A DNA stretch of 64,000 nt from an uncultured bacterium (GTDB taxonomy: Bacteria; Auribacterota; Erginobacteria; Erginobacterales; CAZKCI01). Within the stretch, counting starts at the first letter, position 1, and each line of letters begins with the position of its first letter. The DNA is taken from positions 32,886 to 96,885 of the forward strand of contig CAZOYW010000007.1 in NCBI GenBank assembly GCA_964584165.1, written 5' to 3'. A model generated the notes under the pieces. The model was not told the origin of the DNA. It was given only the letters and a program-made list of their open reading frames with translations, and did no database searches. Made by a program: the position numbers and the translations under genes. Below, one piece after another: positions 1 through 64,000 of the stretch.

Positions 1-353
1 CGGCCGACCTTCGGGAACATCCTGGCCGCGGCCCGGAAGAAGATCGCCGACGCCCTGGTCAACTCCCGGGCGATCCGGATCGAGGGAGGCGTTTACCGGA
101 CAGGGGACGCCTTCGGCAAAAACGCCCGCGGGAGGGGGCGGGGGGGTGGAGGCCGGCGTTGGAAACCCGGCCCGCCGACCGGCCCCGGAGCGCCGGGACG
201 CTGAACCGGATCAATTCTGGGGACCGCGAGCAAATTTGGGGATGGGAAGATCGCTGCGGATTCCCGAGGTAGCTTGTCTCAAAAACAACCGCCCGAATCG
301 ATCGGGAAGATCGCGCGATCTTCCCGGGCGATTCGGGTCCAGGAGGGAGGAGC

Positions 354-713
354 ATGAAGATCGCCGTCACCGCGCAGGGGACGAACCTGGACGCGTTCGT
401 CGACCCCCGCTTTGGCCGTTGCCAGTTTTTCCTCTTCATAGACACCGACTCCTCGAGCGTGGAGGCGGTCGCCAACGAGTCCCGCTCGGCCGCGGGCGGT
501 GCGGGGATCCAGGCGGCCCAGTTCGTCGCCGGGAAAGGGGCGAAGGCCCTGATCACCGGCGCGGTCGGGCCGAACGCGGAGGCGGTCCTGAAGAAGGCCG
601 CCATCCCGGCCTACCGGGGCGCGGGGACGGTCCGCGCCGTGGTGGAGAAGTTCCAGGCCGGGAAGCTCCCGGCGATGGAAGCCGGCGGCCCCCCCGGCGG
701 GGGCGCGGAGTAG
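354..713 (+). CDS. NifB/NifX-family dinitrogenase FeMo-cofactor-binding domain protein (standalone, copy 1)
   Basis: 119-aa ORF MKIAVTAQG...FGRCQFFLFIDTD...GAGIQAAQFV, typical of the small NifX/NifB-C (DUF134-like) fold. GGAGGGAGG RBS about 8 nt upstream of the ATG. Confidence 0.75.
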   Translation: MKIAVTAQGTNLDAFVDPRFGRCQFFLFIDTDSSSVEAVANESRSAAGGAGIQAAQFVAGKGAKALITGAVGPNAEAVLKKAAIPAYRGAGTVRAVVEKFQAGKLPAMEAGGPPGGGAE

Positions 714-716
714 GCG

Positions 717-1742
717 ATGAGAATTTCGGACGCCGAGAAGCTCCTCCGCGCCGAGACCGCCCGGGTCGTCGGCTGCACGGAGCCGGCGGCGATCGCCTTC
801 GCCGTCCAGGCGGCGCGGCGGCAGCTTAAGGGGCCGATCGATCCCGCGACCGTCCGGCTGCGCCTCTCCGTCTCGCCCGAGGTGCGCCGCAACGCCTCGA
901 CCGCGGTCGTGCCGGGCATCGGGAGGCGCGGGGTGCGGGCGGCGGCCGCGGCCGGCCTCCTCTCCCGGGCCGAGGGCTTCAACCCCTTCGCGGGGCTGCG
1001 CCTCTCCCCCTCCCACCCCCTCCTCCGGCGGAGCGGCTGGCTCCTCGTCTCCACCGCCCGGAGGAGGGGGATCTTCATCCGGGCCGAGATCGCCACGCCC
1101 TCGGGACGGGCGGCGGCCGTCGTCGCCGGGCGCCACGACCGGGTCGTCTCCGTTTCCCGCGGCGGGGAGGCCGTCTTCCGGGCGGCGCGGCCGGACCTCC
1201 CGAGGTTGCGCGGGCTTGCCGAGATCGCCGGGATCGCGCGGAGGCGCGACCCCCGGCTCGAATCCTTCGCCCGCGATTTCCTCCGACGCCAGGTCCGCGG
1301 CGACCCCTCGCGGGGTCTGGTCGACGAGCTCGCGGGCCTGGTCGTGGACCGGATGAACGGCCGTCCCCTCCCCGTCCTCACCTTCACCGGCTCGGGGAAC
1401 CAGGGGATGTTCCTCGGCGTCCCCCTGCGCGACCTCTACCGGCGGCGCGGGGAGGAGGCCCTCCCGGCCGTCGTCTTCTCCCTCCTCGCCCAGGTCCACC
1501 TTTGCCGCGTCCGCAAGAGGATCTCCGACGAGTGCGGACTGGCGGTGAAGGCCGCGCCGGCCCTCGCCGCCGGATTGGCCTATGCCCGGGGAAGGAGTCT
1601 CGCGGAGATCAAGCGAGTCATGGAGCGGGTCCGCCGGAGGCTGGAGAACATGGACTGCCGGGGCGCGCTCCCCTCCTGCGGGGGGAAGGCTGCCCATGCC
1701 CTGCGCGTAGCCGGAGAAGAGGCCGGGAAAAGAAAAATATGA
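717..1742 (+). CDS. L-cysteine desulfidase / serine-dehydratase-like family protein (UPF0597)
   Basis: 341 aa with the VGCTEPAAIAFAV motif characteristic of the SDH-alpha-like/CdsB family. Starts 4 nt after the upstream stop. Confidence 0.65.
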   Translation: MRISDAEKLLRAETARVVGCTEPAAIAFAVQAARRQLKGPIDPATVRLRLSVSPEVRRNASTAVVPGIGRRGVRAAAAAGLLSRAEGFNPFAGLRLSPSHPLLRRSGWLLVSTARRRGIFIRAEIATPSGRAAAVVAGRHDRVVSVSRGGEAVFRAARPDLPRLRGLAEIAGIARRRDPRLESFARDFLRRQVRGDPSRGLVDELAGLVVDRMNGRPLPVLTFTGSGNQGMFLGVPLRDLYRRRGEEALPAVVFSLLAQVHLCRVRKRISDECGLAVKAAPALAAGLAYARGRSLAEIKRVMERVRRRLENMDCRGALPSCGGKAAHALRVAGEEAGKRKI

Positions 1743-2257
1743 GCGAAACCGCAGAGACGCCGGTCGTCTACGCTCCGATCGGGGTGATCCGGAGCGAACA
1801 TCGCCTGGCCGAGGAGACGCCGATCCAGCCGGTCTGCGCCCGCGGCTGCCGCGGGCAAGCGGAGATCAAGCCAGAGTATGCCGAGGGGCTCAAGGACCTC
1901 GACGGTTTCTCCCACCTGATACTGATCTACCACCTGCACCGGGCGGGGCCTCCCCTCCTGACCGTCAAGCCGTTTACTGACAACCGGGAACGGGGGGTGT
2001 TTTCGACCCGTCACCCCCAGCGTCCCAATCCCGTCGGTTTCTCCGTGGTGCGACTGAAAAAGATCGCGGGAACGACGCTGCACCTGGAGGACGTAGACAT
2101 CCTGGACGGAACGCCTCTTCTCGACATCAAGCCCTATGTCCCTCGTTTCGATTCGGTCGATGGCCCGCGAGGAGGGTGGACCGAAGAGGTGGCCGAGGGA
2201 ACGGCTCGGTCTCGCGGACGGCGCGGTTATCGGGGCAATAATGCAGCCAAGGACTAG
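1739..2257 (+). CDS. tRNA (adenine37-N6)-methyltransferase TrmO/TsaA-like protein (YaeB family)
   Basis: Internal ATG at 1739 (ATGA overlap with the upstream gene). GVFSTRHPQRPNPVGFSVVRL and DGTPLLDIKPY motifs of the TsaA-like fold. Confidence 0.7.
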   Translation: MSETAETPVVYAPIGVIRSEHRLAEETPIQPVCARGCRGQAEIKPEYAEGLKDLDGFSHLILIYHLHRAGPPLLTVKPFTDNRERGVFSTRHPQRPNPVGFSVVRLKKIAGTTLHLEDVDILDGTPLLDIKPYVPRFDSVDGPRGGWTEEVAEGTARSRGRRGYRGNNAAKD

Positions 2258-2262
2258 GCCTC

Positions 2263-2571
2263 ATGAAAGAGGACAAGCTCAAGCAGATAGAATTAGCCCG
2301 AAGCATATTGGGATTGGGCGAAGAGGCGACGCTCGCCGAAATCCAAAAGACTTTCCGCCGACTCAGCTTGAGCCTTCATCCGGACCGCTGCCCGGAAAAG
2401 GACAAGAAGGCTTGCGAAGAGGAGTTCAAGAAGATCGGGTGGGCCAAGGCGGTCATCGCCCGCTACTGCGCGAACTACCGCTATTCCTTCCGCCCGGAGG
2501 ACATCCGGCGGAACACGGAGGAGGGCTTCGTCGAGGACCACCTCCGCCGCTTCTACGAAGGCTGGCTGTGA
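2263..2571 (+). CDS. J-domain (DnaJ-like) protein
   Basis: 102 aa with the HPD tripeptide in a J-domain context (LSLSLHPDRCPEKDKKACEEEFKKI). Confidence 0.65.
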   Translation: MKEDKLKQIELARSILGLGEEATLAEIQKTFRRLSLSLHPDRCPEKDKKACEEEFKKIGWAKAVIARYCANYRYSFRPEDIRRNTEEGFVEDHLRRFYEGWL

Positions 2572-3254
2572 GGCCCCCCGGACCGTTCGAGACCGGGGCG
2601 CGCGCGTATGACGGATGGTATGCGAGGCACCCGGTGGCCTACGCGGCGGAGCTGAAGGCCCTGCGCCTCGCGCTGCCCGCCTTCGCCCGCGGGTTGGAGG
2701 TCGGCGTGGGGACGGCCCGCTTCGCCTCGTCCCTGGGGCTGGGCTGGGGGATCGACCCGGCCCGGCCGATGCTCGAGATCGCCCGGGAGCGGGGCGTCCG
2801 AGCGGTCCAGGCTATGGGCGAGGACCTCCCCTTCGGGGAGGGGTCCTTCGACTGCGTCCTCATGGTCACGGCCCTCTGCTTCGTCCGCGATCCCTCCCGG
2901 GCTCTCGCCGAGGCGGGAAGAGTCCTTCGCGCCGGGGGGGCGCTGGCCCTGGGGATCGTCGACCCGGAAAGCCGGCTCGGGCGGGACTACCATCAGCGGG
3001 CGGCGGGGAGCGGCTTCTACGCCGGGGCTCGCTTCCTCGCCGTCCCCGCGGTCCTCGATCTCCTGGCCGGAGGCCCCTGGTCGCGGATCGGGATCCGGCA
3101 AACCCTCTTTCCGGACGGAGGGGAGGATCGGGAGCAGCCGGTCCGGGAAGGCCACGGCGAGGGCGCGTTCGTCGTGGTCTCCGCGCGCAAGAAAACCCGA
3201 CCGCCGCGAAGTCGCGGCGGCCAACAGCAAACCGAACAAGGAGGACTTGCATGA
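2568..3254 (+). CDS. class I SAM-dependent methyltransferase
   Basis: Motif-I-like LEVGVGTARF and DxxF...LxxGGxL post-I motifs. Start placed at GTG 2568 (GTGA overlap with the J-domain gene stop). The 2136 start in the ORF track overlaps the J-domain gene and is unlikely. Confidence 0.55.
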   Translation: MRPPGPFETGARAYDGWYARHPVAYAAELKALRLALPAFARGLEVGVGTARFASSLGLGWGIDPARPMLEIARERGVRAVQAMGEDLPFGEGSFDCVLMVTALCFVRDPSRALAEAGRVLRAGGALALGIVDPESRLGRDYHQRAAGSGFYAGARFLAVPAVLDLLAGGPWSRIGIRQTLFPDGGEDREQPVREGHGEGAFVVVSARKKTRPPRSRGGQQQTEQGGLA

Positions 3255-3625
3255 AAGTCGTCTTCACCGCCGATGGAACCGGCCTGTCGTCGCCCACCGA
3301 CCCCCGCTTCGGGCGCTGCGCCAACTTCGTCCTGGTCGACACCGATTCGCTGGCCGTCCAGTCCCACCCCAACCCCTCCCGCCAGGCCGCCGGCGGAGCG
3401 GGGATCCAGGCCGGCCAGTTCGTCGCCTCGCTCGGCGCCCAGGCGGTGGTCACCGGCCAGGTCGGCCCCAACGCGGCCCGTGTCCTCAAAGCGGCCGGGA
3501 TCCGGATCTTCGTCGGGGCCGCGGGCTCCGTCCAGGAGGCGCTCGATGCCTTCCGGGCCGGGAAGCTCTCCGAGGCCGACGCGGCCACGGTCGAAGCCCA
3601 CTCCGGGATGGGGGGAAAGCGGTGA
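3251..3625 (+). CDS. NifB/NifX-family FeMo-cofactor-binding domain protein (copy 2)
   Basis: 124 aa MKVVFTADG...FGRCANFVLVDTD...GAGIQAGQFVAS. Paralogous to the 354-713 ORF. ATGA overlap with the upstream methyltransferase; GGAGG RBS. Confidence 0.75.
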   Translation: MKVVFTADGTGLSSPTDPRFGRCANFVLVDTDSLAVQSHPNPSRQAAGGAGIQAGQFVASLGAQAVVTGQVGPNAARVLKAAGIRIFVGAAGSVQEALDAFRAGKLSEADAATVEAHSGMGGKR

Positions 3626-3747
3626 TCGTAGCCGTGGCCGGGAAGCCGGCGGTGGAGCTGGCCGACGCCGCGCTCGGAGAAAGGCTTGAGGAGACCTACC
3701 GGCGCATCCGCGGCCTCCTGGCCGGAAGCGAACGGGGGGGAGCGTGA
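3622..3747 (+). CDS. small hypothetical protein (41 aa), possibly translationally coupled
   Basis: Short ORF whose GTG start overlaps the upstream stop and whose stop overlaps the downstream GTG start (GTGA at both ends). No recognisable domain. Confidence 0.25.
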   Translation: MIVAVAGKPAVELADAALGERLEETYRRIRGLLAGSERGGA

Positions 3748-4484
3748 AAATCCTGGAGGAGATCATCGCCACGCTCGACCCGGCCGCCGCCGTCCGGGAG
3801 GCCTGCATCGGCCCTTTCGACACCGCGGTCTTAAGCGCGCGCTGGGGGATCTCCACGACCTTCCGCGACGACTGCGCCTCCGGGGGACCGGCCGGCGTCC
3901 GGGGCGCCGGAGAGCTCGTCGGCCGACCCGCCCTCGAGATCGCGCGCCTCGCCCTCTCCGACCGCCTCCTCGAGGCCTCCCTGGGGATGGCCGCGGTCAA
4001 CTCGCTCCTCGACCCCGGCCGGCTCGCCCTCCGCGAGGTCAACGCCTCCCGCCTCATCGCCGAGAAGGGTCGGGGGAAGAACGTCGCGGTGGTCGGCTGC
4101 TTCCCCTTCCTCGACTCCGTCCGCGGCGTGGCGAAAAACCTCTGGGTGGTGAGCCGCCCCCCGGGGGAGGGGAAGGAAGGGGTGAGGGAGGCGGAGCGCG
4201 TCCTCCCCCGCGCCGACGTCGTCGCGATCACCGCCTCCTCCTTCATCAACCACACCGCCGCCGACCTCCTCGCCCTCTGCCCGCGGGCCTACACGGTCGT
4301 CCTGGGGCCGACCACCCCCCTCTCCCCCGTCCTCTTCCGCCACGGCGCCGCCGCCCTCTGCGGGGCGGTCGTCGCCGATCCCGCCGCCGCCCTCGCCGGC
4401 GTCCGTGAGGGCGCGCCCTTCCGCTTCCTCGCCGGCGTCCGGCGGGTGACCGCGCTCGCGGAGGGACCGGAGGCGGCGGGGTGA
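3744..4484 (+). CDS. DUF364/DUF4213-type Rossmann-like protein (putative heavy-metal/cofactor-handling)
   Basis: 246 aa. Pattern of a conserved N-terminal small domain followed by a Rossmann-like core (NVAVVGCFPFL...VVAITASSFINHT). This family is commonly encoded next to NifX-like and Mrp/MinD genes. Confidence 0.55.
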   Translation: MKILEEIIATLDPAAAVREACIGPFDTAVLSARWGISTTFRDDCASGGPAGVRGAGELVGRPALEIARLALSDRLLEASLGMAAVNSLLDPGRLALREVNASRLIAEKGRGKNVAVVGCFPFLDSVRGVAKNLWVVSRPPGEGKEGVREAERVLPRADVVAITASSFINHTAADLLALCPRAYTVVLGPTTPLSPVLFRHGAAALCGAVVADPAAALAGVREGAPFRFLAGVRRVTALAEGPEAAG

Positions 4485-5872
4485 AACCGCGCCGGACACG
4501 GCCGCCGCCGGCGGGGATCGGCCCCGCCGCGGCCATCCTGGAGTCGATCTCCGACGGCGTCTTCACCGTCGATGCGGCCTGGCGGGTGACCTCCTTCAAC
4601 CGCGCGGCCGAGCGGATCACCGGGGTCCCCCGGAAAGAGGCGATCGGCCGCCCCTGCTCCGAGGTCTTCCGCTCCAGCATGTGCGAAACCGCCTGCGCCC
4701 TGCGCCGGACGCTGAAGACCGGCCGGCCGGTGATCGGGCAGACGGGTTACATCGTGACCGCGCGAGGGGAGAGGACCCCGATCAGCGTCTCGACCGCCCT
4801 CTTCCGCGACCGCTCCGGGCGGGTGATCGGGGGGGCGGAGACCTTCCGGGACCTGAGCGAGGTCGAGACCCTCCGCCGGGAGCTCAGCGGCCGCCGCCGG
4901 GTCGGCGAGCTCGCCTCCGGGAGCCCCCTGATGCGGAAGATCTTCGACCTCCTCCCCGCCGTCGCCGCCTCCCCCGCCACCGTGCTCATCCTCGGCGAGA
5001 CCGGGACCGGGAAGGAGCTGCTGGCCCGGGCGATCCACGACCTCTCCCCCCGCCGGGCGGGTCCCTTCGTCGCCCTCAACTGCGCCGCCCTCCCCGACAC
5101 CCTCCTCGAGTCGGAGCTCTTCGGCTACAAGGCGGGGGCTTTCACCGGAGCCGACCGGGACAAGCCGGGCCGCTTCGCCCTCGCCCGGGGGGGGACCATC
5201 TTCCTCGACGAGATCGCCGACGTCAGCCCCTCCCTCCAGGTCCGCCTTCTCCGCGTTCTCGAGGGAAAAACCTTCGAGCCGCTGGGTTCGGTCCGCCCCG
5301 AGGAGACCGACGCGCGGGTCGTCGCGGCCACCAACCGCGACCTCGAGGAGCGCGTCCGGACGGGCGGTTTCCGCCGCGACCTCTACTACCGCCTGAACGT
5401 CGTCCGCCTCTCCCTCCCCCCCCTGCGCCGGCGCAAGGAGGACGTCCCGCTCCTCGCCGCCGAGTTCATCGACCGCTTCAACCGCCTCCACCGCAAGTCC
5501 GTCGAAGGCCTCTCCCCGGAGGCGCTCGCCCTGCTGATGGCCCACGACTGGCCCGGCAACGTCCGGGAGCTCGAGAACGCGATCGAGCGGGCCTTCATCC
5601 TCTGCCCCGGGGGGACGATCGGGGTCGAGCACCTCCCGGAGGAGCTCACCGGGGCCGGGCGCCCGGAGCCGGACGGGATGCGGGGGGCCCGCGATCTCAT
5701 CGAGCGGCAGGCGATCCGCCGCGCCCTGGAGGAGAGCGCGGGAAACCGTCAGAAGGCGGCGCGGGCGCTCGGCCTCCACAAGAGCACCCTCTTCCGGAAG
5801 ATCGCCCGCCTCCAGATCGCCCTTCCCCCCCGCGACGGGCGCTCCCGCCCGGAAACGCGACAGTCGCCTTAA
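4481..5872 (+). CDS. sigma-54-dependent transcriptional activator with N-terminal PAS domain (NtrC family)
   Basis: PAS-like N-terminus. Walker [15 protein letters not shown] motif (YKAGAFTGA), ESELFGY, C-terminal Fis-type HTH ([20 protein letters not shown]). Confidence 0.9.
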
Positions 5873-5997
5873 CGCTACCCCATCCGCCGCCAGTGTCGCG
5901 CATTTGCGACTCTATGCCCCGGGGCCGCGGGCGGGCGCAAAGTCCTTATCCCTTGGCGGCCAATTCGATGCAACCGGATGCTGCTCCCTGCTGTTTT

Positions 5998-6013
5998 TGG
6001 CATGCCGCTTGCT
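5998..6013 (+). promoter_or_regulatory. sigma-54 (-24/-12) promoter TGGCATGCCGCTTGCT
   Basis: Exact GG-N10-GC spacing with TGGCA and TTGC elements. Lies 50 bp upstream of the 6064 NifX-like gene and directly downstream of the sigma-54 activator gene. An imperfect palindrome GTCGCGCATTTGCGAC at 5895-5910 could be its upstream activator site. Confidence 0.6.
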
Positions 6014-6063
6014 AAAGTAATCATTCGGAATTCAATTGCAGTCATTGCGAGGAGGCGAACGAT

Positions 6064-6465
6064 GTGAAAGCGGCCTTCCCGGTCTGGAACGGGCGGATCG
6101 CCCCGGTCTTCGACGTCGCCCGCCGGCTGCGGGTGGCGGAGAAGGGCCCGGACGGGGTCCTCCGGGAGCGCGAGGAGGACCTCCCCGGCGCCGCGGACGG
6201 CAAGGCCGAGCGGCTGCGCGAGCTCGCCGTCGACGTGTTGGTCTGCGGCGCCATCTCCCGCCCCTTGCAGTTCGCGGTCGAGTCGCGCGGGGTGCGGGTG
6301 ATCCCCTTCGTGGCCGGCGACCAGGGCGAGATCGTCCGGGCCTGGTCGGAGGGGAGGCTCGCGCGCCCCCTCTTCGCGATGCCGGGCTGCCGCGGCTGGA
6401 GGCGGATGCGCGGGCGCGGCCGGTGCGGACGCGGATTCATGAACAACCCAACATTCGGGAGGTGA
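6064..6465 (+). CDS. NifB/NifX-family domain protein (copy 3) with Gly/Arg-rich C-terminal tail
   Basis: GTG start with GAGGAGG RBS. N-terminus MKAAFPVWNGRIAPVFDVARR...VLVCGAISRP...GVRVIPFVAG is typical of NifX-like proteins. C-terminal RGWRRMRGRGRCGRG low-complexity tail. Confidence 0.6.
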   Translation: MKAAFPVWNGRIAPVFDVARRLRVAEKGPDGVLREREEDLPGAADGKAERLRELAVDVLVCGAISRPLQFAVESRGVRVIPFVAGDQGEIVRAWSEGRLARPLFAMPGCRGWRRMRGRGRCGRGFMNNPTFGR

Positions 6466-6470
6466 CGGTC

Positions 6471-6659
6471 ATGCCGAGAGGAGACGGAACGGGACCGGCC
6501 GGGCAGGGACCCGGCACGGGACGCGGATTGGGCCCCTGCGGCGCGGGCGGTTCCGCGGGCCGCGGAACGGGACGCCGCCGGGGACGCGGAGGTGGAAAAG
6601 GCGACGGGAGAGGGCGCGGGGCGGGCGGGGGCCAGGGTCTCGGCCGCCGCCAGGCCTGA
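6471..6659 (+). CDS. DUF5320-family small protein (one unit), extremely Gly/Arg-rich
   Basis: MPRGDGTGPAGQGPGTGRGLGPCGAGG matches the N-terminal MP(R/G)xDGTGPxGxGPxTGRGxGxC signature of DUF5320. GGGAGG RBS. Confidence 0.5.
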   Translation: MPRGDGTGPAGQGPGTGRGLGPCGAGGSAGRGTGRRRGRGGGKGDGRGRGAGGGQGLGRRQA

Positions 6660-6679
6660 GCGGGCGAAGAGAGGATGAT

Positions 6680-7213
6680 ATGCCGAGAGGAGACGGAACG
6701 GGACCGCTGGGGACGGGGCCGATGACCGGGCGCGGGATGGGTTACTGCGCGCTCGCGTCCGACACCGCCCGACCGGGGATCCTCGAGGGGTTCGCCGGCG
6801 TGGCGGGCGCTCCCGTCAGCCTATCGGCCGCAACGAATAAGGAGGTGAGTCAGATGCCAGCAGGAAACGGAACCGGCCCCTGGGGAATGGGGCCGATGAC
6901 CGGGCGGGCCGCCGGGTTCTGCGCCGGTTACGGCGTGCCCGGCTACCTGAACCCCATGCCCGGGCGCGGCTTCGGCCTGGGCTTCGGGCGGGGGCGGGGA
7001 GGCGGAGGGAGAGGTCGGCGGAACATGTTCTACGCCACCGGATTGCCCGGCTGGGCGCGGTTCGGAGGGGCGGCTTATCCCGCCGCCTATCCCAAGCCCG
7101 ACCCGGAGTGGGAGAAGCAAGCACTCAAGAGCCAGGCGGAAGCCCTCCAGGCGGAGATGGAGGAGATCAAGAAGCGCCTGAGCGAGATCGAGGCCGCTCC
7201 CGAGGCCAAGTGA
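6680..7213 (+). CDS. DUF5320-family protein with two tandem signature units and C-terminal coiled coil
   Basis: MPRGDGTGPLGTGPMTGRGMGYC and MPAGNGTGPWGMGPMTGRAAGFC units. C-terminal amphipathic helix EWEKQALKSQAEALQAEMEEIKKRLSEIE, as in DUF5320. Confidence 0.6.
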   Translation: MPRGDGTGPLGTGPMTGRGMGYCALASDTARPGILEGFAGVAGAPVSLSAATNKEVSQMPAGNGTGPWGMGPMTGRAAGFCAGYGVPGYLNPMPGRGFGLGFGRGRGGGGRGRRNMFYATGLPGWARFGGAAYPAAYPKPDPEWEKQALKSQAEALQAEMEEIKKRLSEIEAAPEAK

Positions 7214-7286
7214 GAAACCCCAAGCCGCCCGGGATGGCCGGGAGCCGTCCCGGGCGGTTCCGCCCGGCCGCGGAAGCCCCCTCCCG

Positions 7287-8189
7287 ATGAAAACCGCTCT
7301 TCCATGCCTCCCCTGCCTGGTCCGCCAGGGACTGGAGGCGGCCGCTTTCGTCCTCAAGGACCCCGCCGATCGGGAACGGGCCCTCCGGGAGACGCTGCGC
7401 TCCCTCGCCAAGAGCGACCTCTCCCTCTCGCCGCCCGCACTGGCCCAGATCATCCACCGCCGGCTGCGCGCCGTCTCCGGGAGCAAAGACCCCTACCGGA
7501 AGGCTAAGACCCGCTCCAACCGCTTGGCCCTGGAACACCTGCCGTGGCTGCGGCGGCGCGTGGGAGAGACACGGGACCCGCTCGCTCTCGCGCTGCGCCT
7601 GGCGATCGCGGGAAACGTCATCGACCTCGGCGCCTTCGGCGACCTCCCGGACGCCGCGATCCTCCGGGAGATCGATCTCGCGGCAAACGGGCCCTTCTCC
7701 GGGGATATCGAGGCCTTCCGCCGGGCGGCGCGGGAGGCTCGATCGATCCTCTACCTAGCCGACAACGCGGGCGAGATCGTCTTCGACCGCCTCTTGATCG
7801 AGGCCCTCGGGCCGGGTCGGGTGACGGTGGCGGTGCGCGGCCATCCGGTGATCAACGACGCCACCCGCGACGACGCCCGGGAGGCCGGGCTGGAAGGAGA
7901 GGTCGAGCTGATCGACAACGGATCCGACGCCCCGGGCACGATCCTCGAAGACTGCAGCCCGGCCTTCCGGGAACGCTTCCGGGCGGCCGGGTTGATCGTC
8001 GCCAAGGGGCAGGGGAACGCGGAGACCCTCTCGGGCGTCCCGGGGAGAATCTTCTTCCTTTTCAAGGTGAAATGCGCTGTCATGGCCTCCCGCTTCGGTT
8101 TGGCGGAGGGAACGCTGGCCTTGGTCGCTTCGTCCCGCCCCGGGAGCGGACCTGGCGCCCAGCGGACCGCTGGCCGAGTCGAACCGTGA
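7287..8189 (+). CDS. DUF89 family protein (ARMT1-like damage-control phosphatase family)
   Basis: N-terminal MKTALPCLPCLVRQ signature of DUF89. 300 aa. Confidence 0.7.
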   Translation: MKTALPCLPCLVRQGLEAAAFVLKDPADRERALRETLRSLAKSDLSLSPPALAQIIHRRLRAVSGSKDPYRKAKTRSNRLALEHLPWLRRRVGETRDPLALALRLAIAGNVIDLGAFGDLPDAAILREIDLAANGPFSGDIEAFRRAAREARSILYLADNAGEIVFDRLLIEALGPGRVTVAVRGHPVINDATRDDAREAGLEGEVELIDNGSDAPGTILEDCSPAFRERFRAAGLIVAKGQGNAETLSGVPGRIFFLFKVKCAVMASRFGLAEGTLALVASSRPGSGPGAQRTAGRVEP

Positions 8190-8280
8190 ACCGCGGAACC
8201 GTTGAACCTATGGAAGAATGCATGAAAATCCTGCTCATCTTCAACCGCCCATCCTATGACGGCACGGATGTGACCCGGAA

Positions 8281-9129
8281 ATGAAGATAGCGGTCGCCAG
8301 CGGCAAGGGGGGGACGGGGAAGACCACGGTCGCCCTCAATTTGGCCCGGGCCGTGGCCGGTCCCGTCCAGCTCCTCGACTGTGACGTGGAGGAGCCGAAC
8401 TGCCACCTCTTCCTCCGGGGGGAGCTCCTCCGCCGGGAGACCGTCTCCATCCCCGTCCCCCGGGTCGACGAATCGCTCTGCGACTTCTGCAACGCCTGCG
8501 GGGAGTTCTGCCGCTTCCACGCGATCGTCGCGATCAAGTCCGCCCCGCTCGTCTTCGGCGAGCTCTGCCACGGCTGCGGCGGGTGCGCGCGGGTCTGCCC
8601 CCGAAAAGCCATCCGTGAGATCGACCGCCCGGTCGGCGCGGTGGAGACGCTCCGGGCCGGGCCGATCACGCTGATCCAGGGCCGACTCGACGTCGGCGCC
8701 CCCCTCTCCCCCCCGGTCATCCGGGCGGTCAAGGCGCGCCTCCGCGAGGGGACGCCGGCCATCCTGGACGCCCCCCCGGGGACCTCCTGCCCGGTGATCG
8801 CCGCGGTCCGCGGCGCCGACCTGGTCGTTCTCGTCACCGAGCCGACGCCCTTCGGCCTCCACGACCTCGCCCTGGCGGTGGAGGTGATGAAAGAGATCGG
8901 CCTCCCCTTCGGGGTCGTGGTCAACCGGATGGGGGCGGGAGACGACCGCGTCCACCGCTACTGCGCCGAGCGCCGCGTGCCCATAATCGCCGAGATCCCC
9001 GACGACCGGAGGATCGCCGAGGCCTACTCGCGGGGGGAGCTGATCGCGGACGCCCTCCCCGAGTACCGCTCCCTCTTCGATCGTCTCCTCCTCAATATCG
9101 AAAAATCGATCGCGAAGAAAGCGAGCTGA
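8281..9129 (+). CDS. MinD/CooC-type P-loop ATPase with inserted 2x[4Fe-4S] ferredoxin domain
   Basis: Deviant Walker A SGKGGTGKTT. Cys clusters CDFCNACGEFC and CHGCGGCARVCP. Confidence 0.8.
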   Translation: MKIAVASGKGGTGKTTVALNLARAVAGPVQLLDCDVEEPNCHLFLRGELLRRETVSIPVPRVDESLCDFCNACGEFCRFHAIVAIKSAPLVFGELCHGCGGCARVCPRKAIREIDRPVGAVETLRAGPITLIQGRLDVGAPLSPPVIRAVKARLREGTPAILDAPPGTSCPVIAAVRGADLVVLVTEPTPFGLHDLALAVEVMKEIGLPFGVVVNRMGAGDDRVHRYCAERRVPIIAEIPDDRRIAEAYSRGELIADALPEYRSLFDRLLLNIEKSIAKKAS

Positions 9130-9132
9130 TCC

Positions 9133-9384
9133 ATGCCGACCTACGAGTACGAGTGCGCGGGCTGCGGAAAGCGGTTCGAGCGGCGCCAGGCGATCACCGC
9201 GGCGCCGGTCGAGCTCTGCCCGGACTGCGGCGGGAAGGTCCGCCGCCTGATCAGCGGCGGGGCGGGCTTCATCCTCAAGGGCGGCGGCGGACGGTCGGGA
9301 AAGAACTGCTCGCTGGACGCGAACGGGCAGACCTGCTGCGGACGGTCCGAGCGCTGCGGACGGCCCGCCTGCGGGGAGCAATAG
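9133..9384 (+). CDS. FmdB-family zinc-ribbon protein
   Basis: [16 protein letters not shown]...CPDCGG signature. Confidence 0.65.
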
Positions 9385-9385
9385 C

Positions 9386-10333
9386 ATGGCCAAGGCTCCC
9401 TCCCACGTCTACGGTCCCGTCCCCTCGCGCCGCCTGAAGCGCTCGTTGGGCGTGGACCTCGTCCCCTACAAGACCTGCACCTACGACTGCGTCTACTGCC
9501 AGCTGGGGCGGACGACGAACCGGACCGTCCGGCGGCGGGAGTATGTCCCGGTCCCGGCGATCCTCGCCGAGATCGAGGAGAAGCTTTCCCGGCGGCCCCT
9601 CCCCGACTACATCAGCCTGGCCGGGTCCGGCGAGCCGACGCTGAACACGGGCCTGGGCGACCTGATCGACGGGATCAAGCGGCTGACCCGGGTGCCGGTG
9701 GCCGTCCTCACCAACGGCTCACTCCTCTGGAAGCGGGAGGTGCAGGACTCCCTGATCTCCGCCGACTTGGTGCTCCCCTCCCTGGACGCCGGCGACGAGG
9801 GCCTTTTCCAGTGCGTCAACCGCCCCCACCGGAGCCTCGCCTTCGCCCGGACCGCCGAGGGGATCGCCGAATTCACCGCCCGTTTCCCGGGGAAGGTCTG
9901 GCTCGAGGTTTTTCTCCTGGCCGGGCTCACCGCCTGGGACCGGGAGGTGGAGAAGATCGCCCGCTGGGCGAAGAAGATCCGCCCGGAGCGCGTCCAGCTG
10001 AACACGGTCTCCCGCCCCCCGGCGGAGGATTTCGCCTTCGCGGTCGGCCGGGAGGAGCTGGAGAGGCTGGCGCGCCTCTTCCCCGGCCGGGCCGAGGTGA
10101 TCAACGAGAGCCCGAGGATCGCCGGAGGCGCCCGGAAGGCCGACGGAGCGGCCGACCGGGAGATCTTGAGCCTCCTGAACCGGCGCCCCTGCACCGTCCG
10201 GGGCGTGGCGCTCGGCCTCGGCCTGAACGCCGCCCAGGCCTCGAAAAGGCTGGAGGCGCTCTGCCGGAAGGGACTGGTCGGGATCGTGCGCCGCGACCGC
10301 GACCTCTTCTTCGACGCGATGAGGGCGCGATGA
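9386..10333 (+). CDS. radical SAM protein with C-terminal winged-helix-like domain
   Basis: CTYDCVYC (CxxxCxxC) in an HVYGPVPSRRL...context; GSGEPTL glycine-rich SAM motif. Confidence 0.8.
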   Translation: MAKAPSHVYGPVPSRRLKRSLGVDLVPYKTCTYDCVYCQLGRTTNRTVRRREYVPVPAILAEIEEKLSRRPLPDYISLAGSGEPTLNTGLGDLIDGIKRLTRVPVAVLTNGSLLWKREVQDSLISADLVLPSLDAGDEGLFQCVNRPHRSLAFARTAEGIAEFTARFPGKVWLEVFLLAGLTAWDREVEKIARWAKKIRPERVQLNTVSRPPAEDFAFAVGREELERLARLFPGRAEVINESPRIAGGARKADGAADREILSLLNRRPCTVRGVALGLGLNAAQASKRLEALCRKGLVGIVRRDRDLFFDAMRAR

Positions 10334-11202
10334 CGAAGGAGATCGTCATCGTCAGCGGCAAGGGCGGGACGGGCAAGACCAGCCTCGCCGCCTCCTTCGC
10401 CGTCCTCGCTTCCGGCCGGGCGGTCATCGCCGACTGCGACGTCGACGCGGCCGACCTCCACCTCGTCCTCTCCCCCCGGGTCGTCGAGCGGCACGCCTTC
10501 CGGAGCGGGAACGAGGCCTCGATCCGGGCGGCGGACTGCACGGCCTGCGGGCTCTGCCAAAAGCTCTGCCGCTACGGCGCCATCGCTCCGGCCGCGGGGA
10601 AGTTCGCCGTCGACCCCGTCTCCTGCGAGGGATGCGGAGTCTGCGTCCGCTTCTGCCCGGAGCGGGCGATCGACTTCCCCGAGCGGGAGTGCGGGGAGTG
10701 GATGGTCTCCGAGACCCGCTGCGGGCCCTTCTTCCACGCCCGCCTCCAGGCGGCGGCGGAAAACTCCGGGAAGCTCGTCACCGCCGTCCGCCGCGCCGCC
10801 CGGGAGCGCGCCGAGAAGTCCGCCGCCCCTCTCCTCCTCGTCGACGGCCCGCCCGGGATCGGCTGCCCGGTGATCGCCGCCCTGACCGGCTCTTCGCTCG
10901 CGGCGGTGGTGACCGAGCCCACCGTCTCGGGCGAGCACGACCTTGCGCGGGTGCTGGCGCTCGCCCGCCACTTCCGGGTGCCGGCCGCGGTCTGCGTGAA
11001 CAAGTGGGACATCAACCCCCTCCTCTCCGAACGGATCGAGCGGTCGGCCGCGGCGGCGGGCGCCCTCCTCGCCGGGCGGGTCCGCTACGACAGCGGGGTG
11101 ACCGCGGCCCAGATCCGGGGGAGGGCGGCGGTGGAGACGGAGGCCGCCTCGGCCGAGGATATCCGCCGGGTCTGGCGGCGGCTGGAGGAGGCGGCGTCTT
11201 GA
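10330..11202 (+). CDS. MinD/CooC-type P-loop ATPase with inserted ferredoxin domain (second copy)
   Basis: ATGA overlap with the radical SAM gene. SGKGGTGKTS; CTACGLCQKLCRYG and CEGCGVCVRFCP. Confidence 0.8.
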   Translation: MTKEIVIVSGKGGTGKTSLAASFAVLASGRAVIADCDVDAADLHLVLSPRVVERHAFRSGNEASIRAADCTACGLCQKLCRYGAIAPAAGKFAVDPVSCEGCGVCVRFCPERAIDFPERECGEWMVSETRCGPFFHARLQAAAENSGKLVTAVRRAARERAEKSAAPLLLVDGPPGIGCPVIAALTGSSLAAVVTEPTVSGEHDLARVLALARHFRVPAAVCVNKWDINPLLSERIERSAAAAGALLAGRVRYDSGVTAAQIRGRAAVETEAASAEDIRRVWRRLEEAAS

Positions 11203-11289
11203 GCCGGGAAACCGCCAATGGGCGCGGGGCGGCCAGCCGTCCGATTCGTCGGATCCGACCGATCCGTCCGATCGGAGCGCGCGGCCGGA

Positions 11290-11410
11290 CGGGCCCGGCG
11301 GATGAAACCACGAATCGCGCGAATCTTCACGAAAGAGCCGGGGCGCTATGCTCCATGCGCGCGGTTGGGCCCGGCGGATGGAATCGCAAATTACACGGAT
11401 TTCATGGAGG
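11290..11410. repeat. intergenic ACGAAT-heptad repeat element (locus A); tandem units beginning GGGCCCGGCGGATG
   Basis: ccacgaatcgcgcgaatcttcacgaa with about 10-bp phasing. Related arrays at 50841, 54381, 58350 and 60583. Confidence 0.5.
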
Positions 11411-11450
11411 GGGCGTTTCCTGATCACTGATTACTGAGGATACCAATGCC

Positions 11451-12785
11451 ATGACCAGAGAGAGACCTTCACCGGCTGACGGACGGGACTCCGGCCTCCC
11501 GTCCTCCCCCGGCGGCGCCTCCGCCGCCTCCCCCCGCCGGCCCGGGGAGAGCGAGCGGGAGTTCGCGGACCGCCAAAAGCTCGAGTCGCGCCTCGGCCGC
11601 ATCCGCCGCCGGATCGTCGTCCTCTCCGGCAAGGGCGGCGTCGGGAAGTCCACCGTGGCGGTCAACCTGGCCGCGGCCCTCGCCCGCGCGGGCGAGAAAA
11701 CCGGCCTCCTCGACGTCGACATCCACGGCCCCAGCATCCCCACCATGCTCGGCCTGGAGGGGGCAATCCCCGCCGCCGACGGGAAGGAGTTCGTCCCGGT
11801 GGAGGCGGAGGGGATCCGGGTCATGTCGCTCGGCTTCCTCCTGGCGAGCCCCGACGACGCCGTAATCTGGCGTGGGCCGCTCAAGATGGGCGTCATCCGC
11901 CAGTTCCTCTCCGACGTGGCCTGGGGGGAGCTCGACTTCCTCGTCGTCGACTCGCCCCCGGGGACGGGCGACGAGCCGCTCTCCCTCTGCCAGCTCCTCG
12001 GCCGGGTAGACGGGGCGGTGATCGTGACCACCCCCCAGAAGGTGGCCGCCGTGGACGTCCGCAAGTGCGTCACCTTCTGCCGCAAGCTCGCCGTCCCGGT
12101 GCTGGGCGTGGTCGAGAACATGGCCGCCTTCGCCTGCCCGAAGTGCGGGGAGATCACCCCCATCTTCAGCGCCGGGGGAGGGCGGGCGCTGGCCGAGGGG
12201 ATGGGCGTCCCCTTCCTCGGCTCGATCCCGATCGACCCCCTCATCGCCGAGTCCGGCGACCGGGGTCTTCCTTTCATCCGCCACTACGCCGGAACCCCCA
12301 CCGCCCGGATCATGGAGGAGATCATCCGCCCGATCCTGGCCCTGGACCCGAAAGAATCAGCGGCAGTAACCGTGGGAGCGGCAGCCCGCCCCGAGCGCAT
12401 CGAAGGGTCCCCGCCGCGACAACGAAACCAGAGGAGGATGCCAACCATGAGGATCGCCATCCCGATCACCGGGGGCGCGCTCTCGGCCCACTTCGGCCAC
12501 TGCGAGACCTTCGCCCTGATCGACGTCGACCCAGAGGCGAAGAAGATCGTCCGGCGGACGGATCTCGAGCCGCCCCCCCACGAGCCGGGCCTTCTCCCGG
12601 CCTGGCTCAAGGAGAAGGGCGCGGAGCTGATCATCGCCGGAGGCATGGGCCAACGCGCCCAGGACCTCTTCGCGGAAAACGGCATCCAGGTGCTGGTCGG
12701 CGCCCCGTCCGAGAAGCCGGGGAAGCTGGCGGCGGATTACCTCAACGGGACACTGCGCACGGGTGAGAACGTCTGCGACCACTGA
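11451..12785 (+). CDS. Mrp/NBP35/ApbC-family Fe-S cluster carrier ATPase fused to C-terminal NifB/NifX-like domain
   Basis: SGKGGVGKST Walker A. CPKCGE ApbC-type CxxC. C-terminal MRIAIPITGGALSAHFGHCETFALIDVD...GIQVLVG NifX-like domain. Confidence 0.85.
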   Translation: MTRERPSPADGRDSGLPSSPGGASAASPRRPGESEREFADRQKLESRLGRIRRRIVVLSGKGGVGKSTVAVNLAAALARAGEKTGLLDVDIHGPSIPTMLGLEGAIPAADGKEFVPVEAEGIRVMSLGFLLASPDDAVIWRGPLKMGVIRQFLSDVAWGELDFLVVDSPPGTGDEPLSLCQLLGRVDGAVIVTTPQKVAAVDVRKCVTFCRKLAVPVLGVVENMAAFACPKCGEITPIFSAGGGRALAEGMGVPFLGSIPIDPLIAESGDRGLPFIRHYAGTPTARIMEEIIRPILALDPKESAAVTVGAAARPERIEGSPPRQRNQRRMPTMRIAIPITGGALSAHFGHCETFALIDVDPEAKKIVRRTDLEPPPHEPGLLPAWLKEKGAELIIAGGMGQRAQDLFAENGIQVLVGAPSEKPGKLAADYLNGTLRTGENVCDH

Positions 12786-13227
12786 TCGGCCCGGATCGCC
12801 GGCCCGCTCGGCCGGAAACCGCCATGGGCACGCCCACTGCCTGATGTGCGGCGACGAGAATCCCCTGTCTCTCGGTTTGCGCTTCCGGACCGGGAAGAAG
12901 GGGACGGTTTGGACGCGGTTCCAGGCCCGGCGCCTCTTCCAGGGATACGAGGGGATCCTCCACGGCGGCGTGATCTGCGCCCTCCTGGACGCGGCGATGA
13001 CCCACTGCCTTTTCCACGGCGGGGTGCGCGCGGTGACCGGGGATATGCGCGTGCGCTTCTCCCGGCCGGTCCCCTGCCGGGCCGTCCTCCATCTGCGGGC
13101 CTGGCCGCTGTCGATGCGCCCGCCCCTCTACCGGGTCGCCGCCGCGCTGCTCGAGGGCCGACGGGCCATGGCCCGGGCCGAGGCCAGGTTCATGCTCTAT
13201 CCACGGGGCGAACGGCGTAGATCATGA
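12763..13227 (+). CDS. PaaI/hotdog-fold thioesterase family protein
   Basis: HCLMCGDENPLSLGL, then GILHGGVICALLDAAM, characteristic of PaaI-type thioesterases. Start uncertain (12763 overlaps the upstream gene by 23 nt). Confidence 0.55.
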   Translation: MRTSATTDRPGSPARSAGNRHGHAHCLMCGDENPLSLGLRFRTGKKGTVWTRFQARRLFQGYEGILHGGVICALLDAAMTHCLFHGGVRAVTGDMRVRFSRPVPCRAVLHLRAWPLSMRPPLYRVAAALLEGRRAMARAEARFMLYPRGERRRS

Positions 13228-14051
13228 GGATCACCATTCTCGTCGACAATGCGGGCGCGGCCGGCCTGCGCGCCGAGCACGGTCTCTCCCTCTGGATCGA
13301 GGCGCGGGGGCGGCGCATCCTGTTCGACACGGGGCAGGGGAACGCCCTTAGGGGCAACGCCCGAGGTCTTCGCGCGCCGCTCGAGAGAACAGACACGATT
13401 GTTCTCAGCCACGGCCACTACGACCACGCGGGGGGGCTGGCCGGAGTCTTGAAACTCGCGCCCGCCGCGCGGCTGATCGTCCATCCGTCCGCCCTCTTCC
13501 CGAGATTCAGCCTCCCAGCCGGGAAGCCTCCGCGTTCCATCGGCTTCCCGCCGTCCGCCCTATCCGCGTGCCTGCGCGCCCGTCCCGGACAGATCATCTG
13601 GGCGACGAGGCCCGTTTTCATCGCCCGCGGAGTGGGCGTCACCGGGCCGATCGTCCGGCGGACCGCCTACGAGGACTCGGGGGGGCCGTTCTACCTCGAC
13701 ACCGGCGGGCGGGAGAAGGATCCCTTCGCGGACGATCAGGCGCTGTGGATCGAATCGCCCGCGGGGGTGATCGTCTGCGTGGGCTGCTGCCACGCCGGCC
13801 TGGTCAACACCCTGAACCAGGTCCGGCGGACGACCGGCGCGCGGAGGATCCGGGCGGTGATCGGGGGCTTTCACCTCGGAGCGGCGGGCCAAGACCGCTT
13901 GCGGCGGACCGCCGACGCCCTGGGGGCGCTGTCGCCGGAACTGATGGCCCCCTGCCATTGCACGGGCGAGAAAGCCGTCCGCGTCCTTCGGAAAGCCCTG
14001 GGCGAAGCGGTCGTCAGCGTGCGGGCGGGTTCGACCTTCACCTTCCGCTGA
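13224..14051 (+). CDS. MBL-fold metallo-hydrolase
   Basis: LSHGHYDHAGG (HxHxDH) motif. ATGA overlap with the upstream gene. Confidence 0.7.
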   Translation: MRITILVDNAGAAGLRAEHGLSLWIEARGRRILFDTGQGNALRGNARGLRAPLERTDTIVLSHGHYDHAGGLAGVLKLAPAARLIVHPSALFPRFSLPAGKPPRSIGFPPSALSACLRARPGQIIWATRPVFIARGVGVTGPIVRRTAYEDSGGPFYLDTGGREKDPFADDQALWIESPAGVIVCVGCCHAGLVNTLNQVRRTTGARRIRAVIGGFHLGAAGQDRLRRTADALGALSPELMAPCHCTGEKAVRVLRKALGEAVVSVRAGSTFTFR

Positions 14052-14147
14052 CCGCGCGCGGCCGAGTGGTTGTGGAATGTGCGTTCCCTGGGAGGTGCGT
14101 CTTGCCTGTCCCGATCACGATTAAATTTGATCACAAGAGGAAATCGT

Positions 14148-14630
14148 TTATGGCCGCTCGGGAGCGGCGTCACCGTGGAGCGCCAGGTAGTTCGCCAGCG
14201 CGTTGTGGAGCGTAGTCGTGGCGAGCAGGCAGCAGTGCCAGTGGGAGCGGGGGAGGCGCCCCAGGTCCTTGAGCAGGGCCCGGGGAGAAATCCCGAAGGC
14301 CTCCTCCAGCGTCTTCCCCTCGGCCAGCTCCGTGATCGCCTCGCCGCAGGCGGTGGTGACACCGCAGCCGTCGGTCTCGTAACGGGCCGCGACGATCCGG
14401 TCGTTCTTAAGGGAGAGGTAGACCGCCATCGTGTCGCCGCAGATCCCCCGGTTCCGGGCGAAGCCGTCCGGGCGATCGATCGTCCCCCGCCGCCGGGGGT
14501 GCGACCAGAGCTCGACCACGCGCGGCGAGAACTCCTTGCGGGCCTGCTCGTTGAGCGCCTCCTGGATCGCCCGGAGGACGGGATCGTCCGAAGCCGGATC
14601 CGGTTCGGTTCTCTTTTCTGGCTTGCTCAT
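14148..14630 (-). CDS. IscU/NifU N-terminal-like Fe-S cluster scaffold protein
   Basis: GICGDTMAVYL...ETDGCGVTTACGEA...GKTLEEA...HCCLLATTTL: three conserved scaffold Cys in IscU-like spacing. Confidence 0.7.
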   Translation of the reverse strand: MSKPEKRTEPDPASDDPVLRAIQEALNEQARKEFSPRVVELWSHPRRRGTIDRPDGFARNRGICGDTMAVYLSLKNDRIVAARYETDGCGVTTACGEAITELAEGKTLEEAFGISPRALLKDLGRLPRSHWHCCLLATTTLHNALANYLALHGDAAPERP

Positions 14631-14837
14631 GCCTGTCCTTCCGGGGAAAGCCCCGCGGTCAGTCGGCGTAGGAAGACCCTCAGGCGGGCGGCGAAGGCCG
14701 AGTTCAGGACGACCGCGACCAGGGCGATTTTCTGCCGGGTGTTCACATGCGGCCTTGCGCGGGGCGGGGTGACATTGTGAGCATATGCTGGTAATATCCC
14801 CCTGTCAAGGATCGCCGGGCGGGAAGCAAGAGGGGAT

Positions 14838-15305
14838 ATGCCGCAACTGGAGAAGGGCGGGAAGCATGTTTTCGGCTGGTCGGTCGTCGGAAGGGACGGC
14901 CGGGTCCGGATCCCCGCCGAGGCGCTGCGGGAATACCGCCTGCGGGCCGGAGAGCGGGTCATCCTGGTCTCGGGCAGCCGGACCTCGGGGGGGTTCGGAC
15001 TGACCCGGCGGTCCTTCCTCGTCCGCTCGCCGCTGCGGCGGCTCCTCCAGGAGAACCCCCGCCTCGACCGCTACCGCCTCCGGGAAGGCGAACCGCTGCG
15101 CCACCGCTGGCGCTTCCTCTGCTGGCTTAAGATCCGCCGGGGCGGGATCGTCCGCCTCCCCCCCGCGGCGCGGGCGGCCTACGGCCTCCGGGGCGGAGAC
15201 CGCCTGATGTCGGTCCGCTCCAGCGACATCGCCATCGGCTTCGCCGCGAAGGGCCCCCTGGTCGCGGTGGGGAGGAAGCACCCGGAGATCGAGGTGTTCG
15301 TCTAG
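14838..15305 (+). CDS. hypothetical protein with two AbrB/MazE/SpoVT-like swapped-hairpin motifs
   Basis: VGRDGRVRIPAEALREYRLRAGERV and IRRGGIVRLPPAARAAYGLRGGDRL resemble the AbrB-type DNA-binding consensus. Low complexity makes this uncertain. Confidence 0.35.
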   Translation: MPQLEKGGKHVFGWSVVGRDGRVRIPAEALREYRLRAGERVILVSGSRTSGGFGLTRRSFLVRSPLRRLLQENPRLDRYRLREGEPLRHRWRFLCWLKIRRGGIVRLPPAARAAYGLRGGDRLMSVRSSDIAIGFAAKGPLVAVGRKHPEIEVFV

Positions 15306-15322
15306 GTCCGGGGAAACAAGCC

Positions 15323-16066
15323 ATGGATACGAGAGGAAGGGAATTCCTGAAGGATGGCGTGCGGAAATCGGTCGACTTCTCCCGGACGCCGCAGGCCCGG
15401 GGGATTGAGCCGCCGCCGCCCCAGAAGCCGCCCCGGCCGGTCGAGCGGATCATCGCCCTCTCCCCGCCGGGGGCTTGGCGGACCGTTCCGAAACTCGGCC
15501 TGGAAGAGGCGATCGCGCGGCGGCGATCGCGGCGCGACTTCCTCGCTCAGCCCCTCTCGATGGAGGAACTTTCCTTCCTCCTCTGGGCGACGCAGGGGCT
15601 CCGGCCGGGCAGCCCTCCGGGGGGGAACTTCCGCACCGTCCCGTCCGCCGGCTGCCGCCACGCCCTGGAGAGCTACGTCGCGGCCTTGCGCGTCGCCGGC
15701 CTCGCCCCGGCGATCTACCGCTACCTCCCCCTCGACCACGCCCTGGTCGAAGCCGTCCGCCCCGCCGATCTCGCGGAGCGGCTGGTCCGGGCGACCTTCG
15801 GCCAGCGCTTCTGCGGGGAGGGCGCCGCGACCTTCGCCTGGACGGCCGTCCCCGCCCGGATGGAGTGGCGCTACGCCTCGGCCTCCTACAAGGTGATCGC
15901 CCTCGACGCCGGCCACGTCTGCCAGAACCTCTACCTGGCCGGAGAGAGCATCGGCACCGGGGTCTGCGCCGTCGCCGCCTACGAGCAGGACCTCATGGAC
16001 GAGCTCCTGGGCGTCGATGGCGAGGAGGAGTTCACTCTCTATCTCGCCGCCGTCGGCAAGCGATGA
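15323..16066 (+). CDS. SagB-type dehydrogenase domain protein (nitroreductase superfamily)
   Basis: RRSRRDF...ELSFLLWATQG...TVPSAGCRHALESYV pattern. Confidence 0.7.
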   Translation: MDTRGREFLKDGVRKSVDFSRTPQARGIEPPPPQKPPRPVERIIALSPPGAWRTVPKLGLEEAIARRRSRRDFLAQPLSMEELSFLLWATQGLRPGSPPGGNFRTVPSAGCRHALESYVAALRVAGLAPAIYRYLPLDHALVEAVRPADLAERLVRATFGQRFCGEGAATFAWTAVPARMEWRYASASYKVIALDAGHVCQNLYLAGESIGTGVCAVAAYEQDLMDELLGVDGEEEFTLYLAAVGKR

Positions 16067-16641
16067 GATCCCACGTGGAAACCTGGCTGGAGGGGGACGG
16101 GGCCGCATTCCTCCGGCGGATCGGCCTGAAGCCGGGCGACCGGGTCCTGGACTTCGGCTGCGGCCGCGGCCACTACTCCATCCCGGCAGCGCAGGTGGTG
16201 GGAACGGCGGGGCGGGTGCTGGCCATGGACAAGGAGGGGAAGGCCCTGGAAGGGCTGAAGCAGTGGGCGGAAAAGTTCGGGCTGACCAACCTCGAACCCC
16301 GGCTGACCGCCGGCGCGCTCGCCGTCGATTCCCCCGACGGGTCCTTCGACGCGATCCTGGCCTACGACGTCATCCACTACCCGGAGCGGCGGGAGCCGCT
16401 CTTCGCGGAATTCCACCGGGTCCTGAAGGGGGGAGGCTTCCTCTCCGTCTATCCCAAGCACCGCCGGGGGGACCACCCCCTCCCCCCGATGGCTTGCCTG
16501 TCCCTGGATGAGATCGTCGCGGAGGTCGCCGGGGCCGGCTTTTCCCCGCGCCGGAGATTCTACGAGCGCCTCCTCCACGATGAGAGCTACAATCAGGGGG
16601 TGGTGATTAACTTCGCTTGGAGGACGCGACGATGCCGGTGA
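16063..16641 (+). CDS. class I SAM-dependent methyltransferase
   Basis: ATGA overlap with the SagB gene. Motif I VLDFGCGRGHYS; post-I DAILAYDVIHY. Confidence 0.7.
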   Translation: MRSHVETWLEGDGAAFLRRIGLKPGDRVLDFGCGRGHYSIPAAQVVGTAGRVLAMDKEGKALEGLKQWAEKFGLTNLEPRLTAGALAVDSPDGSFDAILAYDVIHYPERREPLFAEFHRVLKGGGFLSVYPKHRRGDHPLPPMACLSLDEIVAEVAGAGFSPRRRFYERLLHDESYNQGVVINFAWRTRRCR

Positions 16642-16769
16642 TGGAGATCACCTTCGTCCCGGGCGTCCGGCGGGTGGTCACCTCGATCCGGATCGACGAT
16701 CGTCGGGACAAGCTCCTGACCATGCAGGGCAAGCTGGCCTCGGTCCGCCGGAGACTCCAGCCCAAATAG
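16632..16769 (+). CDS. small hypothetical ORF (45 aa)
   Basis: ATG overlapping the upstream stop. No domain. Confidence 0.2.
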   Translation: MPVMEITFVPGVRRVVTSIRIDDRRDKLLTMQGKLASVRRRLQPK

Positions 16770-16785
16770 AGGGGGCTCTTCCCGC

Positions 16786-17220
16786 TCAGCGCTGGATCGG
16801 GTTCCCTTTCTCGTCCCAGTCCTGGCGGCTCACCTCCACTCCGTCGCGGTTTTCGATCTCCTCCGCCAGCTGTCCGTTCTCGTACCAGCTCCTCCAGGTG
16901 CCGACCGGAACGCCGTACCGATAGCCGTGCTCCGACTTCTTCTGGCCGTTCTCGTACCAGGACGTCTGCATCCCGTCCTGCACCCCGTCCCGATACCAGA
17001 TCTCCGCCTTCTTCTGCCCGCTCGGGTAGCGCCGGACGACCGCGCCGGTGAACGGGGTCTTCGAGCCGGACTCGAACTTGGTCTCCTTCACCTCGAACAG
17101 TGTGCTTCCGTCCACCACCCTCCCCTCGCCCGCCTCCGCCGGAACCGTCGTCTCGTTCCGGGCGCACCCCGCCCCGGCCAACGCCGCCGCCAGCCCGACC
17201 AGCGCCCAGGTGGTCCTCAC
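16786..17220 (-). CDS. MORN-repeat (YwqK-like) lipoprotein
   Basis: GTG start preceded by AAGGAGGG. Signal peptide with lipobox LAGAGC. Repeated WYENGQKK/YRDGVQDG/WYENGQ MORN-variant units. The remainder of the 1038-aa ORF in the track is a GC artefact. Confidence 0.65.
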   Translation of the reverse strand: MRTTWALVGLAAALAGAGCARNETTVPAEAGEGRVVDGSTLFEVKETKFESGSKTPFTGAVVRRYPSGQKKAEIWYRDGVQDGMQTSWYENGQKKSEHGYRYGVPVGTWRSWYENGQLAEEIENRDGVEVSRQDWDEKGNPIQR

Positions 17221-17231
17221 GCTCTCCCTCC

Positions 17232-17894
17232 TTACAAGTTCTTCTTGGAGAAGAACCAGTCCGTGCACTCGATCCCCTTCTCCCTCACCCGCTCCTCGGC
17301 CCCCTTCTGGGTCCGCGGCGGGGGCACGATCACCTTGTCGCCGGGGCGCCAGTTGGCCGGGGTGGCCACGCCGTGCTTGTCGGTGGTCTGGAGCGCCTGG
17401 ATCAGGCGCAGGATCTCGTCCATGTTCCGCCCGGTGGAGAGCGGATAGTAGATGATGGCCCGGATCGTCTGCTCGAGGTCGATCACGAAGACGCAGCGGG
17501 AGGTCTCCGTCTTGCTGTCCCCCGGCATGATCATCCCGTAGAGCGACGCCACGTTCTTGTCCAGGTCGGCGATGATCGGGAAGGTGAGCTTTCGGCCAAA
17601 CTTCTCCTCGACCGTCCTCGCCCAGGCGATGTGCGAGTAGACGCTGTCGATGGAGAGCCCCAAAAGCTCGCAGTTGAGCTCGCGGAGCTTCCCGTGGATC
17701 TCGGCGAAGGCGATGAACTCCGTCGTGCAGACCGGCGTGAAGTCGGCCGGGTGGGAGAACATGATCAGCCACTTGCCCTTGAAGTCGGAGAGCTTCAGGG
17801 GCCCGAAGGTGGTGACCGCCTCGAACTGCGGGGCGGGGTCTCCGATCCGGGGAAAGGTCGGGCACGGGGCCTCGGCGGTTGTTTTTTCTTCCAT
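17232..17894 (-). CDS. peroxiredoxin (1-Cys/Prx6-like)
   Basis: FTPVCTTE peroxidatic Cys motif. AAGGAGG RBS. Confidence 0.9.
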   Translation of the reverse strand: MEEKTTAEAPCPTFPRIGDPAPQFEAVTTFGPLKLSDFKGKWLIMFSHPADFTPVCTTEFIAFAEIHGKLRELNCELLGLSIDSVYSHIAWARTVEEKFGRKLTFPIIADLDKNVASLYGMIMPGDSKTETSRCVFVIDLEQTIRAIIYYPLSTGRNMDEILRLIQALQTTDKHGVATPANWRPGDKVIVPPPRTQKGAEERVREKGIECTDWFFSKKNL

Positions 17895-18075
17895 GGGTAT
17901 GCCTCCTTGGGCTCTTAAACCCGTTAAGCGCGTTTGCGCATCTTCTTCTTAGTTTAATCCGTCTTCCCGGCCCCGTCAAACCCCCAGCGGCGAGCCGAAA
18001 GTAGGACGCTTCTGCAATTAAACCCCGTCCCTCCTCCCTTTTCATTGGACAGCATGATAGGGAAGCGCTAAAAAG

Positions 18076-18579
18076 ATGCGACGAGGCGATGGGAGAAATA
18101 ACGCCGTGGAAGACATGGACTTCAGGATTCAAGCCGCTCTGGTGACGGCGGCGGCGGTCGTCATCACCGCGGTGACGAGCCAGGCGATCAAGATCTTTTC
18201 CGACCTCCACGACCGCCGGCGCCGCCATCGAATAAGCCTGATGAACCTCCGCAACGAGCTCGTCGTCAACCTCTCCCTGGCCCGGGCGATGACCGTCTGC
18301 AGCCGCACCTTCGGGATGCGCTTCATCGACTCCGTCTGGACGACGGGGGACACCTCGGTCATCTACCTCGGCCGCCAGCCCGCGGAGAGGATCCTCGCCG
18401 CCTACACGAAGATGCAGCTCTTCAATTGCCTGAACGAGCGCTACCAGCTGATCGCCCGGTCCCCGGAGTATGGACCCAGCCGCGGTCAGCGCCTGGTGGA
18501 CGAGCAGAAGGAGCAGGCCGACCTCGCCGCCGAAATCGAACGGCTCCTCGCCGAACTCGTTCCGGCGATCCGGATCTGA
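18076..18579 (+). CDS. hypothetical protein, N-terminal TM helix
   Basis: ORF with a hydrophobic stretch ALVTAAAVVITAVT. No recognisable domain. An alternative start at 18115 is possible. Confidence 0.35.
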   Translation: MRRGDGRNNAVEDMDFRIQAALVTAAAVVITAVTSQAIKIFSDLHDRRRRHRISLMNLRNELVVNLSLARAMTVCSRTFGMRFIDSVWTTGDTSVIYLGRQPAERILAAYTKMQLFNCLNERYQLIARSPEYGPSRGQRLVDEQKEQADLAAEIERLLAELVPAIRI

Positions 18580-18609
18580 GCCTAGGGGCAGCGGGGAGGC
18601 CACCCATCC

Positions 18610-19860
18610 GTGAAAGCCGAGATCATCGCGATCGGTGACGAACTCCTCTCCGGGGAAACCGAGGACAGCAACTCTTCCCTCATCTCCCGCGCCCTCGCCG
18701 GGGCGGGGATCGACGTCGTCCGCCGCCGGACGGTCGGCGACCGGAAGGACGAGATCGTCGCCGCCCTGCGCGAGGCGGCGGCGCGGGTCCGCCTGGTCAT
18801 CGCCACCGGGGGGCTCGGGCCCACCCCGGCCGACCTCACCCGCCAAGCCCTGGCCGAAGCCGCCGGACGACCGCTCGTCCGCGACCCGCGGGCGGAGGCG
18901 AACCTCCGCGCCTTCTTCTCCCGCCGCGGCTGGTCGCCGTCCGGAAGCAACTTCCGCCAGTGCGAGGCTCCGGCGGGCGCCGAGCTGATCGAGAACTCCT
19001 GCGGGACGGCGCCGGGGATCTTCCTGGAATGGTCCGGCGCGCTCCTCTTCGCCCTCCCCGGCCCCCCCGCCGAGATGCGCGAGATGCTCCTCCGCTCGGT
19101 CCTCCCCCGCCTGCGGGAGGAGGCGCGGGAGTCGGGGGGAGGGACAAGGGAAGCCCGGACGCTCCGCCTCATCGGGATCGGCGAATCGAACGCGGCCGAG
19201 GCGCTCCGCGGACTCATCGACCCCGCCGGCGAACCCGCGCTCGCCATCTACGCCTCCCCGGGGGAGGTGCGCCTGCGCCTCTCCGCGAAGGGTGCGGGCG
19301 CGGCGGCCCGGCTCGGCGCGCTCGAGAGCGAAGTCCGCCGGCGACTGGGAGAGCGCATCTACGGCGAAGACGACGACACCCTGGAGTCGGTGGCGGGAAA
19401 GCTTCTCCGGGAGAGGAAGGCCACCCTCGCCCTGGCGGAGTCCTGCACCGGGGGCTTGATCGCCGACCGGATCACCGACGTCCCGGGCGCTTCGGACTAC
19501 TTCGCCGCCGGCTTCGTCGCCTACGCCAACGCGGCGAAGGTCCGTCTCCTCGGAGTCGATGAGGCGATCATCCCAGCGCACGGGGCGGTGAGCGAGGAGT
19601 GCGCCCGGGCGATGGCGGAAGGCGCGCGGGCGCGGGCGGGGACGGACCTCGCCCTGGCCGTGACGGGGATCGCCGGTCCGGGAGGAGGGAGCCCGGAGAA
19701 GCCGGTCGGCCTGGTCTATATCGCCCTGGCCGACGATTCCGGGACGTCGGTGGAAAAACACCTCTGTCCCGGGACACGGCTCCAGTTCAAGCGGCGCGTC
19801 TCCACCCTCGCCCTCGACCTCCTGCGCCGGAGACTGATGAGCAAAGAGCGGAAGGCCTAG
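18610..19860 (+). CDS. cinA: CinA-family protein (MoCF-biosynthesis domain + nicotinamide-nucleotide amidase PncC domain)
   Basis: MKAEIIAIGDELLSGETEDSN...; C-terminal AESCTGGL motif. GTG start with GGGAGG RBS. Confidence 0.85.
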   Translation: MKAEIIAIGDELLSGETEDSNSSLISRALAGAGIDVVRRRTVGDRKDEIVAALREAAARVRLVIATGGLGPTPADLTRQALAEAAGRPLVRDPRAEANLRAFFSRRGWSPSGSNFRQCEAPAGAELIENSCGTAPGIFLEWSGALLFALPGPPAEMREMLLRSVLPRLREEARESGGGTREARTLRLIGIGESNAAEALRGLIDPAGEPALAIYASPGEVRLRLSAKGAGAAARLGALESEVRRRLGERIYGEDDDTLESVAGKLLRERKATLALAESCTGGLIADRITDVPGASDYFAAGFVAYANAAKVRLLGVDEAIIPAHGAVSEECARAMAEGARARAGTDLALAVTGIAGPGGGSPEKPVGLVYIALADDSGTSVEKHLCPGTRLQFKRRVSTLALDLLRRRLMSKERKA

Positions 19861-19883
19861 AGCAGAGAACCGGAGCCAGCGAC

Positions 19884-20046
19884 AAGCGCAGCGATACTGC
19901 AAGCCTTTCCGAAGGAAAGGCGGTCCTACAAGCGAAGCGATCCCACAAGCCTTTCCGATCCGCCAGCGGATCGGAAAGGCGATTCTACAAGCGTAGCGAT
20001 CCTACAAGCCTTTCCGATTCGCCAACGAATCGGAAAGGCGATCCCG
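19884..20046. repeat. three tandem ~58-bp units, each carrying a CCTTTCCGA...GGAAAGG hairpin
   Basis: aagcg(c/a/t)agcgat...caagcctttccgatccgccagcggatcggaaaggcg repeated three times between cinA and arfB. Confidence 0.7.
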
Positions 20047-20053
20047 CATCTCC

Positions 20054-20476
20054 ATGATCTTCATCACTCCCAGCCTCTCCCTCCCCGAGCGGGAGATCTC
20101 CTTCTCCTTCGTCCGCTCCCCCGGGCCCGGCGGACAGAACGTGAACAAGGTCGCCACCGCCGTCCTCCTCCGCTTCGACCTCGCCGCCTCCTCGCTCCCC
20201 GCCCCGGTCAAGGATCGCCTGGCCAGACTCGCCGGATCGCGGGTCAACCGGGAAGGGATCCTGCTTGTCCGGGCCAGCCGATTCCGGACCCAGGGTGAGA
20301 ACCGCCGCGACGCCGTCGAGCGTTTCGCCGCCCTCGTCCGGCGAGCGCTCGAACCCCCGCGCGCCCGCCGGAAGACCCGTCCCCGGGCCGGGGCGCGGGA
20401 GAAGCGCCTGGAGGGCAAGCGCCTCCGCTCCCGGAAAAAGATCTGCCGGCGGCGGCCGACGGCGTGGGATAATTGA
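20054..20476 (+). CDS. arfB: alternative ribosome-rescue factor ArfB (peptidyl-tRNA hydrolase, GGQ motif)
   Basis: SPGPGGQNVNKVATAV; basic C-terminal tail. Confidence 0.85.
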   Translation: MIFITPSLSLPEREISFSFVRSPGPGGQNVNKVATAVLLRFDLAASSLPAPVKDRLARLAGSRVNREGILLVRASRFRTQGENRRDAVERFAALVRRALEPPRARRKTRPRAGAREKRLEGKRLRSRKKICRRRPTAWDN

Positions 20477-21450
20477 AGCCGGAACGCGGGGAATATCTGA
20501 TGCCGGCCGCCCAGCTGAACCGAGAGCGCATCACCCGGATCGCCCGCCTCCTCCAGGGGGTCCCCGACCTCCCAGTCTTGGACTACGCGGGCAACCTCTT
20601 CCCGCCGCCCGGCGCCTCCGGCGCGCTCGAATATTTTTTCGGGATCGTCCTCCACCAGTTCGGCTTCTGGACGGACGACGGGCGGCGCTACGCCGCTCCC
20701 ATGCTCGCCCGGATCGAGGGGCGAACCCTGAAGGGCTCGGACTTCGTCTGGAAGGCGGGAGCGCGGGCCGCGGAGCGCGAACCGGACTTCTTCGATCCCG
20801 CCTTCCAGGCCGTCATCTCTCCCCGCACCTTCGCCGCCGCCTTCGCCGAGGACGCCGGCACCTGCCCCCTCCCCATGTTCGACGCCCATGTCGCCCTCTC
20901 CCGGTCCTACGGCCGGGACCTCCTCGCCCAGGGGCTTTCCCCCCGGGGGATCGTCGAATCCGTGAACGCCGAGGACCGCCCCCTCAACGCGCTCCTCAAG
21001 GTCCTCTCGGGCGTCGGCGGGTACCGCGAGGACCCCCTCCGGAAAAAGGCCCTCCTCCTCGCTCTTGCGCTCGAGCGGAGGCCCGAGCGTTTCCTCCGGG
21101 TCAAGGACCCTCTGAGCTGGGCGCCGGTCGTCGACTACCATAACATCCGGACGGCGCTGCGCACGGGCATGGTGGAGCCGGTCGGGGAGCCCCTCCGGGG
21201 CAAGCTCCGGCGGCGGGAGTTCGTGACCGAGGAGGAGGAGCGGGCGGTGCGAGCGGCGACCTTCGACGCCATCGCAGGCCTGATCGAGGGCTCGGGCGCG
21301 GGCGTGGCCAAGATCGACGCTCTCTTCTTCGGGGCGCGCCGGACCTGCCCGGAGATGACGGCGCCGGACTGCCCGCGCTGCCCGCTCGAGAAGGCCTGCG
21401 CGAAACGGACCGAACTCTTCCAGCCCGTCTTCCGGACCACGTTCTACTGA
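20473..21450 (+). CDS. hypothetical protein, possibly divergent Qng1/DUF2419 (queuosine salvage) paralog
   Basis: Ends ...FRTTFY like the 22422 Qng1 gene (..RTVFY), and has an FGFW motif. The start is either TTG 20473 or ATG 20500. Confidence 0.4.
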   Translation: MKPERGEYLMPAAQLNRERITRIARLLQGVPDLPVLDYAGNLFPPPGASGALEYFFGIVLHQFGFWTDDGRRYAAPMLARIEGRTLKGSDFVWKAGARAAEREPDFFDPAFQAVISPRTFAAAFAEDAGTCPLPMFDAHVALSRSYGRDLLAQGLSPRGIVESVNAEDRPLNALLKVLSGVGGYREDPLRKKALLLALALERRPERFLRVKDPLSWAPVVDYHNIRTALRTGMVEPVGEPLRGKLRRREFVTEEEERAVRAATFDAIAGLIEGSGAGVAKIDALFFGARRTCPEMTAPDCPRCPLEKACAKRTELFQPVFRTTFY

Positions 21451-21556
21451 AACATTCTTGCCACTAAGACACCAAGTCACGAAGAACTGACATAATGTCT
21501 TTCTTCGTGCTTCCTTTGTGCCTTGGCGCCTTTGTGGCATAATCCCCCGTCGGGCC

Positions 21557-22285
21557 ATGATCATCTACGGACGCAACGTCATCCGGGAAGCCATTCAGGC
21601 CGGAGTCCGCCTTTCCCGCGCTTACCTCGCCGTCGGCGAGGGAGCCGCGGCGGAGCTCAAGCGCCTGGAAGAGGAGCTCGCCCGCCGGGGAGTCCCGGTC
21701 GAGAAGCTCTCCCGCGACCGACTGGAGGCCGTCGCCCACTCCCGCGAGCACCAGGGGATCGCGGCCAAGATGGCGGATTTCGCCTACGCCGACGTCGGCG
21801 CCGTCCTGGACAGCCTCTCCCGACCCCCCTTCGTCGTCCTCCTCGACCGGATTCAGGACCCCCACAACCTGGGGGCGATCATCCGCACCGCCTACGGGGC
21901 GGGGGCGGACCTGATCGTCATCCCCGCCCACGACGCCTGCCTGGTCACTCCCGCCGTCCTCAAGACCTCGGCGGGCTACGCCTTCCGGATGCCGATCGCC
22001 GTGGAAACCAACCTCTCCCGGACCGTCGCGCTCCTGAAAGAGCGCGGGATCTGGGTCTACGGCGCGGTCATGGGCGGCGAGTCCTGTTTCCGGGTCGACT
22101 TCTCCGGGCCGGCGGCGCTCGTTTTCGGGAACGAGGGGGACGGGATCCGGAAGATGCTCCTCGAAAAGTGCGACTTCCGTGTCTCCATCCCGATGGCGCG
22201 GGAGATGGACTCGCTCAACGTCTCCGTCTCCGCCGCCGTGATCGCCTTCCGGGTGCTGGAGTCGCGGGCCAGCGCGCGGGTCTAA
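21557..22285 (+). CDS. SpoU/TrmH-family RNA 2'-O-methyltransferase (RlmB-like)
   Basis: MIIYGRNVIREAIQAG N-terminal domain; LDRIQDPHNLGAIIRTA; SLNVSVSAAV. Confidence 0.8.
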   Translation: MIIYGRNVIREAIQAGVRLSRAYLAVGEGAAAELKRLEEELARRGVPVEKLSRDRLEAVAHSREHQGIAAKMADFAYADVGAVLDSLSRPPFVVLLDRIQDPHNLGAIIRTAYGAGADLIVIPAHDACLVTPAVLKTSAGYAFRMPIAVETNLSRTVALLKERGIWVYGAVMGGESCFRVDFSGPAALVFGNEGDGIRKMLLEKCDFRVSIPMAREMDSLNVSVSAAVIAFRVLESRASARV

Positions 22286-22421
22286 AGACCCGCGCCTACG
22301 GAAAACGGGGAGGGCAACACCGAGTGCCCGTAGCCGCGGACCTTTGATTGACCACAACCCCATCCCAAGGTAATCATCCCGACGAAAGTCGGGACAGGAC
22401 CGCGGGCGGGGCAAGGACGCC

Positions 22422-23387
22422 ATGAAATCCTACACCGAACTCGTCCGCTCCACCTGCCGCCAAGCGGCGGAGGCGGCCGTCCACGTCCGCATCCGCCCGG
22501 AGAGGATCGCCGCCTACGGCCGCTCCCTCCTCGCGGTCCGCCCCCCTCCCCCCGGCCTCGACCCCGCCCGCCACTACCTCGGCCACGACGAGGACACCGT
22601 CGCCTTCATCCTCACACTCGACTCGATCAACTTCGGATCGGGCTACTTCCCCCGCCTGAAGAAGCGGCCGGGCTGCTCGGGCTACTTCACCGTCGCCTCC
22701 GCCCTGACCGACCGCTTCCGCGAGCGGGGGCCGCTCTCCGCCGAGGAGCTGAGCCAGATCACCCCCCGCGACTGCGCCGGCATCTTCGGCCAGGACCTCT
22801 CCGACGGCGCCGTCGCCGAGCTGATGTCCCTCTTCGCCGGCGCCCTCAACGACCTCGGCCGCCTCCTCAACCGGAAATACGCCGGGAGCTTCCTCGGACT
22901 GGCCGGGGCGGCCCGGGGGTCGGTCGAGAGGATGATCGGACTCCTCAACGGGATGGAGGCCTTCGCCGACAGGGAGACCTATCGCGGGGGGCTCATCGTC
23001 CACTTCTACAAGCGGGCCCAGATCGCCTGCGCCGACCTCGCCCTGGCCTTCGACCGGCAGGGGCCGGGGCGCTTCGACGACCTCGAGCGCCTCACCATCT
23101 TCGCCGACAACCTCGTCCCCCACGTCCTGCGGGTGGACGGCGTCCTCGAGTACGACCAGGATCTCCTCGACCGGATCGAGAAAGGAGTCCTGATCCCGAA
23201 GGGCTCCGAGGAGGAGATCGAGCTTCGGGCCTCGGCCGTCCACGCCGTCGAGCTGATCGCGGAGAGCCTGAAGGGCTCGGAACGCCCGCTTGCTCCGATG
23301 GAGCTCGACTACGTCCTCTGGAACCGCGGCCAGGAGCCGTCCTACAAGGCCCGCCCCCGCCACCGGACGAGGACCGTGTTCTACTGA
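22422..23387 (+). CDS. Qng1/DUF2419 family queuosine salvage protein
   Basis: IVHFYKRAQI, TIFADNLVPHVLR, IPKGSEEEIELRAS, LDYVLWNRG, C-terminal TVFY. These parallel human QNG1 (C9orf64) motifs. Confidence 0.75.
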   Translation: MKSYTELVRSTCRQAAEAAVHVRIRPERIAAYGRSLLAVRPPPPGLDPARHYLGHDEDTVAFILTLDSINFGSGYFPRLKKRPGCSGYFTVASALTDRFRERGPLSAEELSQITPRDCAGIFGQDLSDGAVAELMSLFAGALNDLGRLLNRKYAGSFLGLAGAARGSVERMIGLLNGMEAFADRETYRGGLIVHFYKRAQIACADLALAFDRQGPGRFDDLERLTIFADNLVPHVLRVDGVLEYDQDLLDRIEKGVLIPKGSEEEIELRASAVHAVELIAESLKGSERPLAPMELDYVLWNRGQEPSYKARPRHRTRTVFY

Positions 23388-23413
23388 GCCGAAGCTCATC
23401 GCGACGAATAAAA

Positions 23414-23463
23414 AGTGATCAGTAATCAGTCACTGATAACTGATTACTGATCACTGATTACTG
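23414..23463. repeat. GTGATCAGTAATCAGT palindromic hairpin element (terminator-like)
   Basis: agtgatcagtaatcagtcactgataactgattactgatcactgattactg. Near-identical hairpin at 60048-60082; half copy at 11421-11437. Confidence 0.6.
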
Positions 23464-23475
23464 TATGCTGCTTCC

Positions 23476-24507
23476 ATGAACCTTTCCGCCCTTCCCGAAA
23501 TCCTCAAGGACGAGCCTCCCTACCGGGAGAAGCAGGTCCGCCACGCCCTCTTTTCCCAGCTGATCGGGTCCTGGGACGAGGCGACGAACCTCTCCAAGGA
23601 GCTGCGGGAGAAGCTGAAAGCCGCCGTCCCGGTCGATCTCCCGGCCGAGATCGTCCGCTCCGCCGACGGAAAAACCCTGAAGGCGGCACTGCGCCTCATC
23701 GACGGGGAGACGGTGGAGACCGTCCTCATCCGCCACCGGGACGGGCGCAACACGGTCTGCGTCTCCTCCCAGGCGGGCTGCCCGCTCAAGTGCTCCTTCT
23801 GCCTCACCGGACGGGCGGGCTGGCGGCGCAACCTCCAGGCGGAGGAGATCGTCGACCAGGTTGTCCTCTTCGCGCGCCTCCTGAAACGGGAGGGGGAGCG
23901 GGTCTCCAATGTGGTCATGATGGGGATGGGGGAGCCCTTCATCAACTACGCCCAGGCCCTCGCCGCGGTCCGGATGCTCAACCGGCCGGACATGCTCGGG
24001 ATCGGGGCCCGCAAGATCTCCATCTCGACCGTCGGGATTGTCGAGGGGATCGAGAAGCTCGCCCGGGAGCCCCTCCAGGTCAACCTCGCCCTCTCCCTCC
24101 ACGCCCCGGACGACGCGCGCCGGGAGAAGCTCATCCCGGTCAACCGGAAATACCCGATCGCCCGGGTCCTGGCGGCCGTCTCCGACTACATCGAGAAGAC
24201 CCGCCGGCGGGTGATGATCGAGTACCTCCTGCTCAAGGACTTCAACGACTCCGAGGAGGACGCGCGGAAGCTCGCCGCCCTGCTCAAGAAGTCCCTGAAG
24301 CGCCTTTTCTTCGTCAACCTGATCGCCTGCAACCCCGGCGGTCCGGGGGAGGCCTCTCCTCCCGAGCGGATCAAGCGCTTCCAGGCCGTCCTCGAGGGCG
24401 AGCGGATCGAGGCGGTCGAGCGCTTCCGCTTCGGCGACGAGATCGCCGGGGCCTGCGGCCAGCTGGCGGGCAGACCCGGAGATCCAACCGCGAATCTCCG
24501 TGAATAG
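23476..24507 (+). CDS. rlmN: 23S rRNA/tRNA (adenine-C2)-methyltransferase RlmN (radical SAM)
   Basis: CPLKCSFC; MGMGEP; overall RlmN architecture. Confidence 0.9.
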   Translation: MNLSALPEILKDEPPYREKQVRHALFSQLIGSWDEATNLSKELREKLKAAVPVDLPAEIVRSADGKTLKAALRLIDGETVETVLIRHRDGRNTVCVSSQAGCPLKCSFCLTGRAGWRRNLQAEEIVDQVVLFARLLKREGERVSNVVMMGMGEPFINYAQALAAVRMLNRPDMLGIGARKISISTVGIVEGIEKLAREPLQVNLALSLHAPDDARREKLIPVNRKYPIARVLAAVSDYIEKTRRRVMIEYLLLKDFNDSEEDARKLAALLKKSLKRLFFVNLIACNPGGPGEASPPERIKRFQAVLEGERIEAVERFRFGDEIAGACGQLAGRPGDPTANLRE

Positions 24508-24631
24508 GCCTGGCCGGGAAGATGATGTCCATGGATTGCCACGCTTGCGCGCCATCGCGCTTCAGCGCGCAGGCACAAATTTGCATGAATGGTCTGATCA
24601 CTTCTTTCCCCGTTGCCGATCGCTCTCTTCG

Positions 24632-24707
24632 TGTGGGAGCCCCGATCAAATCTTCGATTCGATCGGGGCGATGACGAGCCGGATCGGGGCGAGACGCCCC
24701 TCCCACA
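24632..24707. mobile_element. MITE-like element with TGTGGGAG...CTCCCACA terminal inverted repeats and internal CCCGATCG-AATC-GATCGGG palindrome
   Basis: Related copies at 39846-39881, 51956-51986, 63888-63953; partial copy at 31655. Confidence 0.5.
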
Positions 24708-24794
24708 CCCCGCATAACTGAGGCCTTACGTCCGGTTGATTTTTCCGGCTGTTTCCCGCTATTATAGACCTAGCATTAACCCGGAGGATGACCC

Positions 24795-26474
24795 ATGAAA
24801 CTAGCCGCCCCGGCTGTATGCTTAGCCTTCGTCCTGGTGATCGCGACCCCCCCGGTTTCCGCCCAGACCACGTGGTCGCTGGATACCGACGTCGGGTCCA
24901 CCAACCTCTACGGCGTCAGCGTCCTGGACGCCTCCCATGCCTGGGCGGTCGGCGGGGTCGGCGCCGGCGGGCCGGGAAACATCTATAGATACGACGGTGC
25001 CACCTGGTCGTTCGAGACAACCATCGACACTCGCCATAGCGCGGTCTGGGCGGTCTCCCCGAACGATGTCTGGGTGGCCTCCCACAACGGAGCGGTCTAT
25101 CACTACGACGGCACCTGGAAACAGGACACCGACTTGGGCATCGCCTTCAACTCGAGCATCCGGGGCGATTCTATGGGATCGACGATCAATGTGGGGACCA
25201 GCAACGGCACGGTTTATCAAAAAGCGGGGAACTGGGCCGTCCAAACCCAGCTCGAAGCTGGTCTGATGGTGAACGGCTTCGACATCAAGACCGGATCGGG
25301 GTTCTGGATGGTGGCCGACTCCTACGGAAGCCACGGTGTCATCTTCCGCAACCTGGGGGGCTGGACGGTCCAGACCGACATCGCGGGGATCGACCTTTAC
25401 GACCTCTACGTCGTCTTCGAGGATTTCTATTACGGATATGTGGCGGCGGGAAAGCTTTCCCCCGCTACCGGCTACATCCTTTTCTGGAATGGAGTGAGGT
25501 GGACCACGCAGACGACCGTGCCCGACGCCATCATCCGCTGCGTCTGGGGGGCCGACTCCCGCCACGTCTGGGCCGGCGACAACGGGGGAAGGATCTATTT
25601 CGGCGACGGCGACACCTGGACACTGCAGACGAAGACCTCCTCCTCCATGATCAATGACATCTGGGGGACGAACTCCGGACTGGTCTGGGCGGTGGGCAAC
25701 GACGGCCAGATCTACCGGGGGTTGACCCCCCAGCGGTGCAACTACCACACCGATTTCGACGGCGACGGGACGAGCGAGATCGCCCTTTACCGGCAGAGCG
25801 AAGGGCTCTGGGCGATCCGGGACCTCACCCGGGCCTACTTCGGCTCCTCGGTCGACACCGCCGTCCCCGCCGACTACGACGGCGACGGCGCCTGCGAGAT
25901 CGCTACCCAGCGGGGCTCCTCCGGCCTCTGGGCGGTGCGCGACCTCACCCGCGTCTACCTTGGCATTCTCCTCGACCAACCCCTCCCCGGCGACTACGAC
26001 GGCGACGGGTCGGCCGACTGCTGCGTCTTCCGCCCGGAAACCGGCCTCTGGTCGATCCGAAACGTCACCCGCTTCTACTTCGGCGGCTCGGGCGATCGTC
26101 CGGCCATCGGCTACTACGACGGGGACAACCTCCTCGACGCCGCTGTCTTTAAAGCGGGCGAGGGGCTCTGGGCGGTCCGGGGGATCACCCGCTTCTACCT
26201 CGGCTCCTCCGCCGACAACCCCGTCCCGGGCGACTATACGGGCAACTCCGCCTGGGAGGGGGCGATTTTCCGCCCGGCCGACAAGCTCTGGTCGGTCCGG
26301 GACCTCACCCGGCTCTACTTCGGCTCCGGCAACGTCTCCTCCCGCCCCGGCGATTACGACGGCAACGGCCGCGACGACATCGCCGTCTACCGCTTCCTCG
26401 ACGGCCAGTGGGCGGTCCGCGACCTGACCCGGGTCTACTTCGGCTCCTCCCTGGACCTCCCGGTGACAAGGTAG
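24795..26474 (+). CDS. secreted beta-propeller protein with C-terminal FG-GAP-like DYDGDG repeat domain (paralog 1)
   Basis: Signal peptide. N-terminal WxVGxxGxIYxYDGxxW blades. Six to seven C-terminal ~40-aa modules DYDGDGxxDxAVFRxxxGLWxVRxLTRxYFG. Confidence 0.7.
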   Translation: MKLAAPAVCLAFVLVIATPPVSAQTTWSLDTDVGSTNLYGVSVLDASHAWAVGGVGAGGPGNIYRYDGATWSFETTIDTRHSAVWAVSPNDVWVASHNGAVYHYDGTWKQDTDLGIAFNSSIRGDSMGSTINVGTSNGTVYQKAGNWAVQTQLEAGLMVNGFDIKTGSGFWMVADSYGSHGVIFRNLGGWTVQTDIAGIDLYDLYVVFEDFYYGYVAAGKLSPATGYILFWNGVRWTTQTTVPDAIIRCVWGADSRHVWAGDNGGRIYFGDGDTWTLQTKTSSSMINDIWGTNSGLVWAVGNDGQIYRGLTPQRCNYHTDFDGDGTSEIALYRQSEGLWAIRDLTRAYFGSSVDTAVPADYDGDGACEIATQRGSSGLWAVRDLTRVYLGILLDQPLPGDYDGDGSADCCVFRPETGLWSIRNVTRFYFGGSGDRPAIGYYDGDNLLDAAVFKAGEGLWAVRGITRFYLGSSADNPVPGDYTGNSAWEGAIFRPADKLWSVRDLTRLYFGSGNVSSRPGDYDGNGRDDIAVYRFLDGQWAVRDLTRVYFGSSLDLPVTR

Positions 26475-26560
26475 CGGCCGAGACGACGGGCGGTAGGCCG
26501 TTTCCCCGCCTCCGCCCTGCGGGCTACGGCGGACGGGTGTGAACCGGCGCCCCAGGACGC

Positions 26561-26620
26561 CCGATCGCACTTGTCCGCCAGAGCCCGAAGGGCGACGGCG
26601 GAGATCGGGCCTAGAGGCGG
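26561..26620. repeat. 60-bp structured repeat (CCGCCAG-GCCCGAAGGGC-GACGGCGG nested hairpin), copy A
   Basis: Roughly 93% identical to 58991-59050, which lies inside the nfnB/gltD-like gene. Confidence 0.7.
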
Positions 26621-26637
26621 CTGTCCCGCGAAACCCG

Positions 26638-27711
26638 ATGAACTGCATCCGGATCGCGATCGCCCTGGCTCCCCTGATCCCCTCGTTCGTTTCCGCCTCC
26701 CCCCTCAAGCCGGACGAGGAGATCGTCTTCTTCCCCACCGCGGCCGCCCTTTCGACCGACGGGACGCGCTGGATCGTCCCCGTCCACGGATGGGTTTTCG
26801 AGCGGGAATCCGGCTCCCCGACGCGGAACGCCCTGATCGCCGCCCTGCGGATTAGCCTCGGTCTCGAGGCGGAAGACCCCGGCGACGATCTCTTCCGGGC
26901 CCGGGCGGGGATGTTCGTCGTCGACAACGAGAGCGGCAAGGAGATAACCGTTCGCCTGAACGATCGGATCCTCCCCTGCCCCCCCTCCGGAGATGACGGC
27001 CATTTCCGGGGCGAGTTCGGCATCCCGCGGGAAAAGGGCCGGCCGGGCGAATGGGTCTTCTTCACCGCCTGTCTCCCCGCCGCCGACGGCCGGACCTACG
27101 CGGGCCGAGCGCTGCTCGTCCCGGACGGCGCGCCGATGGTGATCTCCGACATCGACGACACGGTCAAGGTGACCGAGGGCTGGAGAAAGGATGCGCGGAT
27201 CGCCAACACCTTCGCCCGCCCGTTCGAGGCCGTGGCCGGGATGGCGGAGGTTTATCGGGAGTGGGCGGCCAAGGGAGCGGTCTTCCACTACGTCTCGGGA
27301 TCGCCCTGGCAGCTCTACCCCTCGTTCGCGGAGGGTTTCGCTCGCGTCGGCCTCCCCCCCGGCGCTTTCCACCTGCGCCCCTTCCGCCTGGCCGACGGGA
27401 CCGGACTCGCCTTCTTCTCCTCCCCCCGGGAGTACAAGCTAAAGACCGTCTCGGCGATCGTCGAGCGCTTCCCGCGGTCCGTCTTCGTCCTGGTCGGCGA
27501 TTCCGGGGAGCAGGACCCCGAGGTATACGGCGAGATCGGGCGGAGGTACCCCGAGCGGGTCGGCGCGATCTTCATCCGCGACGTGAGCGTGGGCGAGTCC
27601 CAGGCCGGGCGCTTCGAGAAGGCCTTCCGCGGCCTTCCTCCCTCCCACTGGCATGTCTTCAAGTCGGCCGACGACCTGCGCCGCCTGCCCGGGTTCGGAG
27701 TGGTATATTAA
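26638..27711 (+). CDS. App1-like phosphatase family protein (DUF2183), secreted
   Basis: Signal peptide. ISDIDDTV HAD-like DxDxT motif. FHYVSGSPWQLYPSF, VLVGDSGEQDPEVY. Confidence 0.7.
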   Translation: MNCIRIAIALAPLIPSFVSASPLKPDEEIVFFPTAAALSTDGTRWIVPVHGWVFERESGSPTRNALIAALRISLGLEAEDPGDDLFRARAGMFVVDNESGKEITVRLNDRILPCPPSGDDGHFRGEFGIPREKGRPGEWVFFTACLPAADGRTYAGRALLVPDGAPMVISDIDDTVKVTEGWRKDARIANTFARPFEAVAGMAEVYREWAAKGAVFHYVSGSPWQLYPSFAEGFARVGLPPGAFHLRPFRLADGTGLAFFSSPREYKLKTVSAIVERFPRSVFVLVGDSGEQDPEVYGEIGRRYPERVGAIFIRDVSVGESQAGRFEKAFRGLPPSHWHVFKSADDLRRLPGFGVVY

Positions 27712-27716
27712 AGGCG

Positions 27717-30179
27717 ATGATCTCGCCTGCCCTCCTCGGCCGCCGGCTCGCGCCCGTTTTCCTCCTCCTCGCCGCCCGCGCCGCCCAGGGCGGCGCGGTT
27801 TTTGAGACCTCGCTCGCCAAGGTTAAGCCGGACTCTCCCCATGAAGGCCCGGCGACGATCGAGATCGCCGCCGCCCGGAACGAATACGAGTCCTTTGCGA
27901 TCATCCTTAACGGCCCCCTCTCCGGCGTCACGGTCGAGTTCTCCTCGCTCACCGGCCCCCAGGGAACCATCCCGGCCTCGTGCCTCCTCGGCTTCCGCGC
28001 CGCTTACCTCAAGATCGCGACCGCCTCCAACTACGAGGGGGATACCGGCCTCTTCCCCGACGCGCTCATCCCCGGGGTTGACCCCTACGCCGGAGAGGAA
28101 CGAAACGCCTTCCCCGTGGACGTCCCTCCGGGGGAGAACCGAACCGTCTGGGTCGATCTCTTTGTCCCCCCCGGAACGCCCGCCGGGCGCTACGCCGGAA
28201 CCGTCCGCGTCCGCTCCTCCTCCTCGCCCGACCAGTTCCTCCCCTACTCCCTGACCGTCTGGAACTTCGACCTCCCCCCCACCTCGTCCCTCCCCACCGC
28301 CTTCGGCTACGAGGCCTGGTCGGTCCTGCGGGGGCACTACGGCGAGGACGGCATGGACAACCACTACGACCAGATCGTTCCCCTCGCCCAGCGCTACGCC
28401 GACTGCGGCCTGATGCACCGCGTCACCCTCTCCTCCTGCCTGCGGGAGGAATGGGATCTCTACGACGATCCCATCCCCTGGGAAGCCCTGGACGCCCGCT
28501 GGGGAAGCTTCTTCGACGGGCGCGACCTTCCCTTCGGCCTGAAAAACGCGCGCCTCACTTCCCTGGAAATTCCGGAGATCGGCGATACGCCGGAGGGCAA
28601 GATCGCCTTCTGGGAGAAGTTCTGCGAACACTACCGCGCCCAGGGCTGGTTCGACCTCCTCTTCGATTACACCTTCGACGAGCCCTCCGAGGCGGCCGAC
28701 TACCAGGCGATCCGCGACCGCGTCGCCCTCCTCCGCGAGGCCGACCCCGGTCTCCGCTCATTGGTCACCGCCGACATCCAGGAAGCCTCGCAGTTCGACG
28801 CCCAGACCGTCATCGACATCTGGGTCCCGATCATCAACGTCATGGACGGCAAGCCCTACCCCGCCTGCTGGGACCCCCAATCGGAATACGCGGGAAGCCA
28901 GCGGACGCTCTACGATCCCCTCCTCGCCGCCGGGGCGGAGCTCTGGTGGTATCAGTCCTGCATGAGCCACGGCTGCGACGGGGCCGACCCGGACGACGCC
29001 TGCGAGTCGGAGTATCCCTCCTACATGGTGGACCATTCTTCGGTGAAGAACCGGGTCATGTCCTGGATGAGCTACTACTACGACGTCCGGGGCGAGCTCT
29101 ACTTCGACGTCAACTACTGCGACGCCGAGGGTGAAGCCTGGGTGAGCACCTACTATTTCGGGGGAAATGGCGACGGGACCTTGATCTACCCCGGTCGGCC
29201 CGACGTGATCGGGGGGACCACGCACATCCCCATCGAGTCCATCCGGATGAAGCAGATCCGGGACGGGATGGAGGACTACGAGTATTTTCGGCTTCTGGAG
29301 AACCTGGCGGGGCGGGATACGGTCCTGGCCATTCTGTCCAGAGCGGTCACCAACGCTTATACCTATTCTGGCGACGGAGCGGTCTACCGGGAGATCCGGC
29401 GCGGGATCGGCGAGAGGCTCTCCCGCGCGGGGGCGCCCCGGGTCATGGCCGGCAGCGATTTCGACGGTGACGGCACGAGCGAGATCGCCGTCTTCCGCCC
29501 CGCGAGCGGCCTCTGGGCGGTCCGGGGGATCACCCGTCTCTCCTTCGGCGCTCCGGGCTCTCTCCCCGTCAACGGAGACCACGACGGAGACGGGACCGAC
29601 GATATCGCGGTCTTCTCCCCCTCCTCCGGACTCTGGGCGGTCCGCGCCGTTACACGCTTCTTCTACGGAAACTCCTCCGATTCCCCCGTCCCGTCCGATC
29701 TCGACGGCGACGGGACGGCCGACTCCGCCGTCTTCCGGGAAGCAACCGGCCTCTGGGCGATCAGGGGATCCTCCCGCTTCTATCTGGGGACGGCCGGAGA
29801 TTTCCCCATCGCCAGCGATAGCCGGGGCGACAGGACGGCTGACGTCGGAATCTTCCGTCCGGGGCTCGGCCTCTGGACGATCCGAGGCGCCACTCGTTTC
29901 TATCTCGGCGGATCGTCGGATCTCCCCGTCTATCTCGACCACGACGGGGACGGGACGGAGTCGGCGGGGATCTTCCGTCCCGCCTCGGGTCTCTGGACGA
30001 TCCGGGGACTGACGCGCTTCTTCTTCGGATCCGCCGGTGACATCCCCTGTCCGGCCGATCCCGACGGCAACGGGAGTGGCGAACCCATCGTTTTCCGGGG
30101 AGGCCAGGGCCTGTGGGCGGCGAGGGGGCTCACCCGCCTCTTCTTCGGCTCGGCCGCCGACATTCCCGTGGCCAAATAG
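27717..30179 (+). CDS. secreted DUF4091/GH123-like domain protein with C-terminal FG-GAP-like repeat domain (paralog 2)
   Basis: Signal peptide. FGGNGDGTLIYPG...ESIRMKQIRDGMEDYEYFRLL resembles DUF4091. Six C-terminal DxDGDG repeats as in 24795 and 54539. Confidence 0.65.
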   Translation: MISPALLGRRLAPVFLLLAARAAQGGAVFETSLAKVKPDSPHEGPATIEIAAARNEYESFAIILNGPLSGVTVEFSSLTGPQGTIPASCLLGFRAAYLKIATASNYEGDTGLFPDALIPGVDPYAGEERNAFPVDVPPGENRTVWVDLFVPPGTPAGRYAGTVRVRSSSSPDQFLPYSLTVWNFDLPPTSSLPTAFGYEAWSVLRGHYGEDGMDNHYDQIVPLAQRYADCGLMHRVTLSSCLREEWDLYDDPIPWEALDARWGSFFDGRDLPFGLKNARLTSLEIPEIGDTPEGKIAFWEKFCEHYRAQGWFDLLFDYTFDEPSEAADYQAIRDRVALLREADPGLRSLVTADIQEASQFDAQTVIDIWVPIINVMDGKPYPACWDPQSEYAGSQRTLYDPLLAAGAELWWYQSCMSHGCDGADPDDACESEYPSYMVDHSSVKNRVMSWMSYYYDVRGELYFDVNYCDAEGEAWVSTYYFGGNGDGTLIYPGRPDVIGGTTHIPIESIRMKQIRDGMEDYEYFRLLENLAGRDTVLAILSRAVTNAYTYSGDGAVYREIRRGIGERLSRAGAPRVMAGSDFDGDGTSEIAVFRPASGLWAVRGITRLSFGAPGSLPVNGDHDGDGTDDIAVFSPSSGLWAVRAVTRFFYGNSSDSPVPSDLDGDGTADSAVFREATGLWAIRGSSRFYLGTAGDFPIASDSRGDRTADVGIFRPGLGLWTIRGATRFYLGGSSDLPVYLDHDGDGTESAGIFRPASGLWTIRGLTRFFFGSAGDIPCPADPDGNGSGEPIVFRGGQGLWAARGLTRLFFGSAADIPVAK

Positions 30180-30234
30180 TGAATGGCGACTAGTGACTGG
30201 TAGCTAGCAAATATTCGCCGGCCAGCGATTATTG

Positions 30235-30287
30235 GTCCATACTGTCCATAAAGTCCATATTGTCCATAACTGTCCTATCGTCCATCC
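30235..30287 (+). promoter_or_regulatory. six GTCCATA heptamers at 9-10 bp phasing immediately upstream of the hypD ATG
   Basis: gtccatactgtccataaagtccatattgtccataactgtcctatcgtccatcc. Confidence 0.5.
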
Positions 30288-30292
30288 AGCCC

Positions 30293-31561
30293 ATGCCAGC
30301 TCCCACCTCCCATCGCCTCTCCCAGGCCATCGCCGCCGCCGCCCGCGGACAGACCTTCGCCCTGATGGAGGTCTGCGGGACCCACACCGTCTCCATCTTC
30401 CGCTCCGGGCTCCGCTCCCTCCTCCCCGAGACCATCCGCCTCGTCTCCGGACCGGGCTGCCCGGTCTGTGTCACGCCGGTCGAGTACCTCGACCGCCTGA
30501 TCGCCCTCGCCCGCCGGCCCAAGACCGTCATCGCCACGTTCGGCGACCTGATGAGGGTGCCCGGTTCGAGATCGTCGCTGGCGAAGGAGAGAGCGCGCGG
30601 CGCGGACGTCCGTCTCGTCTATTCCCCCTTGGACAGCGTACGGATCGCCGCCGCCGAGAGGGGGAAGCGCGTGGTCCTCGCCGCCGTCGGCTTCGAGACC
30701 ACCATGCCCGCGGTGGCCGCCGCCGTCCTGGAGGCGGAAAAGCTTGGGCTCGACAACTATTTCATCCTCCCCGGCGGGAGGATGATCGCGCCCGCGATGG
30801 AGTCCCTGCTGGCCCGAACCGGGGAGGATCGTTCGGCCGGTCATTGCCAGGACCCCGAGCGGAGCGAGGGGGACGAAGCAATCTCTCCCTCTCGCCGCTC
30901 TGTCATTGCGAGGACCCCCGAGCGGAGCGAGGGGGACGAAGCAATCTCTCCCTCACGCCGACGGAGAGATCGCTTCGCTTCGCTCTCCCTGACCACCCGG
31001 GCCGTCGAAAAGCCCCTCCGCGGCATCGACGGATTCATCTGCCCCGGCCACGTCTCCGTCGTCACCGGGATGGAACCCTACGAGCGGATCGCCCGGAGGT
31101 ATAAGGTCCCCTGCGCCGTCGCCGGATTCGAAGCGGAGGACATCCTCCTGGCGGTCCTGACGTTGGTGAGGATGATCCGGGAGGGGAAGGCCGGGGCGGC
31201 CAACCTCTACACCCGGGCCGTGCGAACGGAGGGGAATCGAAGGGCGCAGGACCTCCTGCGCCGGGTTTTCCGCGCCGGAGACGCCCCCTGGCGGGGCCTG
31301 GGGACGATCCCGGGGAGCGGCTTCGCCCTGAAAAATGAGTTCCGCCGCTTCGATGCCCGGACGGCGATCCCGCTCCGCCTCCCGCCGGCGCGCGAGGACC
31401 CCCGCTGCCGCTGTGGCGAGGTCCTCACCGGCCGGATCGTCCCCCCCGCCTGCCCCGCCTTCGCCCGCCGCTGCACCCCCGACCGCCCCCTCGGCCCCTG
31501 CATGGTCTCGAGCGAGGGGGCCTGCGCCGCCTGGTTCTCTTTATCGCGGTGCGATCCGTAG
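30293..31561 (+). CDS. hypD: [NiFe]-hydrogenase maturation factor HypD (with in-frame ~55-aa repeat insertion)
   Basis: MEVCGTHT, GPGCPVCV, FETTMP, GFICPGHVS, CRCGEV, MVSSEGACAAW: all HypD hallmarks. Followed by a perfect 11-bp-stem hairpin at 31562-31586. Confidence 0.85.
   Translation: MPAPTSHRLSQAIAAAARGQTFALMEVCGTHTVSIFRSGLRSLLPETIRLVSGPGCPVCVTPVEYLDRLIALARRPKTVIATFGDLMRVPGSRSSLAKERARGADVRLVYSPLDSVRIAAAERGKRVVLAAVGFETTMPAVAAAVLEAEKLGLDNYFILPGGRMIAPAMESLLARTGEDRSAGHCQDPERSEGDEAISPSRRSVIARTPERSEGDEAISPSRRRRDRFASLSLTTRAVEKPLRGIDGFICPGHVSVVTGMEPYERIARRYKVPCAVAGFEAEDILLAVLTLVRMIREGKAGAANLYTRAVRTEGNRRAQDLLRRVFRAGDAPWRGLGTIPGSGFALKNEFRRFDARTAIPLRLPPAREDPRCRCGEVLTGRIVPPACPAFARRCTPDRPLGPCMVSSEGACAAWFSLSRCDP
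30842..30993. repeat. 2 x 62-bp tandem direct repeat plus partial inverted copy, inserted in-frame inside hypD
   Basis: Two copies of cattgc(c/g)aggaccccgagcggagcgagggggacgaagcaatctctccctc(t/a)cgccg, followed by the partial inverted copy ggagagatcgcttcgcttcgctctccc. Encodes a duplicated ERSEGDEAISPSRR segment. Confidence 0.8.
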
Positions 31562-31735
31562 GCGCGGACATTTATGTCCGCGCGCCCTGCCGTGGAGTGT
31601 GAAGCGAAAGCTTCACGCCGATTTGGAGTGCGGCGACACGTCGCCGCTTTCGCCATCGGGGCAGGAATGCCCCTCCTACAAGCACGCTATCGATCGCCCC
31701 CCCGATTATTCCGTGAAGATGGCGACGCTGATCCT

Positions 31736-32512
31736 TCAGCCAACGGCTTTCAGCCTGCCCAACGCCGACAGCAATCCGTCCAGGATGGTCAGCGGATGAG
31801 GAGGACAGCCGGGTATGAAGAGGTCGACCGGGAGGAGCCCGGGGAGGCCGCCGTGCGCTTCGGGATGGCCGGCGTAGATGCCGCCGGAGATCGCGCAGGC
31901 GCCGACGGCAATGACGATCTTCGGGGAAGGGACGGCCGCGTAGGTCTTGAGGAGCGCGAGCCGCATGTTTTCCGTCACCGGCCCGGTGACGAGGATACCG
32001 TCGGCGTGGCGGGGCGAGGCGACGAACTGGATGCCGAAGCGGCCGATGTCCCAGGCCAGCGTGCCGAGGACGTTGGTGTCGGCCTCGCAGGCGTTGCAGC
32101 CGCCGGCCGAAACCTGGCGGAGTTTCAGCGAACGCGAGAAGCACTTCCTCCGGTCTTCCCGGAGAAGCGGAGGAACCCGCTCACTCCCCGGAACGACGAC
32201 GAGATCCTCCCGCCGGGCCGCGGCGAGGCGGTGGTCGCGGCTGAACAAGACCGCGCCCGAAGGGCAGGCGGCGCGGCAGGCCCCGCAAAAGATGCATAAG
32301 CCCATGTCCAGTCGCAGCGGAGTGGAATCGCGAGGCGGCTGGATCGCCCCGGTCGGGCAGATGGCCGCGCAGGACCGGCAGCCCGGAGCGCATTTCCCGC
32401 CCTCCAGAACCGGACGGCCGATAAAAAGCGCGGGCAATTCCGGCGCCGGGCCGGCGGGATAGGGCATGGTCCGATATCCCTGGTGGAAACGGGCTTTCAA
32501 TATCTCCAGCAT
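31736..32512 (-). CDS. fused 2x[4Fe-4S] ferredoxin (HycF/NuoI-like) + hydrogenase small-subunit/NuoB-like (HycG-type) protein
   Basis: CAPGCRSCAAICP and CIFCGACRAACP; then GGCNACE, VGACAISGG, IPGCPP (proximal-cluster ligands). Confidence 0.75.
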   Translation of the reverse strand: MLEILKARFHQGYRTMPYPAGPAPELPALFIGRPVLEGGKCAPGCRSCAAICPTGAIQPPRDSTPLRLDMGLCIFCGACRAACPSGAVLFSRDHRLAAARREDLVVVPGSERVPPLLREDRRKCFSRSLKLRQVSAGGCNACEADTNVLGTLAWDIGRFGIQFVASPRHADGILVTGPVTENMRLALLKTYAAVPSPKIVIAVGACAISGGIYAGHPEAHGGLPGLLPVDLFIPGCPPHPLTILDGLLSALGRLKAVG

Positions 32513-32522
32513 GTATTCCTCT

Positions 32523-34013
32523 TCACCGATCGAAGCCGCAGTAAGAGAGATTGAAACTCTTGTTGCAGAGGGGGAAGTCCGAGATCTGGCCGTTGCGCAG
32601 GGCGAGGGCGAGACCAAACCAGTTGTGGAAGGAGGGATCGACCGCCTGGTAGCGAGCGAAACGCCCCGCGTCATCGGTGACCGCCGCGTGGCAGATCTCG
32701 CCGCGCCAGCCCTCGACCAGGGCCACGGCGAGCCTCCCCGCCGCCCAAGGCCCCCCCTCCACCCGCGCCGGACCCTCGGGCAGGGCCTGGAGCTGCTCGG
32801 CGATGAAGGCCGCCGACCTCTGGATCTCGAGCCAGCGGACGAAGGCCCGGGCGAAGACGTCGCCGGTCTCCGCCGAGGCCGGCGGGATGTGCGCCATCCG
32901 GAAGATCCCGAAGGGAAAATCCCGGCGGACGTCGCGGGCGAGTCCGGAGGCGCGAGCCGCCAAGCCCACCAAACCTGCCGCCGCCGCGTCCGCCCCCGTC
33001 ACCACGCCCGTCCCCTCGAACCTGGCCAGGACCGACGGCGTCTCCCAGAGAAGCCCGATCGCCGATTCGGCGTCGCGCAGAGCCGCCGCCAGGCGCTCCC
33101 GCAGCCGAGCGGCGGTTTTCTCCTCCAGATCGAACCCGACGCCTCCCGGTCGCATCATCCCGCGTCCGAATCGGTTGCCGCAGAGGGCGGCCGTGAGGTT
33201 CAGGACGTCACCCCGGATCCGCCCGCAGTAGGACATCGTGGGCAGGAAGCCGACGTCGCCGGAGAGAGCCCCCAGATCTCCGAGATGGTTGGCGATCCGC
33301 TCCAGCTCCAGCGCCACGCCCCGAATGACCTGGGCCCGCGCCGAGACCCGGCAGCCGGAGAGCGCTTCCGCGATCCGGCAGTACGCCATGGCGTGGCCCA
33401 CCGTGGTGTCGCCGGCGAGCGTTTCCAGGTAATGAATGGTTTTCGACGCGGGAGCGCCGACCAGCGCCCGTTCGATGCCGCGGTGCTGATAGCCGAGCGA
33501 GATCTCCAGGTGGTGGACGACCTCGCCGTGGCACTGGAAACGGAAGTGCCCCGGCTCGATGATCCCCGCGTGCACCGGCCCCACCGCCACCTCGTGGATC
33601 TCCTCGCCCTCGATCCGGAAAAAGTCCGCGGCGCCGCAGGAAACGGCCGGGCGGCCGGAAAGGCGCGCCGGGGGGAAACGCACCGGTTTCAGCCAGGGGT
33701 GGCCCCGGGGTTCGACGCCGGTCTCCTCGAATATCTCCCGCTCGAAGAGATGCGCCTGGGGACATAACGGCGTCAAGGCGGGATAGCCATCACTGACGGC
33801 GGCGGAGAGGACCGAGAGGATGCCTCGGTCTTCCCGGGCGATGACGGCGACCAGACGCGCCCCCGCCGGCCCGGGGAGGCCGAAGAAAGACGCCAGCCGC
33901 CCGCCGCGGCGAACGCCGATGAGAATGGACTCCCGGAACTCCTCCACGGTGAGAAGGGGGACTTCGCCGAGATCCACCGCGGCGCCGCTCAAGAGGGGAA
34001 CGCCCGCGATCAC
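32523..34013 (-). CDS. NuoC-NuoD-like fused large subunit of an energy-converting-hydrogenase-related complex; NiFe-binding cysteines absent
   Basis: NuoC-like LFEREIFEETGVEPRGHPWL; NuoD-like GPVHAGIIEPGHFRF, ISLGYQHRGIER. Cys are absent at the L1 position (ETLAGDTTVGHAMAY instead of RxCGxCxxxH) and at the C-terminal L2 position (NLSYCGFDR instead of DPCxxCxxR). GTGA-coupled start. Confidence 0.75.
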   Translation of the reverse strand: MIAGVPLLSGAAVDLGEVPLLTVEEFRESILIGVRRGGRLASFFGLPGPAGARLVAVIAREDRGILSVLSAAVSDGYPALTPLCPQAHLFEREIFEETGVEPRGHPWLKPVRFPPARLSGRPAVSCGAADFFRIEGEEIHEVAVGPVHAGIIEPGHFRFQCHGEVVHHLEISLGYQHRGIERALVGAPASKTIHYLETLAGDTTVGHAMAYCRIAEALSGCRVSARAQVIRGVALELERIANHLGDLGALSGDVGFLPTMSYCGRIRGDVLNLTAALCGNRFGRGMMRPGGVGFDLEEKTAARLRERLAAALRDAESAIGLLWETPSVLARFEGTGVVTGADAAAAGLVGLAARASGLARDVRRDFPFGIFRMAHIPPASAETGDVFARAFVRWLEIQRSAAFIAEQLQALPEGPARVEGGPWAAGRLAVALVEGWRGEICHAAVTDDAGRFARYQAVDPSFHNWFGLALALRNGQISDFPLCNKSFNLSYCGFDR

Positions 34014-35491
34014 GGCGTCGCCCCCAGTATCCGGGCGGCCTGGGCGAGCGCGCCCAGCAGCGGAGGCGGCATCCAGACCCCCAGGAGGAGGAGCGCGCCG
34101 AGCGGTCCGAAGACCAGCGCCCCCTCGATCCAACATGCCTTCGGCGGTTTCACCGCCGCCGCCGGGGGATCCCAGGCCATCGCGATGACATGGCGGAGAG
34201 CCCCCACGAAGACGACGCCGACGCCGGAGAGGAAGAGGACGGCGGCCAGCCGGGCGCCGCTGTCCAGCGCGGCTTTGAGGATCAGGAACTCGCTCATGAA
34301 GAGGGCGAAGGGAGCGACGCCGAGGAGGGCGAGCAGGCTGCCGACGAGTCCGGACCCCCAGACCGGCGAGGAGCGCAGGAGGCCCGTCATCCCGCGCATA
34401 TCGTGCGTCCCGTAGATCTGCCCCAGCCTCCCCGCGCAGAAGAACGAGAGGGATTTGCAGAGGGAATGATTGAGCGTGTGCCAGAGGGCCGCCACCGCGC
34501 CGAAACCGCCCAGGCCGACGCCCAGCGCGATGATCCCCAGGTGCTCCACGCTGTGGTAGGCGAGGAGACGCTTGAGGTCGTGCTGGGCCACGATAAAGGC
34601 CGCCGCCACGATGATCGAGACGAGGCCGAAGGCCAGGAGGATCCCCCTTCCCCAGCCCGCGCCGCCCGGGATCGCCTCGGTGAGGGGGAGGCAGCGGAGG
34701 ATGCAGTAGAGGGCGGCGTTGAGCATGAAGCCGGAGAAGACGGCCGAGACCGGGGCGGGCGCCTGGCTGTGGGCGTCCGGGAGCCAGTTGTGCATGGGCG
34801 CCAGCCCCGCCTTGACGCCGTAGCCGACGACCAGGAAGATGAAGCCGGCCTTGAGGAGCGCGGGGTCGAGGCGGGAGGCGGCCGCCCGGGTCGCCGTCCA
34901 GGAGAGCGCGGCGGTCCCCTGGAGGCCCGCCATCCCCGCCGCCGCGGCGACCAGGAGCGCGCCGGTGAAGGCGAGCGCCACGCCGACCGAACACATCAGA
35001 AGGTATTTCCACATCGCCTCCAGCGAGGCCGGCGAGGGATGGATGCAGACCAGGAAGGCGGTGAGGAGCGTGGTCGCCTCGATCCCCACCCACATCAGGC
35101 CCAGGTTGTCGGAGAGGAGCGTGACGAGCATCGCCGCCAGCGACCCGAACCAGAGGCCGCCGTAGCGCCGCGCCGTTTTCCGGGAGAACTCCCCCGCTTC
35201 GATCTCGGCCCGGAAATAGCCGACGGCGTAGAGGGCGCTCAGGGAGAAGATCAACATCATCACCGCCAGGTGATAGGCCGAGAGCGCGTCGAGGCGGAGC
35301 CAGCCCCAGCCGGCCGAGACCGGCCCGGCGCGGAAGACCGTGACCGTGGCGACGGCGGCCAGGCCCGCCGTGATAAGCGTGCCCGCCGCCCCGAAGCGGA
35401 GGATCGCGGACGCGGAGGGAAGCGCGAGCGAGACGCCCGCCAGCGCCACCGGGAGCGCCGCCAGCAGAGGCAATAGCCATTCCGCGTTCAT
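34010..35491 (-). CDS. NuoN/NuoM/HyfF-like antiporter-type membrane subunit
   Basis: 493 aa, polytopic. KAGLAPMHNWLPDAHSQAP motif of complex I antiporter-like subunits. Confidence 0.8.
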   Translation of the reverse strand: MNAEWLLPLLAALPVALAGVSLALPSASAILRFGAAGTLITAGLAAVATVTVFRAGPVSAGWGWLRLDALSAYHLAVMMLIFSLSALYAVGYFRAEIEAGEFSRKTARRYGGLWFGSLAAMLVTLLSDNLGLMWVGIEATTLLTAFLVCIHPSPASLEAMWKYLLMCSVGVALAFTGALLVAAAAGMAGLQGTAALSWTATRAAASRLDPALLKAGFIFLVVGYGVKAGLAPMHNWLPDAHSQAPAPVSAVFSGFMLNAALYCILRCLPLTEAIPGGAGWGRGILLAFGLVSIIVAAAFIVAQHDLKRLLAYHSVEHLGIIALGVGLGGFGAVAALWHTLNHSLCKSLSFFCAGRLGQIYGTHDMRGMTGLLRSSPVWGSGLVGSLLALLGVAPFALFMSEFLILKAALDSGARLAAVLFLSGVGVVFVGALRHVIAMAWDPPAAAVKPPKACWIEGALVFGPLGALLLLGVWMPPPLLGALAQAARILGATP

Positions 35492-35494
35492 GGG

Positions 35495-36136
35495 TCAGCC
35501 TTTCAGGACGTTCAGCCGGTCGGCGTCGATGTGGTCAAACTCGCGGTTGATCCGGTAGATGGCGATCCCCATCACGAAGACCGCCGCGAAGAGGTCCATC
35601 AGGACGCCCAGCTCGATCAGGACCGGGATCTCCCGGGCGATCGCCAGGCCGAAAACGTAGATGCCGTTCTCGACCGCGAGATAGCCGATCGCCTGGTTCA
35701 TCGCCGTTCTCCGGGCCACGATCAGGAAGAGGCCGGTCAGCATCATCAGGAAAGACAACGGCGCGATGAGTCCCGAGGCGGTCTTCAGGGGAAGCGGCAA
35801 GCGGGAGTCGAGCCAGAAGGAGGCGAGCAGGGCGACCACGCCGAAGAGCAGGGACGCGGCGTAGCCGATGAAGGGCCGGGACTCGCGGTTGATGTCGGAT
35901 TCCCGCAAGGCGCGCGCGAGGAGACGGGGGAAAACGAAGCCCTTCATTCCGACCACGATCGCGCCGACCAAGGCCAGGCGCGTCGTCAGGCCGCCGCGCA
36001 GCGCGAGCGGAAGCAGCCCCGCCAGTATCCCCTGGACGGCGCCGATCCGGATGGAGACGCCGAAACGCCCCGCCCCCAGCAGAAGAAAGCTGGTCAGGAC
36101 CAGGGCGACGAGGAGCGTGTCCAGAACCGTCTTCAT
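35495..36136 (-). CDS. HyfE-like small membrane subunit
   Basis: 213 aa, about 6 TM helices. Position and size as HyfE/MbhH-type subunits. Confidence 0.6.
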   Translation of the reverse strand: MKTVLDTLLVALVLTSFLLLGAGRFGVSIRIGAVQGILAGLLPLALRGGLTTRLALVGAIVVGMKGFVFPRLLARALRESDINRESRPFIGYAASLLFGVVALLASFWLDSRLPLPLKTASGLIAPLSFLMMLTGLFLIVARRTAMNQAIGYLAVENGIYVFGLAIAREIPVLIELGVLMDLFAAVFVMGIAIYRINREFDHIDADRLNVLKG

Positions 36137-37053
36137 GACGCGAAACCCGCTACCAGGGCGAAGGCGAGCGCCGAGATGGCGCCCGCGCCCACCAGGAGCT
36201 GGGGGACCTTGGCGAGGGGGAGACGCGCCATCACCGACTCGATCGCGCCCACCGCGACGGCGAGAACCCCCATCCCTCCGGCGAAGGCGGCGAAGGCGAG
36301 CGGGGACGGAAGCTCCCAGGGCGAGAGGACGAGGTTCACGATCAGGCTCCCCGTCACCCAGAGCTTCAGCGAGGCGCCGTAGAGGACTAAAGCCAGGTCG
36401 GGGCCGGAGTAGTCCAGGATCATCACCTCGTGGATCATGGTGAGCTCGAGGTGCGTGTTGGGATCGTCCACCGGGATGCGCGAGTTCTCCGCCAGGAAAA
36501 CGATCAGGAGCGCCGAGGCGACCAGCGCCAGGGCGGGCCCCGACGCCGCCCAGGACGACCGGGAGAGGCCGGCGAAGATCCCGCTCAGGGAGAGCGAGTC
36601 GCCGGAACGGGCCAGGGCGGCCAGGCCGAGGAGGAGAGCCGGCTCGGCCAGGGCGGCGAACTGGACCTCGCGCGACGCCCCCATGCCTCCGAAGCTCGAC
36701 CCGGTGTCCAGTGCCGCGATCACCGTGACGAACCTCATCAACCCCAGGCAGTAGGCGAAGAGGATCAGGTCGCCCGGGAAGGAGACCGGCGCCGGCGACC
36801 CCGGGACGGGCAGGATCGTGAGCGCCGCCGCCACGGACGCGAGAGAGATCGCGGGAGCGGCTCGGAATACCCAGGTGGTGGTGCGGCTGTAAACGGCCCC
36901 TTTCCGGAGAAGCTTGGCGAGATCGCGGTAGGACTGGAGGAGGGGCGATCCCCGCCTCCCCGCGAAGACGGCCTTGGTCCGGTTGATCACTCCCGAGAGG
37001 AGGGGAGCGAGGAGAAGTCCGGCGACCGGCAATAGTATCGAAGACAGGCGCAT
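36133..37053 (-). CDS. NuoH/HycD/HyfC-like membrane subunit
   Basis: LLSGVINRTKAVFAGRRGSPLLQSYRDLAKLLRKG (HycD-type N-terminus). Confidence 0.8.
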   Translation of the reverse strand: MRLSSILLPVAGLLLAPLLSGVINRTKAVFAGRRGSPLLQSYRDLAKLLRKGAVYSRTTTWVFRAAPAISLASVAAALTILPVPGSPAPVSFPGDLILFAYCLGLMRFVTVIAALDTGSSFGGMGASREVQFAALAEPALLLGLAALARSGDSLSLSGIFAGLSRSSWAASGPALALVASALLIVFLAENSRIPVDDPNTHLELTMIHEVMILDYSGPDLALVLYGASLKLWVTGSLIVNLVLSPWELPSPLAFAAFAGGMGVLAVAVGAIESVMARLPLAKVPQLLVGAGAISALAFALVAGFAS

Positions 37054-37060
37054 GACGGCT

Positions 37061-39037
37061 CTAGAGTTTCCAGACCAGGAGGCCCACCAGCGCCAGGACG
37101 ATCCCCAGTATATAAAGGTTCAAACGCCCGTGCTGAAGGAGACGGAGCCGGGCCAGGAGCCCCCCCATGATCGAAAAAATCGGACGGTAGACGCCCTCCT
37201 GGTAGAGATCGGGCGTTTCGCTGGAGAAGGAGGATGACGCGGGGAAGAAACCCATGGGCGGAACGAAACGGCGGCGGGTGCGCAGGAAAACGCGGAACAT
37301 CCGCATCAGGGGATCGGCGAAGGAGGAGGCGGTGTATTGCATCCGGGGCGACGGCGCGATGTAGCCGCAGTCCCAGGTGACGGAGGCGCTCACCTCCCGG
37401 CCGCGGAGAAGGCGGTCTCGCGCCCAGTAGAGAAGGAGGGCAAGGCCGATCCCTCCCGTCGCCACCGCCGCGATCATGGTCAAGGCGTCGCCCACGCCCG
37501 CCGGGGCCGAAGACAAGCCGGCCACCACGCCGACCGCCGGCTGGAGGAATGGGATGATGAACGACCCGCCGAGGCCGATGGCGGCGCAGGTGGTCGCCAG
37601 AATCGCCATCGGCATCTTCATCGCCCCTCCCGATTCATGGGCCGCGGCGGACGCGGAGGAGCGCGGCTCGCCGAGGAAGATCACGCCGAAGGCCTTGACG
37701 AAGCAGGCCACCGCCAGTCCCCCGATCAGTGCCAGCGCGGCGAGGCCGATCATCCCGGCGAAAACCGTCCCGACGGGTTGGCGGCTGGGCTCGGCCACGG
37801 CGCGCAGGGAGGACAGGTAGATCAGGAACTCGCTCACGAAACCGTTGAGCGGCGGCAGTCCGCAGATGGCGGCCGAGCCGACGAGAAAGGCGAGTCCCGT
37901 AGCCGGCAACCGCTTGAGGAGTCCGCCGAGATGCTCGATATCGCCCGTCCCGGCGGCGTGGATGACCGACCCGGCGGAGAGGAAGAGGAGGCTCTTGAAG
38001 ACGGCGTGGTTGATCACGTGGAGGAGCGCGCCGGCCAGGCCCAGAAAGGCCATGGCCGGAGAGCCGTAGGAAATCCCCAAGAGGCCGATGCCGATACCGA
38101 GCGCGATGATCCCGATATTTTCGACGCTGTGGTAGGCGAGGAGGCGCTTGAGGTCGTGCTGGGCGAGCGCGAAGAGGACGCCCAGGACGCCGGAGACGAC
38201 GCCGATGGCGACGAGCGACCAGCCCCACCAGGGAGGCGGCGTCCCGAGAAAGGTGAGAACGCGCAGCAGGCCGTAGATCCCGGTCTTGATCATGACGCCG
38301 CTCATCACGGCGGAGACATGGGAGGGGGCGGCGGGGTGGGCCTCGGGGAGCCAGACGTGGAGGGGAATGAAACCGGCCTTGGCGCCGAAGCCGACGAGGG
38401 CGAGGAGGAAGGCCGCTCCGGCGAAGCCGGGGAGGGCGGCGGCGCGGGCGAACCCGCTGAACTCCAGGCCCTCCGCTCCCCGCCCGAGCAGCGCGAAGAG
38501 GGCGAGCAGGAACGCCGCCCCGATGTGGGCGGCGATCAGGTAGATCCAGCCGGCCCGGCGAACGCCGGCCTTCTCGCTGTCGAACATGACCAGGAAGAAG
38601 GAGGCGATCGACATCGCCTCCCAGGCGAGGAGGAAGAGGAGTCCGTCGCGCGCGAGCACCACCAGGAGCATGCTGGCGGTCAAGAGGTGGAAGAAAAACC
38701 AGGAGGCGGCGATGTCCCTCTTCCCCTCCCGGTCCCTGAGGTAGGCCGACCCGTATATCGCCGAGAGAGCTGTTATGGCGAGTATCGGGAGCGCGAAGAC
38801 GGCGGAGAGGGCGTCCAGGGCCAGGAGGATCGATCCGAATGGCATCGACCAGCCGAGGCGAAGGACGCCCAGAGAGTGTCCGCTCAACGCCATGAGGACC
38901 GGAGGGAGGCCGAGGAGAGCGGCGGCGACGGCGACCGCCGGCCCGACGACCCGCGTCCATGACGGACGGCCGATCGTGGCCAGGCAGAGGAACGCCCCCC
39001 CGAAGAGGACACTAAGAGCCGCGACGATCCAGATCAC
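37061..39037 (-). CDS. NuoL/MrpA/HyfB-like antiporter-type membrane subunit
   Basis: 658 aa. KAGFIPLHVWLPEAHPAAPSHVSA motif. GTG start overlapping the upstream stop. Confidence 0.8.
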   Translation of the reverse strand: MIWIVAALSVLFGGAFLCLATIGRPSWTRVVGPAVAVAAALLGLPPVLMALSGHSLGVLRLGWSMPFGSILLALDALSAVFALPILAITALSAIYGSAYLRDREGKRDIAASWFFFHLLTASMLLVVLARDGLLFLLAWEAMSIASFFLVMFDSEKAGVRRAGWIYLIAAHIGAAFLLALFALLGRGAEGLEFSGFARAAALPGFAGAAFLLALVGFGAKAGFIPLHVWLPEAHPAAPSHVSAVMSGVMIKTGIYGLLRVLTFLGTPPPWWGWSLVAIGVVSGVLGVLFALAQHDLKRLLAYHSVENIGIIALGIGIGLLGISYGSPAMAFLGLAGALLHVINHAVFKSLLFLSAGSVIHAAGTGDIEHLGGLLKRLPATGLAFLVGSAAICGLPPLNGFVSEFLIYLSSLRAVAEPSRQPVGTVFAGMIGLAALALIGGLAVACFVKAFGVIFLGEPRSSASAAAHESGGAMKMPMAILATTCAAIGLGGSFIIPFLQPAVGVVAGLSSAPAGVGDALTMIAAVATGGIGLALLLYWARDRLLRGREVSASVTWDCGYIAPSPRMQYTASSFADPLMRMFRVFLRTRRRFVPPMGFFPASSSFSSETPDLYQEGVYRPIFSIMGGLLARLRLLQHGRLNLYILGIVLALVGLLVWKL

Positions 39038-39750
39038 TCCTGGACGGCTCCTTCCTCCCTGTTCCCGGATGGGCGATGCGGGATGCTGCCGTCGACCAGA
39101 GCCGCGGCGGCGGCGATCTCGGCCCGGCTTCCGCGGCGGGAGATCGCATCGGAGAAAGCGGGATGGCGCAGCGCGAATGACAGCCGGGAGAGAAGATTCA
39201 GATGGGCCGAGATGGTGGGAGAGACGATCATGAAGATCGTGTGGACCGGTTTGCCGTCCAGAGAGCCGAAATCGATCGCTTTCTCCAGGAAACAGAGCGT
39301 CACCATCGGCTGGGGGATGAACATGACGATGGGGTTGCGGACATGGGGGATGGCGATCCCTTCGCCGATCCCCGTGGATCCCAGCGACTCCCGGGCCAGG
39401 AGCACGCGCAACAGGAACATCCGGTCGACTTCCTTCGGGAGCGCCATCATCTCGATGGCGGTTTTCAGGACCGAATCTTTGTCATCACCCTCCACCCGGT
39501 AGTGAATCCCCCCTGCCTGGAGGGCTTCCGCCAAGGAAGGGAACGGCACCTTGTCGCGGTCGGGGTCGGAGAAGATCTCGGTCGAGACGTTGACGCGGTG
39601 GGCCGTCGCCCATTCCAGGAGCTCGGCCCGGTTGATCCGGTATTGCTCGTTGATCTTGAAAACCGGGAGATTGTTCCCCTTGATCCACCGATAAACGGTC
39701 TTCTCCGACACGTTCATCAGCTCGGCTGCTTCTCTGACCCCTATCTGCAT
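39034..39750 (-). CDS. HTH (MerR/excisionase-type) DNA-binding domain fused to PTS EIIA(Fru/Ntr)-type domain; first gene of the Ehr-like operon
   Basis: N-terminal MNVSEKTVYRWIKGNNLP HTH. C-terminal EIIA-2-like domain with GIAIPH active-site His motif. Confidence 0.6.
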   Translation of the reverse strand: MQIGVREAAELMNVSEKTVYRWIKGNNLPVFKINEQYRINRAELLEWATAHRVNVSTEIFSDPDRDKVPFPSLAEALQAGGIHYRVEGDDKDSVLKTAIEMMALPKEVDRMFLLRVLLARESLGSTGIGEGIAIPHVRNPIVMFIPQPMVTLCFLEKAIDFGSLDGKPVHTIFMIVSPTISAHLNLLSRLSFALRHPAFSDAISRRGSRAEIAAAAALVDGSIPHRPSGNREEGAVQE

Positions 39751-39845
39751 ATTTTCTTATCTCTGTATTCCCTCGCTTGTGACAATCCTGGACATATTAT
39801 CGCCCATAGCCCCACTTGTCCACGCCAAACATGCTTTCGCGTGCC

Positions 39846-39881
39846 TGTGGGAGCCCCGATCGAATCGAAGATTCGATCGGG
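39846..39881. mobile_element. TGTGGGAG-family MITE-like element (partial), palindrome CCCCGATCGAATCGAAGATTCGATCGGG
   Basis: Same family as 24632-24707. Confidence 0.45.
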
Positions 39882-40125
39882 ACGATCCAAGCCAGCCAAG
39901 CCCATGCGAGCGCTATCTTGGATGCTATTGTAGCGTCGGGCCTCCTGGCCCGACGTCGTCAGAACCGTCGTAGATGCCTTTCAGTTGCGATATCCAATTT
40001 CGCTCCGAATCTCCGCATCCTGTGTTTTCCATTCGTAGCCTCGGACCTTAATCCCCTCTTCCCGCTCCGCGAATTGTAGGCCGGGTCTGTGACCCGGCGC
40101 GAGGGCGAAGCGGGGGATTTCTTCT

Positions 40126-40488
40126 CTAGTCGCTCTTGTTTTCCTCATCGCTTTCGCGATTATGCGAATCTCCATCTATCCCCGCCCTTTTCAATAGATT
40201 GAATACTAACTTGCCCCTAAACAGCATATACCACGCCAACACAACATATAGCATTATGTGAATAACATTATTTGCGAATGCCGATATATCGATATTTTGC
40301 GCCGTCTTGGCAATATATGTCGCCATATCTTGCCCGGATTCGTCGATATGAATCCTGGGCATGGCGATATACTTGTACATGGATATCATAAGGGATGGCA
40401 GTATCATGACGGCCTTAATGCCGCAATATACGCCGAATGCCCTTACGATCACCCAGGCTGTTTCAGCCCCGTTCATATTCATCTTCAC
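40126..40488 (-). CDS. small membrane protein (2 TM), AT-rich, island-borne
   Basis: 120 aa. GC content far below the genome background. Confidence 0.4.
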   Translation of the reverse strand: MKMNMNGAETAWVIVRAFGVYCGIKAVMILPSLMISMYKYIAMPRIHIDESGQDMATYIAKTAQNIDISAFANNVIHIMLYVVLAWYMLFRGKLVFNLLKRAGIDGDSHNRESDEENKSD

Positions 40489-41360
40489 GTTATTTTCCTT
40501 TTTGGGTATTCAGACCCGAAGCCTCATCCCCACATTTCACTCAACATCCTCGCCCGTTTCAACTTATTCATGAGCACCAAGCGGGGTGCCAATAACCCTT
40601 GGTGAAAGTTGACCGGGCCGATCCTCTTGGCAGGTCTATGAGCAAGACACTACATTTAAGACTTCAAGATCTCAGATTGAGATCTTAAACGCTGCCCGTC
40701 GTTCCGCACACCATGCACTGCGGTTCCCGCCCATCCCTATCTCGCGGGCCTGTTCCCCGGCATTAGCCGTATCTCACGAGGTGATGGCTTGCCTGTATTT
40801 CAACGATCACTTCCTGATATATCGCGATGTTCATCGGGAACTGTTCGCAAATTGCGCTGAATTAGGTGAACCCGCCAACTCGGCCGCACGTCTCGATCAG
40901 GCCGAATGAGAATGTTGACTGATTGATACGTCCTCTGTCTTCATCTTTTTTGCTCGCTTATAAAGCCCCGAAACCCCGGAGGGGTGATCGACAATAGCCA
41001 AGGGGTTTACCCCCTGCTCTGAAGGCAAAATCAGCATGGAGCCCCGGAAGGGCGACGGAATCCCGCCGCCGAAGCTAGCCTCGCGAAATCGCCTGCGCTC
41101 CATCCCCTGCCTTCCTGTCCCGTGCCAATCCAAGGAAGGCTCTCATTTACAACTGTCCAGTTTTTGGGGGGCAGGTCATCCCGAGCATAGGAAAAATAAA
41201 TGATGGTGCACTTTTCAACATAATTTCTCTCCCTAATGGTTAAGGGATTTACTCTAACGGCTCCCGCTCAAGCCGCCCCCCTTTTCCCAGCACTCATTGA
41301 TCGGCGGCTTACAGCCGATTTTTAACCCTAATTTCGGCTTTAAGCCGTTATAAACCCCCA

Positions 41361-41396
41361 TTTATGCGTATCCCTTTGCTAATCAACCAGATTCCG
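41361..41396. repeat. 36-bp direct repeat R1 (tttatgcgtatcc...caaccagat.ccg), 3' of the RSD gene
   Basis: 30/36 identical to R2 at 42818-42853. Confidence 0.6.
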
Positions 41397-41435
41397 TGGT
41401 CCGACTACATGTTCGATATCTCTAGATATTACTCC

Positions 41436-42482
41436 TCACGCCTTGTCATTATCCTTTTTATTGTCTTCATTTTTAGTTGTTAGTGGAAAACCCAATAAGC
41501 CCGGAAATGTCCCCAATCCATACTTTGATATGTCAATCCTGAATTCGTTAGGATTTGGTATACCAGCTATATTTGGACTATCTAAAATGTACATATTCGG
41601 ATCAAATATATTGATCTTTTCTATCTGAAACGCATTCAACTTATTTATCAGTTCCTCCTTTTCCTTTTTTTCAATTTCTAGCTTGTCGATTTTCACTTTA
41701 AGATCTTCAATTATGCAAGACAATTTATTTACCTCCATCTTATGAACTTCAGCAGTTTCGTCAATCTTCCCCTTTAAATACTGTATATATGAGCCCATCC
41801 CATCCGCGCTTCCAGCGAGGCCATTAAATATTTTCAGGTACGGCATTAGTATTGGATTATCTTTGTCGTATGGATATCGCATTTTATGATCGATTTCGCT
41901 CCACGCCTCTTCAAATATAGTTCGTACTTGAATTTCAACAATAACAGGTTCCTTTGTCGGTTGGGTTTTAATTATGTAATGTACAGATCTATATCCATAC
42001 GGGTGGTTTTCCACCACACATCCCTTGTCTGTATACCTATTTTTTTCGTCGCCTTCACGAATATATGCCTTCGGCTTTTCGATGGTCTCCCATTCATTAA
42101 TAATATATTCATGAATATCATCCCAATCATTTTTAAATAAATGCATTACCCTTACCCCAGCTAAATCAATTACAATGTTCCGATAATTATCTATAGCAAT
42201 TCTAACCTCGGAGTTTTCAAGAGATTTTCGAATAATTTTCTCAATTAAATGATCCGATTCTTTAATGCGTGTTTTTACTGAATGAGCTTTAGGTATATTT
42301 CTTAGCCTTTCGGCAATAGAATTCGCTGCTTGAAATAGATTCATAAATGTTTTATCATAATCTTCGACTATCGCCATCAAATTGGCCCACTTTAATCCTG
42401 ATTTAATATAGTTATCATCGGGTATTCTATACTTCTTGATAAAATCCTTATAATTCATAGCACGACTCCATTGTTTATGCAT
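41436..42482 (-). CDS. RelA/SpoT-domain (RSD) protein, toxSAS/CapRel-like single-chain architecture
   Basis: HSVKTRIKESDHLIEKIIRK, YRSVHYIIKT, VEIQVRTIFEEAWSEIDHKMRYPY (synthetase-fold motifs). C-terminal ~140 aa with coiled coil. Low GC. Confidence 0.7.
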   Translation of the reverse strand: MHKQWSRAMNYKDFIKKYRIPDDNYIKSGLKWANLMAIVEDYDKTFMNLFQAANSIAERLRNIPKAHSVKTRIKESDHLIEKIIRKSLENSEVRIAIDNYRNIVIDLAGVRVMHLFKNDWDDIHEYIINEWETIEKPKAYIREGDEKNRYTDKGCVVENHPYGYRSVHYIIKTQPTKEPVIVEIQVRTIFEEAWSEIDHKMRYPYDKDNPILMPYLKIFNGLAGSADGMGSYIQYLKGKIDETAEVHKMEVNKLSCIIEDLKVKIDKLEIEKKEKEELINKLNAFQIEKINIFDPNMYILDSPNIAGIPNPNEFRIDISKYGLGTFPGLLGFPLTTKNEDNKKDNDKA

Positions 42483-42599
42483 TATTCAATTCCACCTTGG
42501 ATCCCTGGATTCGATAGCTTATTCCTTACTGGTGAAGATAGCTTTGAGAACAAAACAGCTACAACATCACCTCCAATGCATTCTCTTGCTTCAACCTGT

Positions 42600-42790
42600 C
42601 AATGAGCTCTAGGCGGGGGGCCTGGATATTCCCCTTCGGCGGGAAGTGGAGCCCCGCACCATTTTTACGCCTCAATGCGAAACTCTAAGCGAAGTGCCCT
42701 TGGCCAATCTATCGCCGCAGAAGACCGGGGCACAAGCCGAAGGGTCGACCGAGCGGATCCGCTTAGGCCGGCCTTTGAGCAAGACGCTGC
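42600..42790 (-). pseudogene. degraded 3' fragment of a GIY-YIG-family paralog (related to the C-terminus of the 47014-47817 gene)
   Basis: The minus strand translates to VLLKGRPKRIRSVDPS... and ...NIQAPRLELIDR. Compare KYIVLLKGRPKRVGPVDSSPKVNIQAPRLALLDRLI in the intact gene. Frameshifts and a stop are present. Confidence 0.5.
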
Positions 42791-42817
42791 TGTTGTTTTG
42801 ACTCCTTTTTATGCGTA

Positions 42818-42853
42818 TCCGCCTGTCAAGCAACCAGATGCCGAAGCCTAACC
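42818..42853. repeat. 36-bp direct repeat R2, immediately 3' of the PHP-SMC ATPase gene
   Basis: See R1. Confidence 0.6.
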
Positions 42854-42863
42854 GCGCATTTAT

Positions 42864-45845
42864 CTATCCAGCCTCGCCTAAAATATGTTTCCACTGTAAT
42901 CGGTAACGCCGCTCACGTTCTAAAAATGCACGTTCCCCTCCCTCTAGAATCCCGCACACCGTCGTCCGGATATTCGGGTTTTCAAGCGACCCGCTCTGAT
43001 ATTTAATGTGTGGAAGAGTGCCGTCTATACTCGGAGTGGCAGTTGCAATAATCACCTGATCCGCATCCGTATTAACGACCAAGTTGGCATTGTGAGTTAC
43101 GATAATTACCTGTCGGCGCTTACGTACTTGACGAAAGTGCGGTACCAAATCATCGAAAACTGATTTGGGATCAAGATTCTCCTCCGGTTGATCTATTAGA
43201 AGGGGGCGCCGGTCGTTGCGATCAATTGCGAGGTATAGCAAAAGAAGCACTATTCCACGCGTACCGGGAGATACCTGTTCAACAACAACCCCATCATACT
43301 CAATCCCATAACGAATTTCGATGTGCTCAGTGCTGTAAAGCCACGCTCCGATCTGGCGAAACCACTCTACCTTTTTCCCGGGTTCGATCGATGAAGGCAT
43401 TGCAGCCTGAATATCATCCGAATGTTTCGCCACGAAATCATGCATAGCCGTCGCCACTTCATCGGGGTTTCCGACGCGCCACGGCGATAAAAGAGCATCC
43501 TTTGTAATGCTGGCCAGTGTGCCGTGCCCTCGAAATGGTGTGTTCTTCCGCAGATCGAGCAATTCTTCCCCAGCCTTAACCCAATCATTGAAACTAACAT
43601 GTCGCCTGACAACAAAACGCATTTTGGCGAGCGCCCCTTGCTCTCCTTCGAGCTCTTTGTGCAACGGCGTATAAAGACGTGCTAGAGCCCGCTCTTCTTC
43701 TGCAAATGTATTGAAAATCGAGCGGTAGGCTTGTCTGCGCGTGGCTCGTAGAGCGCGTAGTCGTTCGTCCGCCCCTTCCCCATTGTCGATCGCGAGGTCT
43801 AGCTTTTTTAGGCTAGTCTCATTCGCTGCAATCGCTCTATTGAGGATGTCATATTTCCTTTGCTTAATCTCGTCACCCCCAACCTGCTTTTTCGCGGCGG
43901 CACGCGCAGATTTCAGCGCGTCGAGCGGCCAAACGTTCAACGGCACTTTCGTAAGATCTAACGGATTAGTAGGGTCGACGCATTGAAGCTTAGTAATCTC
44001 ATTCGCGACTTTGCTTTTAGCTTGGGTGATGATCGTCTCCACATCGCCGGAATATTTTAGCCGGAAATTCCCCCACTCGATTTCAGTAAGACCTGACTCA
44101 GCGAACCTCTCGCGCATTTCAGCCAAACGTTGCGCGGCATCTTGATCGCGAATGAATATCACCTCGGCGAGCAAGTCATCCAAAGCTTTTTGCCTCCGCC
44201 TCAAGCTTTCAACGCGGTTTTCTGCGTCCGTACATGCCAGATCAAGTTCGAGCAACCGCTGGGCTCGTTTTCCAGCATCCTTCGGCAGCAGGTTCTCAAG
44301 ATCTTTGCGAGATTTCTTGAGTTGCACGCCCAAACTATTGCGATCAATTCGGAGCTTGGGCAATTGATCCTGCAACCGCATCTCCATGGCAATTTTCGCA
44401 GAAGCTGTCGCCACACTTTCGATTTGCTGCTGGCGGCGGCGTCTGATCGGTTTCAGCAACAGATCTGCAAGCGCCTCGAAAGATTCGGTTTGCATACGGT
44501 CTACTGGTTCGGTTTGGTCGAAAATCACCCTCTCAATCTCTTGTCGTAGTTCGACGGCAAGCCCTGCAGATGAGCAAAGTTGTTCCACGAACTGCTGTGA
44601 GAGATAGCGCACCTGCGGCATTTCCTCCGTCCATTCGTCGGGTGAACGGAAGGGAGCCAACTTCCTCTCACCATCGGCCCAGACCTCTTCAACTTGAGCG
44701 TCGCCGATGAGATCGTCAGGTGAGGTGGCTCGCCGCAAAAATGAGGATTCACCCAAGTTGTTGCCGATTGCCTGAGCACCGGCGGCAATCATGTCAAGCA
44801 GCGCGGTCTTGCCAGAACCCCGCTCGCCAATGATGCTGATAAGTCCATGGTTCAATTCGATTTCTTTATTGAGGACCCAAGACATGCCGATGGGCTTTAT
44901 GCTCTCGAGGGTAACCGAATCGGGGATTTCAGTCGGAGATCGTTCGCTGATCGAGACTCGTTCTTCCGGCTCAATGACGGCCTGGCGGAGACTCTCAAAT
45001 GCGAGATCGCCCTTGATCCAGCAATAGCGCGCCAAGTCTGGAGCAGCGACACGGTCCAATTGGTGAGCGTCACATCCATGGAGGCAAGGCTTGATTGCAC
45101 CATATCTGCGTTCAATCGCCTTGCGATCCATCCCGGCCTTGAACCCTAGCCAAAAATCATGGTCGGCTTTGTTGCCTGAGAAGATTATATGCGAGAAACC
45201 CTCGATTTCTTGCCGGATAGCGGAGAAGGCATCATCCTCTTGGAGGCCAGAAGTCCCATCACATTTCGAACTTGCGACTGCCACGAGGCAGTTGTGTCGA
45301 ACCCAGGAATCTTCACGAAAAAGACCTCGCAGCTGGTCAAGGGTTACTTTGAACTGACCAACACCTTCTCGGAATGCACCTTCATCATCCGTTTGCTTTG
45401 GATTATACTTGCGGCCCAATGCGATGAGTTCCGAGCGCGCGCATGAATATTTTCGCTCCTTATACTCGAACGTGAGCTTTCCGAGAATTCGTTCAATCTG
45501 CTGCTCGTGATCCAGATCATCAGGAGAAAACAAGAGATGAATATTGATGCCTTTACTTTGCGCGGTCTTGAGCTCAAGCCTCATTTCAATATTTGGGAAA
45601 ATAAGGTCCACTTGAGGCAGCCGGCCCTCAGCTTTATGCGCACAGATTTGCTTATAACTCTGGATGCACAAATAATCCGTGATGCCTATGGCTCGGATGG
45701 TAGGGGATGCATTTTCGATCTTTTCCAGATAACCCTGCCAGGCACCAGCGAACTGATCACCCAGCACGGTTCCCGGTGCATGAATATGGGGGTCCCAGCG
45801 GTGCCATTCTGAACCGCGCAGGCTCCATTTTGGTGTTGCTTTCAT
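42864..45845 (-). CDS. PHP (polymerase/histidinol-phosphatase) domain fused to SMC/RecF/ABC-type coiled-coil ATPase (993 aa)
   Basis: N-terminal WDPHIHAPGT...AIGITDY (PHP motifs). Walker A IIGERGSGKTALL. Roughly 450 aa of coiled coil. C-terminal LLIDQPEENLD (Walker B / D-loop) and VTHNANL (H-loop). GGAGGA RBS; AT-rich upstream region. Confidence 0.8.
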   Translation of the reverse strand: MKATPKWSLRGSEWHRWDPHIHAPGTVLGDQFAGAWQGYLEKIENASPTIRAIGITDYLCIQSYKQICAHKAEGRLPQVDLIFPNIEMRLELKTAQSKGINIHLLFSPDDLDHEQQIERILGKLTFEYKERKYSCARSELIALGRKYNPKQTDDEGAFREGVGQFKVTLDQLRGLFREDSWVRHNCLVAVASSKCDGTSGLQEDDAFSAIRQEIEGFSHIIFSGNKADHDFWLGFKAGMDRKAIERRYGAIKPCLHGCDAHQLDRVAAPDLARYCWIKGDLAFESLRQAVIEPEERVSISERSPTEIPDSVTLESIKPIGMSWVLNKEIELNHGLISIIGERGSGKTALLDMIAAGAQAIGNNLGESSFLRRATSPDDLIGDAQVEEVWADGERKLAPFRSPDEWTEEMPQVRYLSQQFVEQLCSSAGLAVELRQEIERVIFDQTEPVDRMQTESFEALADLLLKPIRRRRQQQIESVATASAKIAMEMRLQDQLPKLRIDRNSLGVQLKKSRKDLENLLPKDAGKRAQRLLELDLACTDAENRVESLRRRQKALDDLLAEVIFIRDQDAAQRLAEMRERFAESGLTEIEWGNFRLKYSGDVETIITQAKSKVANEITKLQCVDPTNPLDLTKVPLNVWPLDALKSARAAAKKQVGGDEIKQRKYDILNRAIAANETSLKKLDLAIDNGEGADERLRALRATRRQAYRSIFNTFAEEERALARLYTPLHKELEGEQGALAKMRFVVRRHVSFNDWVKAGEELLDLRKNTPFRGHGTLASITKDALLSPWRVGNPDEVATAMHDFVAKHSDDIQAAMPSSIEPGKKVEWFRQIGAWLYSTEHIEIRYGIEYDGVVVEQVSPGTRGIVLLLLYLAIDRNDRRPLLIDQPEENLDPKSVFDDLVPHFRQVRKRRQVIIVTHNANLVVNTDADQVIIATATPSIDGTLPHIKYQSGSLENPNIRTTVCGILEGGERAFLERERRYRLQWKHILGEAG

Positions 45846-45970
45846 CTGATAACTATAGTCCTCCAGTTGCTTGTTCGCGATATATTCAGATCCCGAATAT
45901 TGCCCATTGCCATATAATTTCCCCGATATTTACGCTAGGTATAGCTATAATTTGAGGTTATCATCCAATA

Positions 45971-46417
45971 TTACAATTTCTGAATCCATTTCGCGAAATC
46001 GGATTGTGTCTTCTTCCCTACTGCAACGGATCCCCCGCGGGTAAAATGTTTGCTTCCCGCTATCCAAATGTATCCGCCAAAATCAGATGGAAGAAATAAA
46101 TCCCCATATTGAATCATGGCTACCTTTTCTTTCCCGAAATGGCCGAAGAAATAGCCAAACTCAAACATAACATTCAGATTTGGGATGTTCTTTTTCTGTT
46201 TCTTGATTATCGTTCGGGATTCCGGAGAGAAAACAAGCAAGGCTCCTTGCACTTTCGCGCGGATAGAGTCTAGTTCTTCCAGTAAGTTTCTCCCGGGAGT
46301 AAACGCATCCCACCACGGTAAGAAGGAGACAACATTTGAGGTTAAAGCTTTGACAATCGCTTTGGCTTGGGACCTGGCTGCCGACGACGAACCGATGAAT
46401 AGCTTTATTTCTGGCAT
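45971..46417 (-). CDS. TIR-like domain protein (COG4271/PF10137-type predicted nucleotide-binding TIR-like)
   Basis: 148 aa KLFIGSSS...PWWD.F..G...L..L......GALLVFSPE...NVMFEFGYFFGHFGKEKV...LPSD.GG pattern. Confidence 0.55.
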   Translation of the reverse strand: MPEIKLFIGSSSAARSQAKAIVKALTSNVVSFLPWWDAFTPGRNLLEELDSIRAKVQGALLVFSPESRTIIKKQKKNIPNLNVMFEFGYFFGHFGKEKVAMIQYGDLFLPSDFGGYIWIAGSKHFTRGGSVAVGKKTQSDFAKWIQKL

Positions 46418-46530
46418 ATTTGTTCCTCCCTTCCATTGTTTAATTTCAGATATTATTTGAATACGTAGGCCAACGTCCTAACCTACTTTAACCTATCCAT
46501 AAGCGCCGAACGAATGGTATGAATATTCAT

Positions 46531-46896
46531 CTATTTCAGAACAATGGATAGAATACCCACAAGTAGCCCTATAATGCTTGCAATCGCTCCCCAAGTTTGT
46601 AGATTTACATCAATCTCGGGATATTTATCTCTAATATATTTCGCCAATATAATACCTCCAACGCAGGAACCCCCTACAAGAACAAGCAGGAATGCTGTCT
46701 TGATCAATATTGGGCCTATATTATAGCTTGGCAAAGGTGTTCCTAGCGAAGATTCCCAAATGTAGACTATTGGCCGAACAAGTGCTCCATGCCGCGTTGC
46801 AGGGAAAAACACTGCTAATATTAGCAATAATAGCAATACTGCAATTGTGCACAAACATCCAAACTGATCTGTTTTATTAAAATTGCTTCTAAACAT
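46531..46896 (-). CDS. small membrane protein (3-4 TM)
   Basis: 121 aa. Hydrophobic segments CLCTIAVLLLLLILAVFF, AFLLVLVGGSCVGGIIL, AIASIIGLLVGILSIVL. Confidence 0.45.
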   Translation of the reverse strand: MFRSNFNKTDQFGCLCTIAVLLLLLILAVFFPATRHGALVRPIVYIWESSLGTPLPSYNIGPILIKTAFLLVLVGGSCVGGIILAKYIRDKYPEIDVNLQTWGAIASIIGLLVGILSIVLK

Positions 46897-47013
46897 AAAT
46901 ATGCCCTTTTAGTTTCAGCGAGATATGCTCGCTAATATCGACACCGCCTCTGCCAACGTCCTCGACCGCTTCAACCTGTTCATAAGCGTCAGGCAGGGGA
47001 CCTGACTACCTGA

Positions 47014-47817
47014 CTACAGTGCATTTGCCAATGTCTTCGCCCGGATCAGCCGATCCAGCAAAGCCAGGCGCGGGGCCTGGATATTGACCTTCGGCGAGGA
47101 ATCTACCGGACCAACCCTCTTGGGGCGGCCTTTGAGCAACACGATATATTTCCCTGACTTGCGCCAGGGCTTGATCTTCCGGATGCGGCCATAATGGGTC
47201 ACTTGCTTGATGGGCGAGGTAAGGTAAATCGCAAGGTATTTCAGCCTCGGGATGACCCGCTTGGAAAGGCGGATGGCATACCAACGGTTTTTGCCCAGGA
47301 ACTCCTTCTCGAACCCATCCTTGTGAGCCGGGCAGACAAGCGTGTCATACTCCCCTCTTCGCCGGCGGACATCACAGCTTGAAGATACCTTCTTCGGAAC
47401 GCCTCCGGTGATATCAGCCAACTCGCGCCGCTGGGACTGAACGATCCGGCTCTTGAACACCCGGTAAAGATCGCGCGAGGCGGTGATTTTCCCTGAAACC
47501 CGATTCCCTTTGGGCGAGGCTATCCTCAGAACCAGCGACTCAAGCTCCCGCAAATGCTCGTCGCCCTGAGTCAGATAGATGCTGAACCGGTCCCATTCCT
47601 CGGCATGGCGATCCTTGAGGTGGCCATGCAGCCTTGATCGAAGGTTCCGGGCCAGGCCGACGTAGTAGAGGCTATCCCCGGCATAAAGAGCATATACCCC
47701 GCTCTTCCCCCGGGCGAATTCGGTAATGATATCCGGATATCTTTTTATCGCCGTCCGGGCGATGTTCTCCAAATGCTCGACGACGAGCGGGGCTTTCCCA
47801 ATCCGTTTTCTTCTCAC
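47014..47817 (-). CDS. GIY-YIG nuclease-domain protein with ~170-aa C-terminal domain
   Basis: GVYALYAGDSLYYVGLARNLRSRLHGH (GIY-YIG). Cys/His pair CDVRRRRGEYDTLVCPAH. Degraded copies of its 3' end elsewhere in the island. Confidence 0.6.
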   Translation of the reverse strand: MRRKRIGKAPLVVEHLENIARTAIKRYPDIITEFARGKSGVYALYAGDSLYYVGLARNLRSRLHGHLKDRHAEEWDRFSIYLTQGDEHLRELESLVLRIASPKGNRVSGKITASRDLYRVFKSRIVQSQRRELADITGGVPKKVSSSCDVRRRRGEYDTLVCPAHKDGFEKEFLGKNRWYAIRLSKRVIPRLKYLAIYLTSPIKQVTHYGRIRKIKPWRKSGKYIVLLKGRPKRVGPVDSSPKVNIQAPRLALLDRLIRAKTLANAL

Positions 47818-48078
47818 TTGGCATCTCCTTTCACAATCCCAATCGCTTCCTCCGTCAGTTCAAATAGCTCATAATGACCGAACTTGTACAGGCGGGAAGG
47901 TTGCGCTCGAAGACTTCGACCAGGCGTTGGATCTTGTCCGAGGCGGGCATGGTCTATACCGGAGGGTTGTTTATAATCATACAAATCCCCGTTTTCCAAT
48001 TCCATAAGATATTCCATTACATAATATATTCCAGTTCCCCCCTCCCTCCTATTCATAGCCCCCCCCGCCTGCTCCCCC

Positions 48079-48463
48079 TGGGACACTTCCTGTCCGATCG
48101 GACAAGGTTTGTCCACTTTTGATCGGGAATGGAGGATTTCCGGCCCCCCCAACCCAGCATTGATCTGGGACAACTCGTGTCCGATCGGACAGGGTTTGTC
48201 CACTTTTGAGCAGGAATGGAGGGTTTCTGGCCCCCCCAACCCAGCATTGATCTGGGACAACTCGTGTCCGATCGGACAGGGTTTGTCCACTTTTGAGCAG
48301 GAATGGAGGGTTTCTGGCCCCCCCAACCCAGTATCGAGCTGGGACAACTCGTGTCCGATCGGACAAGGTTTGTCCGTTTTTGATCGGGGAACGAGGGCTT
48401 TTCCTGCTCCAAACCCACCCATTGAGTTGGGACAACCCATGTCCGATCGGACATGGGTTGTCC
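48079..48463. repeat. array of five ~87-bp tandem repeats, each containing the perfect palindrome TGTCCGATCGGACA (last unit a perfect 36-bp palindrome)
   Basis: gggacaactcgtgtccgatcggacagggtttgtcca...cccccccaacccagcattgatct repeated. Lies in the divergent region between the GIY-YIG and PaaX-like genes. Confidence 0.85.
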
Positions 48464-48567
48464 CAATGTCGTCTCCTGATGAGTTCATTGCCCTTGAAAT
48501 CTCTGCAAGAAATATCCGTTCAAAAGAGTCCTTATAGTAGGGCGGGCAATGTCCGCATGAGCGCCGA

Positions 48568-49356
48568 TTGCCCCTCCATCGCGGAGACGCGCGGATGCCA
48601 ACCGTTGCCGAAGATATCCTGATGCTCCTCGCCGAGGGAGCGTTCCGGCTCCTGACTTTCCGCTCCCTGTTCACGCTCGACTGGGGGTTCAGCTCTCCGG
48701 CTTATCGCAAAACGATCACCCGGCTCGAAAAAGACGGCGCGGTCCGGCGGGTGCAACATAGACGCGACGTGTATCTTCATCTCACCGATCGAGGCAGAAA
48801 AATTCTGGAACAACGCCGTCCTCCCCCGAGAAAATCCCCGCCGACCTGGGATCGTCTCTGGCGGCTGGTGATCTTCGATATCCCGGAGAAAAGAAACGAG
48901 GACCGCCTTCTGCTCCGTCGGTATTTGACGGCATCGGGGTTCGCAAAAGTGCAAAAGAGCGTTTGGATCGCTCCCTATGACCGCGAAGAACAAGTGCAGG
49001 AGTTCACCCGAAAAATCGATATCCAACGCTATGTATTGCAGCTGACGTTTAAAAAATTCCGCAACCTCGAGGAGCGGGATTTAGCCGCGTCGTTCTGGGA
49101 TATCCAAGGTCTGCAAGTTCGCTACCAGGAACTGATCCAACGCTACGCGAAAAGAATGGCCGTGCTCCCGGCAGGGACAAGGGGGGCGGCGATTGGGCGC
49201 AGACAGTTCTTGAACGATCTGCTCTGGGATTACCAAACTATCCTGGCCTTAGACCCTCAACTGCCGACCGAGCTGCTTCCGGCGAACTGGAGCGGCGCGG
49301 CCGCGAAGCAGTTCGTGAATCGCTGCCGCACCCTTTTCTCCAGCGGCCCTGTGTAG
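48568..49356 (+). CDS. PaaX-family winged-helix transcriptional regulator
   Basis: WDRLWRLVIFDIPEKRNEDRLLLRRYLTASGFAKVQKSVWIAP matches the PaaX C-domain consensus. N-terminal wHTH. The start may be ATG 48595. Confidence 0.6.
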   Translation: MPLHRGDARMPTVAEDILMLLAEGAFRLLTFRSLFTLDWGFSSPAYRKTITRLEKDGAVRRVQHRRDVYLHLTDRGRKILEQRRPPPRKSPPTWDRLWRLVIFDIPEKRNEDRLLLRRYLTASGFAKVQKSVWIAPYDREEQVQEFTRKIDIQRYVLQLTFKKFRNLEERDLAASFWDIQGLQVRYQELIQRYAKRMAVLPAGTRGAAIGRRQFLNDLLWDYQTILALDPQLPTELLPANWSGAAAKQFVNRCRTLFSSGPV

Positions 49357-49385
49357 CGCAATCCGGATATGCGTTGTTGCACGCT

Positions 49386-49507
49386 CGGACAACTTCTGTC
49401 CGATCGGACAGGAGTTGTCCCGATGAAACCAGGTTTTCGGGAGGCAGTTTCCCCCTCTTTCATGCTTGGATTTGGGACAAATCCATCCGATCGGACAGGT
49501 TTGTCCC
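49386..49507. repeat. two further 34-36-bp palindromes of the TGTCCGATCGGACA family, 3' of the PaaX-like gene
   Basis: cggacaacttctgtccgatcggacaggagttgtccc and gggacaaatccatccgatcggacaggtttgtccc. Confidence 0.8.
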
Positions 49508-49532
49508 AAGCCCGAAGCAGGCGGAAAGGGGG

Positions 49533-49780
49533 GATGAGGGATGAGAGATGAGGCATAAGAGATGAGGCATGAGGGATGAGGCATGAGGAACAAGGAGGGG
49601 CGACTGCCGATGCTGGACCGTCCCGGCGCAGGCGGTTTCCCGATTTGGCCCGTGCCGCGACATTCCAGATGGGCGACCGCCGATGCTGGACCGACCCGGC
49701 GCGGGCGGTTTCCCGATCTGGCCCTTGCCGCGACATTCCAGAGGGGCGACTGGCGATGCTGATCCGTGCCGGCGCGGCCT
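49533..49780. repeat. GATGAGG(C/G)AT heptamer run, then 2.5 tandem ~75-bp repeats, upstream of hypE
   Basis: gatgagggatgagagatgaggcataagagatgaggcatgagggatgaggcatgagg; then ggggcgac.gccgatgctggaccg.cccggcgc.ggcggtttcccgat.tggccc.tgccgcgacattccaga.g two times plus a partial copy. Confidence 0.75.
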
Positions 49781-49807
49781 TCCTCGGGGGTGATATACTG
49801 TTGCCCG

Positions 49808-50821
49808 ATGAGCAAGCAGCGGACCATCACTATGGACGACGGGAGCGGGTCGCTCTCCTCCCGGGAGCTCCTCCGGGAGAGCGTCCTCCCCTATCTCCGG
49901 AACCCCGTCCTCAACCGGCTGGAGGACGCGGCCCGCTTCCCGGCGGGGGGCGGGGAGTTCGCCTTCACCACCGACGCCTTCGTGGTCTCGCCAATCGTCT
50001 TCCCGGGCGGGGACATCGGGAAGCTCGCGGTCTGCGGGACGGTCAACGACCTCGCCGTGATGGGCGCCCGCCCCCTCGCCCTCGCCTCCGCCCTCATCCT
50101 CGAGGAGGGCTTCCCACGGGCGCTTCTGGAAAGGATCGTCCGCTCGATGGGAATCTGGGCGAAGCGGGCCGGCGTCCGGATCGTCGCGGGCGACACCAAG
50201 GTGGTGGGAAAGGGGAACGCCGACGGAATCTACATCTCCACCTCCGGCGTCGGCCGGGTGATCATGAAAACGCCCCCGGCGGCGGAGCGGATCCGCCCGG
50301 GCGACCGGGTGATCTCAAGCGGGACGGCCGGCGACCACGGCCTGGCGATCCTGGCCGCCCGGGAGAGGCTCGACATCAGCCCCCAGCTCAAAAGCGACTG
50401 CGCTCCCGTGAACGGACTGATGGAGCGGATGGTCAAATCCGGGGCGGAGATCAAGTTCATGCGCGACCCCACGCGGGGAGGGCTGGCCGCGGTACTCAAC
50501 GAGATCGCCGAGGGGCGGGACTGGGGGATCGGGATCGAGGAACGCTCCGTCCCGGTCCATCCCCGGGTTCGGGCGGCGGCCGAGATACTCGGCCTCGACC
50601 CGCTGGTCCTCGCCGGCGAGGGGAGGATCGTGGCCGTCGCCGCCGATCGGGACGCCCGGAGGCTCGTCGCGGCGATGCGGTCGCATCCCCTGGGGAAACA
50701 GGCGGCCGTCATCGGCGGGATCGTCCGCGGGCATCCCGGCCTGGTCTCCCTGAGGACCCGGGCGGGGGGAGAGCGGGTCATGGACTGGCCCCGGGGCGGC
50801 GACCTGCCGCGGATCTGCTGA
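49808..50821 (+). CDS. hypE: [NiFe]-hydrogenase maturation factor HypE
   Basis: AVCGTVNDLAVMGARP, AGDTKVV, C-terminal ...PRIC. Confidence 0.85.
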   Translation: MSKQRTITMDDGSGSLSSRELLRESVLPYLRNPVLNRLEDAARFPAGGGEFAFTTDAFVVSPIVFPGGDIGKLAVCGTVNDLAVMGARPLALASALILEEGFPRALLERIVRSMGIWAKRAGVRIVAGDTKVVGKGNADGIYISTSGVGRVIMKTPPAAERIRPGDRVISSGTAGDHGLAILAARERLDISPQLKSDCAPVNGLMERMVKSGAEIKFMRDPTRGGLAAVLNEIAEGRDWGIGIEERSVPVHPRVRAAAEILGLDPLVLAGEGRIVAVAADRDARRLVAAMRSHPLGKQAAVIGGIVRGHPGLVSLRTRAGGERVMDWPRGGDLPRIC

Positions 50822-50840
50822 GCGGCTTAGCCCGGCGAAG

Positions 50841-50953
50841 AAAACCACGAATCACACGAATCTTCACGAATAGCCCCGCCCCGGCGCGCGGACCTGAAGG
50901 TCCGCGCCTACGGGATCGCGGATTGCGCGAATCAGACTTGGAACGAATTAACC
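50841..50953. repeat. ACGAAT-heptad repeat element (locus B)
   Basis: aaccacgaatcacacgaatcttcacgaat ... gcggattgcgcgaatcagacttggaacgaat. Confidence 0.5.
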
Positions 50954-50954
50954 C

Positions 50955-51845
50955 ATGGCAGACCAAACGCCATTAATGTTCGAGGAGGAGCGGATTGCGT
51001 CGTGGGTCGGGGCGGCCCTCGCCGCCTCGATCCTCCTCCACCTCCTCTTCGCCCTCGGCCTCTCCCGGATCGCGCTCAGCCGCCCACCTTCCGCACCCCC
51101 GGAGAAGACAGTCCGGGTGGAGTTCGTGGACTCGCCCCAGCGGGTCGCCCCCAAGGAAAAAGAGGTTCCCACCAACTTGATCTCGGAGAAGGCCTCCGCC
51201 GTCCAGGACGTCATCCCTGGCAAGGACGAGGCCGGGGAACTCCCCCGGGCCGCCGGAGAGGTCCCCGGGAAGAGCGTCCGGAAGGTGCCGGCGGGGCAGT
51301 CGGTCCCCGTGAGGGCGCCGAGCTGGGAGACCGCCTTCCCGGACAAGAAGCAGCCGGAGGCCGACGGGCTGGCCGTCAAGAAGGTCCCCCGGCAGGAGGA
51401 GCAACCCTCCCGCGATCAGGCGAGCGCGCCCGGGGACGAGAGCCCCTTCCACCTCCAGGGGATGGACGCCTACCTCTCGCCCGAGTCCGAGATCCCGGAG
51501 GGGAAGGCGGCGATCCTGAAGCAGGTGGCCTTCAACACCCTCTCCCCGGAGGTGGCCCAGTATCTCGCCCGGATCCGGCCCCGGATCACCAACCTCTGGC
51601 ACTTTGCCATCCTGGCCAACACCTTCCACGTCCGCTCGGAGAAGACGAGCCTCCTCTTCAAGATCATGCCGGACGGGACGATCGGGAAGCTCGTCCTGAA
51701 CGAGCACAAGGGGCCCGAGTTCGAGATCTACTACTCCGCCAGCGCGATCGAGAATGCCGCCCCCTTCGATCCGCTTTCCAAGGAAATCCTGGAGTACATC
51801 GCAGACGACGGGCTCTGGCTGGAGTTCAACTTCATCTACCATTGA
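50955..51845 (+). CDS. TonB-family protein (N-terminal TM anchor, Pro/Lys-rich linker, TonB-C-like domain)
   Basis: TM WVGAALAASILLHLLFALGL. C-terminal ...FHVRSEKTSLLFKIMPDGTIGKLVLNEHKG... resembles the TonB C-domain. Confidence 0.45.
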   Translation: MADQTPLMFEEERIASWVGAALAASILLHLLFALGLSRIALSRPPSAPPEKTVRVEFVDSPQRVAPKEKEVPTNLISEKASAVQDVIPGKDEAGELPRAAGEVPGKSVRKVPAGQSVPVRAPSWETAFPDKKQPEADGLAVKKVPRQEEQPSRDQASAPGDESPFHLQGMDAYLSPESEIPEGKAAILKQVAFNTLSPEVAQYLARIRPRITNLWHFAILANTFHVRSEKTSLLFKIMPDGTIGKLVLNEHKGPEFEIYYSASAIENAAPFDPLSKEILEYIADDGLWLEFNFIYH

Positions 51846-51955
51846 TCTTCGCCCCCGCCCTCCCGGGCGGGGGCGAAGTTCAGGGTTGAACCCTAGCCCG
51901 GTTTATGGATAGGCCATGCATTTCAGCGGAGAGCGCAGTTTGCACAATGTCGCTC

Positions 51956-51986
51956 GTCCCGATCGAATCGAAGATTCGATCGGGGG
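51956..51986. mobile_element. partial copy of the CCCGATCGAATCGAAGATTCGATCGGG palindrome family
   Basis: Same core as 39854-39881. Confidence 0.4.
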
Positions 51987-52092
51987 CGGTTTTCCCTTGC
52001 CCGGGCAGTCGCCGAAACGATATGTTTCCCAAAACCGATGATCCGTGCCACCCGCGGCCCCGCCCGAAGCGGCCGCGGCCCACGGAGGAGAC

Positions 52093-52926
52093 ATGTTCCG
52101 CGTCGCCCATGCTCAACGCCTTCACCCGCAGGCCGTCCTCCTCAGGATCGAGGCGCCCGAGATCGCCCGGAGACGCCGCGCCGGCCAGTTCGTCGTTGTC
52201 CGCCCGGACGAGAGGGGCGAGCGGATCCCCCTGACCATCATGGATTCCGATCCCCGGGAGGGGACGATCACGCTGGCCGTGCAGGAGGTGGGGGCGACCA
52301 CGAGGAAACTGGGACGGCTGAAGGTGGGAGACCGCATCGCGGACGTGATCGGACCGCTCGGCCACCCGACCGAAACCCCCCGGGTCGGCGAGGTGGCCTG
52401 CTTGGCCGGCGGGATCGGCGCGGCCGAGGCCCTCCCGGTGGTCAAGGCCCTCCGGGAGGCGGGCAACCGCGTGACCGCGATCGTCGGCGCCCGGACCCAC
52501 GACCTCCTTATCCTGGAGGAAGAGATGCGGCGGGCGGCCGACCGCCTGATCGTCACCACCGACGACGGCACCTACGGCAAGCACGGGCGGGTGACCGACG
52601 CCCTCCTGGAGATGATCAACGACGGCAGCATCCCCCAGCTGGTCTACGCCATCGGCCCGGTTCCCATGATGCGGTCGGTGGCCGACCTCACCCGCCCCTA
52701 CGCGATCCGGACCATCGTCTCCCTGAACCCCCTGATGGTGGACGGGACCGGGATGTGCGGGTGCTGCCGGGTGACGGTCGGGGGGAAGACCCGCTTCGCC
52801 TGCGTCGACGGGCCGGAGTTCGACGGCCACGCGGTCGATTTCGACGAGCTCGCCCGGCGGCAGGGAGCGTATCTCGAGGAGGAAAAACGATCCCTGGAGG
52901 CCGGGGCGGGCAAACCGGGCGTTTAG
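52093..52926 (+). CDS. NfnA/SudB-type FAD/NAD(P)-binding oxidoreductase small subunit with [2Fe-2S] motif
   Basis: PyrK-like fold. GTGMCGCCRV...FACVDGPEFDGHAVDF. GGAGGAG RBS. Confidence 0.75.
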   Translation: MFRVAHAQRLHPQAVLLRIEAPEIARRRRAGQFVVVRPDERGERIPLTIMDSDPREGTITLAVQEVGATTRKLGRLKVGDRIADVIGPLGHPTETPRVGEVACLAGGIGAAEALPVVKALREAGNRVTAIVGARTHDLLILEEEMRRAADRLIVTTDDGTYGKHGRVTDALLEMINDGSIPQLVYAIGPVPMMRSVADLTRPYAIRTIVSLNPLMVDGTGMCGCCRVTVGGKTRFACVDGPEFDGHAVDFDELARRQGAYLEEEKRSLEAGAGKPGV

Positions 52927-53026
52927 GGGTTACCGGGCGAGGCCCGAAGGGTAGCCGCGGACATTGGCTTCGCCTTCACACCATTGTTTGAACGCGATTA
53001 ACCTCACGCAAAAAGGAGAACCCATC

Positions 53027-54367
53027 ATGGCGGCGCCGTTCAAGGCTTACGATATCCGCGGAATCTACGGAAAGGACGTCACCGACTCATTGGCCTACGA
53101 CCTGGGGCGGGCCTTCGCGAACTACCTCCCGGGCAAGACGGTCGTGGTCGGGCGGGACATGCGCCCCGCCGGCGAGACCCTGCAGAAAAACCTGGTCCAG
53201 GGGCTGACCGAGCAGGGGGCCAAGGTCATCGACATCGGCTTGGCCTCAACCGACATGTTTTACTTCGCCGTCATCGCGAAAAAGGCGGACGGCGGGGTGA
53301 TCATCACCGCCTCGCACAACCCGGCCCAGTACAACGGCTTCAAGCTGACCCGGGAGAAGGCGATCCCGATCGGGATCGATTCCGGCCTGGCTGAGATCGA
53401 GAAGACCGTCCGCGCCGGCCGCTTCCCGGAAGCGGCCCGGAAGCCCGGGAAGGTCGTGAAGTGCGAGATCTTAGGCGACTTCATCGCCTTCATGCACGGC
53501 TTCGTCAAGCCGAAGGAGCTCGCGCCCCTCAAGGTCGTAATCGACTGCGGCAACGGCATGGGCGGCCTGGTCATCCCCAAGCTGCTCGCGGGGAGCCCGC
53601 TTAAGATCGTCCCCCTCTACTTCGAGCTCGACGGGACCTTCCCCCACCACGAGGCCAATCCCCTCCTGGAGGAGAACCGCCGGGACCTGATCGCGGCCGT
53701 CCTCAAGGAGAAGGCCGACCTGGGGATCGGCCTGGACGGCGACACCGACCGGGCCTTCTTCGTGGACGACACGGGCGCCTTCTGCTCGGCCGATTTCATC
53801 CTCGGCCTGCTCGCCAAGCCGATCCTCCGGGCCCATCCCGGGGCCAAGATCGCCTACGACGTCCGCTGCTCCAACTACGTCCGCGACACCGTGAAGAAGT
53901 ACGGCGGGACGGCCCACATGGGCAAGGTGGGCCACGCTTATGCCAAGATCTTCATGCGCGAGATCGGCGCCGAGTTCGGCGGCGAGGTCAGCGGGCACTA
54001 CTACTACAAGTACCAGGACGCCTTCTTCGACAGCGGGAACCTGACCTGCCTCCTCCTCCTCAAGGTCTTAAGCGAGAAGAAGGAGAAGCTCTCGGCCGCC
54101 TTGGCCGAGACCAGGAACTACCACATCAGCGGGGAGATCAACTCCACGGTCAAGGATCCCGACGCCGCGATCCGGCGGGTCCTGGAGGGCTTCCGGCCCC
54201 GGGGCAGGCTGGTCGAGATCGACGGGGTGTCCGTGATCGGGCCGACCTGGTGGCTGAACGTCCGCAAGTCCAACACCGAGCCCCTGGTCCGGCTGAACTG
54301 CGAGGCCGACAGCAAAGCGAACATGGAGAAGCTCCGGGACGAGGTCCTGACTCTGATCCGGGCCTGA
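53027..54367 (+). CDS. phosphoglucomutase/phosphomannomutase (alpha-D-phosphohexomutase family)
   Basis: AYDIRGIYG; active-site TASHNP; AAAGGAG RBS. Confidence 0.85.
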   Translation: MAAPFKAYDIRGIYGKDVTDSLAYDLGRAFANYLPGKTVVVGRDMRPAGETLQKNLVQGLTEQGAKVIDIGLASTDMFYFAVIAKKADGGVIITASHNPAQYNGFKLTREKAIPIGIDSGLAEIEKTVRAGRFPEAARKPGKVVKCEILGDFIAFMHGFVKPKELAPLKVVIDCGNGMGGLVIPKLLAGSPLKIVPLYFELDGTFPHHEANPLLEENRRDLIAAVLKEKADLGIGLDGDTDRAFFVDDTGAFCSADFILGLLAKPILRAHPGAKIAYDVRCSNYVRDTVKKYGGTAHMGKVGHAYAKIFMREIGAEFGGEVSGHYYYKYQDAFFDSGNLTCLLLLKVLSEKKEKLSAALAETRNYHISGEINSTVKDPDAAIRRVLEGFRPRGRLVEIDGVSVIGPTWWLNVRKSNTEPLVRLNCEADSKANMEKLRDEVLTLIRA

Positions 54368-54380
54368 CGCGGCCGGGAAA

Positions 54381-54510
54381 AGAAACCACGAATCCCGCGA
54401 ATCTTCGCGAATATGTCCGGCTGGGCCCGGCGACCGAAAACGCGGATTAGCGCCGGCCGACCGGCAGGGATTCCACGGATTGATCGCGAACGATTGATCG
54501 CCGCCGGGCT
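54381..54510. repeat. ACGAAT-heptad repeat element (locus C)
   Basis: aaccacgaatcccgcgaatcttcgcgaat ... cacggattgatcgcgaacgattgatcg. Confidence 0.5.
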
Positions 54511-54538
54511 AGAACATCCAGGAAAGGAGAAGAAGACC

Positions 54539-57112
54539 ATGCAAAAATGTCGTTGCTTTACCGGTCTGATCGCGCTCGCCGCCCTTGTCCTCGCCGGAAA
54601 GGCGGAAGCGACCGCCTGGCAGACCCAGAACCCCATCCCCACCGCCAACAACTTCAACGACGTTTACTGCCTCCCGGGCGCCCACGTCGTCGCGGTGGGG
54701 AACGCCGGGGCAATCTTCCTCTACGAGCCGGGGGAGGCCGCCTGGCACTATCTGACCTGCCCGCCGGAGGCGAACTACAACGGCGTCTGGGGCGACACTC
54801 CGAATAACATCTACGCGGCCGGGCGCGGCCAGGGCGAATACAGCGACGGGGCGATCTACCACTACGACGGCTCCTCCTGGTCCCAGGTCCATTTCGTCCA
54901 ATACAACCAGATCTACGACATCTGGGGCGCCGACGGCGCCTCGGTCTACGCCGTGGGCGACGGGGGGACCGTCCTCCGCTACAACGGGTCGTCCTGGTCG
55001 GCCATGGACATCGGCACCGCCCAGACCATGCGCGGGGTCTGGGGGCTGGCCGCGAACGACGTCTACGTCGCCGGGAGCGCCAAGGTCCTCCACTACAACG
55101 GATCGAGCTGGTCCGAGATGACCAGCGACTCCTCCGGCGGCTTCCAAGACATCTGGTGCGACGCCGCAAACAACATCTACGCGGTCAAGGACACCGGGAA
55201 GATCTTCCACTACAACGGTTCCACCTGGTCGGTGGCGACCGCGGTCACCAGCGGAGGGTCGAGCGTCTCCCTCTCCGCCGTCTGGGGCGCGGGCGGAGAG
55301 GTCTACGCGACCGGGAGCGGCAATCCGGTGGTAGTCTTCCGCTATGCCTCCGGCTCCTGGGAAGCGATGGAGAGCGGTACCGCCAAGCCCCTCAACGGGG
55401 TGCACGGACTGAACACGGGCGACGTCTACGCCGTCGGAGAAGACGGCAGCGTCGTCCACTACGCCGGCTCCTCCTGGTCCTCCCTCCCGAGATGGAACGA
55501 CAGCAATTTCTACGGCGTCTGGGGCTCCTCGCCCACCGACGTCTTCGCCGTGGGCTGGCGGGCGAGCGGGGCGGGCGGCGTCGTCCTCCACTATGACGGA
55601 ACCGACTGGTCGGAGATGACCATCCCACCCTACGGGACCTTCAACCAGCTCGAAGGGGTCTGGGGATCATCCTCCTCCCAGGTCTTCGCTCTCGGCAACA
55701 AGATCTACCTCTACAACGGCTCCGGCTGGACCGAGCAGACCGAGATCACGCCCGCCCAGGTCTACGCGGCCTGGGGGTCTTCCCCCACCAACGTCTTCGC
55801 GGTCGGCTACGTCGCGTCCTACGAGGGGGGAGTCTTCCGCTACGACGGAGCGAACTGGACCGTCTCGACCGTCATCCCCTACACCCTGCGCGACGTCTGG
55901 GGATCTTCGGGCACCGACGTCTACGCCTGCGGAGACCATAACCAGATCATCCGCTTCGACGGGAACCAGTGGACGGTGCTCACCGACGGCGACGCCGCGA
56001 CCGGCTGGTCCGGGATCTGGTCGGGAGGGAGCGGTTCCTTCTACGCGGTCGGCTCCAACCTGAACAACGACGACCTCCTCCTCCACTACGACGGGGGGGT
56101 CTGGACGCTGAAAAGCGACTTCCACTTCGCCAACTTCAGCCGGATCTGGGGCTCCTCGGACTCCGACCTCTTCGCCGTCTCCACACCGATCGGGACGAGC
56201 GACAAGGTCTGGGGGCGGATCCACCACTACGACGGCCGTTCCTGGGCCGAGTCGCCGACCTACTGGGAGAACGGCTTCAACAGCGTCTGGGGATCGTCCG
56301 GGACCGACGTCTTCGTCGTCGGCGACGGGGGGTCCATCCTCCACTACGGGGGCGGCCGGCTCGTCGCCGAGAAGCCGAATTGGATCTACGACTACGACGG
56401 CGACGGCACCTCGGACATCGCCATCTTCCGGGGGACGAACGGGATGTGGTCGATCCGGAACCTCACCCGGGTCTACCTGGGGAACTCGACCGACGAACTC
56501 GTCCCCGCCGATTACGACGGCGACGGGACGACCGACCCCGCGATCTTCCGGGAATCCGCCGGCCTCTGGTCGGTCCGCTCCCTCTCCCGCTTCTACCTGG
56601 GGGCCACCGACGACCGCCCCGTCCCCGGCGACTACGACGGCGACGGGACAGCGGAGGCGGGGATCTTCCGCCCCACGGCGTCGCTCTGGTCGATCCGGAA
56701 CGTCACCCGGGTCTATCTCGGCGGATCGGACGACGTCCCCGTCCCCGGCTGGTACGACGAGGACGGCGCCAAGGACATCGCCGTCTTCCGGGGAGAGAAC
56801 GGTATGTGGTCGGTGCGAAACCTGACCCGGTTCTACTTCGGGAACTCGACCGACGATCTCGTCCCTGGCGACTACAACGGCGCCGGTTTCTGGGAGGCGG
56901 GGATCTTCCGCCCCTCCTCGTCGATGTGGTCGATCCGGAATGTCACCCGGGTCTATCTCGGGGGCGCGGGCGACTGGGCCCTGCCCGCCGACTACGACGG
57001 CGACGGCGCCGACGACGCCGGGATCTTCCGCGATTCCTCGGGCCTCTGGTCCGTCCGCGACGTTACGCGGGTCTTCTTCGGCTCCAGCGCCGACCTGCCG
57101 GCGACGAGGTAG
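54539..57112 (+). CDS. secreted beta-propeller protein with C-terminal FG-GAP-like DYDGDG repeat domain (paralog 3)
   Basis: Signal peptide. About 14 WG..xxDVYAVGxxGxILHYDGSSWS blades. Seven C-terminal DYDGDGTxDxAIFR...GLWSVRxLTRFYLG modules. Confidence 0.7.
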   Translation: MQKCRCFTGLIALAALVLAGKAEATAWQTQNPIPTANNFNDVYCLPGAHVVAVGNAGAIFLYEPGEAAWHYLTCPPEANYNGVWGDTPNNIYAAGRGQGEYSDGAIYHYDGSSWSQVHFVQYNQIYDIWGADGASVYAVGDGGTVLRYNGSSWSAMDIGTAQTMRGVWGLAANDVYVAGSAKVLHYNGSSWSEMTSDSSGGFQDIWCDAANNIYAVKDTGKIFHYNGSTWSVATAVTSGGSSVSLSAVWGAGGEVYATGSGNPVVVFRYASGSWEAMESGTAKPLNGVHGLNTGDVYAVGEDGSVVHYAGSSWSSLPRWNDSNFYGVWGSSPTDVFAVGWRASGAGGVVLHYDGTDWSEMTIPPYGTFNQLEGVWGSSSSQVFALGNKIYLYNGSGWTEQTEITPAQVYAAWGSSPTNVFAVGYVASYEGGVFRYDGANWTVSTVIPYTLRDVWGSSGTDVYACGDHNQIIRFDGNQWTVLTDGDAATGWSGIWSGGSGSFYAVGSNLNNDDLLLHYDGGVWTLKSDFHFANFSRIWGSSDSDLFAVSTPIGTSDKVWGRIHHYDGRSWAESPTYWENGFNSVWGSSGTDVFVVGDGGSILHYGGGRLVAEKPNWIYDYDGDGTSDIAIFRGTNGMWSIRNLTRVYLGNSTDELVPADYDGDGTTDPAIFRESAGLWSVRSLSRFYLGATDDRPVPGDYDGDGTAEAGIFRPTASLWSIRNVTRVYLGGSDDVPVPGWYDEDGAKDIAVFRGENGMWSVRNLTRFYFGNSTDDLVPGDYNGAGFWEAGIFRPSSSMWSIRNVTRVYLGGAGDWALPADYDGDGADDAGIFRDSSGLWSVRDVTRVFFGSSADLPATR

Positions 57113-57193
57113 CTGGTGGGAGGGGCGTCCCGCCCCGATGGCGAGCCGGGGATCGCGGCGAGACGCCGCTCCCACGGGGCGTGCCCAAAGTCC

Positions 57194-58333
57194 ATGAGCG
57201 CAAAACTCAAGACCCATTTCGCCCCCGCCGAACGGTCGGGAAAGGCCGAGATCGCGCGGCAGGTCCGGGACGTGAGTTCCAGCTCCCTGGTCAGCGGCCT
57301 CCTCGAGACCGCCGCCGGGCTCCTCGCCGTTCTCAACCGCCGCCGACAGATCCTGGCCCTGAACCACGCCCTCCTCGCCGCCCTCCGGGTCCGCGACCCC
57401 GAAGCCGTTCTCGGCCTGAGGCCGGGCGAAGCGATCCGCTGCGTCCACGCGCGGGACATGGCCGCCGGCTGCGGGACGGGGAAGTTCTGCGCCTCCTGCG
57501 GAGCGGCGATCGCCATCGTCTCCTCCCTGAAGAAGCGCCGGCCCGTCGACCAGAAATGCATCCTGACCGTTGCCGGAGGAGGGGAAACCCGCGACCTCTG
57601 CTTCCGAGTAAAGGCCCATCCCTTCCGTGTCCGGAAGGAACCCTTCCTCCTCCTCTTCCTCCAGGACATCAGCGAAGAGGAGCGGCGGGCGGAGCTGGAG
57701 CGAGCCTTCTTCCACGACCTGAAAAACGTCGTCATGGGCATCCAGGGGGCTTCCCAGCTGATGGCGAAGGGGACCGGCGCGGGGATGGCGGATTGGCCGC
57801 AGCAGATCGGCCGGATGGCCTCCCGCCTCCAGGCCGAGATCGCGATCCAGCAGTCGCTCTCCCGGGGGACGCCGGGGAGATACGCGCCCCGGATCGAGGC
57901 GATCCGGGCCGGCGACCTGCTCGCCGAGCTGCGGGAGACCGTCGCCCACCATCCCGCGGCCCGCAAGAAGGTCCTGGTTGTCGGGAAGCCGCTCCCCCGG
58001 CGGCCGTTCCGGACCGACGTTTCCCTCCTCCTCCGCGTGCTCGGCAACATGCTGACCAACGCCTTCGAGGCGACCGAGGAGGGCGGCATCGTCCGCTTCC
58101 GGGCCGAGCTGACGAAGGCCCGGGCGCGATTCAGCGTCTGGAGCCGGGGGGCCATCCCCCCGGCCATCGCGCCCCGAGTTTTCCAGCGCTACTTCAGCAC
58201 CAAGGGGGGGCAAGGGCGGGGGATCGGCACCTACGCGATGAAGCTCCTCGGGGAGGAGTACCTGGGGGGGAAGGTCGATTTTACGTCGTCGCCGGCGAAG
58301 GGGACAACCTTCCGGATCACGCTCCCCGCCTGA
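57194..58333 (+). CDS. sensor histidine kinase with Cys-rich N-terminal sensory domain
   Basis: H-box FFHDLKN. G-boxes GGQGRGIGTYAMKLL. N-terminal CVHARDMAAGCGTGKFCASCGAA. The ORF could instead start at GTG 57116. Confidence 0.7.
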   Translation: MSAKLKTHFAPAERSGKAEIARQVRDVSSSSLVSGLLETAAGLLAVLNRRRQILALNHALLAALRVRDPEAVLGLRPGEAIRCVHARDMAAGCGTGKFCASCGAAIAIVSSLKKRRPVDQKCILTVAGGGETRDLCFRVKAHPFRVRKEPFLLLFLQDISEEERRAELERAFFHDLKNVVMGIQGASQLMAKGTGAGMADWPQQIGRMASRLQAEIAIQQSLSRGTPGRYAPRIEAIRAGDLLAELRETVAHHPAARKKVLVVGKPLPRRPFRTDVSLLLRVLGNMLTNAFEATEEGGIVRFRAELTKARARFSVWSRGAIPPAIAPRVFQRYFSTKGGQGRGIGTYAMKLLGEEYLGGKVDFTSSPAKGTTFRITLPA

Positions 58334-58349
58334 CCCGGCAAATGATTTC

Positions 58350-58541
58350 CACGAATTTACACGAATTTTCACGAATGGGCCCGGGTTAGATCGGGGGCCA
58401 AACTACGAATTGCGCGAATTTCGCGAATTACCTTTGGGATGATCCGAGGACTGGGCTGATCGCGATTGTTGGCATGTTGGCGAGTTATAACTCTGCTAGA
58501 TTACGTTCATATTCTAATTCGCGTAATTCGCGCAATTCGTA
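58350..58541. repeat. ACGAAT-heptad repeat element (locus D): 3 + 3 direct heptads, then 3 inverted heptads, flanking an AT-rich core
   Basis: ccacgaatttacacgaattttcacgaat (exact 10-bp period); ctacgaattgcgcgaatttcgcgaat; ...attcgcgtaattcgcgcaattcgtag. Confidence 0.6.
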
Positions 58542-58551
58542 GTTCCCATTC

Positions 58552-60051
58552 ATGAGCCAAACCAAGAAAACAATAATCCCCCGCCAGAGAATGGCGGAGC
58601 AGGAGCCGCGGAAGCGGATCGGAAACTTCCGCGAGGTCCCCTTCGGCTTTACCCCCGAGCAGGCCCGCCTCGAGTCCGCCCGCTGCCTTCAGTGCAAGAA
58701 CGCCCCCTGCCGGAAGGGCTGCCCGGTCGAGGTCGATATCCCCGCCTTCATCCGCGAGATCGGGGAAGGCCGGACCGCCGAGGCCGCCCGGACCATCCTT
58801 AAGACCAACTCCCTTCCCGCCGTCTGCGGAAGGGTCTGTCCCCAGGAAGACCAGTGCGAGAAGCTCTGCCTGCTGGGAAAGGTCTCTTCCCCGGTGGCGA
58901 TCGGGGCGCTGGAGCGTTTCGCGGCCGACGCTTCGGCGGGCGGCGATGTAGCGGCGCCCGATCGCAGATCGGGCCTACAGGCGGCCTCGACCGATCACGC
59001 TTGTCCGCCAGGGCCCGAAGGGCGACGGCGGAGATCGGGCCTACAGGCGACGGATGCGCGCGCAGGCCGAAAGGTCGCCGTGATCGGAGCGGGGCCGGCG
59101 GGGCTCACCGCCGCCGCCGACCTCGCCCGGCTGGGCCACCGCGTCGTCCTCTTCGAGGCGCTCCACGAGGCGGGCGGGGTGCTGGTCTACGGCATCCCCG
59201 AGTTCCGCCTCCCCAAGGAGATCGTCGCCCGGGAGGTGGAGAACGTCCGGAGGCTCGGCGTCGAACTCCGCCTCGACCAGGTGGCGGGGAGGACCGTCAC
59301 CCTGGACGATCTCCGGGCGGAGGGGTTTCAGGCCTTCTTCATCGCCACCGGCGCCGGTCTGCCTTCTTTCATGTCCATCCCGGGCGAGAACCTGGTCGGC
59401 GTCTACTCCGCCAACGAATACCTCACCCGGGTCAACCTGATGAAGGCCTTCCGCTTCCCCGATTACGACACGCCCGTCGCCCGCGGGAGGCGGGTTTGCG
59501 TCGTGGGGGGCGGCAACGTGGCGATGGACTCCGCCCGCACCGCGCGGCGGCTCGGGGCGGAGTCGGTCGCGATCGTCTACCGCCGGACCCGCGACGAGAT
59601 GCCGGCCCGGAAGGACGAGATCCACCACGCCGAGGAGGAAGGGGTCGCTTTGCGCCTCCTCACCCTCCCCGTCCGCTACCTCGGAGACGGGAAGGGGCGG
59701 CTCCAGGGGATGGAGTGCCTGAAGATGGTGCTCGGCGAGCCGGACGATTCGGGGCGGCGGCGGCCGCTCCCGGTCCGCGGCTCCGAGTTCCGGCTCGAAT
59801 GCGACCTGGCGGTGGTGGCGATCGGGAACGACCCCAACCCCCTCCTGGTCCGTTCCGTCGCGGGGCTGAAGCTGGGGCGGAAGGGGAACGTCGAGATCGA
59901 TCCCGGGACCGGGCAGACCTCCCTCCCCGGGATCTTCGCCGGGGGGGACATCGCCACCGGGGCGGCGACGGTGATCGAGGCGATGGGGGCGGGGAAGCGG
60001 GCGGCGAAGGCGATCGACGCCTACCTAAAAACAGTAACCGAAGAAAAGTGA
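58552..60051 (+). CDS. NfnB/GltD/SudA-type NAD(P)H oxidoreductase (glutamate synthase small-chain family) with in-frame repeat insertion in the linker
   Basis: N-terminal 2x Fe-S Cys clusters CLQCKNAPCRKGCP and CGRVCPQEDQCEKLC. VAVIGAGPAGL and VVGGGNVAMD dinucleotide-binding motifs. Confidence 0.8.
   Translation: MSQTKKTIIPRQRMAEQEPRKRIGNFREVPFGFTPEQARLESARCLQCKNAPCRKGCPVEVDIPAFIREIGEGRTAEAARTILKTNSLPAVCGRVCPQEDQCEKLCLLGKVSSPVAIGALERFAADASAGGDVAAPDRRSGLQAASTDHACPPGPEGRRRRSGLQATDARAGRKVAVIGAGPAGLTAAADLARLGHRVVLFEALHEAGGVLVYGIPEFRLPKEIVAREVENVRRLGVELRLDQVAGRTVTLDDLRAEGFQAFFIATGAGLPSFMSIPGENLVGVYSANEYLTRVNLMKAFRFPDYDTPVARGRRVCVVGGGNVAMDSARTARRLGAESVAIVYRRTRDEMPARKDEIHHAEEEGVALRLLTLPVRYLGDGKGRLQGMECLKMVLGEPDDSGRRRPLPVRGSEFRLECDLAVVAIGNDPNPLLVRSVAGLKLGRKGNVEIDPGTGQTSLPGIFAGGDIATGAATVIEAMGAGKRAAKAIDAYLKTVTEEK
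58966..59050. repeat. 60-bp structured repeat copy B (plus 19-bp flanking duplication), in-frame inside the nfnB/gltD-like gene
   Basis: ccgatcacgcttgtccgccagggcccgaagggcgacggcggagatcgggcctacaggcga, flanked by agatcgggcctacaggcgg. Encodes RRSGLQAASTDHACPPGPEGRRRRSGLQATDA. Confidence 0.75.
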
Positions 60052-60082
60052 TCAGTAATCAGTTACTGATCACTGATCACTT
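60048..60082. terminator. GTGATCAGTAA-TCAG-TTACTGATCAC hairpin overlapping the nfnB stop; convergent-gene terminator-like
   Basis: Perfect 12-bp stem. Same motif as 23414-23463. Confidence 0.55.
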
Positions 60083-60091
60083 CTTTCGCTT

Positions 60092-60538
60092 TTACTGCTT
60101 CTTCCGCCGGGGACGCGGCGGGAGAAGCTTGACCGCCGTCCCGCAGACGTAGACCTCGAAGGCCAGCGGCACGATCACGGTCACGTCGAAGGTGACCTTG
60201 AGCAGGGCGTCCGCCCCGATCCGCTCCGCTTTCTTGATCAGCTTCTTCAGGGCCTTCTCCCGGAGGTCGAAGAGAAGGTCGGCGTAGCCGTCCACGTAGC
60301 AGTCCGCCGCCGGGGCGTTCTTGTCGCAGACCTTGGGGCGCGGGGCGGGCTCGGGGATCCCGAACTCGCGGCCGGTGACGATCCGGGGCCCGAAGGAGAG
60401 GGCGTTGGAGAAGACCCTTTTGAGCGACTTGAGCAGGTCGTCGCTGACCGCCCGCGCTCCCTCCACGTTGGACTGGACGATCCCCAGGACTTCCCGGACC
60501 TTGCGGCCGGGGACGGTGTCGGTGTTGGTAACGATCAT
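60092..60538 (-). CDS. YbjQ/DUF74 (UPF0145) family protein
   Basis: MIVTNTDTVPGRKVREVLGIVQSNV...GADALLKVTFDVT...CGTAVKL. AGGAGGG RBS before the ATG at 60538. Confidence 0.65.
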   Translation of the reverse strand: MIVTNTDTVPGRKVREVLGIVQSNVEGARAVSDDLLKSLKRVFSNALSFGPRIVTGREFGIPEPAPRPKVCDKNAPAADCYVDGYADLLFDLREKALKKLIKKAERIGADALLKVTFDVTVIVPLAFEVYVCGTAVKLLPPRPRRKKQ

Positions 60539-60582
60539 TTCTTCCCTCCTATATCCGCCGCGACCTGACCGGCCGATTATTT

Positions 60583-60698
60583 CCACGGATTGACACGAAT
60601 TTTCACGAATAGATACTATCAGGCCCAACGCTGAATATTCGTGCAAATTCGTGTCAATTCGTGGACAGCAGTCGCCGAGCCATTCGCGGAATTCGTGG
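60583..60698. repeat. ACGAAT-heptad repeat element (locus E): 28-bp arms in inverted orientation plus extra heptads
   Basis: ccacggattgacacgaattttcacgaat ... attcgtgcaaattcgtgtcaattcgtgg ... cattcgcggaattcgtgg. Confidence 0.6.
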
Positions 60699-60699
60699 T

Positions 60700-61704
60700 T
60701 TAGAGTTTGACGACCTCGGCCAGGTCGGTGATCAGAAGCGCCCGGCGCTTCCCCCGCTGGGGGGTGGAGAGCTCGACCAGGTCGGCCTTCAGGCGGATCT
60801 TCTCCCCGCTCATCAGGTCACCCCGCATCGCCCCGTGGTAGACGATCAGCTCCATGTCCTCCAGTTTCCGCGCCCCCCGCTTCACGCCGTTGAGCTCCAG
60901 GATCGCCGGCAGGTAGTAGCCGTGCCGGTCGTCGCCGATCGTAGCCTCGACCTTCACCCCTTTCTCGACCACGGACATCTCGCAGGAGAGGATCGGGACG
61001 TCGGCCGGAGACGCGTAGCGGAAGAAGGGGCAGATCAGGGTCCCGGCGTAGTAGAAGCGGAGCGCCCAGACCTTCCCCAGCTCCCGGACCTGGGCTTCGG
61101 GGTGCTCGCGGAGGAAGGAGCGGATCTTCCGGGCGATCCGGTCGTTCTCCTTCGGATCGTTGATGAAAACGATATCGATGTCGTCCTCCACCCGCCCGTA
61201 GCTCATGGAGCCGGTGACTCCGGTCCGGTCGGGGTCCACCTCGAGGAGGGCGCAGGTCTCCCGCACCGCCTTCTCCACCCACTCGTACTCCCGGCGCAGG
61301 AGCTGCATCGAGCGGACGCTGTCGAAATACCCCTCGAAGCCGGAGAGAGGGAACTTGACGAAGTTCTTGGCGTAGGGGGGCTTCGCTCCCTGGAGAGCCC
61401 GGAGCTCGGGGGCGACGACGAACTGGTTCTCCACCTGGCGGTCGTAGGGGATGATGGCGAGCTCCCCGTTCACGTATTCGCGGTGGGTCCAGCTGTAGGG
61501 GCGGCCGAAGACGTCGATATGCCCTTGGGGGTGGGGATACTTGATGATCATCCCCCAGAAGGCACCGGGCGGATGGCAATAGCCCTCGGCGAAGACGAAG
61601 CTTCCCCCCTTCCGGAAGAAGTAAACGCTGTCCATCACCGGCTCCCGGACCTCCGAGATCGGGACGAGGTACTTCCCCACCACACGGTCGAACTGATCGG
61701 TCAC
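60700..61704 (-). CDS. hypothetical protein with nucleotidyltransferase-fold-like motif
   Basis: TGSMSYGRVEDDIDIVFI resembles the GS-x9-DxD motif of Pol-beta-type NTases. Otherwise unrecognised. Confidence 0.45.
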   Translation of the reverse strand: MTDQFDRVVGKYLVPISEVREPVMDSVYFFRKGGSFVFAEGYCHPPGAFWGMIIKYPHPQGHIDVFGRPYSWTHREYVNGELAIIPYDRQVENQFVVAPELRALQGAKPPYAKNFVKFPLSGFEGYFDSVRSMQLLRREYEWVEKAVRETCALLEVDPDRTGVTGSMSYGRVEDDIDIVFINDPKENDRIARKIRSFLREHPEAQVRELGKVWALRFYYAGTLICPFFRYASPADVPILSCEMSVVEKGVKVEATIGDDRHGYYLPAILELNGVKRGARKLEDMELIVYHGAMRGDLMSGEKIRLKADLVELSTPQRGKRRALLITDLAEVVKL

Positions 61705-61821
61705 GGCGCTTCTCCTTTCACACCCACCGCCTCTTTATACGCCGAACGGACCGCTTTTCAAGGCGAGAGATCGATAATAATCCCTGAATCGACGGGCCAA
61801 ATATGCGATATTTGGCGGATT

Positions 61822-63861
61822 ATGAAGCCGAGACGCCTAGCCCCGGCCGGCCTCCTCGTCCTGATCGCCCTCAGCCTGCCCGCGGCCGCGCCGGCCTACA
61901 TCGGCCCGGGGGCGGGCTTCGCCTTCCTCTCCTCCTTCGTCTTCGTCCTCGGCGCGGGGCTGGCGGCCTTTTCCCTTCTCCTCACCCTCCCGCTCCGCCT
62001 CCTGATCAAGGCCCTGCGCAGGAAGAAGCGCGGGAAGGCCCGCGTGGAGCGCCTGATCGTCCTCGGCCTCGACGGTTTCGATCCCGTCCTCGCCCGCGAG
62101 TTCATGGAGAAGGGGACCCTCCCGAACCTCTCGGAACTCGCCGCCGCGGGGACCTTCTCCGCCCTGGCCACCTCCAACCCTCCCATCTCGCCCGTCGCCT
62201 GGTCCTCCTTCATGACCGGGGCCAACCCCGGCAAGCACAACATCTTCGACTTCCTCCGCCGGGACCCGAGGAGCTATCTCCCGAGCCTCTCCTCGGCCGA
62301 GATCTCGGTGGGGCGGGGCAAGCCCGTGATGAAGCTTCTGCGCAAGTCCGTCCCCTTCTGGAAAGTCCTCGGGGACCACGGCGTGGATTCGATCGTCCTC
62401 AAGGTCCCGATCACCTTCCCCCCGGAGAAGTTTGCCGGCCTCTCCCTCTCCGGCCTCTGCGCCCCCGACCTCAAGGGATCGCAGGGCACCTTCGCCCTCT
62501 ACACCACCGCCGAGATCGCCGGGAGGAAGCTCACCTCGGGCTACGCGGTGAAGCTCGCAGGCAAGGGGCCGGCCTACGCCTCCGCCATCTCCGGCCCCCC
62601 CCACCCCGCCCGTCCGAAGGAGTCCCTGACCATCCCCCTCTCGATCCGAGTCGACCGGAAGCGGTCCAAAGTCGAGCTGAAGGCGGGGACGGCCGAGCTT
62701 TTGCTCGCCCCCGGCGAGTTCTCGGACTGGCTGCGCCTCTCCTTCCCGGCCGGGCGGTTCGCGCGGGTCCACGGGATCGCCCACTTCTTCCTGAAGAGCG
62801 TCGAGCCCGAGCTGGAGCTCTACCTCTCGCCGATCAACATCGACCCCGAGAAGCCCGCCCTCCCCGTCTCCCATCCCCTGACCTACTCGGTCTACCTGGC
62901 CAAGGTCTTCGGCCCCTTCGCCACCCTGGGCCTCCCCCAGGACACCTGGGCGCTCAACGAGGGGGCGCTCACCGACGGGGCCTTCCTGGAGCAGACCTGG
63001 AAAATCCACGAGCAGCTCGAGCGGATCTTCTTCCACTCCCTCTCCCAGCTCCGCCGGGGGCTCCTCTGCTGCGTCTTCGATACCAGCGACGTCATCCAGC
63101 ACGAGTTCTGGCGCTACCGGGGGAAGGACCGGGACGCCCTGGAGAAGGACCCCATCGCGGAGATGTATCGCCGCTGCGACGGCCTGGTGGGGAGGGTCCG
63201 CCGCAAGATCGGCCCGCGCGATCTCCTCTTCGTCGTCTCCGACCACGGCTTCAAGCTCTTCCGTCGGGGCGTGAACCTCAACACCTGGCTCCACCGGAAC
63301 GGCTACCTGGCGCTCAAGAACGGTTCCGGGGGGTCCGGCGAGTGGTTCGCGGGGGTGGACTGGACGCGGACCCGGGCCTACGCCTTCGGCCTCTCGGGTC
63401 TCTACCTGAACCGGAAGGGGCGCGAGCGGGACGGGATCGTGGAGAAGGAGGCGGCGGGAAAACTCAAGGACGAGCTGATCGGGAAGCTCGCCGGGCTGAA
63501 GGACGGCGAGGCCGGCGAGGCGATCAGCGCCGTCTACGACACGGAGAAGATCTACCGGGGCCCCTACCGGGAGAACGCGCCCGACCTGATCGTCGGCTAC
63601 CGCCCGGGCTGGCGGGCCTCCTGGGAGTCGGTGACCGGGATCGTCGCCCCCGAGGTCTTCAGCGACAACGAGAAGGCCTGGTCGGCCGACCACTGCATCG
63701 ACCATCGCTTCGTCCCCGGCGTCTTCTTCTCCAGCCGGAAGGTCGCGGCCGCTTCGCCCCGGATCATCGACCTCGCCCCGACCGTCCTCGACCTCTTCGG
63801 GATCGCTCCCCCCGACCACATGGACGGTTCGGTCCTGTCCGTCGAGACTGCTGATCGCTGA
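61822..63861 (+). CDS. membrane-anchored alkaline-phosphatase-superfamily protein (type I phosphodiesterase / nucleotide pyrophosphatase-like)
   Basis: N-terminal signal/TM segments. GLDGFDP...SNPPISPVAWSSFMTGANPGKHNIFDF matches the AP-superfamily metal-site region. C-terminal DHC/DH motifs. Confidence 0.7.
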   Translation: MKPRRLAPAGLLVLIALSLPAAAPAYIGPGAGFAFLSSFVFVLGAGLAAFSLLLTLPLRLLIKALRRKKRGKARVERLIVLGLDGFDPVLAREFMEKGTLPNLSELAAAGTFSALATSNPPISPVAWSSFMTGANPGKHNIFDFLRRDPRSYLPSLSSAEISVGRGKPVMKLLRKSVPFWKVLGDHGVDSIVLKVPITFPPEKFAGLSLSGLCAPDLKGSQGTFALYTTAEIAGRKLTSGYAVKLAGKGPAYASAISGPPHPARPKESLTIPLSIRVDRKRSKVELKAGTAELLLAPGEFSDWLRLSFPAGRFARVHGIAHFFLKSVEPELELYLSPINIDPEKPALPVSHPLTYSVYLAKVFGPFATLGLPQDTWALNEGALTDGAFLEQTWKIHEQLERIFFHSLSQLRRGLLCCVFDTSDVIQHEFWRYRGKDRDALEKDPIAEMYRRCDGLVGRVRRKIGPRDLLFVVSDHGFKLFRRGVNLNTWLHRNGYLALKNGSGGSGEWFAGVDWTRTRAYAFGLSGLYLNRKGRERDGIVEKEAAGKLKDELIGKLAGLKDGEAGEAISAVYDTEKIYRGPYRENAPDLIVGYRPGWRASWESVTGIVAPEVFSDNEKAWSADHCIDHRFVPGVFFSSRKVAAASPRIIDLAPTVLDLFGIAPPDHMDGSVLSVETADR

Positions 63862-63887
63862 TTACTTCTTTTTCTGTTACTGTTTTT

Positions 63888-63953
63888 TGTGGGAGCGACA
63901 TTCCTGTCGCGATCCATGTCGGCGCGGATCGGGGCAGGAATGCCCCTCCCACA
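63888..63953. mobile_element. TGTGGGAG...CTCCCACA MITE-like element
   Basis: tgtgggagcgacattcctgtcgcgatccatgtcggcgcggatcggggcaggaatgcccctcccaca. The 3' half is shared with 31655-31690. Confidence 0.5.
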
Positions 63954-64000
63954 GGAACGCAGTGAGGCAGCATAAGGTCGTCGCCGGGCTCAATGAGAAA

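Follow-up and report, generated by a model that had tools for sequence, protein, structure and literature searches.

The stretch of DNA analysed here (the window, 64,000 nucleotides from an uncultured bacterium) holds, at 40100-47950, the variable cargo slot of an anti-phage defence island, in which the 3' end of a nuclease gene recurs as scars between different cargo genes. Most likely these scars record the repeated stacking of defence genes behind the nuclease gene by ordinary recombination, not by a dedicated integrase. The reading that accounts best for the data, to which a probability of roughly 0.55 is given, is that modules were stacked and replaced in a hypervariable slot, imprecisely and with homology as the anchor. 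The scars are truncated at variable points and occur in other lineages; between near-identical strains the cargo has been replaced; and in one pair of related loci the nuclease gene is a mosaic with a displaced older end. The recombination pathway itself we infer from these features. Coordinates are collected in Table 1.

Table 1. Features of the cargo slot, with positions in the window (an asterisk marks a stop codon).
Feature	Position	Strand	Remarks
Type IIG (Eco57I/MmeI/TaqI_C-type) restriction-modification (RM) gene, 3'-end relic	47818..47946	-	ends ...LTEEAIGIVKGDAK*
Resident GIY-YIG gene	47014..47817	-	267 aa; predicted nuclease domain and C-terminal ASCH/PUA-like domain; 'A-type' end ...LLDRLIRAKTLANAL*
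Remnant B	46943..47005	-	last ~63 nt of an older 'X-type' allele, ...LMNRLKRSRTLAEA
Membrane protein	46531..46896	-	121 aa; ORF; AT-rich, GC3 0.32
Remnant C	46457..46532	-	last ~75 nt of the gene, MNIHTIRSALMDRLK*VRTLA
TIR-domain protein	45971..46417	-	148 aa; CAP12/Pycsar effector type; Pfam PF10137, E 3.3e-19
Ppl-like ATPase	42864..45845	-	993 aa; PADLOC Ppl, E 3e-27
R2	42808..42843	-	R repeat copy; extended match 42788-42856
Remnant D	42560..42786	-	about the last 55-60 codons, two blocks in different frames
RelA/SpoT-domain protein	41436..42482	-	348 aa; small alarmone-synthetase-like; Pfam PF04607, E 1.8e-20
R1	41361..41396	-	R repeat copy; extended match 41341-41409
Lineage-specific intergenic repeat	40966..41082	-	holds an Acido-Lenti-1-like motif, 40972-41017
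DnaJ-type CXXCXGXG zinc-finger pseudogene	40700..40863	-	132-aa protein; in-frame stop, truncated
Remnant E	40544..40657	-	about the last 40 codons, LAHRPAKRIGPVNFHQGLLAPRLVLMNKLKRARMLS; small deletions
TM120 membrane protein	40126..40488	-	120 aa; final island gene before conserved chromosome

The gene behind which the cargo is stacked was characterised from its sequence motifs and from a predicted structure. Pfam detected the GIY-YIG domain with an E-value of 0.0021 and 18.7 bits, which is under the cut-off of 22.6. The motif columns (Y42, Y51-Y52-V53-G54, R62, H66, E93 and N105) were invariant among 24 homologues, and Foldseek matched the AlphaFold model (pLDDT 78.7) to UvrC GIY-YIG domains with a probability of 1.0 and a target-normalised TM-score of 0.66. 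On modelled fold and motif together the protein is assigned to the GIY-YIG nuclease superfamily. Its C-terminal half, which is the part that was duplicated, matched the ASCH structures 5y6b, 3iuw and 5guq (probability 0.99-1.0, target-normalised TM-score 0.5-0.67) and is predicted to be an ASCH/PUA-like beta-barrel acting as a reader domain. The top structural match spanning both domains (E 5.6e-4) was PD-T4-3, a 5hmC-specific GIY-YIG restriction endonuclease (PDB 9u75) that likewise combines the nuclease with a PUA/ASCH-like reader. The two differ in that sequence identity is 11-14% and the global TM-score about 0.2, which is low because the domain arrangement differs, and in that the family to which the window protein belongs usually occurs together with a type IIG RM gene, behind which its members sit. 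Homologues numbered 2407 and were mostly 267 aa long; at many loci very different co-oriented partner genes lie directly downstream. The family was absent from the phage collection searched, and in the plasmid collection its members were rare and distant.

The coupling to an RM gene has left a trace in the window. A tblastn search for type IIG RM protein relics upstream of the GIY-YIG gene returned none at E < 0.01; a DNA profile later recovered the last ~40 codons of such a gene there. The relic overlaps the start codon of the GIY-YIG gene, and a profile of GIY-YIG 5' regions matched the window at 47946-47728 (E 1.4e-37). Canonical loci read ...LTKDEIKIVEGEAK* at the position matching the end of the relic, and homology with one of the related loci, L001, begins at 47952. 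Two further loci carry comparable traces: in L108, following a 146-aa cargo insertion, a diverged relic of the RM gene 3' end (67% nucleotide identity, with an in-frame stop) precedes the GIY-YIG gene, and in L123 the match is weaker and degenerate.

The cargo of the island consists of TIR, Ppl-like and RelA/SpoT genes and of small membrane proteins. The TIR protein also matched the PADLOC TIR effector (E 9.6e-20), and the RelA/SpoT protein, whose gene is AT-rich (GC3 0.33), matched PADLOC PDC-S33 (E 1.1e-8). In the 993-aa protein the Ppl match is limited to two stretches, the better being residues 835-980; Pfam found AAA_21, SMC_N and AAA_23. The 121-aa membrane protein had no match in Pfam or PADLOC. 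Towards the conserved chromosome lies a degraded zinc-finger gene, recognised when the L001 protein was used as a tblastn query (64% over 50 aa, E 3.9e-14); the gene, which matches Pfam PF00684, is intact in L001 (17208-17606) and L123 (4649-5047). The neighbouring intergenic repeat is 93% identical to L123 5440-5556 and 77% identical to L104 848-947; its Acido-Lenti-1-like motif scored 31.6 bits against Rfam RF01687 (E 4.6e-4), under the gathering score of 37. The 120-aa membrane gene falls within a flank that is 99.2% identical between the window and L121, a sister strain.

Four remnants of the GIY-YIG 3' end (B, C, D and E) were significant against the family profile, with E-values down to 1.9e-12, and aligned as coding sequence. 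All are co-oriented with one another, truncated to differing limits on the 5' side and complete to the stop codon, and the distance from each to the following cargo start codon is 40-95 nt. Two of them had been noticed in the first-pass annotation. The frameshifted copy that it placed at 42600-42790 was borne out as remnant D, by tblastn in two frames (RRIRIKRSQNNSSVLLKGRPKRIRSVDPS and PKGNIQAPRLELIDRLKQENAL, E 2.5e-6) and by nhmmer with the family profile at 42560-42650 (E 4e-6) and 42732-42786 (E 2.8e-3). The copy that it put near 40590-40650 is equally real (remnant E), but cannot be called more degraded, since it gave the strongest profile match of all the remnants (nhmmer E 1.9e-12, profile positions 46-166); it recurs in L121 at 11748-11848 (E 1.1e-8). 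Remnants B and C were absent from that annotation and were found by profile search. B begins 9 nt past the resident stop codon (nhmmer E 2e-6, profile positions 117-179) and has orthologous copies in L001 (E 6.5e-10; 87% identical to the window copy) and L123. C is the most decayed copy; it was detected by nhmmer (E 7e-4, profile positions 107-182), was also aligned by tblastn and is 78% identical to B over 37 nt. B, D, E and the B copy of L001 all encode a consensus-like ...LMDRLKRARTLAE tail. They are 75-87% identical among themselves and 60-74% identical to the resident end and, being closer to each other than to that end, are therefore read as older or foreign alleles and not as duplicates of the present end. 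The two blocks of D are set apart by about 82-97 nt of unrelated sequence, which showed no structure on folding (z 0.24) and of which no further copy was found. A suggestion that this ~90-nt insert is a copy of the Acido-Lenti-1-like repeat at 40966-41082 was rejected, as the two had no BLAST similarity and the insert is unstructured.

A pair of 36-nt direct repeats, R1 and R2, had also been reported, each 3' of a minus-strand island gene. That placement was confirmed: R1 lies 40 nt past the stop of the RelA/SpoT gene, and R2 lies 21 nt past the stop of the Ppl-like gene and 21 nt before remnant D. The position given for R1 stands, but the interval given for R2 (42818-42853) matches R1 at 8/36 positions and the true partner is 42808-42843; the reported identity of 30/36 is that of the best 36-nt window, the two being 29/36 identical in register. 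The similarity reaches 43 nt at 77%, and 20 shuffles of 39750-47900 never rose above 25/36. Further copies were found at L001 16099-16158, L001 16908-16966 and L104 3-62, the L104 copy lying on the only further contig that turned up when metagenomes were scanned for the R core. R1 and R2 are members of a distinct family of short, lineage-specific intergenic repeats, with five copies on three contigs, which stand 20-120 nt past cargo genes, and neither is an att-like copy of the gene end; the R copies had no match at E < 10 to profiles of the 420-nt 3' and 240-nt 5' regions of the gene family. Several other identities were considered and dropped. A weak tblastn extension (RRIRIK) had hinted that R1 and R2 lie within a gene remnant, and both family profiles were negative; an origin in the GIY-YIG 5' end or upstream region gave an unconvincing alignment and a negative 5' profile search. 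A terminator was rejected as neither 41341-41409 nor 42788-42856 holds a terminator-like site and there is no stable conserved stem, and a structured RNA as the R alignment has a weak 7-pair stem only, without covariation. A sigma-54 promoter, judged by inspection of the sequence only, was rejected as in R2 the distance between GG and GC is wrong by one and an L001 copy lacks the GC. The R repeat may act as another homology anchor.

Comparison with related loci showed that the scar pattern has also arisen independently outside the window's lineage. Two Aminicenantes loci carry it, L010 with two remnants (in the order PanA toxin-antitoxin, remnant, DUF4143 ATPase, remnant, AbiE, with PanA and AbiE on the opposite strand) and L112 with one (AbiE, remnant, HigBA). 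In L001 and L123 the B remnant is followed by other cargo; these two loci have the GIY-YIG gene, B and the zinc-finger gene in common with the window, entirely different cargo between them and other chromosomal contexts. The first-pass annotation had suggested looking in related genomes for different cargo separated by the same repeat, and as other cargo with remnants of this kind is seen in L010, L112, L001 and L123, a description as successive additions beside the 3' end of the gene is fair. The A|B joint is common to the window and L001, which has no C, D or E; the history is therefore not tree-like and the order of events is uncertain. At strain level, the flanks of L121 are 99.2-99.8% identical to those of the window, the GIY-YIG region 92% and the E region 80.6%, and its slot holds one different cargo gene. 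In four variants (window, L001, L123 and L121) cargo starts 0-20 nt past a gene or remnant stop codon.

Evidence on how the joints formed came from the Aminicenantes loci. When L010 and L112 are compared, identity within the GIY-YIG gene stands at 97-100% for nt 61-360 but drops to 72-78% in the final 80 nt. The remnant in L112 resembles the end of the L010 gene (about 87% identity) more closely than the resident end of L112 itself (about 73%). This mosaic identity within the anchor, together with the displaced older end behind AbiE, points to a homologous crossover inside the gene. For the window the sign of such a crossover is indirect only, the GIY-YIG region being 92% identical to that of the sister strain as against 99% for the flanks. 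One of the L010 relics, c3, comprises the last 51 nt of the methylase gene upstream, the first GIY-YIG codons and the last ~16 codons, and reads as an internally deleted copy of the whole gene, not as an att site.

These observations would be accommodated as follows. The island would have arisen from a type IIG RM operon, its 267-aa GIY-YIG/ASCH gene serving as the anchor directly 3' of which cargo was repeatedly joined, this cargo comprising the membrane protein, the TIR and Ppl-like genes and the RelA/SpoT gene. DNA arriving from a related island would bring a GIY-YIG gene, in full or only its 3' part, with other cargo behind it. Its left side would pair by homology within the resident gene; the joint on its right side would be imprecise and would at times fall in the final 50-200 nt of that gene. 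The product would be, in order, an intact and partly foreign gene, the new cargo, a 5'-truncated and 3'-complete piece of the old gene and the old cargo. Where a whole second copy was brought in, it would later be lost by internal deletion. The scars would afterwards decay by frameshifts, stop codons and an insertion, and their persistence is probably due to the translation start region of the following gene lying inside them. Replacement of the whole slot also occurs, by what would be a double crossover in conserved bookends, one formed by GIY-YIG and B and the opposite one by the zinc-finger gene, E and TM120. Some caveats must be applied to homology-anchored stacking. Cargo starts 0-20 nt past the stop are more regular than random illegitimate joints and could hint at targeting, only 4 of about 25 distinct full-length loci carry remnants, and the role of the R repeat is left unaccounted for. 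No donor sequence was found for the window cargo, the RelA/SpoT gene having no close relative and its nearest database relatives being about 50% identical, and the uncertain, non-tree-like order of events noted above also counts against it.

The first-pass annotation had read the island as the product of serial site-specific integration, and that reading was right about the gene-end duplicates in direct orientation between different cargo, although the site-specific part is not supported. Integrative elements with an attP mimicking the GIY-YIG 3' end would have been inserted serially by a tyrosine or serine recombinase, every insertion rebuilding the gene and pushing the previous end away. The 3'-complete, co-oriented copies and the intact gene are what is seen in integrase-mediated islands, which are known for tandem accretion at the 3' end of tRNA, tmRNA or protein genes and likewise have different cargo between 5'-truncated direct repeats; the cargo starts 0-20 nt past the stop codon in several variants and the recurrence of the pattern in two phyla also fit. 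A linked recombinase gene was not found, however: Pfam detected no integrase, recombinase or transposase domain in the island genes or in roughly 8 kb flanks (32523-39750 and 48568-57112), and none was found in the L010 and L112 islands. Nor is there a fixed crossover point, as six different starting points are seen among the remnants on the 183-nt profile (4, 46, about 54, 107, 117 and 139), with no common crossover core, and inspection of their sequences revealed no inverted-repeat recombinase-binding architecture. The c3 relic of L010 reaches the upstream gene and is internally deleted, and identity within the anchor is mosaic, both of which count against an integrase. C is the nearest remnant with cargo on both sides, yet the most decayed, which argues against a simple series with the newest insertion proximal. 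The present repeats differ further from those of integrase islands in deriving from diverged alleles and in one case from a deleted whole copy, and the target is itself a defence gene. Integrase-mediated insertion is accordingly regarded as quite improbable. The outcome that would have undone the duplication claim altogether, chance similarity or ordinary Rho-independent terminators, is extremely improbable: R1 and R2 do lie just past stop codons and C by itself is marginal (E 7e-4), but the R1/R2 match was never reached by shuffles, no terminator-like site, conserved hairpin or covariation accompanies the repeats, the remnants are significant against the profile and orthologous copies exist in other contigs.

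Two other routes are unlikely. Redundant nuclease copies could have been eroded from the 5' side after [GIY-YIG + partner cargo] modules had piled up in tandem, the erosion halting where the expression signals of the next gene start. The c3 relic is demonstrably a deleted full copy, the gene lies directly upstream of very different co-oriented partners at many loci and the RM gene relic shows like 5' erosion; against this, none of roughly 120 loci has two full-length copies, PanA and AbiE in L010 are on the opposite strand and so are not operonic partners, and the mosaic gene and displaced older end of L112 indicate a joint inside the gene, not later erosion. A comparably low probability attaches to the idea that recombination between two fresh gene-end repeats excised cargo and one repeat copy as a circle, which re-inserted by a single Campbell-type crossover at any similar GIY-YIG gene end, making that end a portable attachment site that needs no recombinase. 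Remnants more alike mutually than to the resident end would be expected of a shared repeat type, R2 adjoins the 5' limit of D, as would be expected of a joint left by circle closure, variable remnant length fits differing amounts of carried homology and all remnants lie directly upstream of cargo. No circular form or identical repeat pair was seen, though, and the present repeats, 58-87% identical and 40-180 nt long, would be poor substrates; linear replacement of modules would account just as well for c3 and for the exchange of the whole slot in L121. From sequence data alone such circles and homology-anchored stacking cannot be told apart. A more speculative extension, held to be rather doubtful, is that the 3' end of the GIY-YIG/ASCH gene is a portable, integrase-free and attI-like attachment point for defence and toxin-antitoxin cassettes, which may enter just 3' of the stop as gene-end-repeat circles or via nuclease-made breaks; the latter variant may amount to a homing-like co-conversion of the gene end and downstream cargo. 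If true, it would explain the cargo starts at 0-20 nt in four variants and the recurrence in two phyla.

The arrangement has partial counterparts among known systems. Integron arrays and CALINs (attC clusters without integrase) likewise have mostly co-oriented, short-spaced cargo rich in defence and toxin-antitoxin genes, each piece behind a repeat copy, in an array that adjoins a conserved gene. They differ in that no IntI is present here (no Phage_integrase match in the scanned window ORFs), that the repeats are coding-sequence relics without attC-like hairpin symmetry (an Rfam scan of 39000-50000 found no attC-like sites) and that repeat length varies by truncation, not by a variable loop. 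Homology-facilitated illegitimate recombination, known from transformation experiments and reportedly described by de Vries and Wackernagel as combining one homologous anchor with one illegitimate joint, resembles the island in several ways: homology is confined to one side and lies in a conserved gene, foreign DNA is added to what was there, the distal joints vary and the anchor is a mosaic. That such recombination could repeatedly feed the growth of a defence island at one anchor gene is our inference. Hypervariable defence hotspots include those of P2 and P4 and core-gene-flanked ones in E. coli, Pseudomonas and Vibrio. As in those, near-identical strains (L121 and the window) hold different cargo between bookends and recombination occurs in the flanks; here, by contrast, one bookend is an RM-associated nuclease gene with its own 3' end repeatedly duplicated, and the bookended unit occurs in three chromosomal contexts. 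In PMC2568036, the evolutionary unit in clusters of tandem paralogues is the 3' region of an ORF, the intergenic region and the 5' region of the next ORF. The likeness is that junctions lie inside the 3' part of the upstream gene, the downstream gene carrying a piece of its former neighbour, and the difference is that those clusters are of paralogous lipoprotein genes in one species and the cargo here is unrelated defence genes behind a nuclease gene. A search of the literature found no description of 3'-end scars of this GIY-YIG family.

Defence islands turn over fast, but sequence seldom reveals how they gain genes. In this island the joints have survived: a nuclease gene has stayed in place as the anchor, and fragments of its own tail show where older cargo was displaced. 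Annotators should note that a short 'GIY-YIG-like' ORF in an island of this type is a scar. Should the process behind the pattern prove to be targeted, it would amount to a cassette-capture system of a new kind. If the pattern holds generally, gene-end relics could be used to locate cargo slots and to order acquisition events, and conserved defence genes themselves, not integrases or core-gene flanks, could act as the homology handles for the exchange and stacking of cargo.

Copies of the 3' end of the GIY-YIG gene, which the first-pass annotation had placed near 42600-42790 and 40590-40650, were recovered both by tblastn and with a DNA profile of the terminal 183 nt, built from 17 distinct members of the family, an extended profile also being used. 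These are remnants D, which matched in two frames, and E; two further remnants, B and C, were added. All lie on the strand of the gene, are cut off on their 5' side and extend to the position of its stop codon. The distance to the next gene start was 47 nt from B (membrane-protein gene), 40 nt from C (TIR gene), 78 nt from D (RelA/SpoT gene) and 56 nt from E (120-aa gene). C is the most decayed, though it is the nearest to the GIY-YIG gene among those flanked by cargo on both sides. Remnant D is split by ~82-97 nt of unrelated, unstructured sequence with a visible, only possible, short duplication of the target TCGCC; neither the window nor the loci retrieved for comparison contain a second copy of this insert.

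Coordinates of the island and of related features (window unless a locus is named; E, DNA-profile E-value)
Feature	Coordinates	Strand	Remarks
Low-G+C island	~39750-49500		34-58% G+C; flanks 63-73%
GIY-YIG gene (A), 267 aa	47817-47014	minus	first in island order
Membrane protein, 121 aa		minus	second
CAP12/Pycsar-type TIR protein		minus	third
Ppl-like ATPase, 993 aa		minus	fourth
RelA/SpoT-domain protein, 348 aa		minus	fifth
Zinc-finger pseudogene		minus	sixth
Membrane protein, 120 aa		minus	seventh, last
Remnant B	46943-47005		E 2e-6
Remnant C	46457-46532		E 7e-4
Remnant D, profile	42574-42650; 42732-42786		E 4e-6; 2.8e-3
Remnant D, tblastn	42824-42738; 42639-42574		residues 213-241; 242-263
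Insert in D	42651-42732		
Remnant E, profile	40544-40657		E 1.9e-12
Remnant E, tblastn	40646-40539		residues 228-264
R1; partner	41361-41396; 42808-42843		
R copies, L001	16099-16158; 16908-16966		
RM 3'-end relics	47818-47946; L108 4450-4586; L123 2583-2677; L105 upstream of 1932		
286-aa ORF	47814-48674		
87-nt units	48059-48468, 49387-49425 and 49486-49502, palindrome copies included		
GAGGCATGAGG-type repeats	49524-49593		
73-nt repeats	49595-49775		
REP-like palindrome CCCCGATCGAATCGAAGATTCGATCGGGG	39854-39885; 51954-51985; L121 11999-12029		
Hairpin motif CGCCGGGTCACAGACCCGGCCTACAA	40074-40099; L001 19750-19775		
Acido-Lenti-1-like match	40972-41017		31.6 bits, gathering score 37; E 4.6e-4
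Dispersed repeat	40966-41082		
Proteins sharing C-terminus	24795-26474; 27051-30179; 54413-57112; L001 11048-15982		
AbiE module	L010 5773-7082; L112 2892-4201		opposite strands
368-aa gene	L123 3478-4584		

The island is flanked on one side by a hyf-type hydrogenase/complex-I-like operon and a PTS-EIIA/HTH regulator gene and on the other by a PaaX-like gene and hypE, with no tRNA genes within the window. Four to five tandem 87-nt units separate the PaaX-like gene from the GIY-YIG module. Each includes a 34-nt palindrome (GGACAAC..TGTCCGATCGGACA..GTTGTCC), more copies of which come after the PaaX-like gene; the six occurrences of TGTCCGATCGGACA, against a chance expectation of none, are confined to this region. 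A CRISPR array was ruled out, as the units are conserved over their full length; they may be operator sites for the PaaX/Cas2-like regulator, and the 286-aa ORF running through them is probably spurious. Short GAGGCATGAGG-type repeats stand immediately ahead of three 73-nt tandem repeats (89-92% identical), which precede the hypE-like gene and run into its start. The 26-nt hairpin motif CGCCGGGTCACAGACCCGGCCTACAA, identical in the window and the related locus L001, directly follows the last island gene in both, with similar motifs in metagenome contig L104 and at ~39950, and probably represents a REP or terminator element found throughout the lineage. The Acido-Lenti-1 RNA motif is matched below threshold inside a repeat also found in L123 (93% identical) and L104 (77%), which points to a dispersed intergenic element and to a lineage of acidobacterial type.

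The direct repeats R1 and R2 had each been reported to lie just 3' of a minus-strand island gene. R1 was where it had been placed, whereas the true partner lies ten bases from the position given for R2 (29/36 identical against 8/36). Neither chance nor termination accounts for them: the best pair of 36-mers reached 30/36, against a maximum of 25/36 in 20 island shuffles, and the copies were without a terminator pattern, their alignment having neither conserved structure nor covariation. No match was found in Rfam or to GIY-YIG profiles. Further copies, sharing the core GGTCGGACCnCGGnATCTGrTTGnTTGAnAAGGGGA, occur twice in L001 and at the end of L104, and in each of the five cases a co-oriented gene has its stop codon 20-120 nt ahead of the copy. 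R2 adjoins remnant D with a gap of 21 nt, and a zinc-finger gene is preceded by R1 in the window and by the second copy in L001. R is regarded as a lineage-specific intergenic repeat and may serve as a right-hand homology anchor.

More than 2,400 homologues of the GIY-YIG protein occur in several phyla, most of them exactly 266-267 aa long and 63-91% identical. Its Pfam GIY-YIG match is sub-threshold only; the catalytic motif columns are invariant across 24 homologues. In an AlphaFold model (pLDDT 78.7) the N-terminal half resembles UvrC GIY-YIG domains and the C-terminal half ASCH domains, and over both halves it matches PD-T4-3, a 5hmC-specific restriction enzyme; on this model the duplicated part encodes the end of the reader domain. 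In most loci the gene stands behind a 957-1051-aa Eco57I/MmeI/TaqI_C-type restriction-modification (RM) gene with a 4-nt overlap, or ahead of a type ISP enzyme. This partnership and the likeness to a restriction enzyme indicate that the anchor is itself a defence gene. In the window a profile of GIY-YIG 5' regions found the RM partner reduced to its last ~40 codons, ending ...LTEEAIGIVKGDAK*. Such a type IIG RM relic always precedes the GIY-YIG gene, even where the RM gene is lost or split off by inserted cargo, and is the same 3'-end signature one gene further upstream. It is diverged in L108 (67% nucleotide identity, in-frame stop), where cargo stands between both genes, and a weaker, degenerate match in L123; the signature in these loci thus reflects module joining and not a special GIY-YIG site.

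Arrays of other cargo, anticipated for related genomes, were found, with remnants in 4 of about 25 distinct loci having the full-length gene. L001/L007 (91% amino-acid identity), at another chromosomal site beside cdhD, carries the gene, B, a 1644-aa beta-helix protein, R, DUF2569, R and an intact zinc-finger gene. Over its C-terminal ~240 residues this beta-helix/PMP-repeat protein is 50-56% identical to the C-termini of three large proteins encoded elsewhere in the window, beyond the island; the shared domain is lineage-specific and possibly a surface anchor. In L123 the order is RM gene, DUF3800, RM-end relic, GIY-YIG, B, a 368-aa gene and an intact zinc-finger gene. The 368-aa gene has no Pfam match; by eye only, its TNPD..LE and KIHGS motifs recall SIR2-type defence effectors, and its annotated reading frame begins in an overlap with the GIY-YIG stop and passes through B. 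Two loci are from Aminicenantes: L010, with methylase, GIY-YIG, a PanA-type toxin-antitoxin pair, remnant c2 (58 codons, 85% nucleotide identity), DUF4143 ATPase, remnant c3 and AbiE, and L112, with RM, GIY-YIG, AbiEi/AbiEii, a remnant and HigBA. Their AbiE modules are inverted relative to each other (81% identity), and in both the AbiEii stop codon adjoins a GIY-YIG end relic.

The sister strain L121 matches the window in its two flanks, at 99.8% identity along 9.7 kb and at 99.2% along 8.7 kb, whereas its GIY-YIG region is just 92% identical and is followed by one unrelated 261-aa membrane-protein gene, then by the tail of the zinc-finger pseudogene and remnant E (80.6% identical). The whole slot has therefore been replaced between near-identical strains, on sequence comparison by what would be crossovers within conserved sequences on both sides. 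The REP-like palindrome CCCCGATCGAATCGAAGATTCGATCGGGG stands at two places in the window, and in L121 only a copy of it, together with adjacent sequence, separates E from the 120-aa gene as an insertion; from its distribution this element seems mobile or recombinogenic.

Serial cassette insertion was thus broadly right as accretion behind the gene, but site-specific integration into the gene end was not supported. In four variants (the window, L001, L123 and L121) cargo does start within 0-20 nt of a stop codon, either the gene's own or that of B. This regular joint may merely reflect where shared homology ends, and there is a small chance of a genuine targeted capture mechanism behind it. Against an integrase, the remnants are truncated differently in six of six cases (profile positions 46, about 54, 107 and 117 in the window, with 4 and 139 completing the set), and neither the island genes and flanks nor L010 and L112 yielded a recombinase or transposase domain. 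B, D, E and the B of L001 share 75-87% mutual identity against 60-74% to the resident ends, and encode ...LMDRLKRARTLAE, as does the family consensus, where resident genes end ...LLDRLIRAKTLANAL; they are relics of older or foreign alleles. Between the L010 and L112 genes identity is 97-100% over nt 61-360 and drops to 72-78% across the final 80 nt, and the remnant that follows AbiE in L112 resembles the L010 resident end (about 87% identity) more than that of its own locus (about 73%), a mosaic predicted by a crossover inside the gene that displaced the old end. In remnant c3 the final 51 nt of the methylase gene (96% identical to the actual gene) are joined to a few initial GIY-YIG codons, the last ~16 and downstream flank, so the locus once had a complete second copy, which was later deleted internally.

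Imprecise recombination anchored by homology, with module replacement, is the most likely mechanism, not site-specific integration. The joint between the gene and B is common to the window, L001 and L123, and C and D are absent from the latter two, so the history is mosaic and not a simple newest-proximal series; no donor sequence for the window cargo was found. The phenomenon belongs with known defence-island hotspots and with gene-end duplications at integration sites.

Follow-up and report, generated by a model that had tools for sequence, protein, structure and literature searches.

On balance, the open reading frame described here probably specifies a stand-alone member of the FpRel subfamily of small alarmone synthetases, with N-terminal helices, a complete synthetase fold, a long C-terminal helix, and a disordered, lineage-specific tail, and its predicted activity is that of a nucleotide pyrophosphokinase. 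We regard it as most likely a horizontally acquired nucleotide alarmone synthetase. Its product is probably (p)ppGpp, and a role in defense, for example as a phage-triggered growth brake, is plausible. A preliminary description of the same DNA had proposed a CapRel-like fused toxin-antitoxin architecture, and we found that this assignment did not hold. The features are listed in Table 1; throughout, the window means the whole 64-kb stretch of DNA that was analyzed.

An AT-rich mobile cassette in a strain-variable defense island

The gene can be read from two starts. An alternative ATG at position 42458 gives a protein of 340 aa, and public gene calls use either one. In the alignment, the N termini of the family match this second start; the first has the stronger Shine-Dalgarno match, AAGGTGG, 9 nt before it. 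The identical protein (P0001/P0121) is found in several independent public assemblies. The gene was said to be AT-rich, and this is correct: it has about 35% GC (0.345 to 0.35 across the gene), against 0.68 to 0.70 (about 69%) in the flanking genome, although part of this low GC may be caused by a protein composition rich in Lys, Glu, Asn, and Ile. Scans for a consensus promoter and terminator around the gene gave scores no better than those of shuffles, and an Rfam search found no RNA adjoining it.

Direct repeats bracket the gene. The preliminary description had reported these as 36 bp long; that stretch lies within a longer repeat of 43 nt, in which the two copies have 33 of 43 positions in common. 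The repeat is imperfect but not random, as its local alignment score of 23 compares with 10.4 +/- 1.3 in shuffles and was reached by none of 1,000. Only these two copies occur within the window, and JGI metagenome contigs scanned for the flanking-repeat core gave no match. A remnant of a GIY-YIG gene takes up most of the upstream spacer, and decayed copies of the 3' end of that gene are scattered between cassettes. Relatives of the GIY-YIG protein, along with a weak Acido-Lenti-1 match, were suggestive of Acidobacteriota. In a sister genome the flanks are 99% identical, but the entire 6.3-kb block in which the synthetase gene is found is missing, and a single 261-aa gene stands in its place. 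The TIR protein and the Ppl/TrlF-like ATPase lie in this same block, and the synthetase gene is thus adjacent to defense genes. The synthetase gene is a repeat-bracketed, AT-rich mobile cassette inside a strain-variable defense island.

TABLE 1 Features of the synthetase gene and its surroundings, in window coordinates
Feature	Coordinates	Strand	Basis or remarks
Small alarmone synthetase gene, assigned by sequence to the FpRel subfamily	41436..42482	-	ORF list; 348 aa; Pfam RelA_SpoT, 1.8e-20
RelA/SpoT synthetase (SYNTH) domain, aa 71-207 of the 348-aa ORF	41862..42272	-	RxK, DxxG(V/I)R, GYRSxH, and ExQxRT motifs
Predicted long helix and second helix, residues 204-283 (340-aa numbering)	41610..41849	-	AF2 pLDDT 87-95; conservation
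Predicted disordered, hypervariable C-terminal tail, residues ~293-340, without cysteines	41439..41582	-	pLDDT <50
Upstream copy of 43-nt imperfect direct repeat	42801..42843	+	Overlaps the start of the GIY-YIG-gene 3' remnant
Downstream copy of 43-nt imperfect direct repeat	41354..41396	+	40 nt past the stop codon
Pseudogene remnant similar to the C terminus of the 267-aa GIY-YIG protein (aa 213-263, frame break)	42574..42824	-	tblastn E 3.7e-7; nucleotide repeats D4/D6
Strain-variable block, 6.3 kb	40757..47011	.	Synthetase, Ppl/TrlF-like ATPase, TIR protein, 121-aa membrane protein
TrlF-family/Ppl-like AAA ATPase, 993 aa, upstream neighbor	42864..45845	-	NCBIfam NF045780, 4.3e-187, above cutoff; PADLOC Ppl, 3e-27
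CAP12/Pycsar-type TIR-domain protein, 148 aa	45971..46417	-	Pfam PF10137, 3.3e-19; PADLOC TIR effector, 9.6e-20
GIY-YIG nuclease-family protein, 267 aa, at the edge of the variable block	47014..47817	-	Pfam; tblastn

The synthetase domain is predicted to be complete

The RelA/SpoT synthetase domain claimed for the N-terminal part is present, with the motifs that had been quoted for it. RelA_SpoT (PF04607; aa 71 to 207, E value of 1.8e-20, 73.7 bits against a cutoff of 27) is the sole Pfam match of the protein, which has no hydrolase, TGS, or ACT domains. The RxK, DxxG(V/I)R, GYRSxH, and ExQxRT motifs are invariant across the family (63 aligned members), the invariant residues in 340-aa numbering being R64, K66, D98, G101, G155, Y156, R157, S158, H160, E175, Q177, R179, and T180. 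The predicted structure (AF2, pLDDT 86) consists of one catalytic domain plus helices; it shows an intact synthetase fold, from which no catalytic motif is missing.

An insertion that is absent from RelP bears the family-specific invariants R134, G136, D137, and H152 (340-aa numbering), which could reshape the acceptor site. The RelA/SpoT fold allows several acceptors, and one alternative is that the protein is a toxin like Tas1/Apk or FaRel, a (pp)pApp-producing or other noncanonical nucleotide pyrophosphokinase that kills by draining ATP. We consider this improbable. (pp)pApp synthetases bear strongly distinctive motifs (Kurata et al.), whereas this family retains RelP/RelQ-like motifs and has RelP/RelQ as its best match, and neither a hydrolase (SAH) gene nor an immunity gene lies alongside.

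A conserved helix is followed by a hypervariable tail

In the AF2 model, the catalytic domain is followed by helices at residues 204 to 259 and 264 to 283 and by a disordered tail at residues 293 to 340 (340-aa numbering). The start of the long helix contains the family-invariant residues N212, G216, D219, and M221, in the sequence NGLAGSADGMG here and NRLAGSADEMG in the family consensus. Few residues in the family are better conserved than the first 30 or so of what had been called a coiled-coil C-terminal extension, and this beginning is therefore part of the enzyme core. The helical stretch after the invariant motif is indeed coiled-coil-like, and its PDB matches are only generic coiled coils. 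The long helix probably drives oligomerization, and from the shape of the model alone we infer that oligomerization and autoinhibition could both operate through it.

Past residue 285 or so, occupancy and conservation collapse in the family alignment. A BLAST search with the tail alone gave nothing significant and detected no relatives. The C-terminal end is a CxxC...CxxC zinc ribbon in 58 of 227 family members.

The resemblance to CapRel is confined to the catalytic core

A CapRel-like fusion would have an N-terminal domain that pyrophosphorylates the CCA end of tRNA and a C-terminal part that serves as a cis antitoxin and phage sensor and lets the toxin go once a phage protein binds. Several observations fit this. 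The synthetase resembles CapRelSJ46 (PDB 7ztb) in having a RelA/SpoT catalytic fold on one chain of about the same length (CapRelSJ46 has 373 aa), in its location on mobile DNA, and in its variable C-terminal part. No partner gene accompanies this single chain, which lies among defense genes and has a hypervariable C-terminal part, with the zinc ribbon in some relatives. In addition, Kurata et al. report no clear sequence signature for tRNA-using toxSAS. Acceptor specificity cannot be read from sequence, and the paper on exported alarmone synthetases offers no sequence rule for acceptor choice.

However, direct comparison argues against a CapRel-like fusion. BLASTP aligned CapRelSJ46 with the synthetase at 23% identity over 127 core residues (pairwise E value of 3e-4), hhalign gave a probability of 3%, and neither method aligned the C-terminal halves. 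PDB sequence and profile searches with the synthetase returned no toxSAS, even at E<=10. We also made the structural comparison with CapRelSJ46 that the preliminary description had suggested, and it went against the proposal: Foldseek placed RelP/RelQ entries at ranks 1 to 39, with CapRel following all of them at rank 40 (TM 0.33). The beta-rich pseudo-zinc-finger domain was not found in the AF2 model, which past residue 204 has helices and disorder and no strands, and the tail has neither a folded domain nor cysteines. Finally, the catalytic domain is near neutral, with a pI (a crude proxy) of 6.7 and a family median of 6.2, while the toxin domain of CapRelSJ46 is strongly basic, with a pI of 9.2. 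We rejected a CapRel-type fused toxin-antitoxin on the basis of the core-only alignment, the missing zinc-finger-like domain, and the Foldseek rank, and we consider it doubtful that the protein acts as a CapRel-like fusion. Overall, the earlier interpretation is supported in part, and its case for CapRel largely falls. The more general notion of a single-chain effector of growth arrest that is activated conditionally may still apply to this mobile subfamily.

The nearest structural and sequence matches are RelP and RelQ

RelP and RelQ (SAS2 and SAS1 of Firmicutes; PDB 6fgj, 6ewz, 5dec, and 5ded) are the best matches of the synthetase in both structure and sequence. PDB sequence and profile searches matched them at 1e-9 to 1e-15, and Foldseek matched them to the model at 8e-11 with a TM of up to 0.80. 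All catalytic motifs are held in common, and the core is of similar size. However, identity is only about 22%, and the synthetase scores 42 bits against NCBIfam GTPPhKinYjbM (the RelQ equivalog), far under the cutoff of 320. Grouping with the housekeeping synthetases, which the preliminary description had named as evidence that would speak against CapRel, is therefore seen in sequence and fold but does not extend to the RelQ equivalog. Unlike RelP and RelQ, the synthetase has an additional N-terminal helical region of about 55 aa, an insertion of about 15 aa with an invariant RxGD and H, and a helical extension of about 80 aa with a disordered tail. RelP and RelQ are also vertically inherited, whereas the synthetase family is mobile. 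Judged by its sequence, the synthetase is not a housekeeping RelQ/RelP ortholog but a member of FpRel, a subfamily of its own that moves horizontally.

We compared the synthetase with other RelA/SpoT-domain proteins. The bicistronic toxSAS (FaRel, FaRel2, PhRel, PhRel2, and CapRel; Jimmy et al. 2020) are likewise RelA/SpoT-domain proteins on mobile DNA, but their defining feature is a conserved antitoxin gene alongside, and none was found at the synthetase or in 78 related loci. The GRel synthetase Pag1B, the effector of PANGU type I, aborts phage infection by making pppGpp, without tRNA modification (preprint 10.64898/2026.04.06.716658). It resembles our protein in having a synthetase domain that is followed by a helical linker and is not basic. 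Pag1B differs in that it depends on a gene next to it for a nucleoid-associated protein and in that its C-terminal domain is acidic and folded, whereas the synthetase here lacks a folded C-terminal domain and its family lacks a conserved neighbor; we found no conserved partner gene equivalent to the YejK-like nucleoid-associated protein gene of the PANGU type I operon in the homologous loci. The only PADLOC match of the synthetase, a weak one (1e-8), was to the RelA/SpoT candidate family PDC-S33, which is not mentioned in the literature searched. We rejected membership, as PDC-S33 is another family of RelA/SpoT proteins, and no better E value than 8e-9 was obtained among 63 members of the synthetase family.

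FpRel is a large and patchily distributed family

The synthetase family comprises 975 clusters at 50% identity that score at E<=1e-30, and it is spread patchily over more than 15 phyla. The family profile matches a protein of pXO1 at 1.5e-98 (positions 2 to 288) and a protein of pMARC1 at 8e-100, both over the full length, and Fusobacteriaceae proteins fall within the BLAST cluster of the family. In the supplements of Atkinson et al. 2011 (PMC3153485), fpRel is listed within B. anthracis only for assemblies that include plasmids, and it is the sole SAS of F. nucleatum. On these sequence grounds the synthetase belongs to FpRel, a name that we take from those supplements and for which we infer the link from accession to pXO1. 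FpRel is paraphyletic according to Jimmy et al. 2020, where the name is retained. Like the FpRel of Atkinson et al. 2011, the synthetase is a single SYNTH-domain protein, and the pXO1 and Fusobacterium fpRel match or cluster with its family. In contrast, the published descriptions of FpRel are silent on the architecture of coiled coil and variable tail, on the habit of occupying AT-rich islets, and on the defense-island setting.

Family-wide context reveals mobility but no partner gene

Absence of a separate antitoxin gene had been noted at this locus, and we found that it extends to the family. All-against-all clustering of 1,274 ORFs from 80 loci, with Pfam and PADLOC scans of 255 neighbors, revealed no neighbor conserved in the 78 homologous loci, which argues that there is no antitoxin partner. 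The largest non-self cluster, of histidine kinases, was present at 14 of 80 loci at scattered offsets, and no cluster was fixed in position.

In 70 of 74 loci, the homologue has a higher AT content than the flanking DNA (P of 6e-28 versus control ORFs). Immediate and second-shell neighbors are mostly housekeeping genes by Pfam and PADLOC scans, and defense genes near homologues were few (among the matches listed, Hachiman at 2 loci and DRT at 2 loci). Thus, we do not claim a family-wide enrichment in defense islands. On plasmids of Paracoccus, a single AT-rich islet position is filled by a synthetase homologue, by a retron-type RT, or by an SMC-like ATPase (PMC3832669). Homologues are also found in a Ralstonia phage and in a Vibrio prophage, where the copy is frameshifted. 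This frameshift and the pseudogene remnants around our gene are what might be expected of a decaying passenger that currently has no function. We find this hardly credible here, as the ORF is intact, the catalytic and family-invariant residues are all kept, and the identical protein comes from several independent assemblies.

A more serious alternative is that the synthetase is an ordinary accessory source of (p)ppGpp, comparable to RelQ, RelP, or RelV but spread horizontally, which reinforces the stringent response in certain stresses, has no role in conflict, and sits in an island incidentally. The nearest structures and sequences being RelP and RelQ, and most homologues adjoining housekeeping genes, are both consistent with this. 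So are the short members in Fusobacteriaceae, which resemble resident genes (257 aa, tail-less, of flank-like GC, and with one neighbor common to two loci). In P. syringae DC3000, moreover, a gene named fpRel, which we liken to the synthetase by name, is reported to be a third (p)ppGpp source and is regarded as a normal one (PMC7146990). Weighing against an ordinary accessory role are the distance from the RelQ equivalog cutoff, the lack of conserved synteny, the strong AT-rich foreign signature across the family, and the presence or absence of the gene between near-identical strains. The plasmid islet position, where an SMC ATPase or a retron RT can stand instead, the prophage copies, and the hypervariable tails point the same way. 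We hold this alternative to be rather unlikely, though well within consideration.

A model for FpRel function

In the reading that we prefer, of a stand-alone FpRel alarmone synthetase, the enzyme would move pyrophosphate from ATP onto the 3'-OH of a free nucleotide. The acceptor would most likely be GTP or GDP, yielding (p)ppGpp, and less likely tRNA. We favor a nucleotide over tRNA because of the catalytic-domain pI (a crude proxy), because the closest relatives are (p)ppGpp synthetases, and because of the P. syringae fpRel. The helical region and the oligomeric state would normally hold activity low, and some cue read through the variable tail would raise it. Buildup of the alarmone, together with the drain on nucleoside triphosphates, would then slow or halt growth, and this slowdown might benefit the cell or the mobile element under phage attack or another stress.

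A bolder and more tentative proposal, one that we would not yet bet on, is that coiled-coil FpRel proteins are an unrecognized, widespread single-gene system against phages and other mobile genetic elements. The helical oligomer would keep the synthetase quiet until the hypervariable tail switched it on, and a flood of (p)ppGpp-type nucleotides would abort the infection. The switch would be a disordered peptide here and, in roughly one member in four, a zinc ribbon. The genes would travel singly, each in its own AT-rich islet, whether on a chromosome, a small plasmid, or a prophage.

Should the conservative reading hold, the synthetase simply adds a member to an alarmone-synthetase subfamily that has been named but hardly studied, and the main value of our analysis is the correction that it should not be annotated as CapRel. 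To our knowledge, RelA/SpoT enzymes act in phage defense in only two ways: CapRel modifies tRNA, and GRel/Pag1B makes pppGpp when activated by its partner. FpRel is worth testing, with about a thousand clusters, a foreign-DNA signature, hypervariable tails, and islet positions common with retrons and SMC-like ATPases. An antiphage role for FpRel, if true, would add a partner-free, alarmone-based defense and would help to explain why bacteria carry extra SAS genes, a question posed by Jimmy et al.

Identification of the synthetase gene and its subfamily

The preliminary description had reported an AT-rich RelA/SpoT-domain gene bracketed by direct repeats. ORF calling recovered this gene (see table), the sole Pfam domain of which is RelA_SpoT (E 1.8e-20, well over the cutoff), and we measured a GC content of 34.5-35% for the gene against 68-70% for the surrounding genome. 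The flanking repeat is 43 nt long and imperfect, with 33/43 positions matching between the copies. The best local alignment of one flank with the other scored 23, against 10.4 +/- 1.3 for shuffled sequences (0/1000 reached 23), and no copies besides these two were found in the whole window. Thus, these initial observations hold and are confirmed. Public assemblies of the identical protein use both possible starts, giving 348 aa or, from the ATG at 42458, 340 aa. The 340-aa start matches the N termini of the family in the alignment, the 348-aa start has the stronger ribosome-binding site, and the choice has no bearing on the other results. Residue numbers below refer to the 340-aa form unless marked.

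Features of the synthetase gene and its low-GC surroundings
Feature	Coordinates	Strand	Remarks
GIY-YIG family protein, 267 aa	47014-47817	-	first in transcription order
Membrane protein, 121 aa		-	second
CAP12/Pycsar-type TIR protein, 148 aa		-	third
TrlF-family, Ppl-like ATPase, 993 aa		-	fourth; NCBIfam 4.3e-187
Synthetase ORF, 348 aa	41436..42482	-	fifth; ORF calling
Membrane protein, 120 aa		-	sixth
Direct repeat, downstream copy	41354-41396		40 nt beyond synthetase stop
Direct repeat, upstream copy	42801-42843		319 nt ahead of synthetase start
GIY-YIG remnants (n=4)	47004-46942, 46530-46468, 42824-42574, 40646-40539		last 20-55 codons

A word-indexed search returned 1254 relatives, the best non-self match being only 52% identical, and an exhaustive profile search gave 975 clusters (50% identity) at E<=1e-30. 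Species-representative genomes of >15 phyla carry a copy, all 36-52% identical to the query. Searches of the PDB found RelP/RelQ-type synthetases only (5.7e-9 with the single sequence, 3.7e-15 with the family profile); CapRel, FaRel2, and long RSH proteins were absent from both the sequence and the profile searches even at E<=10. The protein is no RelQ orthologue, as its score with the NCBIfam YjbM model was 42 bits and the cutoff is 320. Searches of plasmids and phages returned full-length members from Bacillus anthracis pXO1 (349 aa, 1.5e-98 with the family HMM), from pMARC1, a Paracoccus plasmid of 5.1 kb (389 aa, 8e-100), from a Ralstonia phage, and, in frameshifted form, from a Vibrio prophage. 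Atkinson et al. 2011 (PMC3153485) listed fpRel for B. anthracis only where the assembly includes plasmids and as the sole small alarmone synthetase of Fusobacterium nucleatum. Because of these listings, and because Fusobacteriaceae proteins fall within the family cluster, we assigned the family indirectly to FpRel, which Jimmy et al. 2020 kept as a subfamily and termed paraphyletic. The protein is very probably an intact synthetase enzyme of the FpRel subfamily.

An unannotated, frameshifted member lies at 10600-11500 of Vibrio phage 10N.286.54.E11_PE002B, where it ends a 12-kb tectivirus-like prophage, placed where accessory ("moron") genes typically sit.

Predicted structure and variable tails

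We modeled the synthetase with AlphaFold2 using 63 family members as input (mean pLDDT 86, pTM 0.76). Short helices and a long helix (3-53) precede an alpha/beta synthetase core (60-194), which is followed by one very long helix (204-259), a second helix (264-283), and a tail (293-340) with pLDDT < 50. Past residue 180 the model is free of beta structure, and its C terminus forms no folded domain. Catalytic motifs that line up with their Staphylococcus aureus RelP equivalents are invariant across the family alignment: R64-x-K66, D98-x-x-G101, G155-Y-R-S-x-H160, and E175-x-Q-x-R-T180. Some invariant positions are specific to the family, among them an RxGD/H set within a ~15-residue insertion relative to RelP and a motif with which the long helix begins (NGLAGSADGMG here, NRLAGSADEMG in the family consensus). 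The C-terminal extension described from the sequence is present, with its helices and coiled-coil matches, and this first part of it therefore belongs to the conserved enzyme. Past residue ~285 of the 348-aa ORF, conservation and alignment occupancy fall away.

The family tails are hypervariable. In 58/227 members (P0014, P0018, P0025, P0027, P0038, P0075, P0105, and others) the tail ends in one to four CxxC...CxxC zinc ribbons, after a low-complexity Ser/Thr/Gly-rich linker. The window synthetase tail lacks a zinc ribbon, and a tail-only BLAST detected no relatives of it. Other family tails carry short degenerate repeats, e.g., (I/L)P(D/N)(F/L)S. A constant enzyme body with diverse tails resembles sensor diversification.

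Comparison with CapRel

The gene had been read as a CapRel-like fused toxin-antitoxin, a reading that our data do not support. We compared it with CapRelSJ46 (Salmonella phage SJ46 gene J46_0058, 373 aa; 7ztb). The likeness was limited to the catalytic core: BLASTP aligned query residues 61-187 with CapRelSJ46 76-192 (23% identity, pairwise E 3e-4), with nothing under E 1.8 outside that segment, and profile-sequence hhalign found the same core over 107 columns with a probability of 3%. In Foldseek, ranks 1-39 were RelP/RelQ entries (best 8e-11, TM <=0.80 on the target), ahead of CapRel 7ztb at rank 40 (6.8e-6, TM 0.33) and FaRel2 at 7e-5. The protein thus does not cluster with CapRel. Nor does the model contain the pseudo-zinc-finger antitoxin domain of CapRel: helices and the low-pLDDT tail take its place, and the C-terminal region gave coiled-coil matches only in the PDB profile search.

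The CapRelSJ46 toxin domain is basic (pI 9.2), whereas the synthetase catalytic domain has a pI of 6.7 (family median 6.2); this crude surface proxy would point the same way and is not proof. Kurata et al. described tRNA-using toxSAS enzymes as having no clear sequence signature. The GRel synthetase effector Pag1B was argued from its lack of a positive pocket to be a non-tRNA enzyme, as was later demonstrated (PANGU preprint, 10.64898/2026.04.06.716658). In a looser form, the idea that the protein is a conditional effector in a single chain still stands.

Genomic setting across the family

We called ORFs in 80 related loci, up to 10 kb per side, and grouped the 1274 encoded proteins by clustering. 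Synthetases formed a cluster present in 78 of the 80; the next largest, histidine kinases, appeared in 14 loci at scattered offsets. No partner gene was conserved across the 80 loci, so there is no separate antitoxin gene, as had been proposed. When scanned with Pfam and PADLOC, the neighbors (138 immediate, 117 second-shell) proved a highly mixed, largely housekeeping set with a few adjoining defense genes (HamA/HamB at 2 loci, DRT reverse transcriptases at 2, PDC-S48 at 3). These scans do not support a claim of family-wide defense-island enrichment.

The gene was AT-richer than its flanks in 70/74 family loci, with a median GC difference of -5.3 points; in 555 control ORFs taken from these loci the median was +1.7 (Mann-Whitney p 6e-28). 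A foreign-DNA signature is consistent as a family trait, to which protein composition may contribute. Fusobacteriaceae members look resident, as they are short (257 aa), tail-less, and compositionally native and have a neighbor in common. Retron-type reverse transcriptases and SMC-like ATPases are, by current knowledge, defense-type cargoes. On sister plasmids of pMARC1, one or the other occupies the position of the family copy, itself the cargo of an "AT-rich plasmid islet" (35.7% vs 55.1% GC) (Maj et al. 2013, PMC3832669).

The local island

The synthetase gene lies in a low-GC region of ~10 kb (about 39.6-49.6 kb), bordered by hydrogenase-type membrane subunit genes and hypE, the whole of which is a defense island. 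In a second assembly with flanks 99.2-99.8% identical, a single 261-aa gene replaces 40757-47011, and the GIY-YIG gene is only 92% identical to that of the window. The synthetase is therefore strain-variable cargo. Downstream of the intact GIY-YIG gene, decayed 3'-end copies of GIY-YIG-like genes sit between cassettes; their protein identities of 45-64% indicate descent from different homologues. The upstream direct repeat overlaps one remnant (42824-42574), and thus the synthetase cassette is bounded by scars that past recombination left at this site. No integrase is present in the island (40539-47817) or in the sister locus L084. This arrangement suggests a serial exchange of cargo, with recombination taking place where the GIY-YIG gene ends. 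Together, the data show an intact FpRel-family RelA/SpoT synthetase, with no partner gene, in a mobile cassette within a defense island.

In L084 (10001-12100; 99%-identical genome), a different single cargo gene is followed by that locus's own last remnant (80% nucleotide identity, flanks 99%). GIY-YIG homologues occur commonly in Acidobacteriota-type metagenomes, and RAMA/DUF4357 domains are present in some relatives. At three comparison loci (L091, 6957-10804; L092; L093) the homologue has a 4-bp overlap with the end of the gene for an MmeI-like restriction-modification enzyme (1015 aa), and at L089 (10001-19745) it is followed by a 1644-aa protein, a RES-Xre toxin-antitoxin pair being close by. 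The small GIY-YIG gene seems to travel with defense cargo.

The gene for the TIR protein, a stand-alone one, lies directly upstream of the ATPase gene (42864-46417, minus strand), whose product has an N-terminal PHP-like HxH motif. Independent assemblies (L081, L082) contain this pair as well, and the two genes may form one system. TrlF takes its name from the Photorhabdus temperature-restriction locus.

About 4-5 tandem 87-88-bp units at 48078-48468 each contain a 34-nt near-palindrome (GGACAAC...GTCCGATCGGAC...GTTGTCC). A doubtful 286-aa ORF, with a 4-bp overlap onto the start of the GIY-YIG gene, encloses the array, whose copy number differs in the sister genome. One further copy lies 1 kb off (49387-49425), where it closely follows the 3' end of a PaaX-like gene (48568-49356). 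These units could serve as an operator array or represent a REP-like element. A subthreshold Acido-Lenti-1 RNA match (40972-41017, minus strand; 31.6 bits vs gathering 37, E 4.6e-4) falls in the gene-poor stretch from the synthetase cassette to the last GIY-YIG remnant and is compatible with the window being acidobacterial. Dispersed repeats of 27-80 nt occur at the island border and in distant parts of the window (39843-39897, 24632-24708, 51958-51985, 63909-63953), one overlapping a weak CRISPR-DR29 Rfam match (39930-39965, E 0.08). Rather than a CRISPR array, these repeats are probably a REP-like element spread through the genome.

Proposed role

The synthetase would make a free-nucleotide alarmone. 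We lean toward (p)ppGpp as the most likely product, because of the nearest relatives, the neutral surface, and the reported contribution to (p)ppGpp of a gene named fpRel in Pseudomonas syringae DC3000 (PMC7146990), which may belong to the same clade. Given the predicted shape and the precedent of Pag1B, an inert tetramer (10.64898/2026.04.06.716658), the long helix may oligomerize and restrain activity, and the variable tail may read a cue. Growth arrest would be the output. A dedicated role in defense or conflict is possible, and we propose it tentatively. FpRel is already known and named, yet poorly characterized, and the window protein is a new member. Its interest is moderate and lies mainly in a candidate partner-free, alarmone-based defense and in correcting a tempting CapRel misannotation.

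What the first reader, a model, noticed from the sequence alone, without database searches (positions are those of the whole stretch)
42864..46896. Candidate undescribed defense module: small membrane protein + TIR-like protein + PHP-domain-fused SMC/ABC coiled-coil ATPase
Three co-oriented, AT-rich genes sit inside a low-GC island in an otherwise 70%-GC genome. A COG4271-type TIR-like domain is a recurrent signalling/NADase module of anti-phage systems. Here it is followed by a 993-aa protein in which a PHP phosphoesterase domain replaces the Mre11/SbcD-type nuclease partner of a Rad50/SbcC-like ATPase. The ATPase has a Walker A, a ~450-aa coiled coil and C-terminal Walker B/D-loop/H-loop motifs. 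The 3-4-TM protein upstream could be a membrane effector. I do not recognise this gene combination as a named system; it matches neither Lamassu, Gabija, Septu, PARIS nor Thoeris.
Basis: partly seen in the sequence, partly recalled or inferred. Interest (0 to 1): 0.85.

Follow-up and report, generated by a model that had tools for sequence, protein, structure and literature searches.

The report
Separate defence-type genes, not a trio
The three genes are real and correctly described, but they look like independent single-gene cassettes in a strain-variable, low-GC hotspot; the large protein belongs to an already named, widespread but unstudied family (TrlF) that is a sister of the single-gene anti-phage protein Ppl.

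Summary
Observation confirmed. Three co-oriented minus-strand ORFs lie at exactly the stated coordinates, in a 39-51% GC island within a ~69% GC genome. They encode a 3-TM protein of 121 aa, a 148-aa Cap12/PycTIR-type TIR domain, and a 993-aa PHP + SMC/Rad50-like ATPase.

The interpretation as an undescribed three-gene module is not supported.
- The 993-aa protein is a full-length member of NCBIfam NF045780, "TrlF family AAA-like ATPase" (624.8 bits, cutoff 350).
- The family is large: at least 3,889 sequence clusters, 563 confirmed hits among GTDB species genomes, about 200 plasmids, and a P2-like phage hotspot.
- It has no conserved neighbour. It shares its architecture with Ppl, a validated single-gene anti-phage protein.
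- None of 103 TrlF loci has an adjacent TIR-like gene. None of 85 loci of the 148-aa TIR family has TrlF or the membrane protein.
- The only other copies of the trio are 99.7-100% identical DNA from the same strain.

A 99%-identical sister strain carries one unrelated membrane gene where this window has four genes. Diverged repeats copied from the 3' end of a GIY-YIG gene divide the island into GIY | TM121 | TIR148+TrlF | RelA/SpoT-like | TM120.

Best reading: a mosaic hotspot of independent cassettes. A TIR148-TrlF pairing remains a minority possibility.

The parts
42864..45845 (-). TrlF-family protein of 993 aa. N-terminal PHP phosphoesterase domain (about residues 10-300), SMC/Rad50-like ABC ATPase head split by a coiled-coil insertion of about 400 aa (N-lobe 313-424, helices 429-732 plus 742-836, C-lobe 842-982).
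   Evidence: NCBIfam NF045780 at 4.3e-187, 624.8 bits against cutoff 350, profile positions 1-944 of 944. PADLOC Ppl at 3e-27, partial only. AF2 models plus Foldseek. Invariant motifs.
45971..46417 (-). Stand-alone Cap12/PycTIR-type TIR-like domain protein of 148 aa, with no sensor domain.
   Evidence: PF10137 at 69.5 bits. PADLOC CBASS 'Effector TIR' at 9.6e-20. Cap12 structure 7un8 at 2.1e-13. The family is about 148 aa long and 60-83% identical across phyla, with invariant E86 in the NLNV.FEFG motif.
46531..46896 (-). Small predicted membrane protein of 121 aa with 3 hydrophobic segments, from a rare family of unknown function. It lies in its own repeat-bounded segment.
   Evidence: No Pfam, PADLOC, NCBIfam or PHROG hit. 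The only word-indexed hit is its own 100% copy. Ten remote homologues in 1.84 billion representatives, best at 55% and 45% identity. Hydropathy and GC3 of 0.32.
46464..46529 (-). Junction repeat R2: a diverged copy of the coding sequence at the 3' end of the GIY-YIG gene. It lies between the membrane gene and the TIR gene.
   Evidence: nhmmer profile built from other copies, E 2.4e-4. tblastn remnant MNIHTIRSALMDRLK*VRTLA. Repeat family D6.
46942..47007 (-). Junction repeat R1, in tandem with the true 3' end of the GIY-YIG gene and upstream of the membrane gene.
   Evidence: nhmmer E 4e-10. Repeat families D4 and D6.
42561..42845 (-). Junction repeat R3 with a longer pseudogene remnant (equivalent to GIY-YIG protein residues 213-263). 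It lies downstream of TrlF and upstream of the RelA/SpoT-like gene.
   Evidence: tblastn finds two segments at E 2.5e-6, 52% and 64% identity. nhmmer E 9e-23, but this copy was used to build the profile. Repeat families D4, D10 and D11.
41436..42482 (-). Neighbouring cassette: RelA/SpoT-homologue protein of 348 aa with a small-alarmone-synthetase-like N-terminal domain and a C-terminal extension. It is not part of the reported trio.
   Evidence: PF04607 at 1.8e-20. phrog_2211 at 3.2e-61. RelQ, RelP and YjbM structures at 6e-9 to 2e-5. GC 34%.
47014..47817 (-). GIY-YIG nuclease-family gene of 267 aa at the upstream edge of the variable segment. Its 3' end is the source of the junction repeats.
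   Evidence: Weak Pfam GIY-YIG hit at 0.0021. About 30% identity to plasmid genes annotated as GIY-YIG nuclease family. It is 92% identical to the sister strain at the DNA level (96.6% at the protein level), against 99.2-99.8% for the flanks.
40530..40607 (-). Junction repeat R4 at the downstream edge of the variable segment. It is also present in the sister strain.
   Evidence: tblastn E 0.019. nhmmer E 5.6e-18, but this copy was used to build the profile. L184 11629-11896 matches window 40757-40497 at 80.6%.

Best explanation
The interval is part of a strain-variable, horizontally acquired hotspot. It lies between a GIY-YIG nuclease gene and a conserved small membrane gene and holds several independent cassettes, not one operonic system.

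(1) The 993-aa protein is a member of the widespread, stand-alone TrlF family. In effect it is an SbcCD/Rad50-Mre11 machine in one chain, with a PHP metal-dependent phosphoesterase in place of the Mre11/SbcD nuclease. The most likely mechanism (inferred) has three steps. ATP-driven engagement of two ABC heads clamps a nucleic acid. The coiled coils gate access to it. The PHP domain then cuts it. This would restrict incoming phage or plasmid DNA, as proposed for its sister Ppl.

(2) The 148-aa protein is a separate, highly conserved, solitary Cap12/PycTIR-type TIR domain that retains the catalytic glutamate motif. It is probably an NAD+-consuming enzyme. Its trigger is unknown, because it has no sensor domain and no nucleotide cyclase nearby.

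(3) The 121-aa membrane protein is a third, unrelated cassette of unknown function.

Shown here: family memberships, folds, motifs, lack of co-occurrence, strain variability and the repeat-defined segmentation. Inferred: a defence role, a nuclease substrate and NADase activity.
For: TrlF membership is full length and above the curated cutoff.

TrlF is a large family.
- At least 3,889 clusters.
- 563 confirmed genome hits across many phyla.
- 200 plasmid records with at least 80% coverage, annotated as TrlF family.
- 11 IMG/VR contigs.

TrlF has no conserved neighbour.
- The largest neighbour cluster is integrases, in 11 of 80 loci.
- Among 138 nearest-neighbour ORFs the top Pfam families are Phage_integrase (7), AAA_21 (4) and AAA_15 (3), then RES, putAbiC and PIN (2 each). 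BrxL, HipA, ResIII, EcoEI_R_C, N6_Mtase and TraI occur once each.

The contexts of TrlF relatives are defence-like or mobile.
- The closest full-length relative (73% identity) sits between Mrr, an MmeI-type RM system and T5orf172-ResIII on one side, and an integrase, Gabija GajA/GajB and RmuC on the other.
- A plasmid copy sits among type I RM, toxin-antitoxin, NACHT and RES genes.
- A TrlF-family gene (464.8 bits, above the 350 cutoff) occupies the gpA-gpQ gap of a P2-like Yersinia phage.
- Ppl is described as a single-gene ATPase + PHP anti-phage system (PMC11482910).

Co-occurrence is absent.
- An HMM of the TIR148 family run on six-frame translations of 103 TrlF loci gave one hit. It is a different 300-aa protein, 4.5 kb away on the opposite strand.
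- The nearest TrlF relatives (62-73% identity) have no TIR gene.
- None of 85 TIR148 loci has TrlF or TM121, and 54 of them have at least 1 kb of downstream sequence. They share no conserved neighbour.
- The other trio contigs are 99.7-100% identical to the window.

The sister strain L184 has flanks 99.2-99.8% identical. It carries one unrelated 261-aa membrane gene in place of window 40758-47010.

Junction repeats flank TM121 on both sides. A profile built from three copies recovers only two more significant sites in the 64-kb window, both at gene junctions.

GC3 differs between segments: TM121 0.32, TIR148 0.49, TrlF 0.53, RelA/SpoT-like gene 0.33.
Against: TIR148 and TrlF lie in the same repeat-bounded segment, have similar GC3 and are only 125 nt apart with no terminator-like site between them. 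They may therefore have arrived together and could be co-transcribed.

The contexts of the very closest TIR148 relatives (81-83% identity, on contigs under 1.7 kb) could not be inspected.

No TrlF-family member has a published phenotype that I could find. A defence role rests on context and on the resemblance to Ppl, and the Ppl model scores only 97 bits against a cutoff of 1000.

Many TrlF loci sit on plasmids next to transfer or partition genes. That is also compatible with a role in plasmid biology.
Confidence: 0.65

Rival explanations
1. Two-gene unit. TIR148 and TrlF form a recently assembled pair. The SMC-like PHP ATPase senses foreign DNA and the TIR domain acts as an NAD+-depleting effector, which is Lamassu-like logic. 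The membrane protein is unrelated.
For: The two genes share one repeat-bounded segment with no junction repeat between them. They have similar GC3, 0.49 and 0.53, unlike their neighbours at 0.32 and 0.33. The gap is 125 nt with no terminator-like site. About 5% of close TrlF homologues carry an extra C-terminal AIG2/GGACT domain, so the core can acquire accessory modules.
Against: No adjacency in 103 TrlF loci or in 85 TIR148 loci. Both families are otherwise solitary with variable neighbours. TrlF already carries its own nuclease-type effector domain.
Confidence: 0.12
2. A three-gene system made of a membrane effector, a TIR signalling or NADase protein and a PHP-SMC ATPase.
For: The genes are co-oriented, closely spaced and in one low-GC island. 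All three are absent from a sister strain.
Against: The membrane gene is bounded on both sides by junction repeats and has a distinct GC3. It is a rare family, with 10 remote homologues in 1.84 billion representatives, whereas the other two families are large. The only other copies of the trio are the same strain. The sister strain also lacks the neighbouring RelA/SpoT-like gene, so shared absence does not single out the trio.
Confidence: 0.04
3. TrlF is not an immune protein. It is a DNA-repair or maintenance factor of mobile elements, for example processing DNA ends or hairpins during conjugation or plasmid replication. It travels with them for that reason.
For: There are about 200 full-length plasmid copies, and about 800 of the 1,097 matching plasmid records are conjugative. 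Copies lie directly after a T4SS coupling-protein gene or after parAB. The protein resembles Rad50, SbcC and RecN. One copy lies next to lexA and imuB/dnaE2-type genes.
Against: There is no conserved synteny with any transfer or repair gene. TrlF occurs in a P2-like phage hotspot and in clear defence islands. Its sister Ppl is a validated anti-phage protein.
Confidence: 0.15

Closest known systems
TrlF family AAA-like ATPase (NCBIfam NF045780)
   Same: End-to-end match above the curated cutoff. Same length class, PHP N-terminus and split ABC head. Solitary gene on chromosomes, plasmids and prophages.
   Different: Nothing structural; it is a member. The family has no published function that I could find. 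This copy happens to follow a TIR-like gene.
Ppl (single-gene anti-phage system: PHP + ATPase; NCBIfam NF042955, PADLOC Ppl)
   Same: Same overall architecture and single-gene logic. There is significant local similarity, best in the C-terminal ABC lobe: residues 834-980 match profile positions 743-881. Ppl is proposed to degrade DNA on infection (PMC11482910).
   Different: It scores 97 bits against an equivalog cutoff of 1000, so it is a sister family and not Ppl.
SbcCD / Mre11-Rad50
   Same: ABC head split by an antiparallel coiled coil, with the nuclease held at the heads. Structural matches to Rad50 heads.
   Different: The nuclease is a PHP domain fused in cis, not a calcineurin-like Mre11/SbcD subunit. 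The coiled coil is shorter. There is no CxxC zinc hook in residues 430-840 (sequence). It is not a conserved housekeeping locus.
Cap12 (CBASS) and PycTIR (Pycsar) TIR effectors
   Same: The 148-aa protein matches their TIR domain (PF10137) and keeps the NV.FE.G glutamate motif.
   Different: It has no SAVED, STING or cyclic-nucleotide-binding sensor domain. No CD-NTase or pyrimidine cyclase gene is present in the island. It scores 49 bits against a cutoff of 450 for the Cap12 equivalog models.
Lamassu (LmuA effector + LmuB SMC + LmuC)
   Same: The concept of an SMC-like ATPase coupled to an effector. LmuB appears among the structural matches (9ux7).
   Different: The PADLOC LmuB hit is marginal, at 4.8e-4 over about 50 residues. 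There is no LmuC-like gene. The effector domain is fused to the ATPase.

Membership tests
TrlF family AAA-like ATPase (NF045780) | Full-length HMM score above the curated cutoff of 350 bits | tested here: met
   624.8 bits, E 4.3e-187, residues 10-982 against profile positions 1-944 of 944.
TrlF family AAA-like ATPase (NF045780) | N-terminal PHP-type phosphoesterase fold with conserved metal-ligand His, Asp and Glu residues | tested here: met
   AF2 pLDDT 91.8. The top 18 PDB matches are all PHP proteins. H20/H22, E87, H103, D259 and H261 are conserved. The Pfam PHP model itself was not reached.
TrlF family AAA-like ATPase (NF045780) | Split ABC/SMC-type ATPase head with Walker A, Q-loop, signature, Walker B, D-loop and H-loop motifs | tested here: met
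   Motifs are invariant in the alignments. Pfam AAA_21 passes its cutoff; SMC_N (39.4 bits against 40) and AAA_23 (22.6 against 27) fall just below theirs. Structural matches to SMC, Rad50 and JetC heads.
Ppl anti-phage protein (NF042955) | HMM score above the equivalog cutoff of 1000 bits | tested here: not met
   97.4 bits, in two partial stretches. PADLOC Ppl gives 93 bits, partial.
Ppl anti-phage protein (NF042955) | A single gene combining an ATPase and a PHP domain | tested here: met
   Architecture shown. Description of Ppl in PMC11482910.
Ppl anti-phage protein (NF042955) | Protects cells from phage | not testable with these tools
   Needs plaque assays.
CBASS Cap12 / Pycsar PycTIR effectors | PF10137 TIR domain | tested here: met
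   69.5 bits against a cutoff of 24.7. 7un8 at 2.1e-13.
CBASS Cap12 / Pycsar PycTIR effectors | A fused sensor domain for a cyclic nucleotide, and a cyclase gene in the operon | tested here: not met
   The protein is 148 aa, all of it TIR domain. It scores 49 bits against a cutoff of 450 for Cap12. No SMODS, CD-NTase or cyclase hit among the island ORFs.
Thoeris | ThsB TIR protein together with ThsA (SIR2 or TM domain plus SLOG or Macro domain) | tested here: not met
   No ThsA or ThsB model is among the PADLOC hits for any island ORF at E<=0.01.
Lamassu | LmuB SMC protein together with LmuA effector and LmuC | tested here: not met
   LmuB hit only at 4.8e-4 over residues 872-924. No LmuA or LmuC hit.
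SbcCD / Mre11-Rad50 | Zinc-hook CxxC at the coiled-coil apex and a calcineurin-like nuclease partner | tested here: not met
   No CxxC in residues 430-840 (sequence). No Mre11 or SbcD-type ORF in the island.
Integron cassette array | intI integrase and attC sites between the cassettes | tested here: not met
   No integrase among the nine island ORFs scanned against Pfam. The inter-cassette repeats are diverged copies of the coding 3' end of the GIY-YIG gene. No attC covariance model was available, so attC was not tested directly.

The most novel reading that the evidence does not exclude
TIR148 and TrlF are a newly formed two-gene immune unit. An SMC/Rad50-like PHP ATPase that senses foreign DNA has recruited a sensor-less Cap12-type TIR NADase as a second effector. 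The whole island is a cassette array built by repeated capture next to a GIY-YIG nuclease gene, whose 3' end serves as the recombination anchor. That would be an integron-like hotspot without an integrase.
Probability: 0.08. Interest if true: 0.65.

Novelty: new member of a known kind. Interest (0 to 1): 0.3.

Why it matters
The claimed new three-gene defence system does not hold up, so it should not be catalogued as one. Two things remain useful.

First, TrlF is a very widespread PHP + SMC-like single-chain protein found in thousands of clusters, on hundreds of plasmids and in a P2-like phage hotspot. It appears to have no published function. Together with Ppl it forms a class of "SbcCD-in-one-chain" candidates that would be easy to test.

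Second, the locus is a clean natural example of a strain-variable hotspot. Its cargo segments are separated by decayed copies of a flanking gene's 3' end, and that pattern can be used to delimit functional units in defence islands.

Tried and rejected
- Literature searches for the origin and function of "TrlF" found nothing relevant. The only trl genes were tropolone biosynthesis genes in Streptomyces, which are unrelated.
- The Krishnan et al. ABC ATPase classification paper could not be fetched.
- I considered the inter-gene repeats as integron attC sites. I rejected this because they translate into the C-terminal peptide of the GIY-YIG protein (PKVNIQAPRL.L.DRL..TLA) and the nine island ORFs scanned against Pfam include no integrase.
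- Rfam gave only sub-threshold hits in the island.
- No tRNA gene in the window marks an integration site.
- The promoter and terminator scan was uninformative, with fewer sites than in shuffled sequence.
- The exact-sequence look-up of the 755-aa database version of the protein failed.
- The context of a 45%-identical homologue of the membrane protein was too short to use, at 827 nt.
- Small ORFs upstream of TIR148 homologues were checked as possible equivalents of the membrane protein. They are unrelated and not hydrophobic.
- A sequence profile of the full-length protein found no PHP structure in the PDB, so the PHP call rests on the predicted fold.

Full report

Yes. The region holds three minus-strand ORFs with exactly the reported boundaries: 46531-46896 (121 aa), 45971-46417 (148 aa) and 42864-45845 (993 aa). 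They lie in a low-GC island. One-kb windows drop to 42-55% GC between about 39.5 and 49.5 kb, against 64-75% in the rest of the window. The three genes have 39.1%, 44.5% and 51.3% GC. The gaps between them are 113 and 125 nt.

**2. Are the domain calls right?**

The 148-aa protein.
- It matches Pfam PF10137 (CAP12/Pycsar effector TIR domain) at 69.5 bits against a cutoff of 24.7.
- It matches PADLOC CBASS TIR-effector models at 1e-19.
- A profile of its family matches the solved Cap12 TIR-SAVED (7un8, 2.1e-13) and PycTIR (8jsj) structures. The NV.FEFG glutamate motif aligns.

The 993-aa protein, ATPase part.
- It gives Pfam AAA_21 above its cutoff, and SMC_N and AAA_23 just below theirs.
- All ABC motifs are invariant or nearly invariant in 46 homologues: Walker A 340-347, Q417, signature-like S859-PGTRG, Walker B D885/E888, the D-loop and H918.

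The 993-aa protein, PHP part.
- Pfam did not detect PHP.
- An AlphaFold2 model of residues 1-310 has pLDDT 91.8. Its top 18 PDB matches are all PHP-fold proteins: RNase AM, a TrpH-like phosphoesterase, and the PHP domain of Pol III alpha. All have probability 0.99-1.00, with modest TM scores near 0.4.
- The conserved His, Asp and Glu residues (H20/H22, E87, H103, D259, H261) fit a PHP metal site. This last point is inference.

The 993-aa protein, full length.
- The full-length model has pLDDT 83.2 and pTM 0.66, with long helices over residues 429-732.
- It matches MukB, Smc, JetC, Rad50, RecN and LmuB heads with coiled coils, and separately RNase AM.
- There is no CxxC hook in the coiled-coil region (sequence).

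The 121-aa protein has three hydrophobic segments and no hit in any profile library.

**3. What is the 993-aa protein?**

It is not unrecognised. It matches NCBIfam NF045780, "TrlF family AAA-like ATPase", end to end. The score is 624.8 bits against a cutoff of 350, covering profile positions 1-944 of 944.

The family is large.
- At least 3,889 90%-identity clusters.
- 563 confirmed hits in one-genome-per-species GTDB contigs, across Acidobacteriota, Proteobacteria, Actinomycetota, Planctomycetota, Bacteroidota and others.
- About 200 plasmid records with full-length copies annotated under that name.
- 11 IMG/VR contigs.

A family member (464.8 bits) fills the gpA-gpQ gap of a P2-like Yersinia phage. 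From my own knowledge, that gap is a position where P2-like phages carry anti-phage cargo.

The validated system with the same architecture is Ppl, described as a single gene with an ATPase and a PHP domain (PMC11482910). The window protein hits the Ppl models significantly but only partially, at 97 bits against a cutoff of 1000. It is therefore a sister of Ppl, not Ppl itself. I found no paper on TrlF.

**4. Do the three genes belong together?**

From the TrlF side.
- In 80 genome loci with 6-kb flanks, no ORF resembles the TIR protein, the membrane protein or the other island genes.
- The only recurrent neighbours are integrases (11 of 80 loci), HsdM (4) and HipA (3).
- A Pfam scan of 138 nearest-neighbour ORFs gives no family in more than 7. 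The list is mobile-element and defence flavoured: integrase, OLD-type ATPases, RES, putAbiC, PIN, BrxL, HipA, ResIII, type I RM and TraI.
- An HMM of the TIR148 family, run on six-frame translations of 103 TrlF loci, gives one hit. It is a different 300-aa PF10137 protein, 4.5 kb away on the other strand of a small plasmid.
- The closest relatives (62-73% identity) have no TIR gene. The 73% relative sits in a textbook defence island with Mrr, MmeI-type RM, T5orf172-ResIII, an integrase, Gabija and RmuC.

From the TIR side.
- The 148-aa protein belongs to a tightly conserved family. Almost all members are 148 aa long and 60-83% identical across phyla.
- In 85 loci none has TrlF or the membrane protein.
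- No neighbour is shared by more than 6 loci.
- Small ORFs upstream of these TIR genes are unrelated and not hydrophobic.

From the membrane-protein side.
- In the word-indexed database of 5.8 billion sequences it has only its own identical copy.
- In 1.84 billion representatives it has ten remote homologues.
- Contigs carrying it show the same gene order, but they are 99.7-100% identical to the window. They are the same strain sampled again, not independent occurrences.

**5. What is the island?**

A sister genome (L184) is 99.2-99.8% identical on both flanks. It has a single unrelated 261-aa multi-TM gene where the window has 40758-47010, which holds the membrane gene, the TIR gene, TrlF and a RelA/SpoT-like gene. 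The GIY-YIG gene at the upstream edge is present in both strains but is only 92% identical. This is therefore a strain-variable hotspot.

Within it I found five same-orientation copies of an approximately 70-nt sequence.
- The sequence is the coding 3' end of the GIY-YIG gene (peptide PKVNIQAPRL.L.DRL..TLA).
- One copy is the real gene end (47014-47100).
- The diverged copies lie at 46942-47007, 46464-46529, 42561-42645 (with a longer remnant extending to 42845) and 40530-40607.
- A profile built from three copies recovers the other two, at E 4e-10 and 2.4e-4. Nothing else in the 64 kb is significant.

The repeats cut the island into GIY | TM121 | TIR148+TrlF | RelA/SpoT-like | TM120. GC3 follows the same segmentation: 0.32, then 0.49 and 0.53, then 0.33.

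The membrane gene is thus a separate segment. The TIR gene and TrlF share one segment, which is the only evidence in favour of a pairing.

No integrase was found among the nine island ORFs scanned against Pfam, and no tRNA gene lies anywhere in the window. The repeats are about 64% alike. They therefore look like old recombination scars, not fresh target duplications. That reading is inference.

**6. Mechanism**

For TrlF, my best guess is a single-chain analogue of SbcCD or Mre11-Rad50.
- ATP-dependent head dimerisation clamps a nucleic acid.
- The cis-fused PHP domain cleaves it.
- The nearest structural relatives of the PHP domain are an exoribonuclease (RNase AM) and the Pol III PHP domain (from my own knowledge, a proofreading exonuclease in some bacteria). 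The substrate could therefore be DNA or RNA.
- This fits the hypothesis proposed for Ppl.

For the TIR protein, NAD+ hydrolysis is likely. The TIR domains of Cap12 and PycTIR do this when oligomerised (my knowledge). How a sensor-less domain would be switched on is unknown.

None of these activities is shown here.

**7. Verdict**

The best reading is a mosaic of independent cassettes (confidence about 0.65). A TIR148-TrlF pair stands at about 0.12, the full trio at about 0.04, and a non-immune plasmid-biology role for TrlF at about 0.15.

Novelty: a new member of known kinds. Interest is modest. What remains worthwhile is that TrlF is a very common, apparently unstudied sister of Ppl, and that the hotspot has an unusual repeat-delimited structure.

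Noticed in passing
window 40530-47100 (repeat copies at 47014-47100, 46942-47007, 46464-46529, 42561-42845 and 40530-40607): Five same-orientation, diverged copies of the coding 3' end of the GIY-YIG nuclease gene separate the cargo genes. A sister strain (L184) with flanks 99.2-99.8% identical carries a single different membrane gene here. This looks like a hotspot built by serial recombination anchored on the flanking gene's 3' end, and no integrase gene was found in the island.
   Followed up: partly
window 41436-42482 (-): A 348-aa RelA/SpoT-homologue with a small-alarmone-synthetase-like domain (residues 71-207) and a C-terminal extension of about 140 aa. GC is 34% and phrog_2211 hits at 3e-61. 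The architecture recalls fused toxSAS defence proteins such as CapRel, but no CapRel structure was hit.
   Followed up: partly
window 48078-48463; further copies at 49387-49425 and 49486-49502: An 87-nt tandem repeat of 4.4 copies, each with a palindromic core of about 34 nt (GGACAAC..GTCCGATCGGAC..GTTGTCC). It lies between the PaaX-like regulator gene and the GIY-YIG gene. The sister strain appears to have about three fewer units, and the drop from 99.8% to 92% identity begins here. The 286-aa ORF at 47814-48674 that spans it is probably spurious.
   Followed up: partly
window 49531-49777: Short 7- and 14-nt repeats (49531-49588) and a 73-nt tandem repeat of 2.5 copies (49595-49777) lie at the start of the hypE-like gene (49766-50821).
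   Followed up: no
window 40972-41017 (-): A sub-threshold match to the Rfam Acido-Lenti-1 RNA motif: 31.6 bits against a gathering score of 37, E 5e-4, over the full model length. It lies in the non-coding stretch between the RelA/SpoT-like gene and TM120.
   Followed up: no
P0013, P0025, P0029, P0035, P0040, P0072 (homologues of the 993-aa protein): About 5% of the 120 closest TrlF homologues are roughly 1,150 aa long and carry AIG2/GGACT (gamma-glutamylcyclotransferase-like) Pfam domains. In P0013, the only one scanned individually, the domain is C-terminal. The core ATPase can therefore acquire an accessory enzymatic module.
   Followed up: partly
L171:1751-4369 (Yersinia phage vB_YenM_42.18) and L172:3001-5706 (Microcystis phage Mwe-JY31): Phage-encoded TrlF-family genes, annotated as 'chromosome partition protein' and 'hypothetical protein'. 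The Yersinia copy sits between gpA and gpQ of a P2-like phage.
   Followed up: partly
window 42864-45845 compared with database entry P0001: One public annotation of this same gene (NCBI/ENA sources) is only 755 aa, 100% identical over 76% of the query. That length is consistent with a start at Met239, which would remove most of the PHP domain. The Logan call and the TrlF profile support the 993-aa start.
   Followed up: partly
window 40126-40488 (-) and L184:10842-11627: Small and medium membrane proteins with no family recur in this hotspot. They are TM120 (conserved in both strains, 44% GC), TM121, and the sister strain's 261-aa multi-TM protein.
   Followed up: no
window 45971-46417 (-) and loci L083-L167: The solitary 148-aa TIR family is unusually conserved, at 60-83% identity across distant phyla with almost invariant length, yet it has no fixed neighbour. 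In one genome it lies beside an HTH/ImmA pair, a Bil-like ubiquitin-type system and a type III CBASS.
   Followed up: partly
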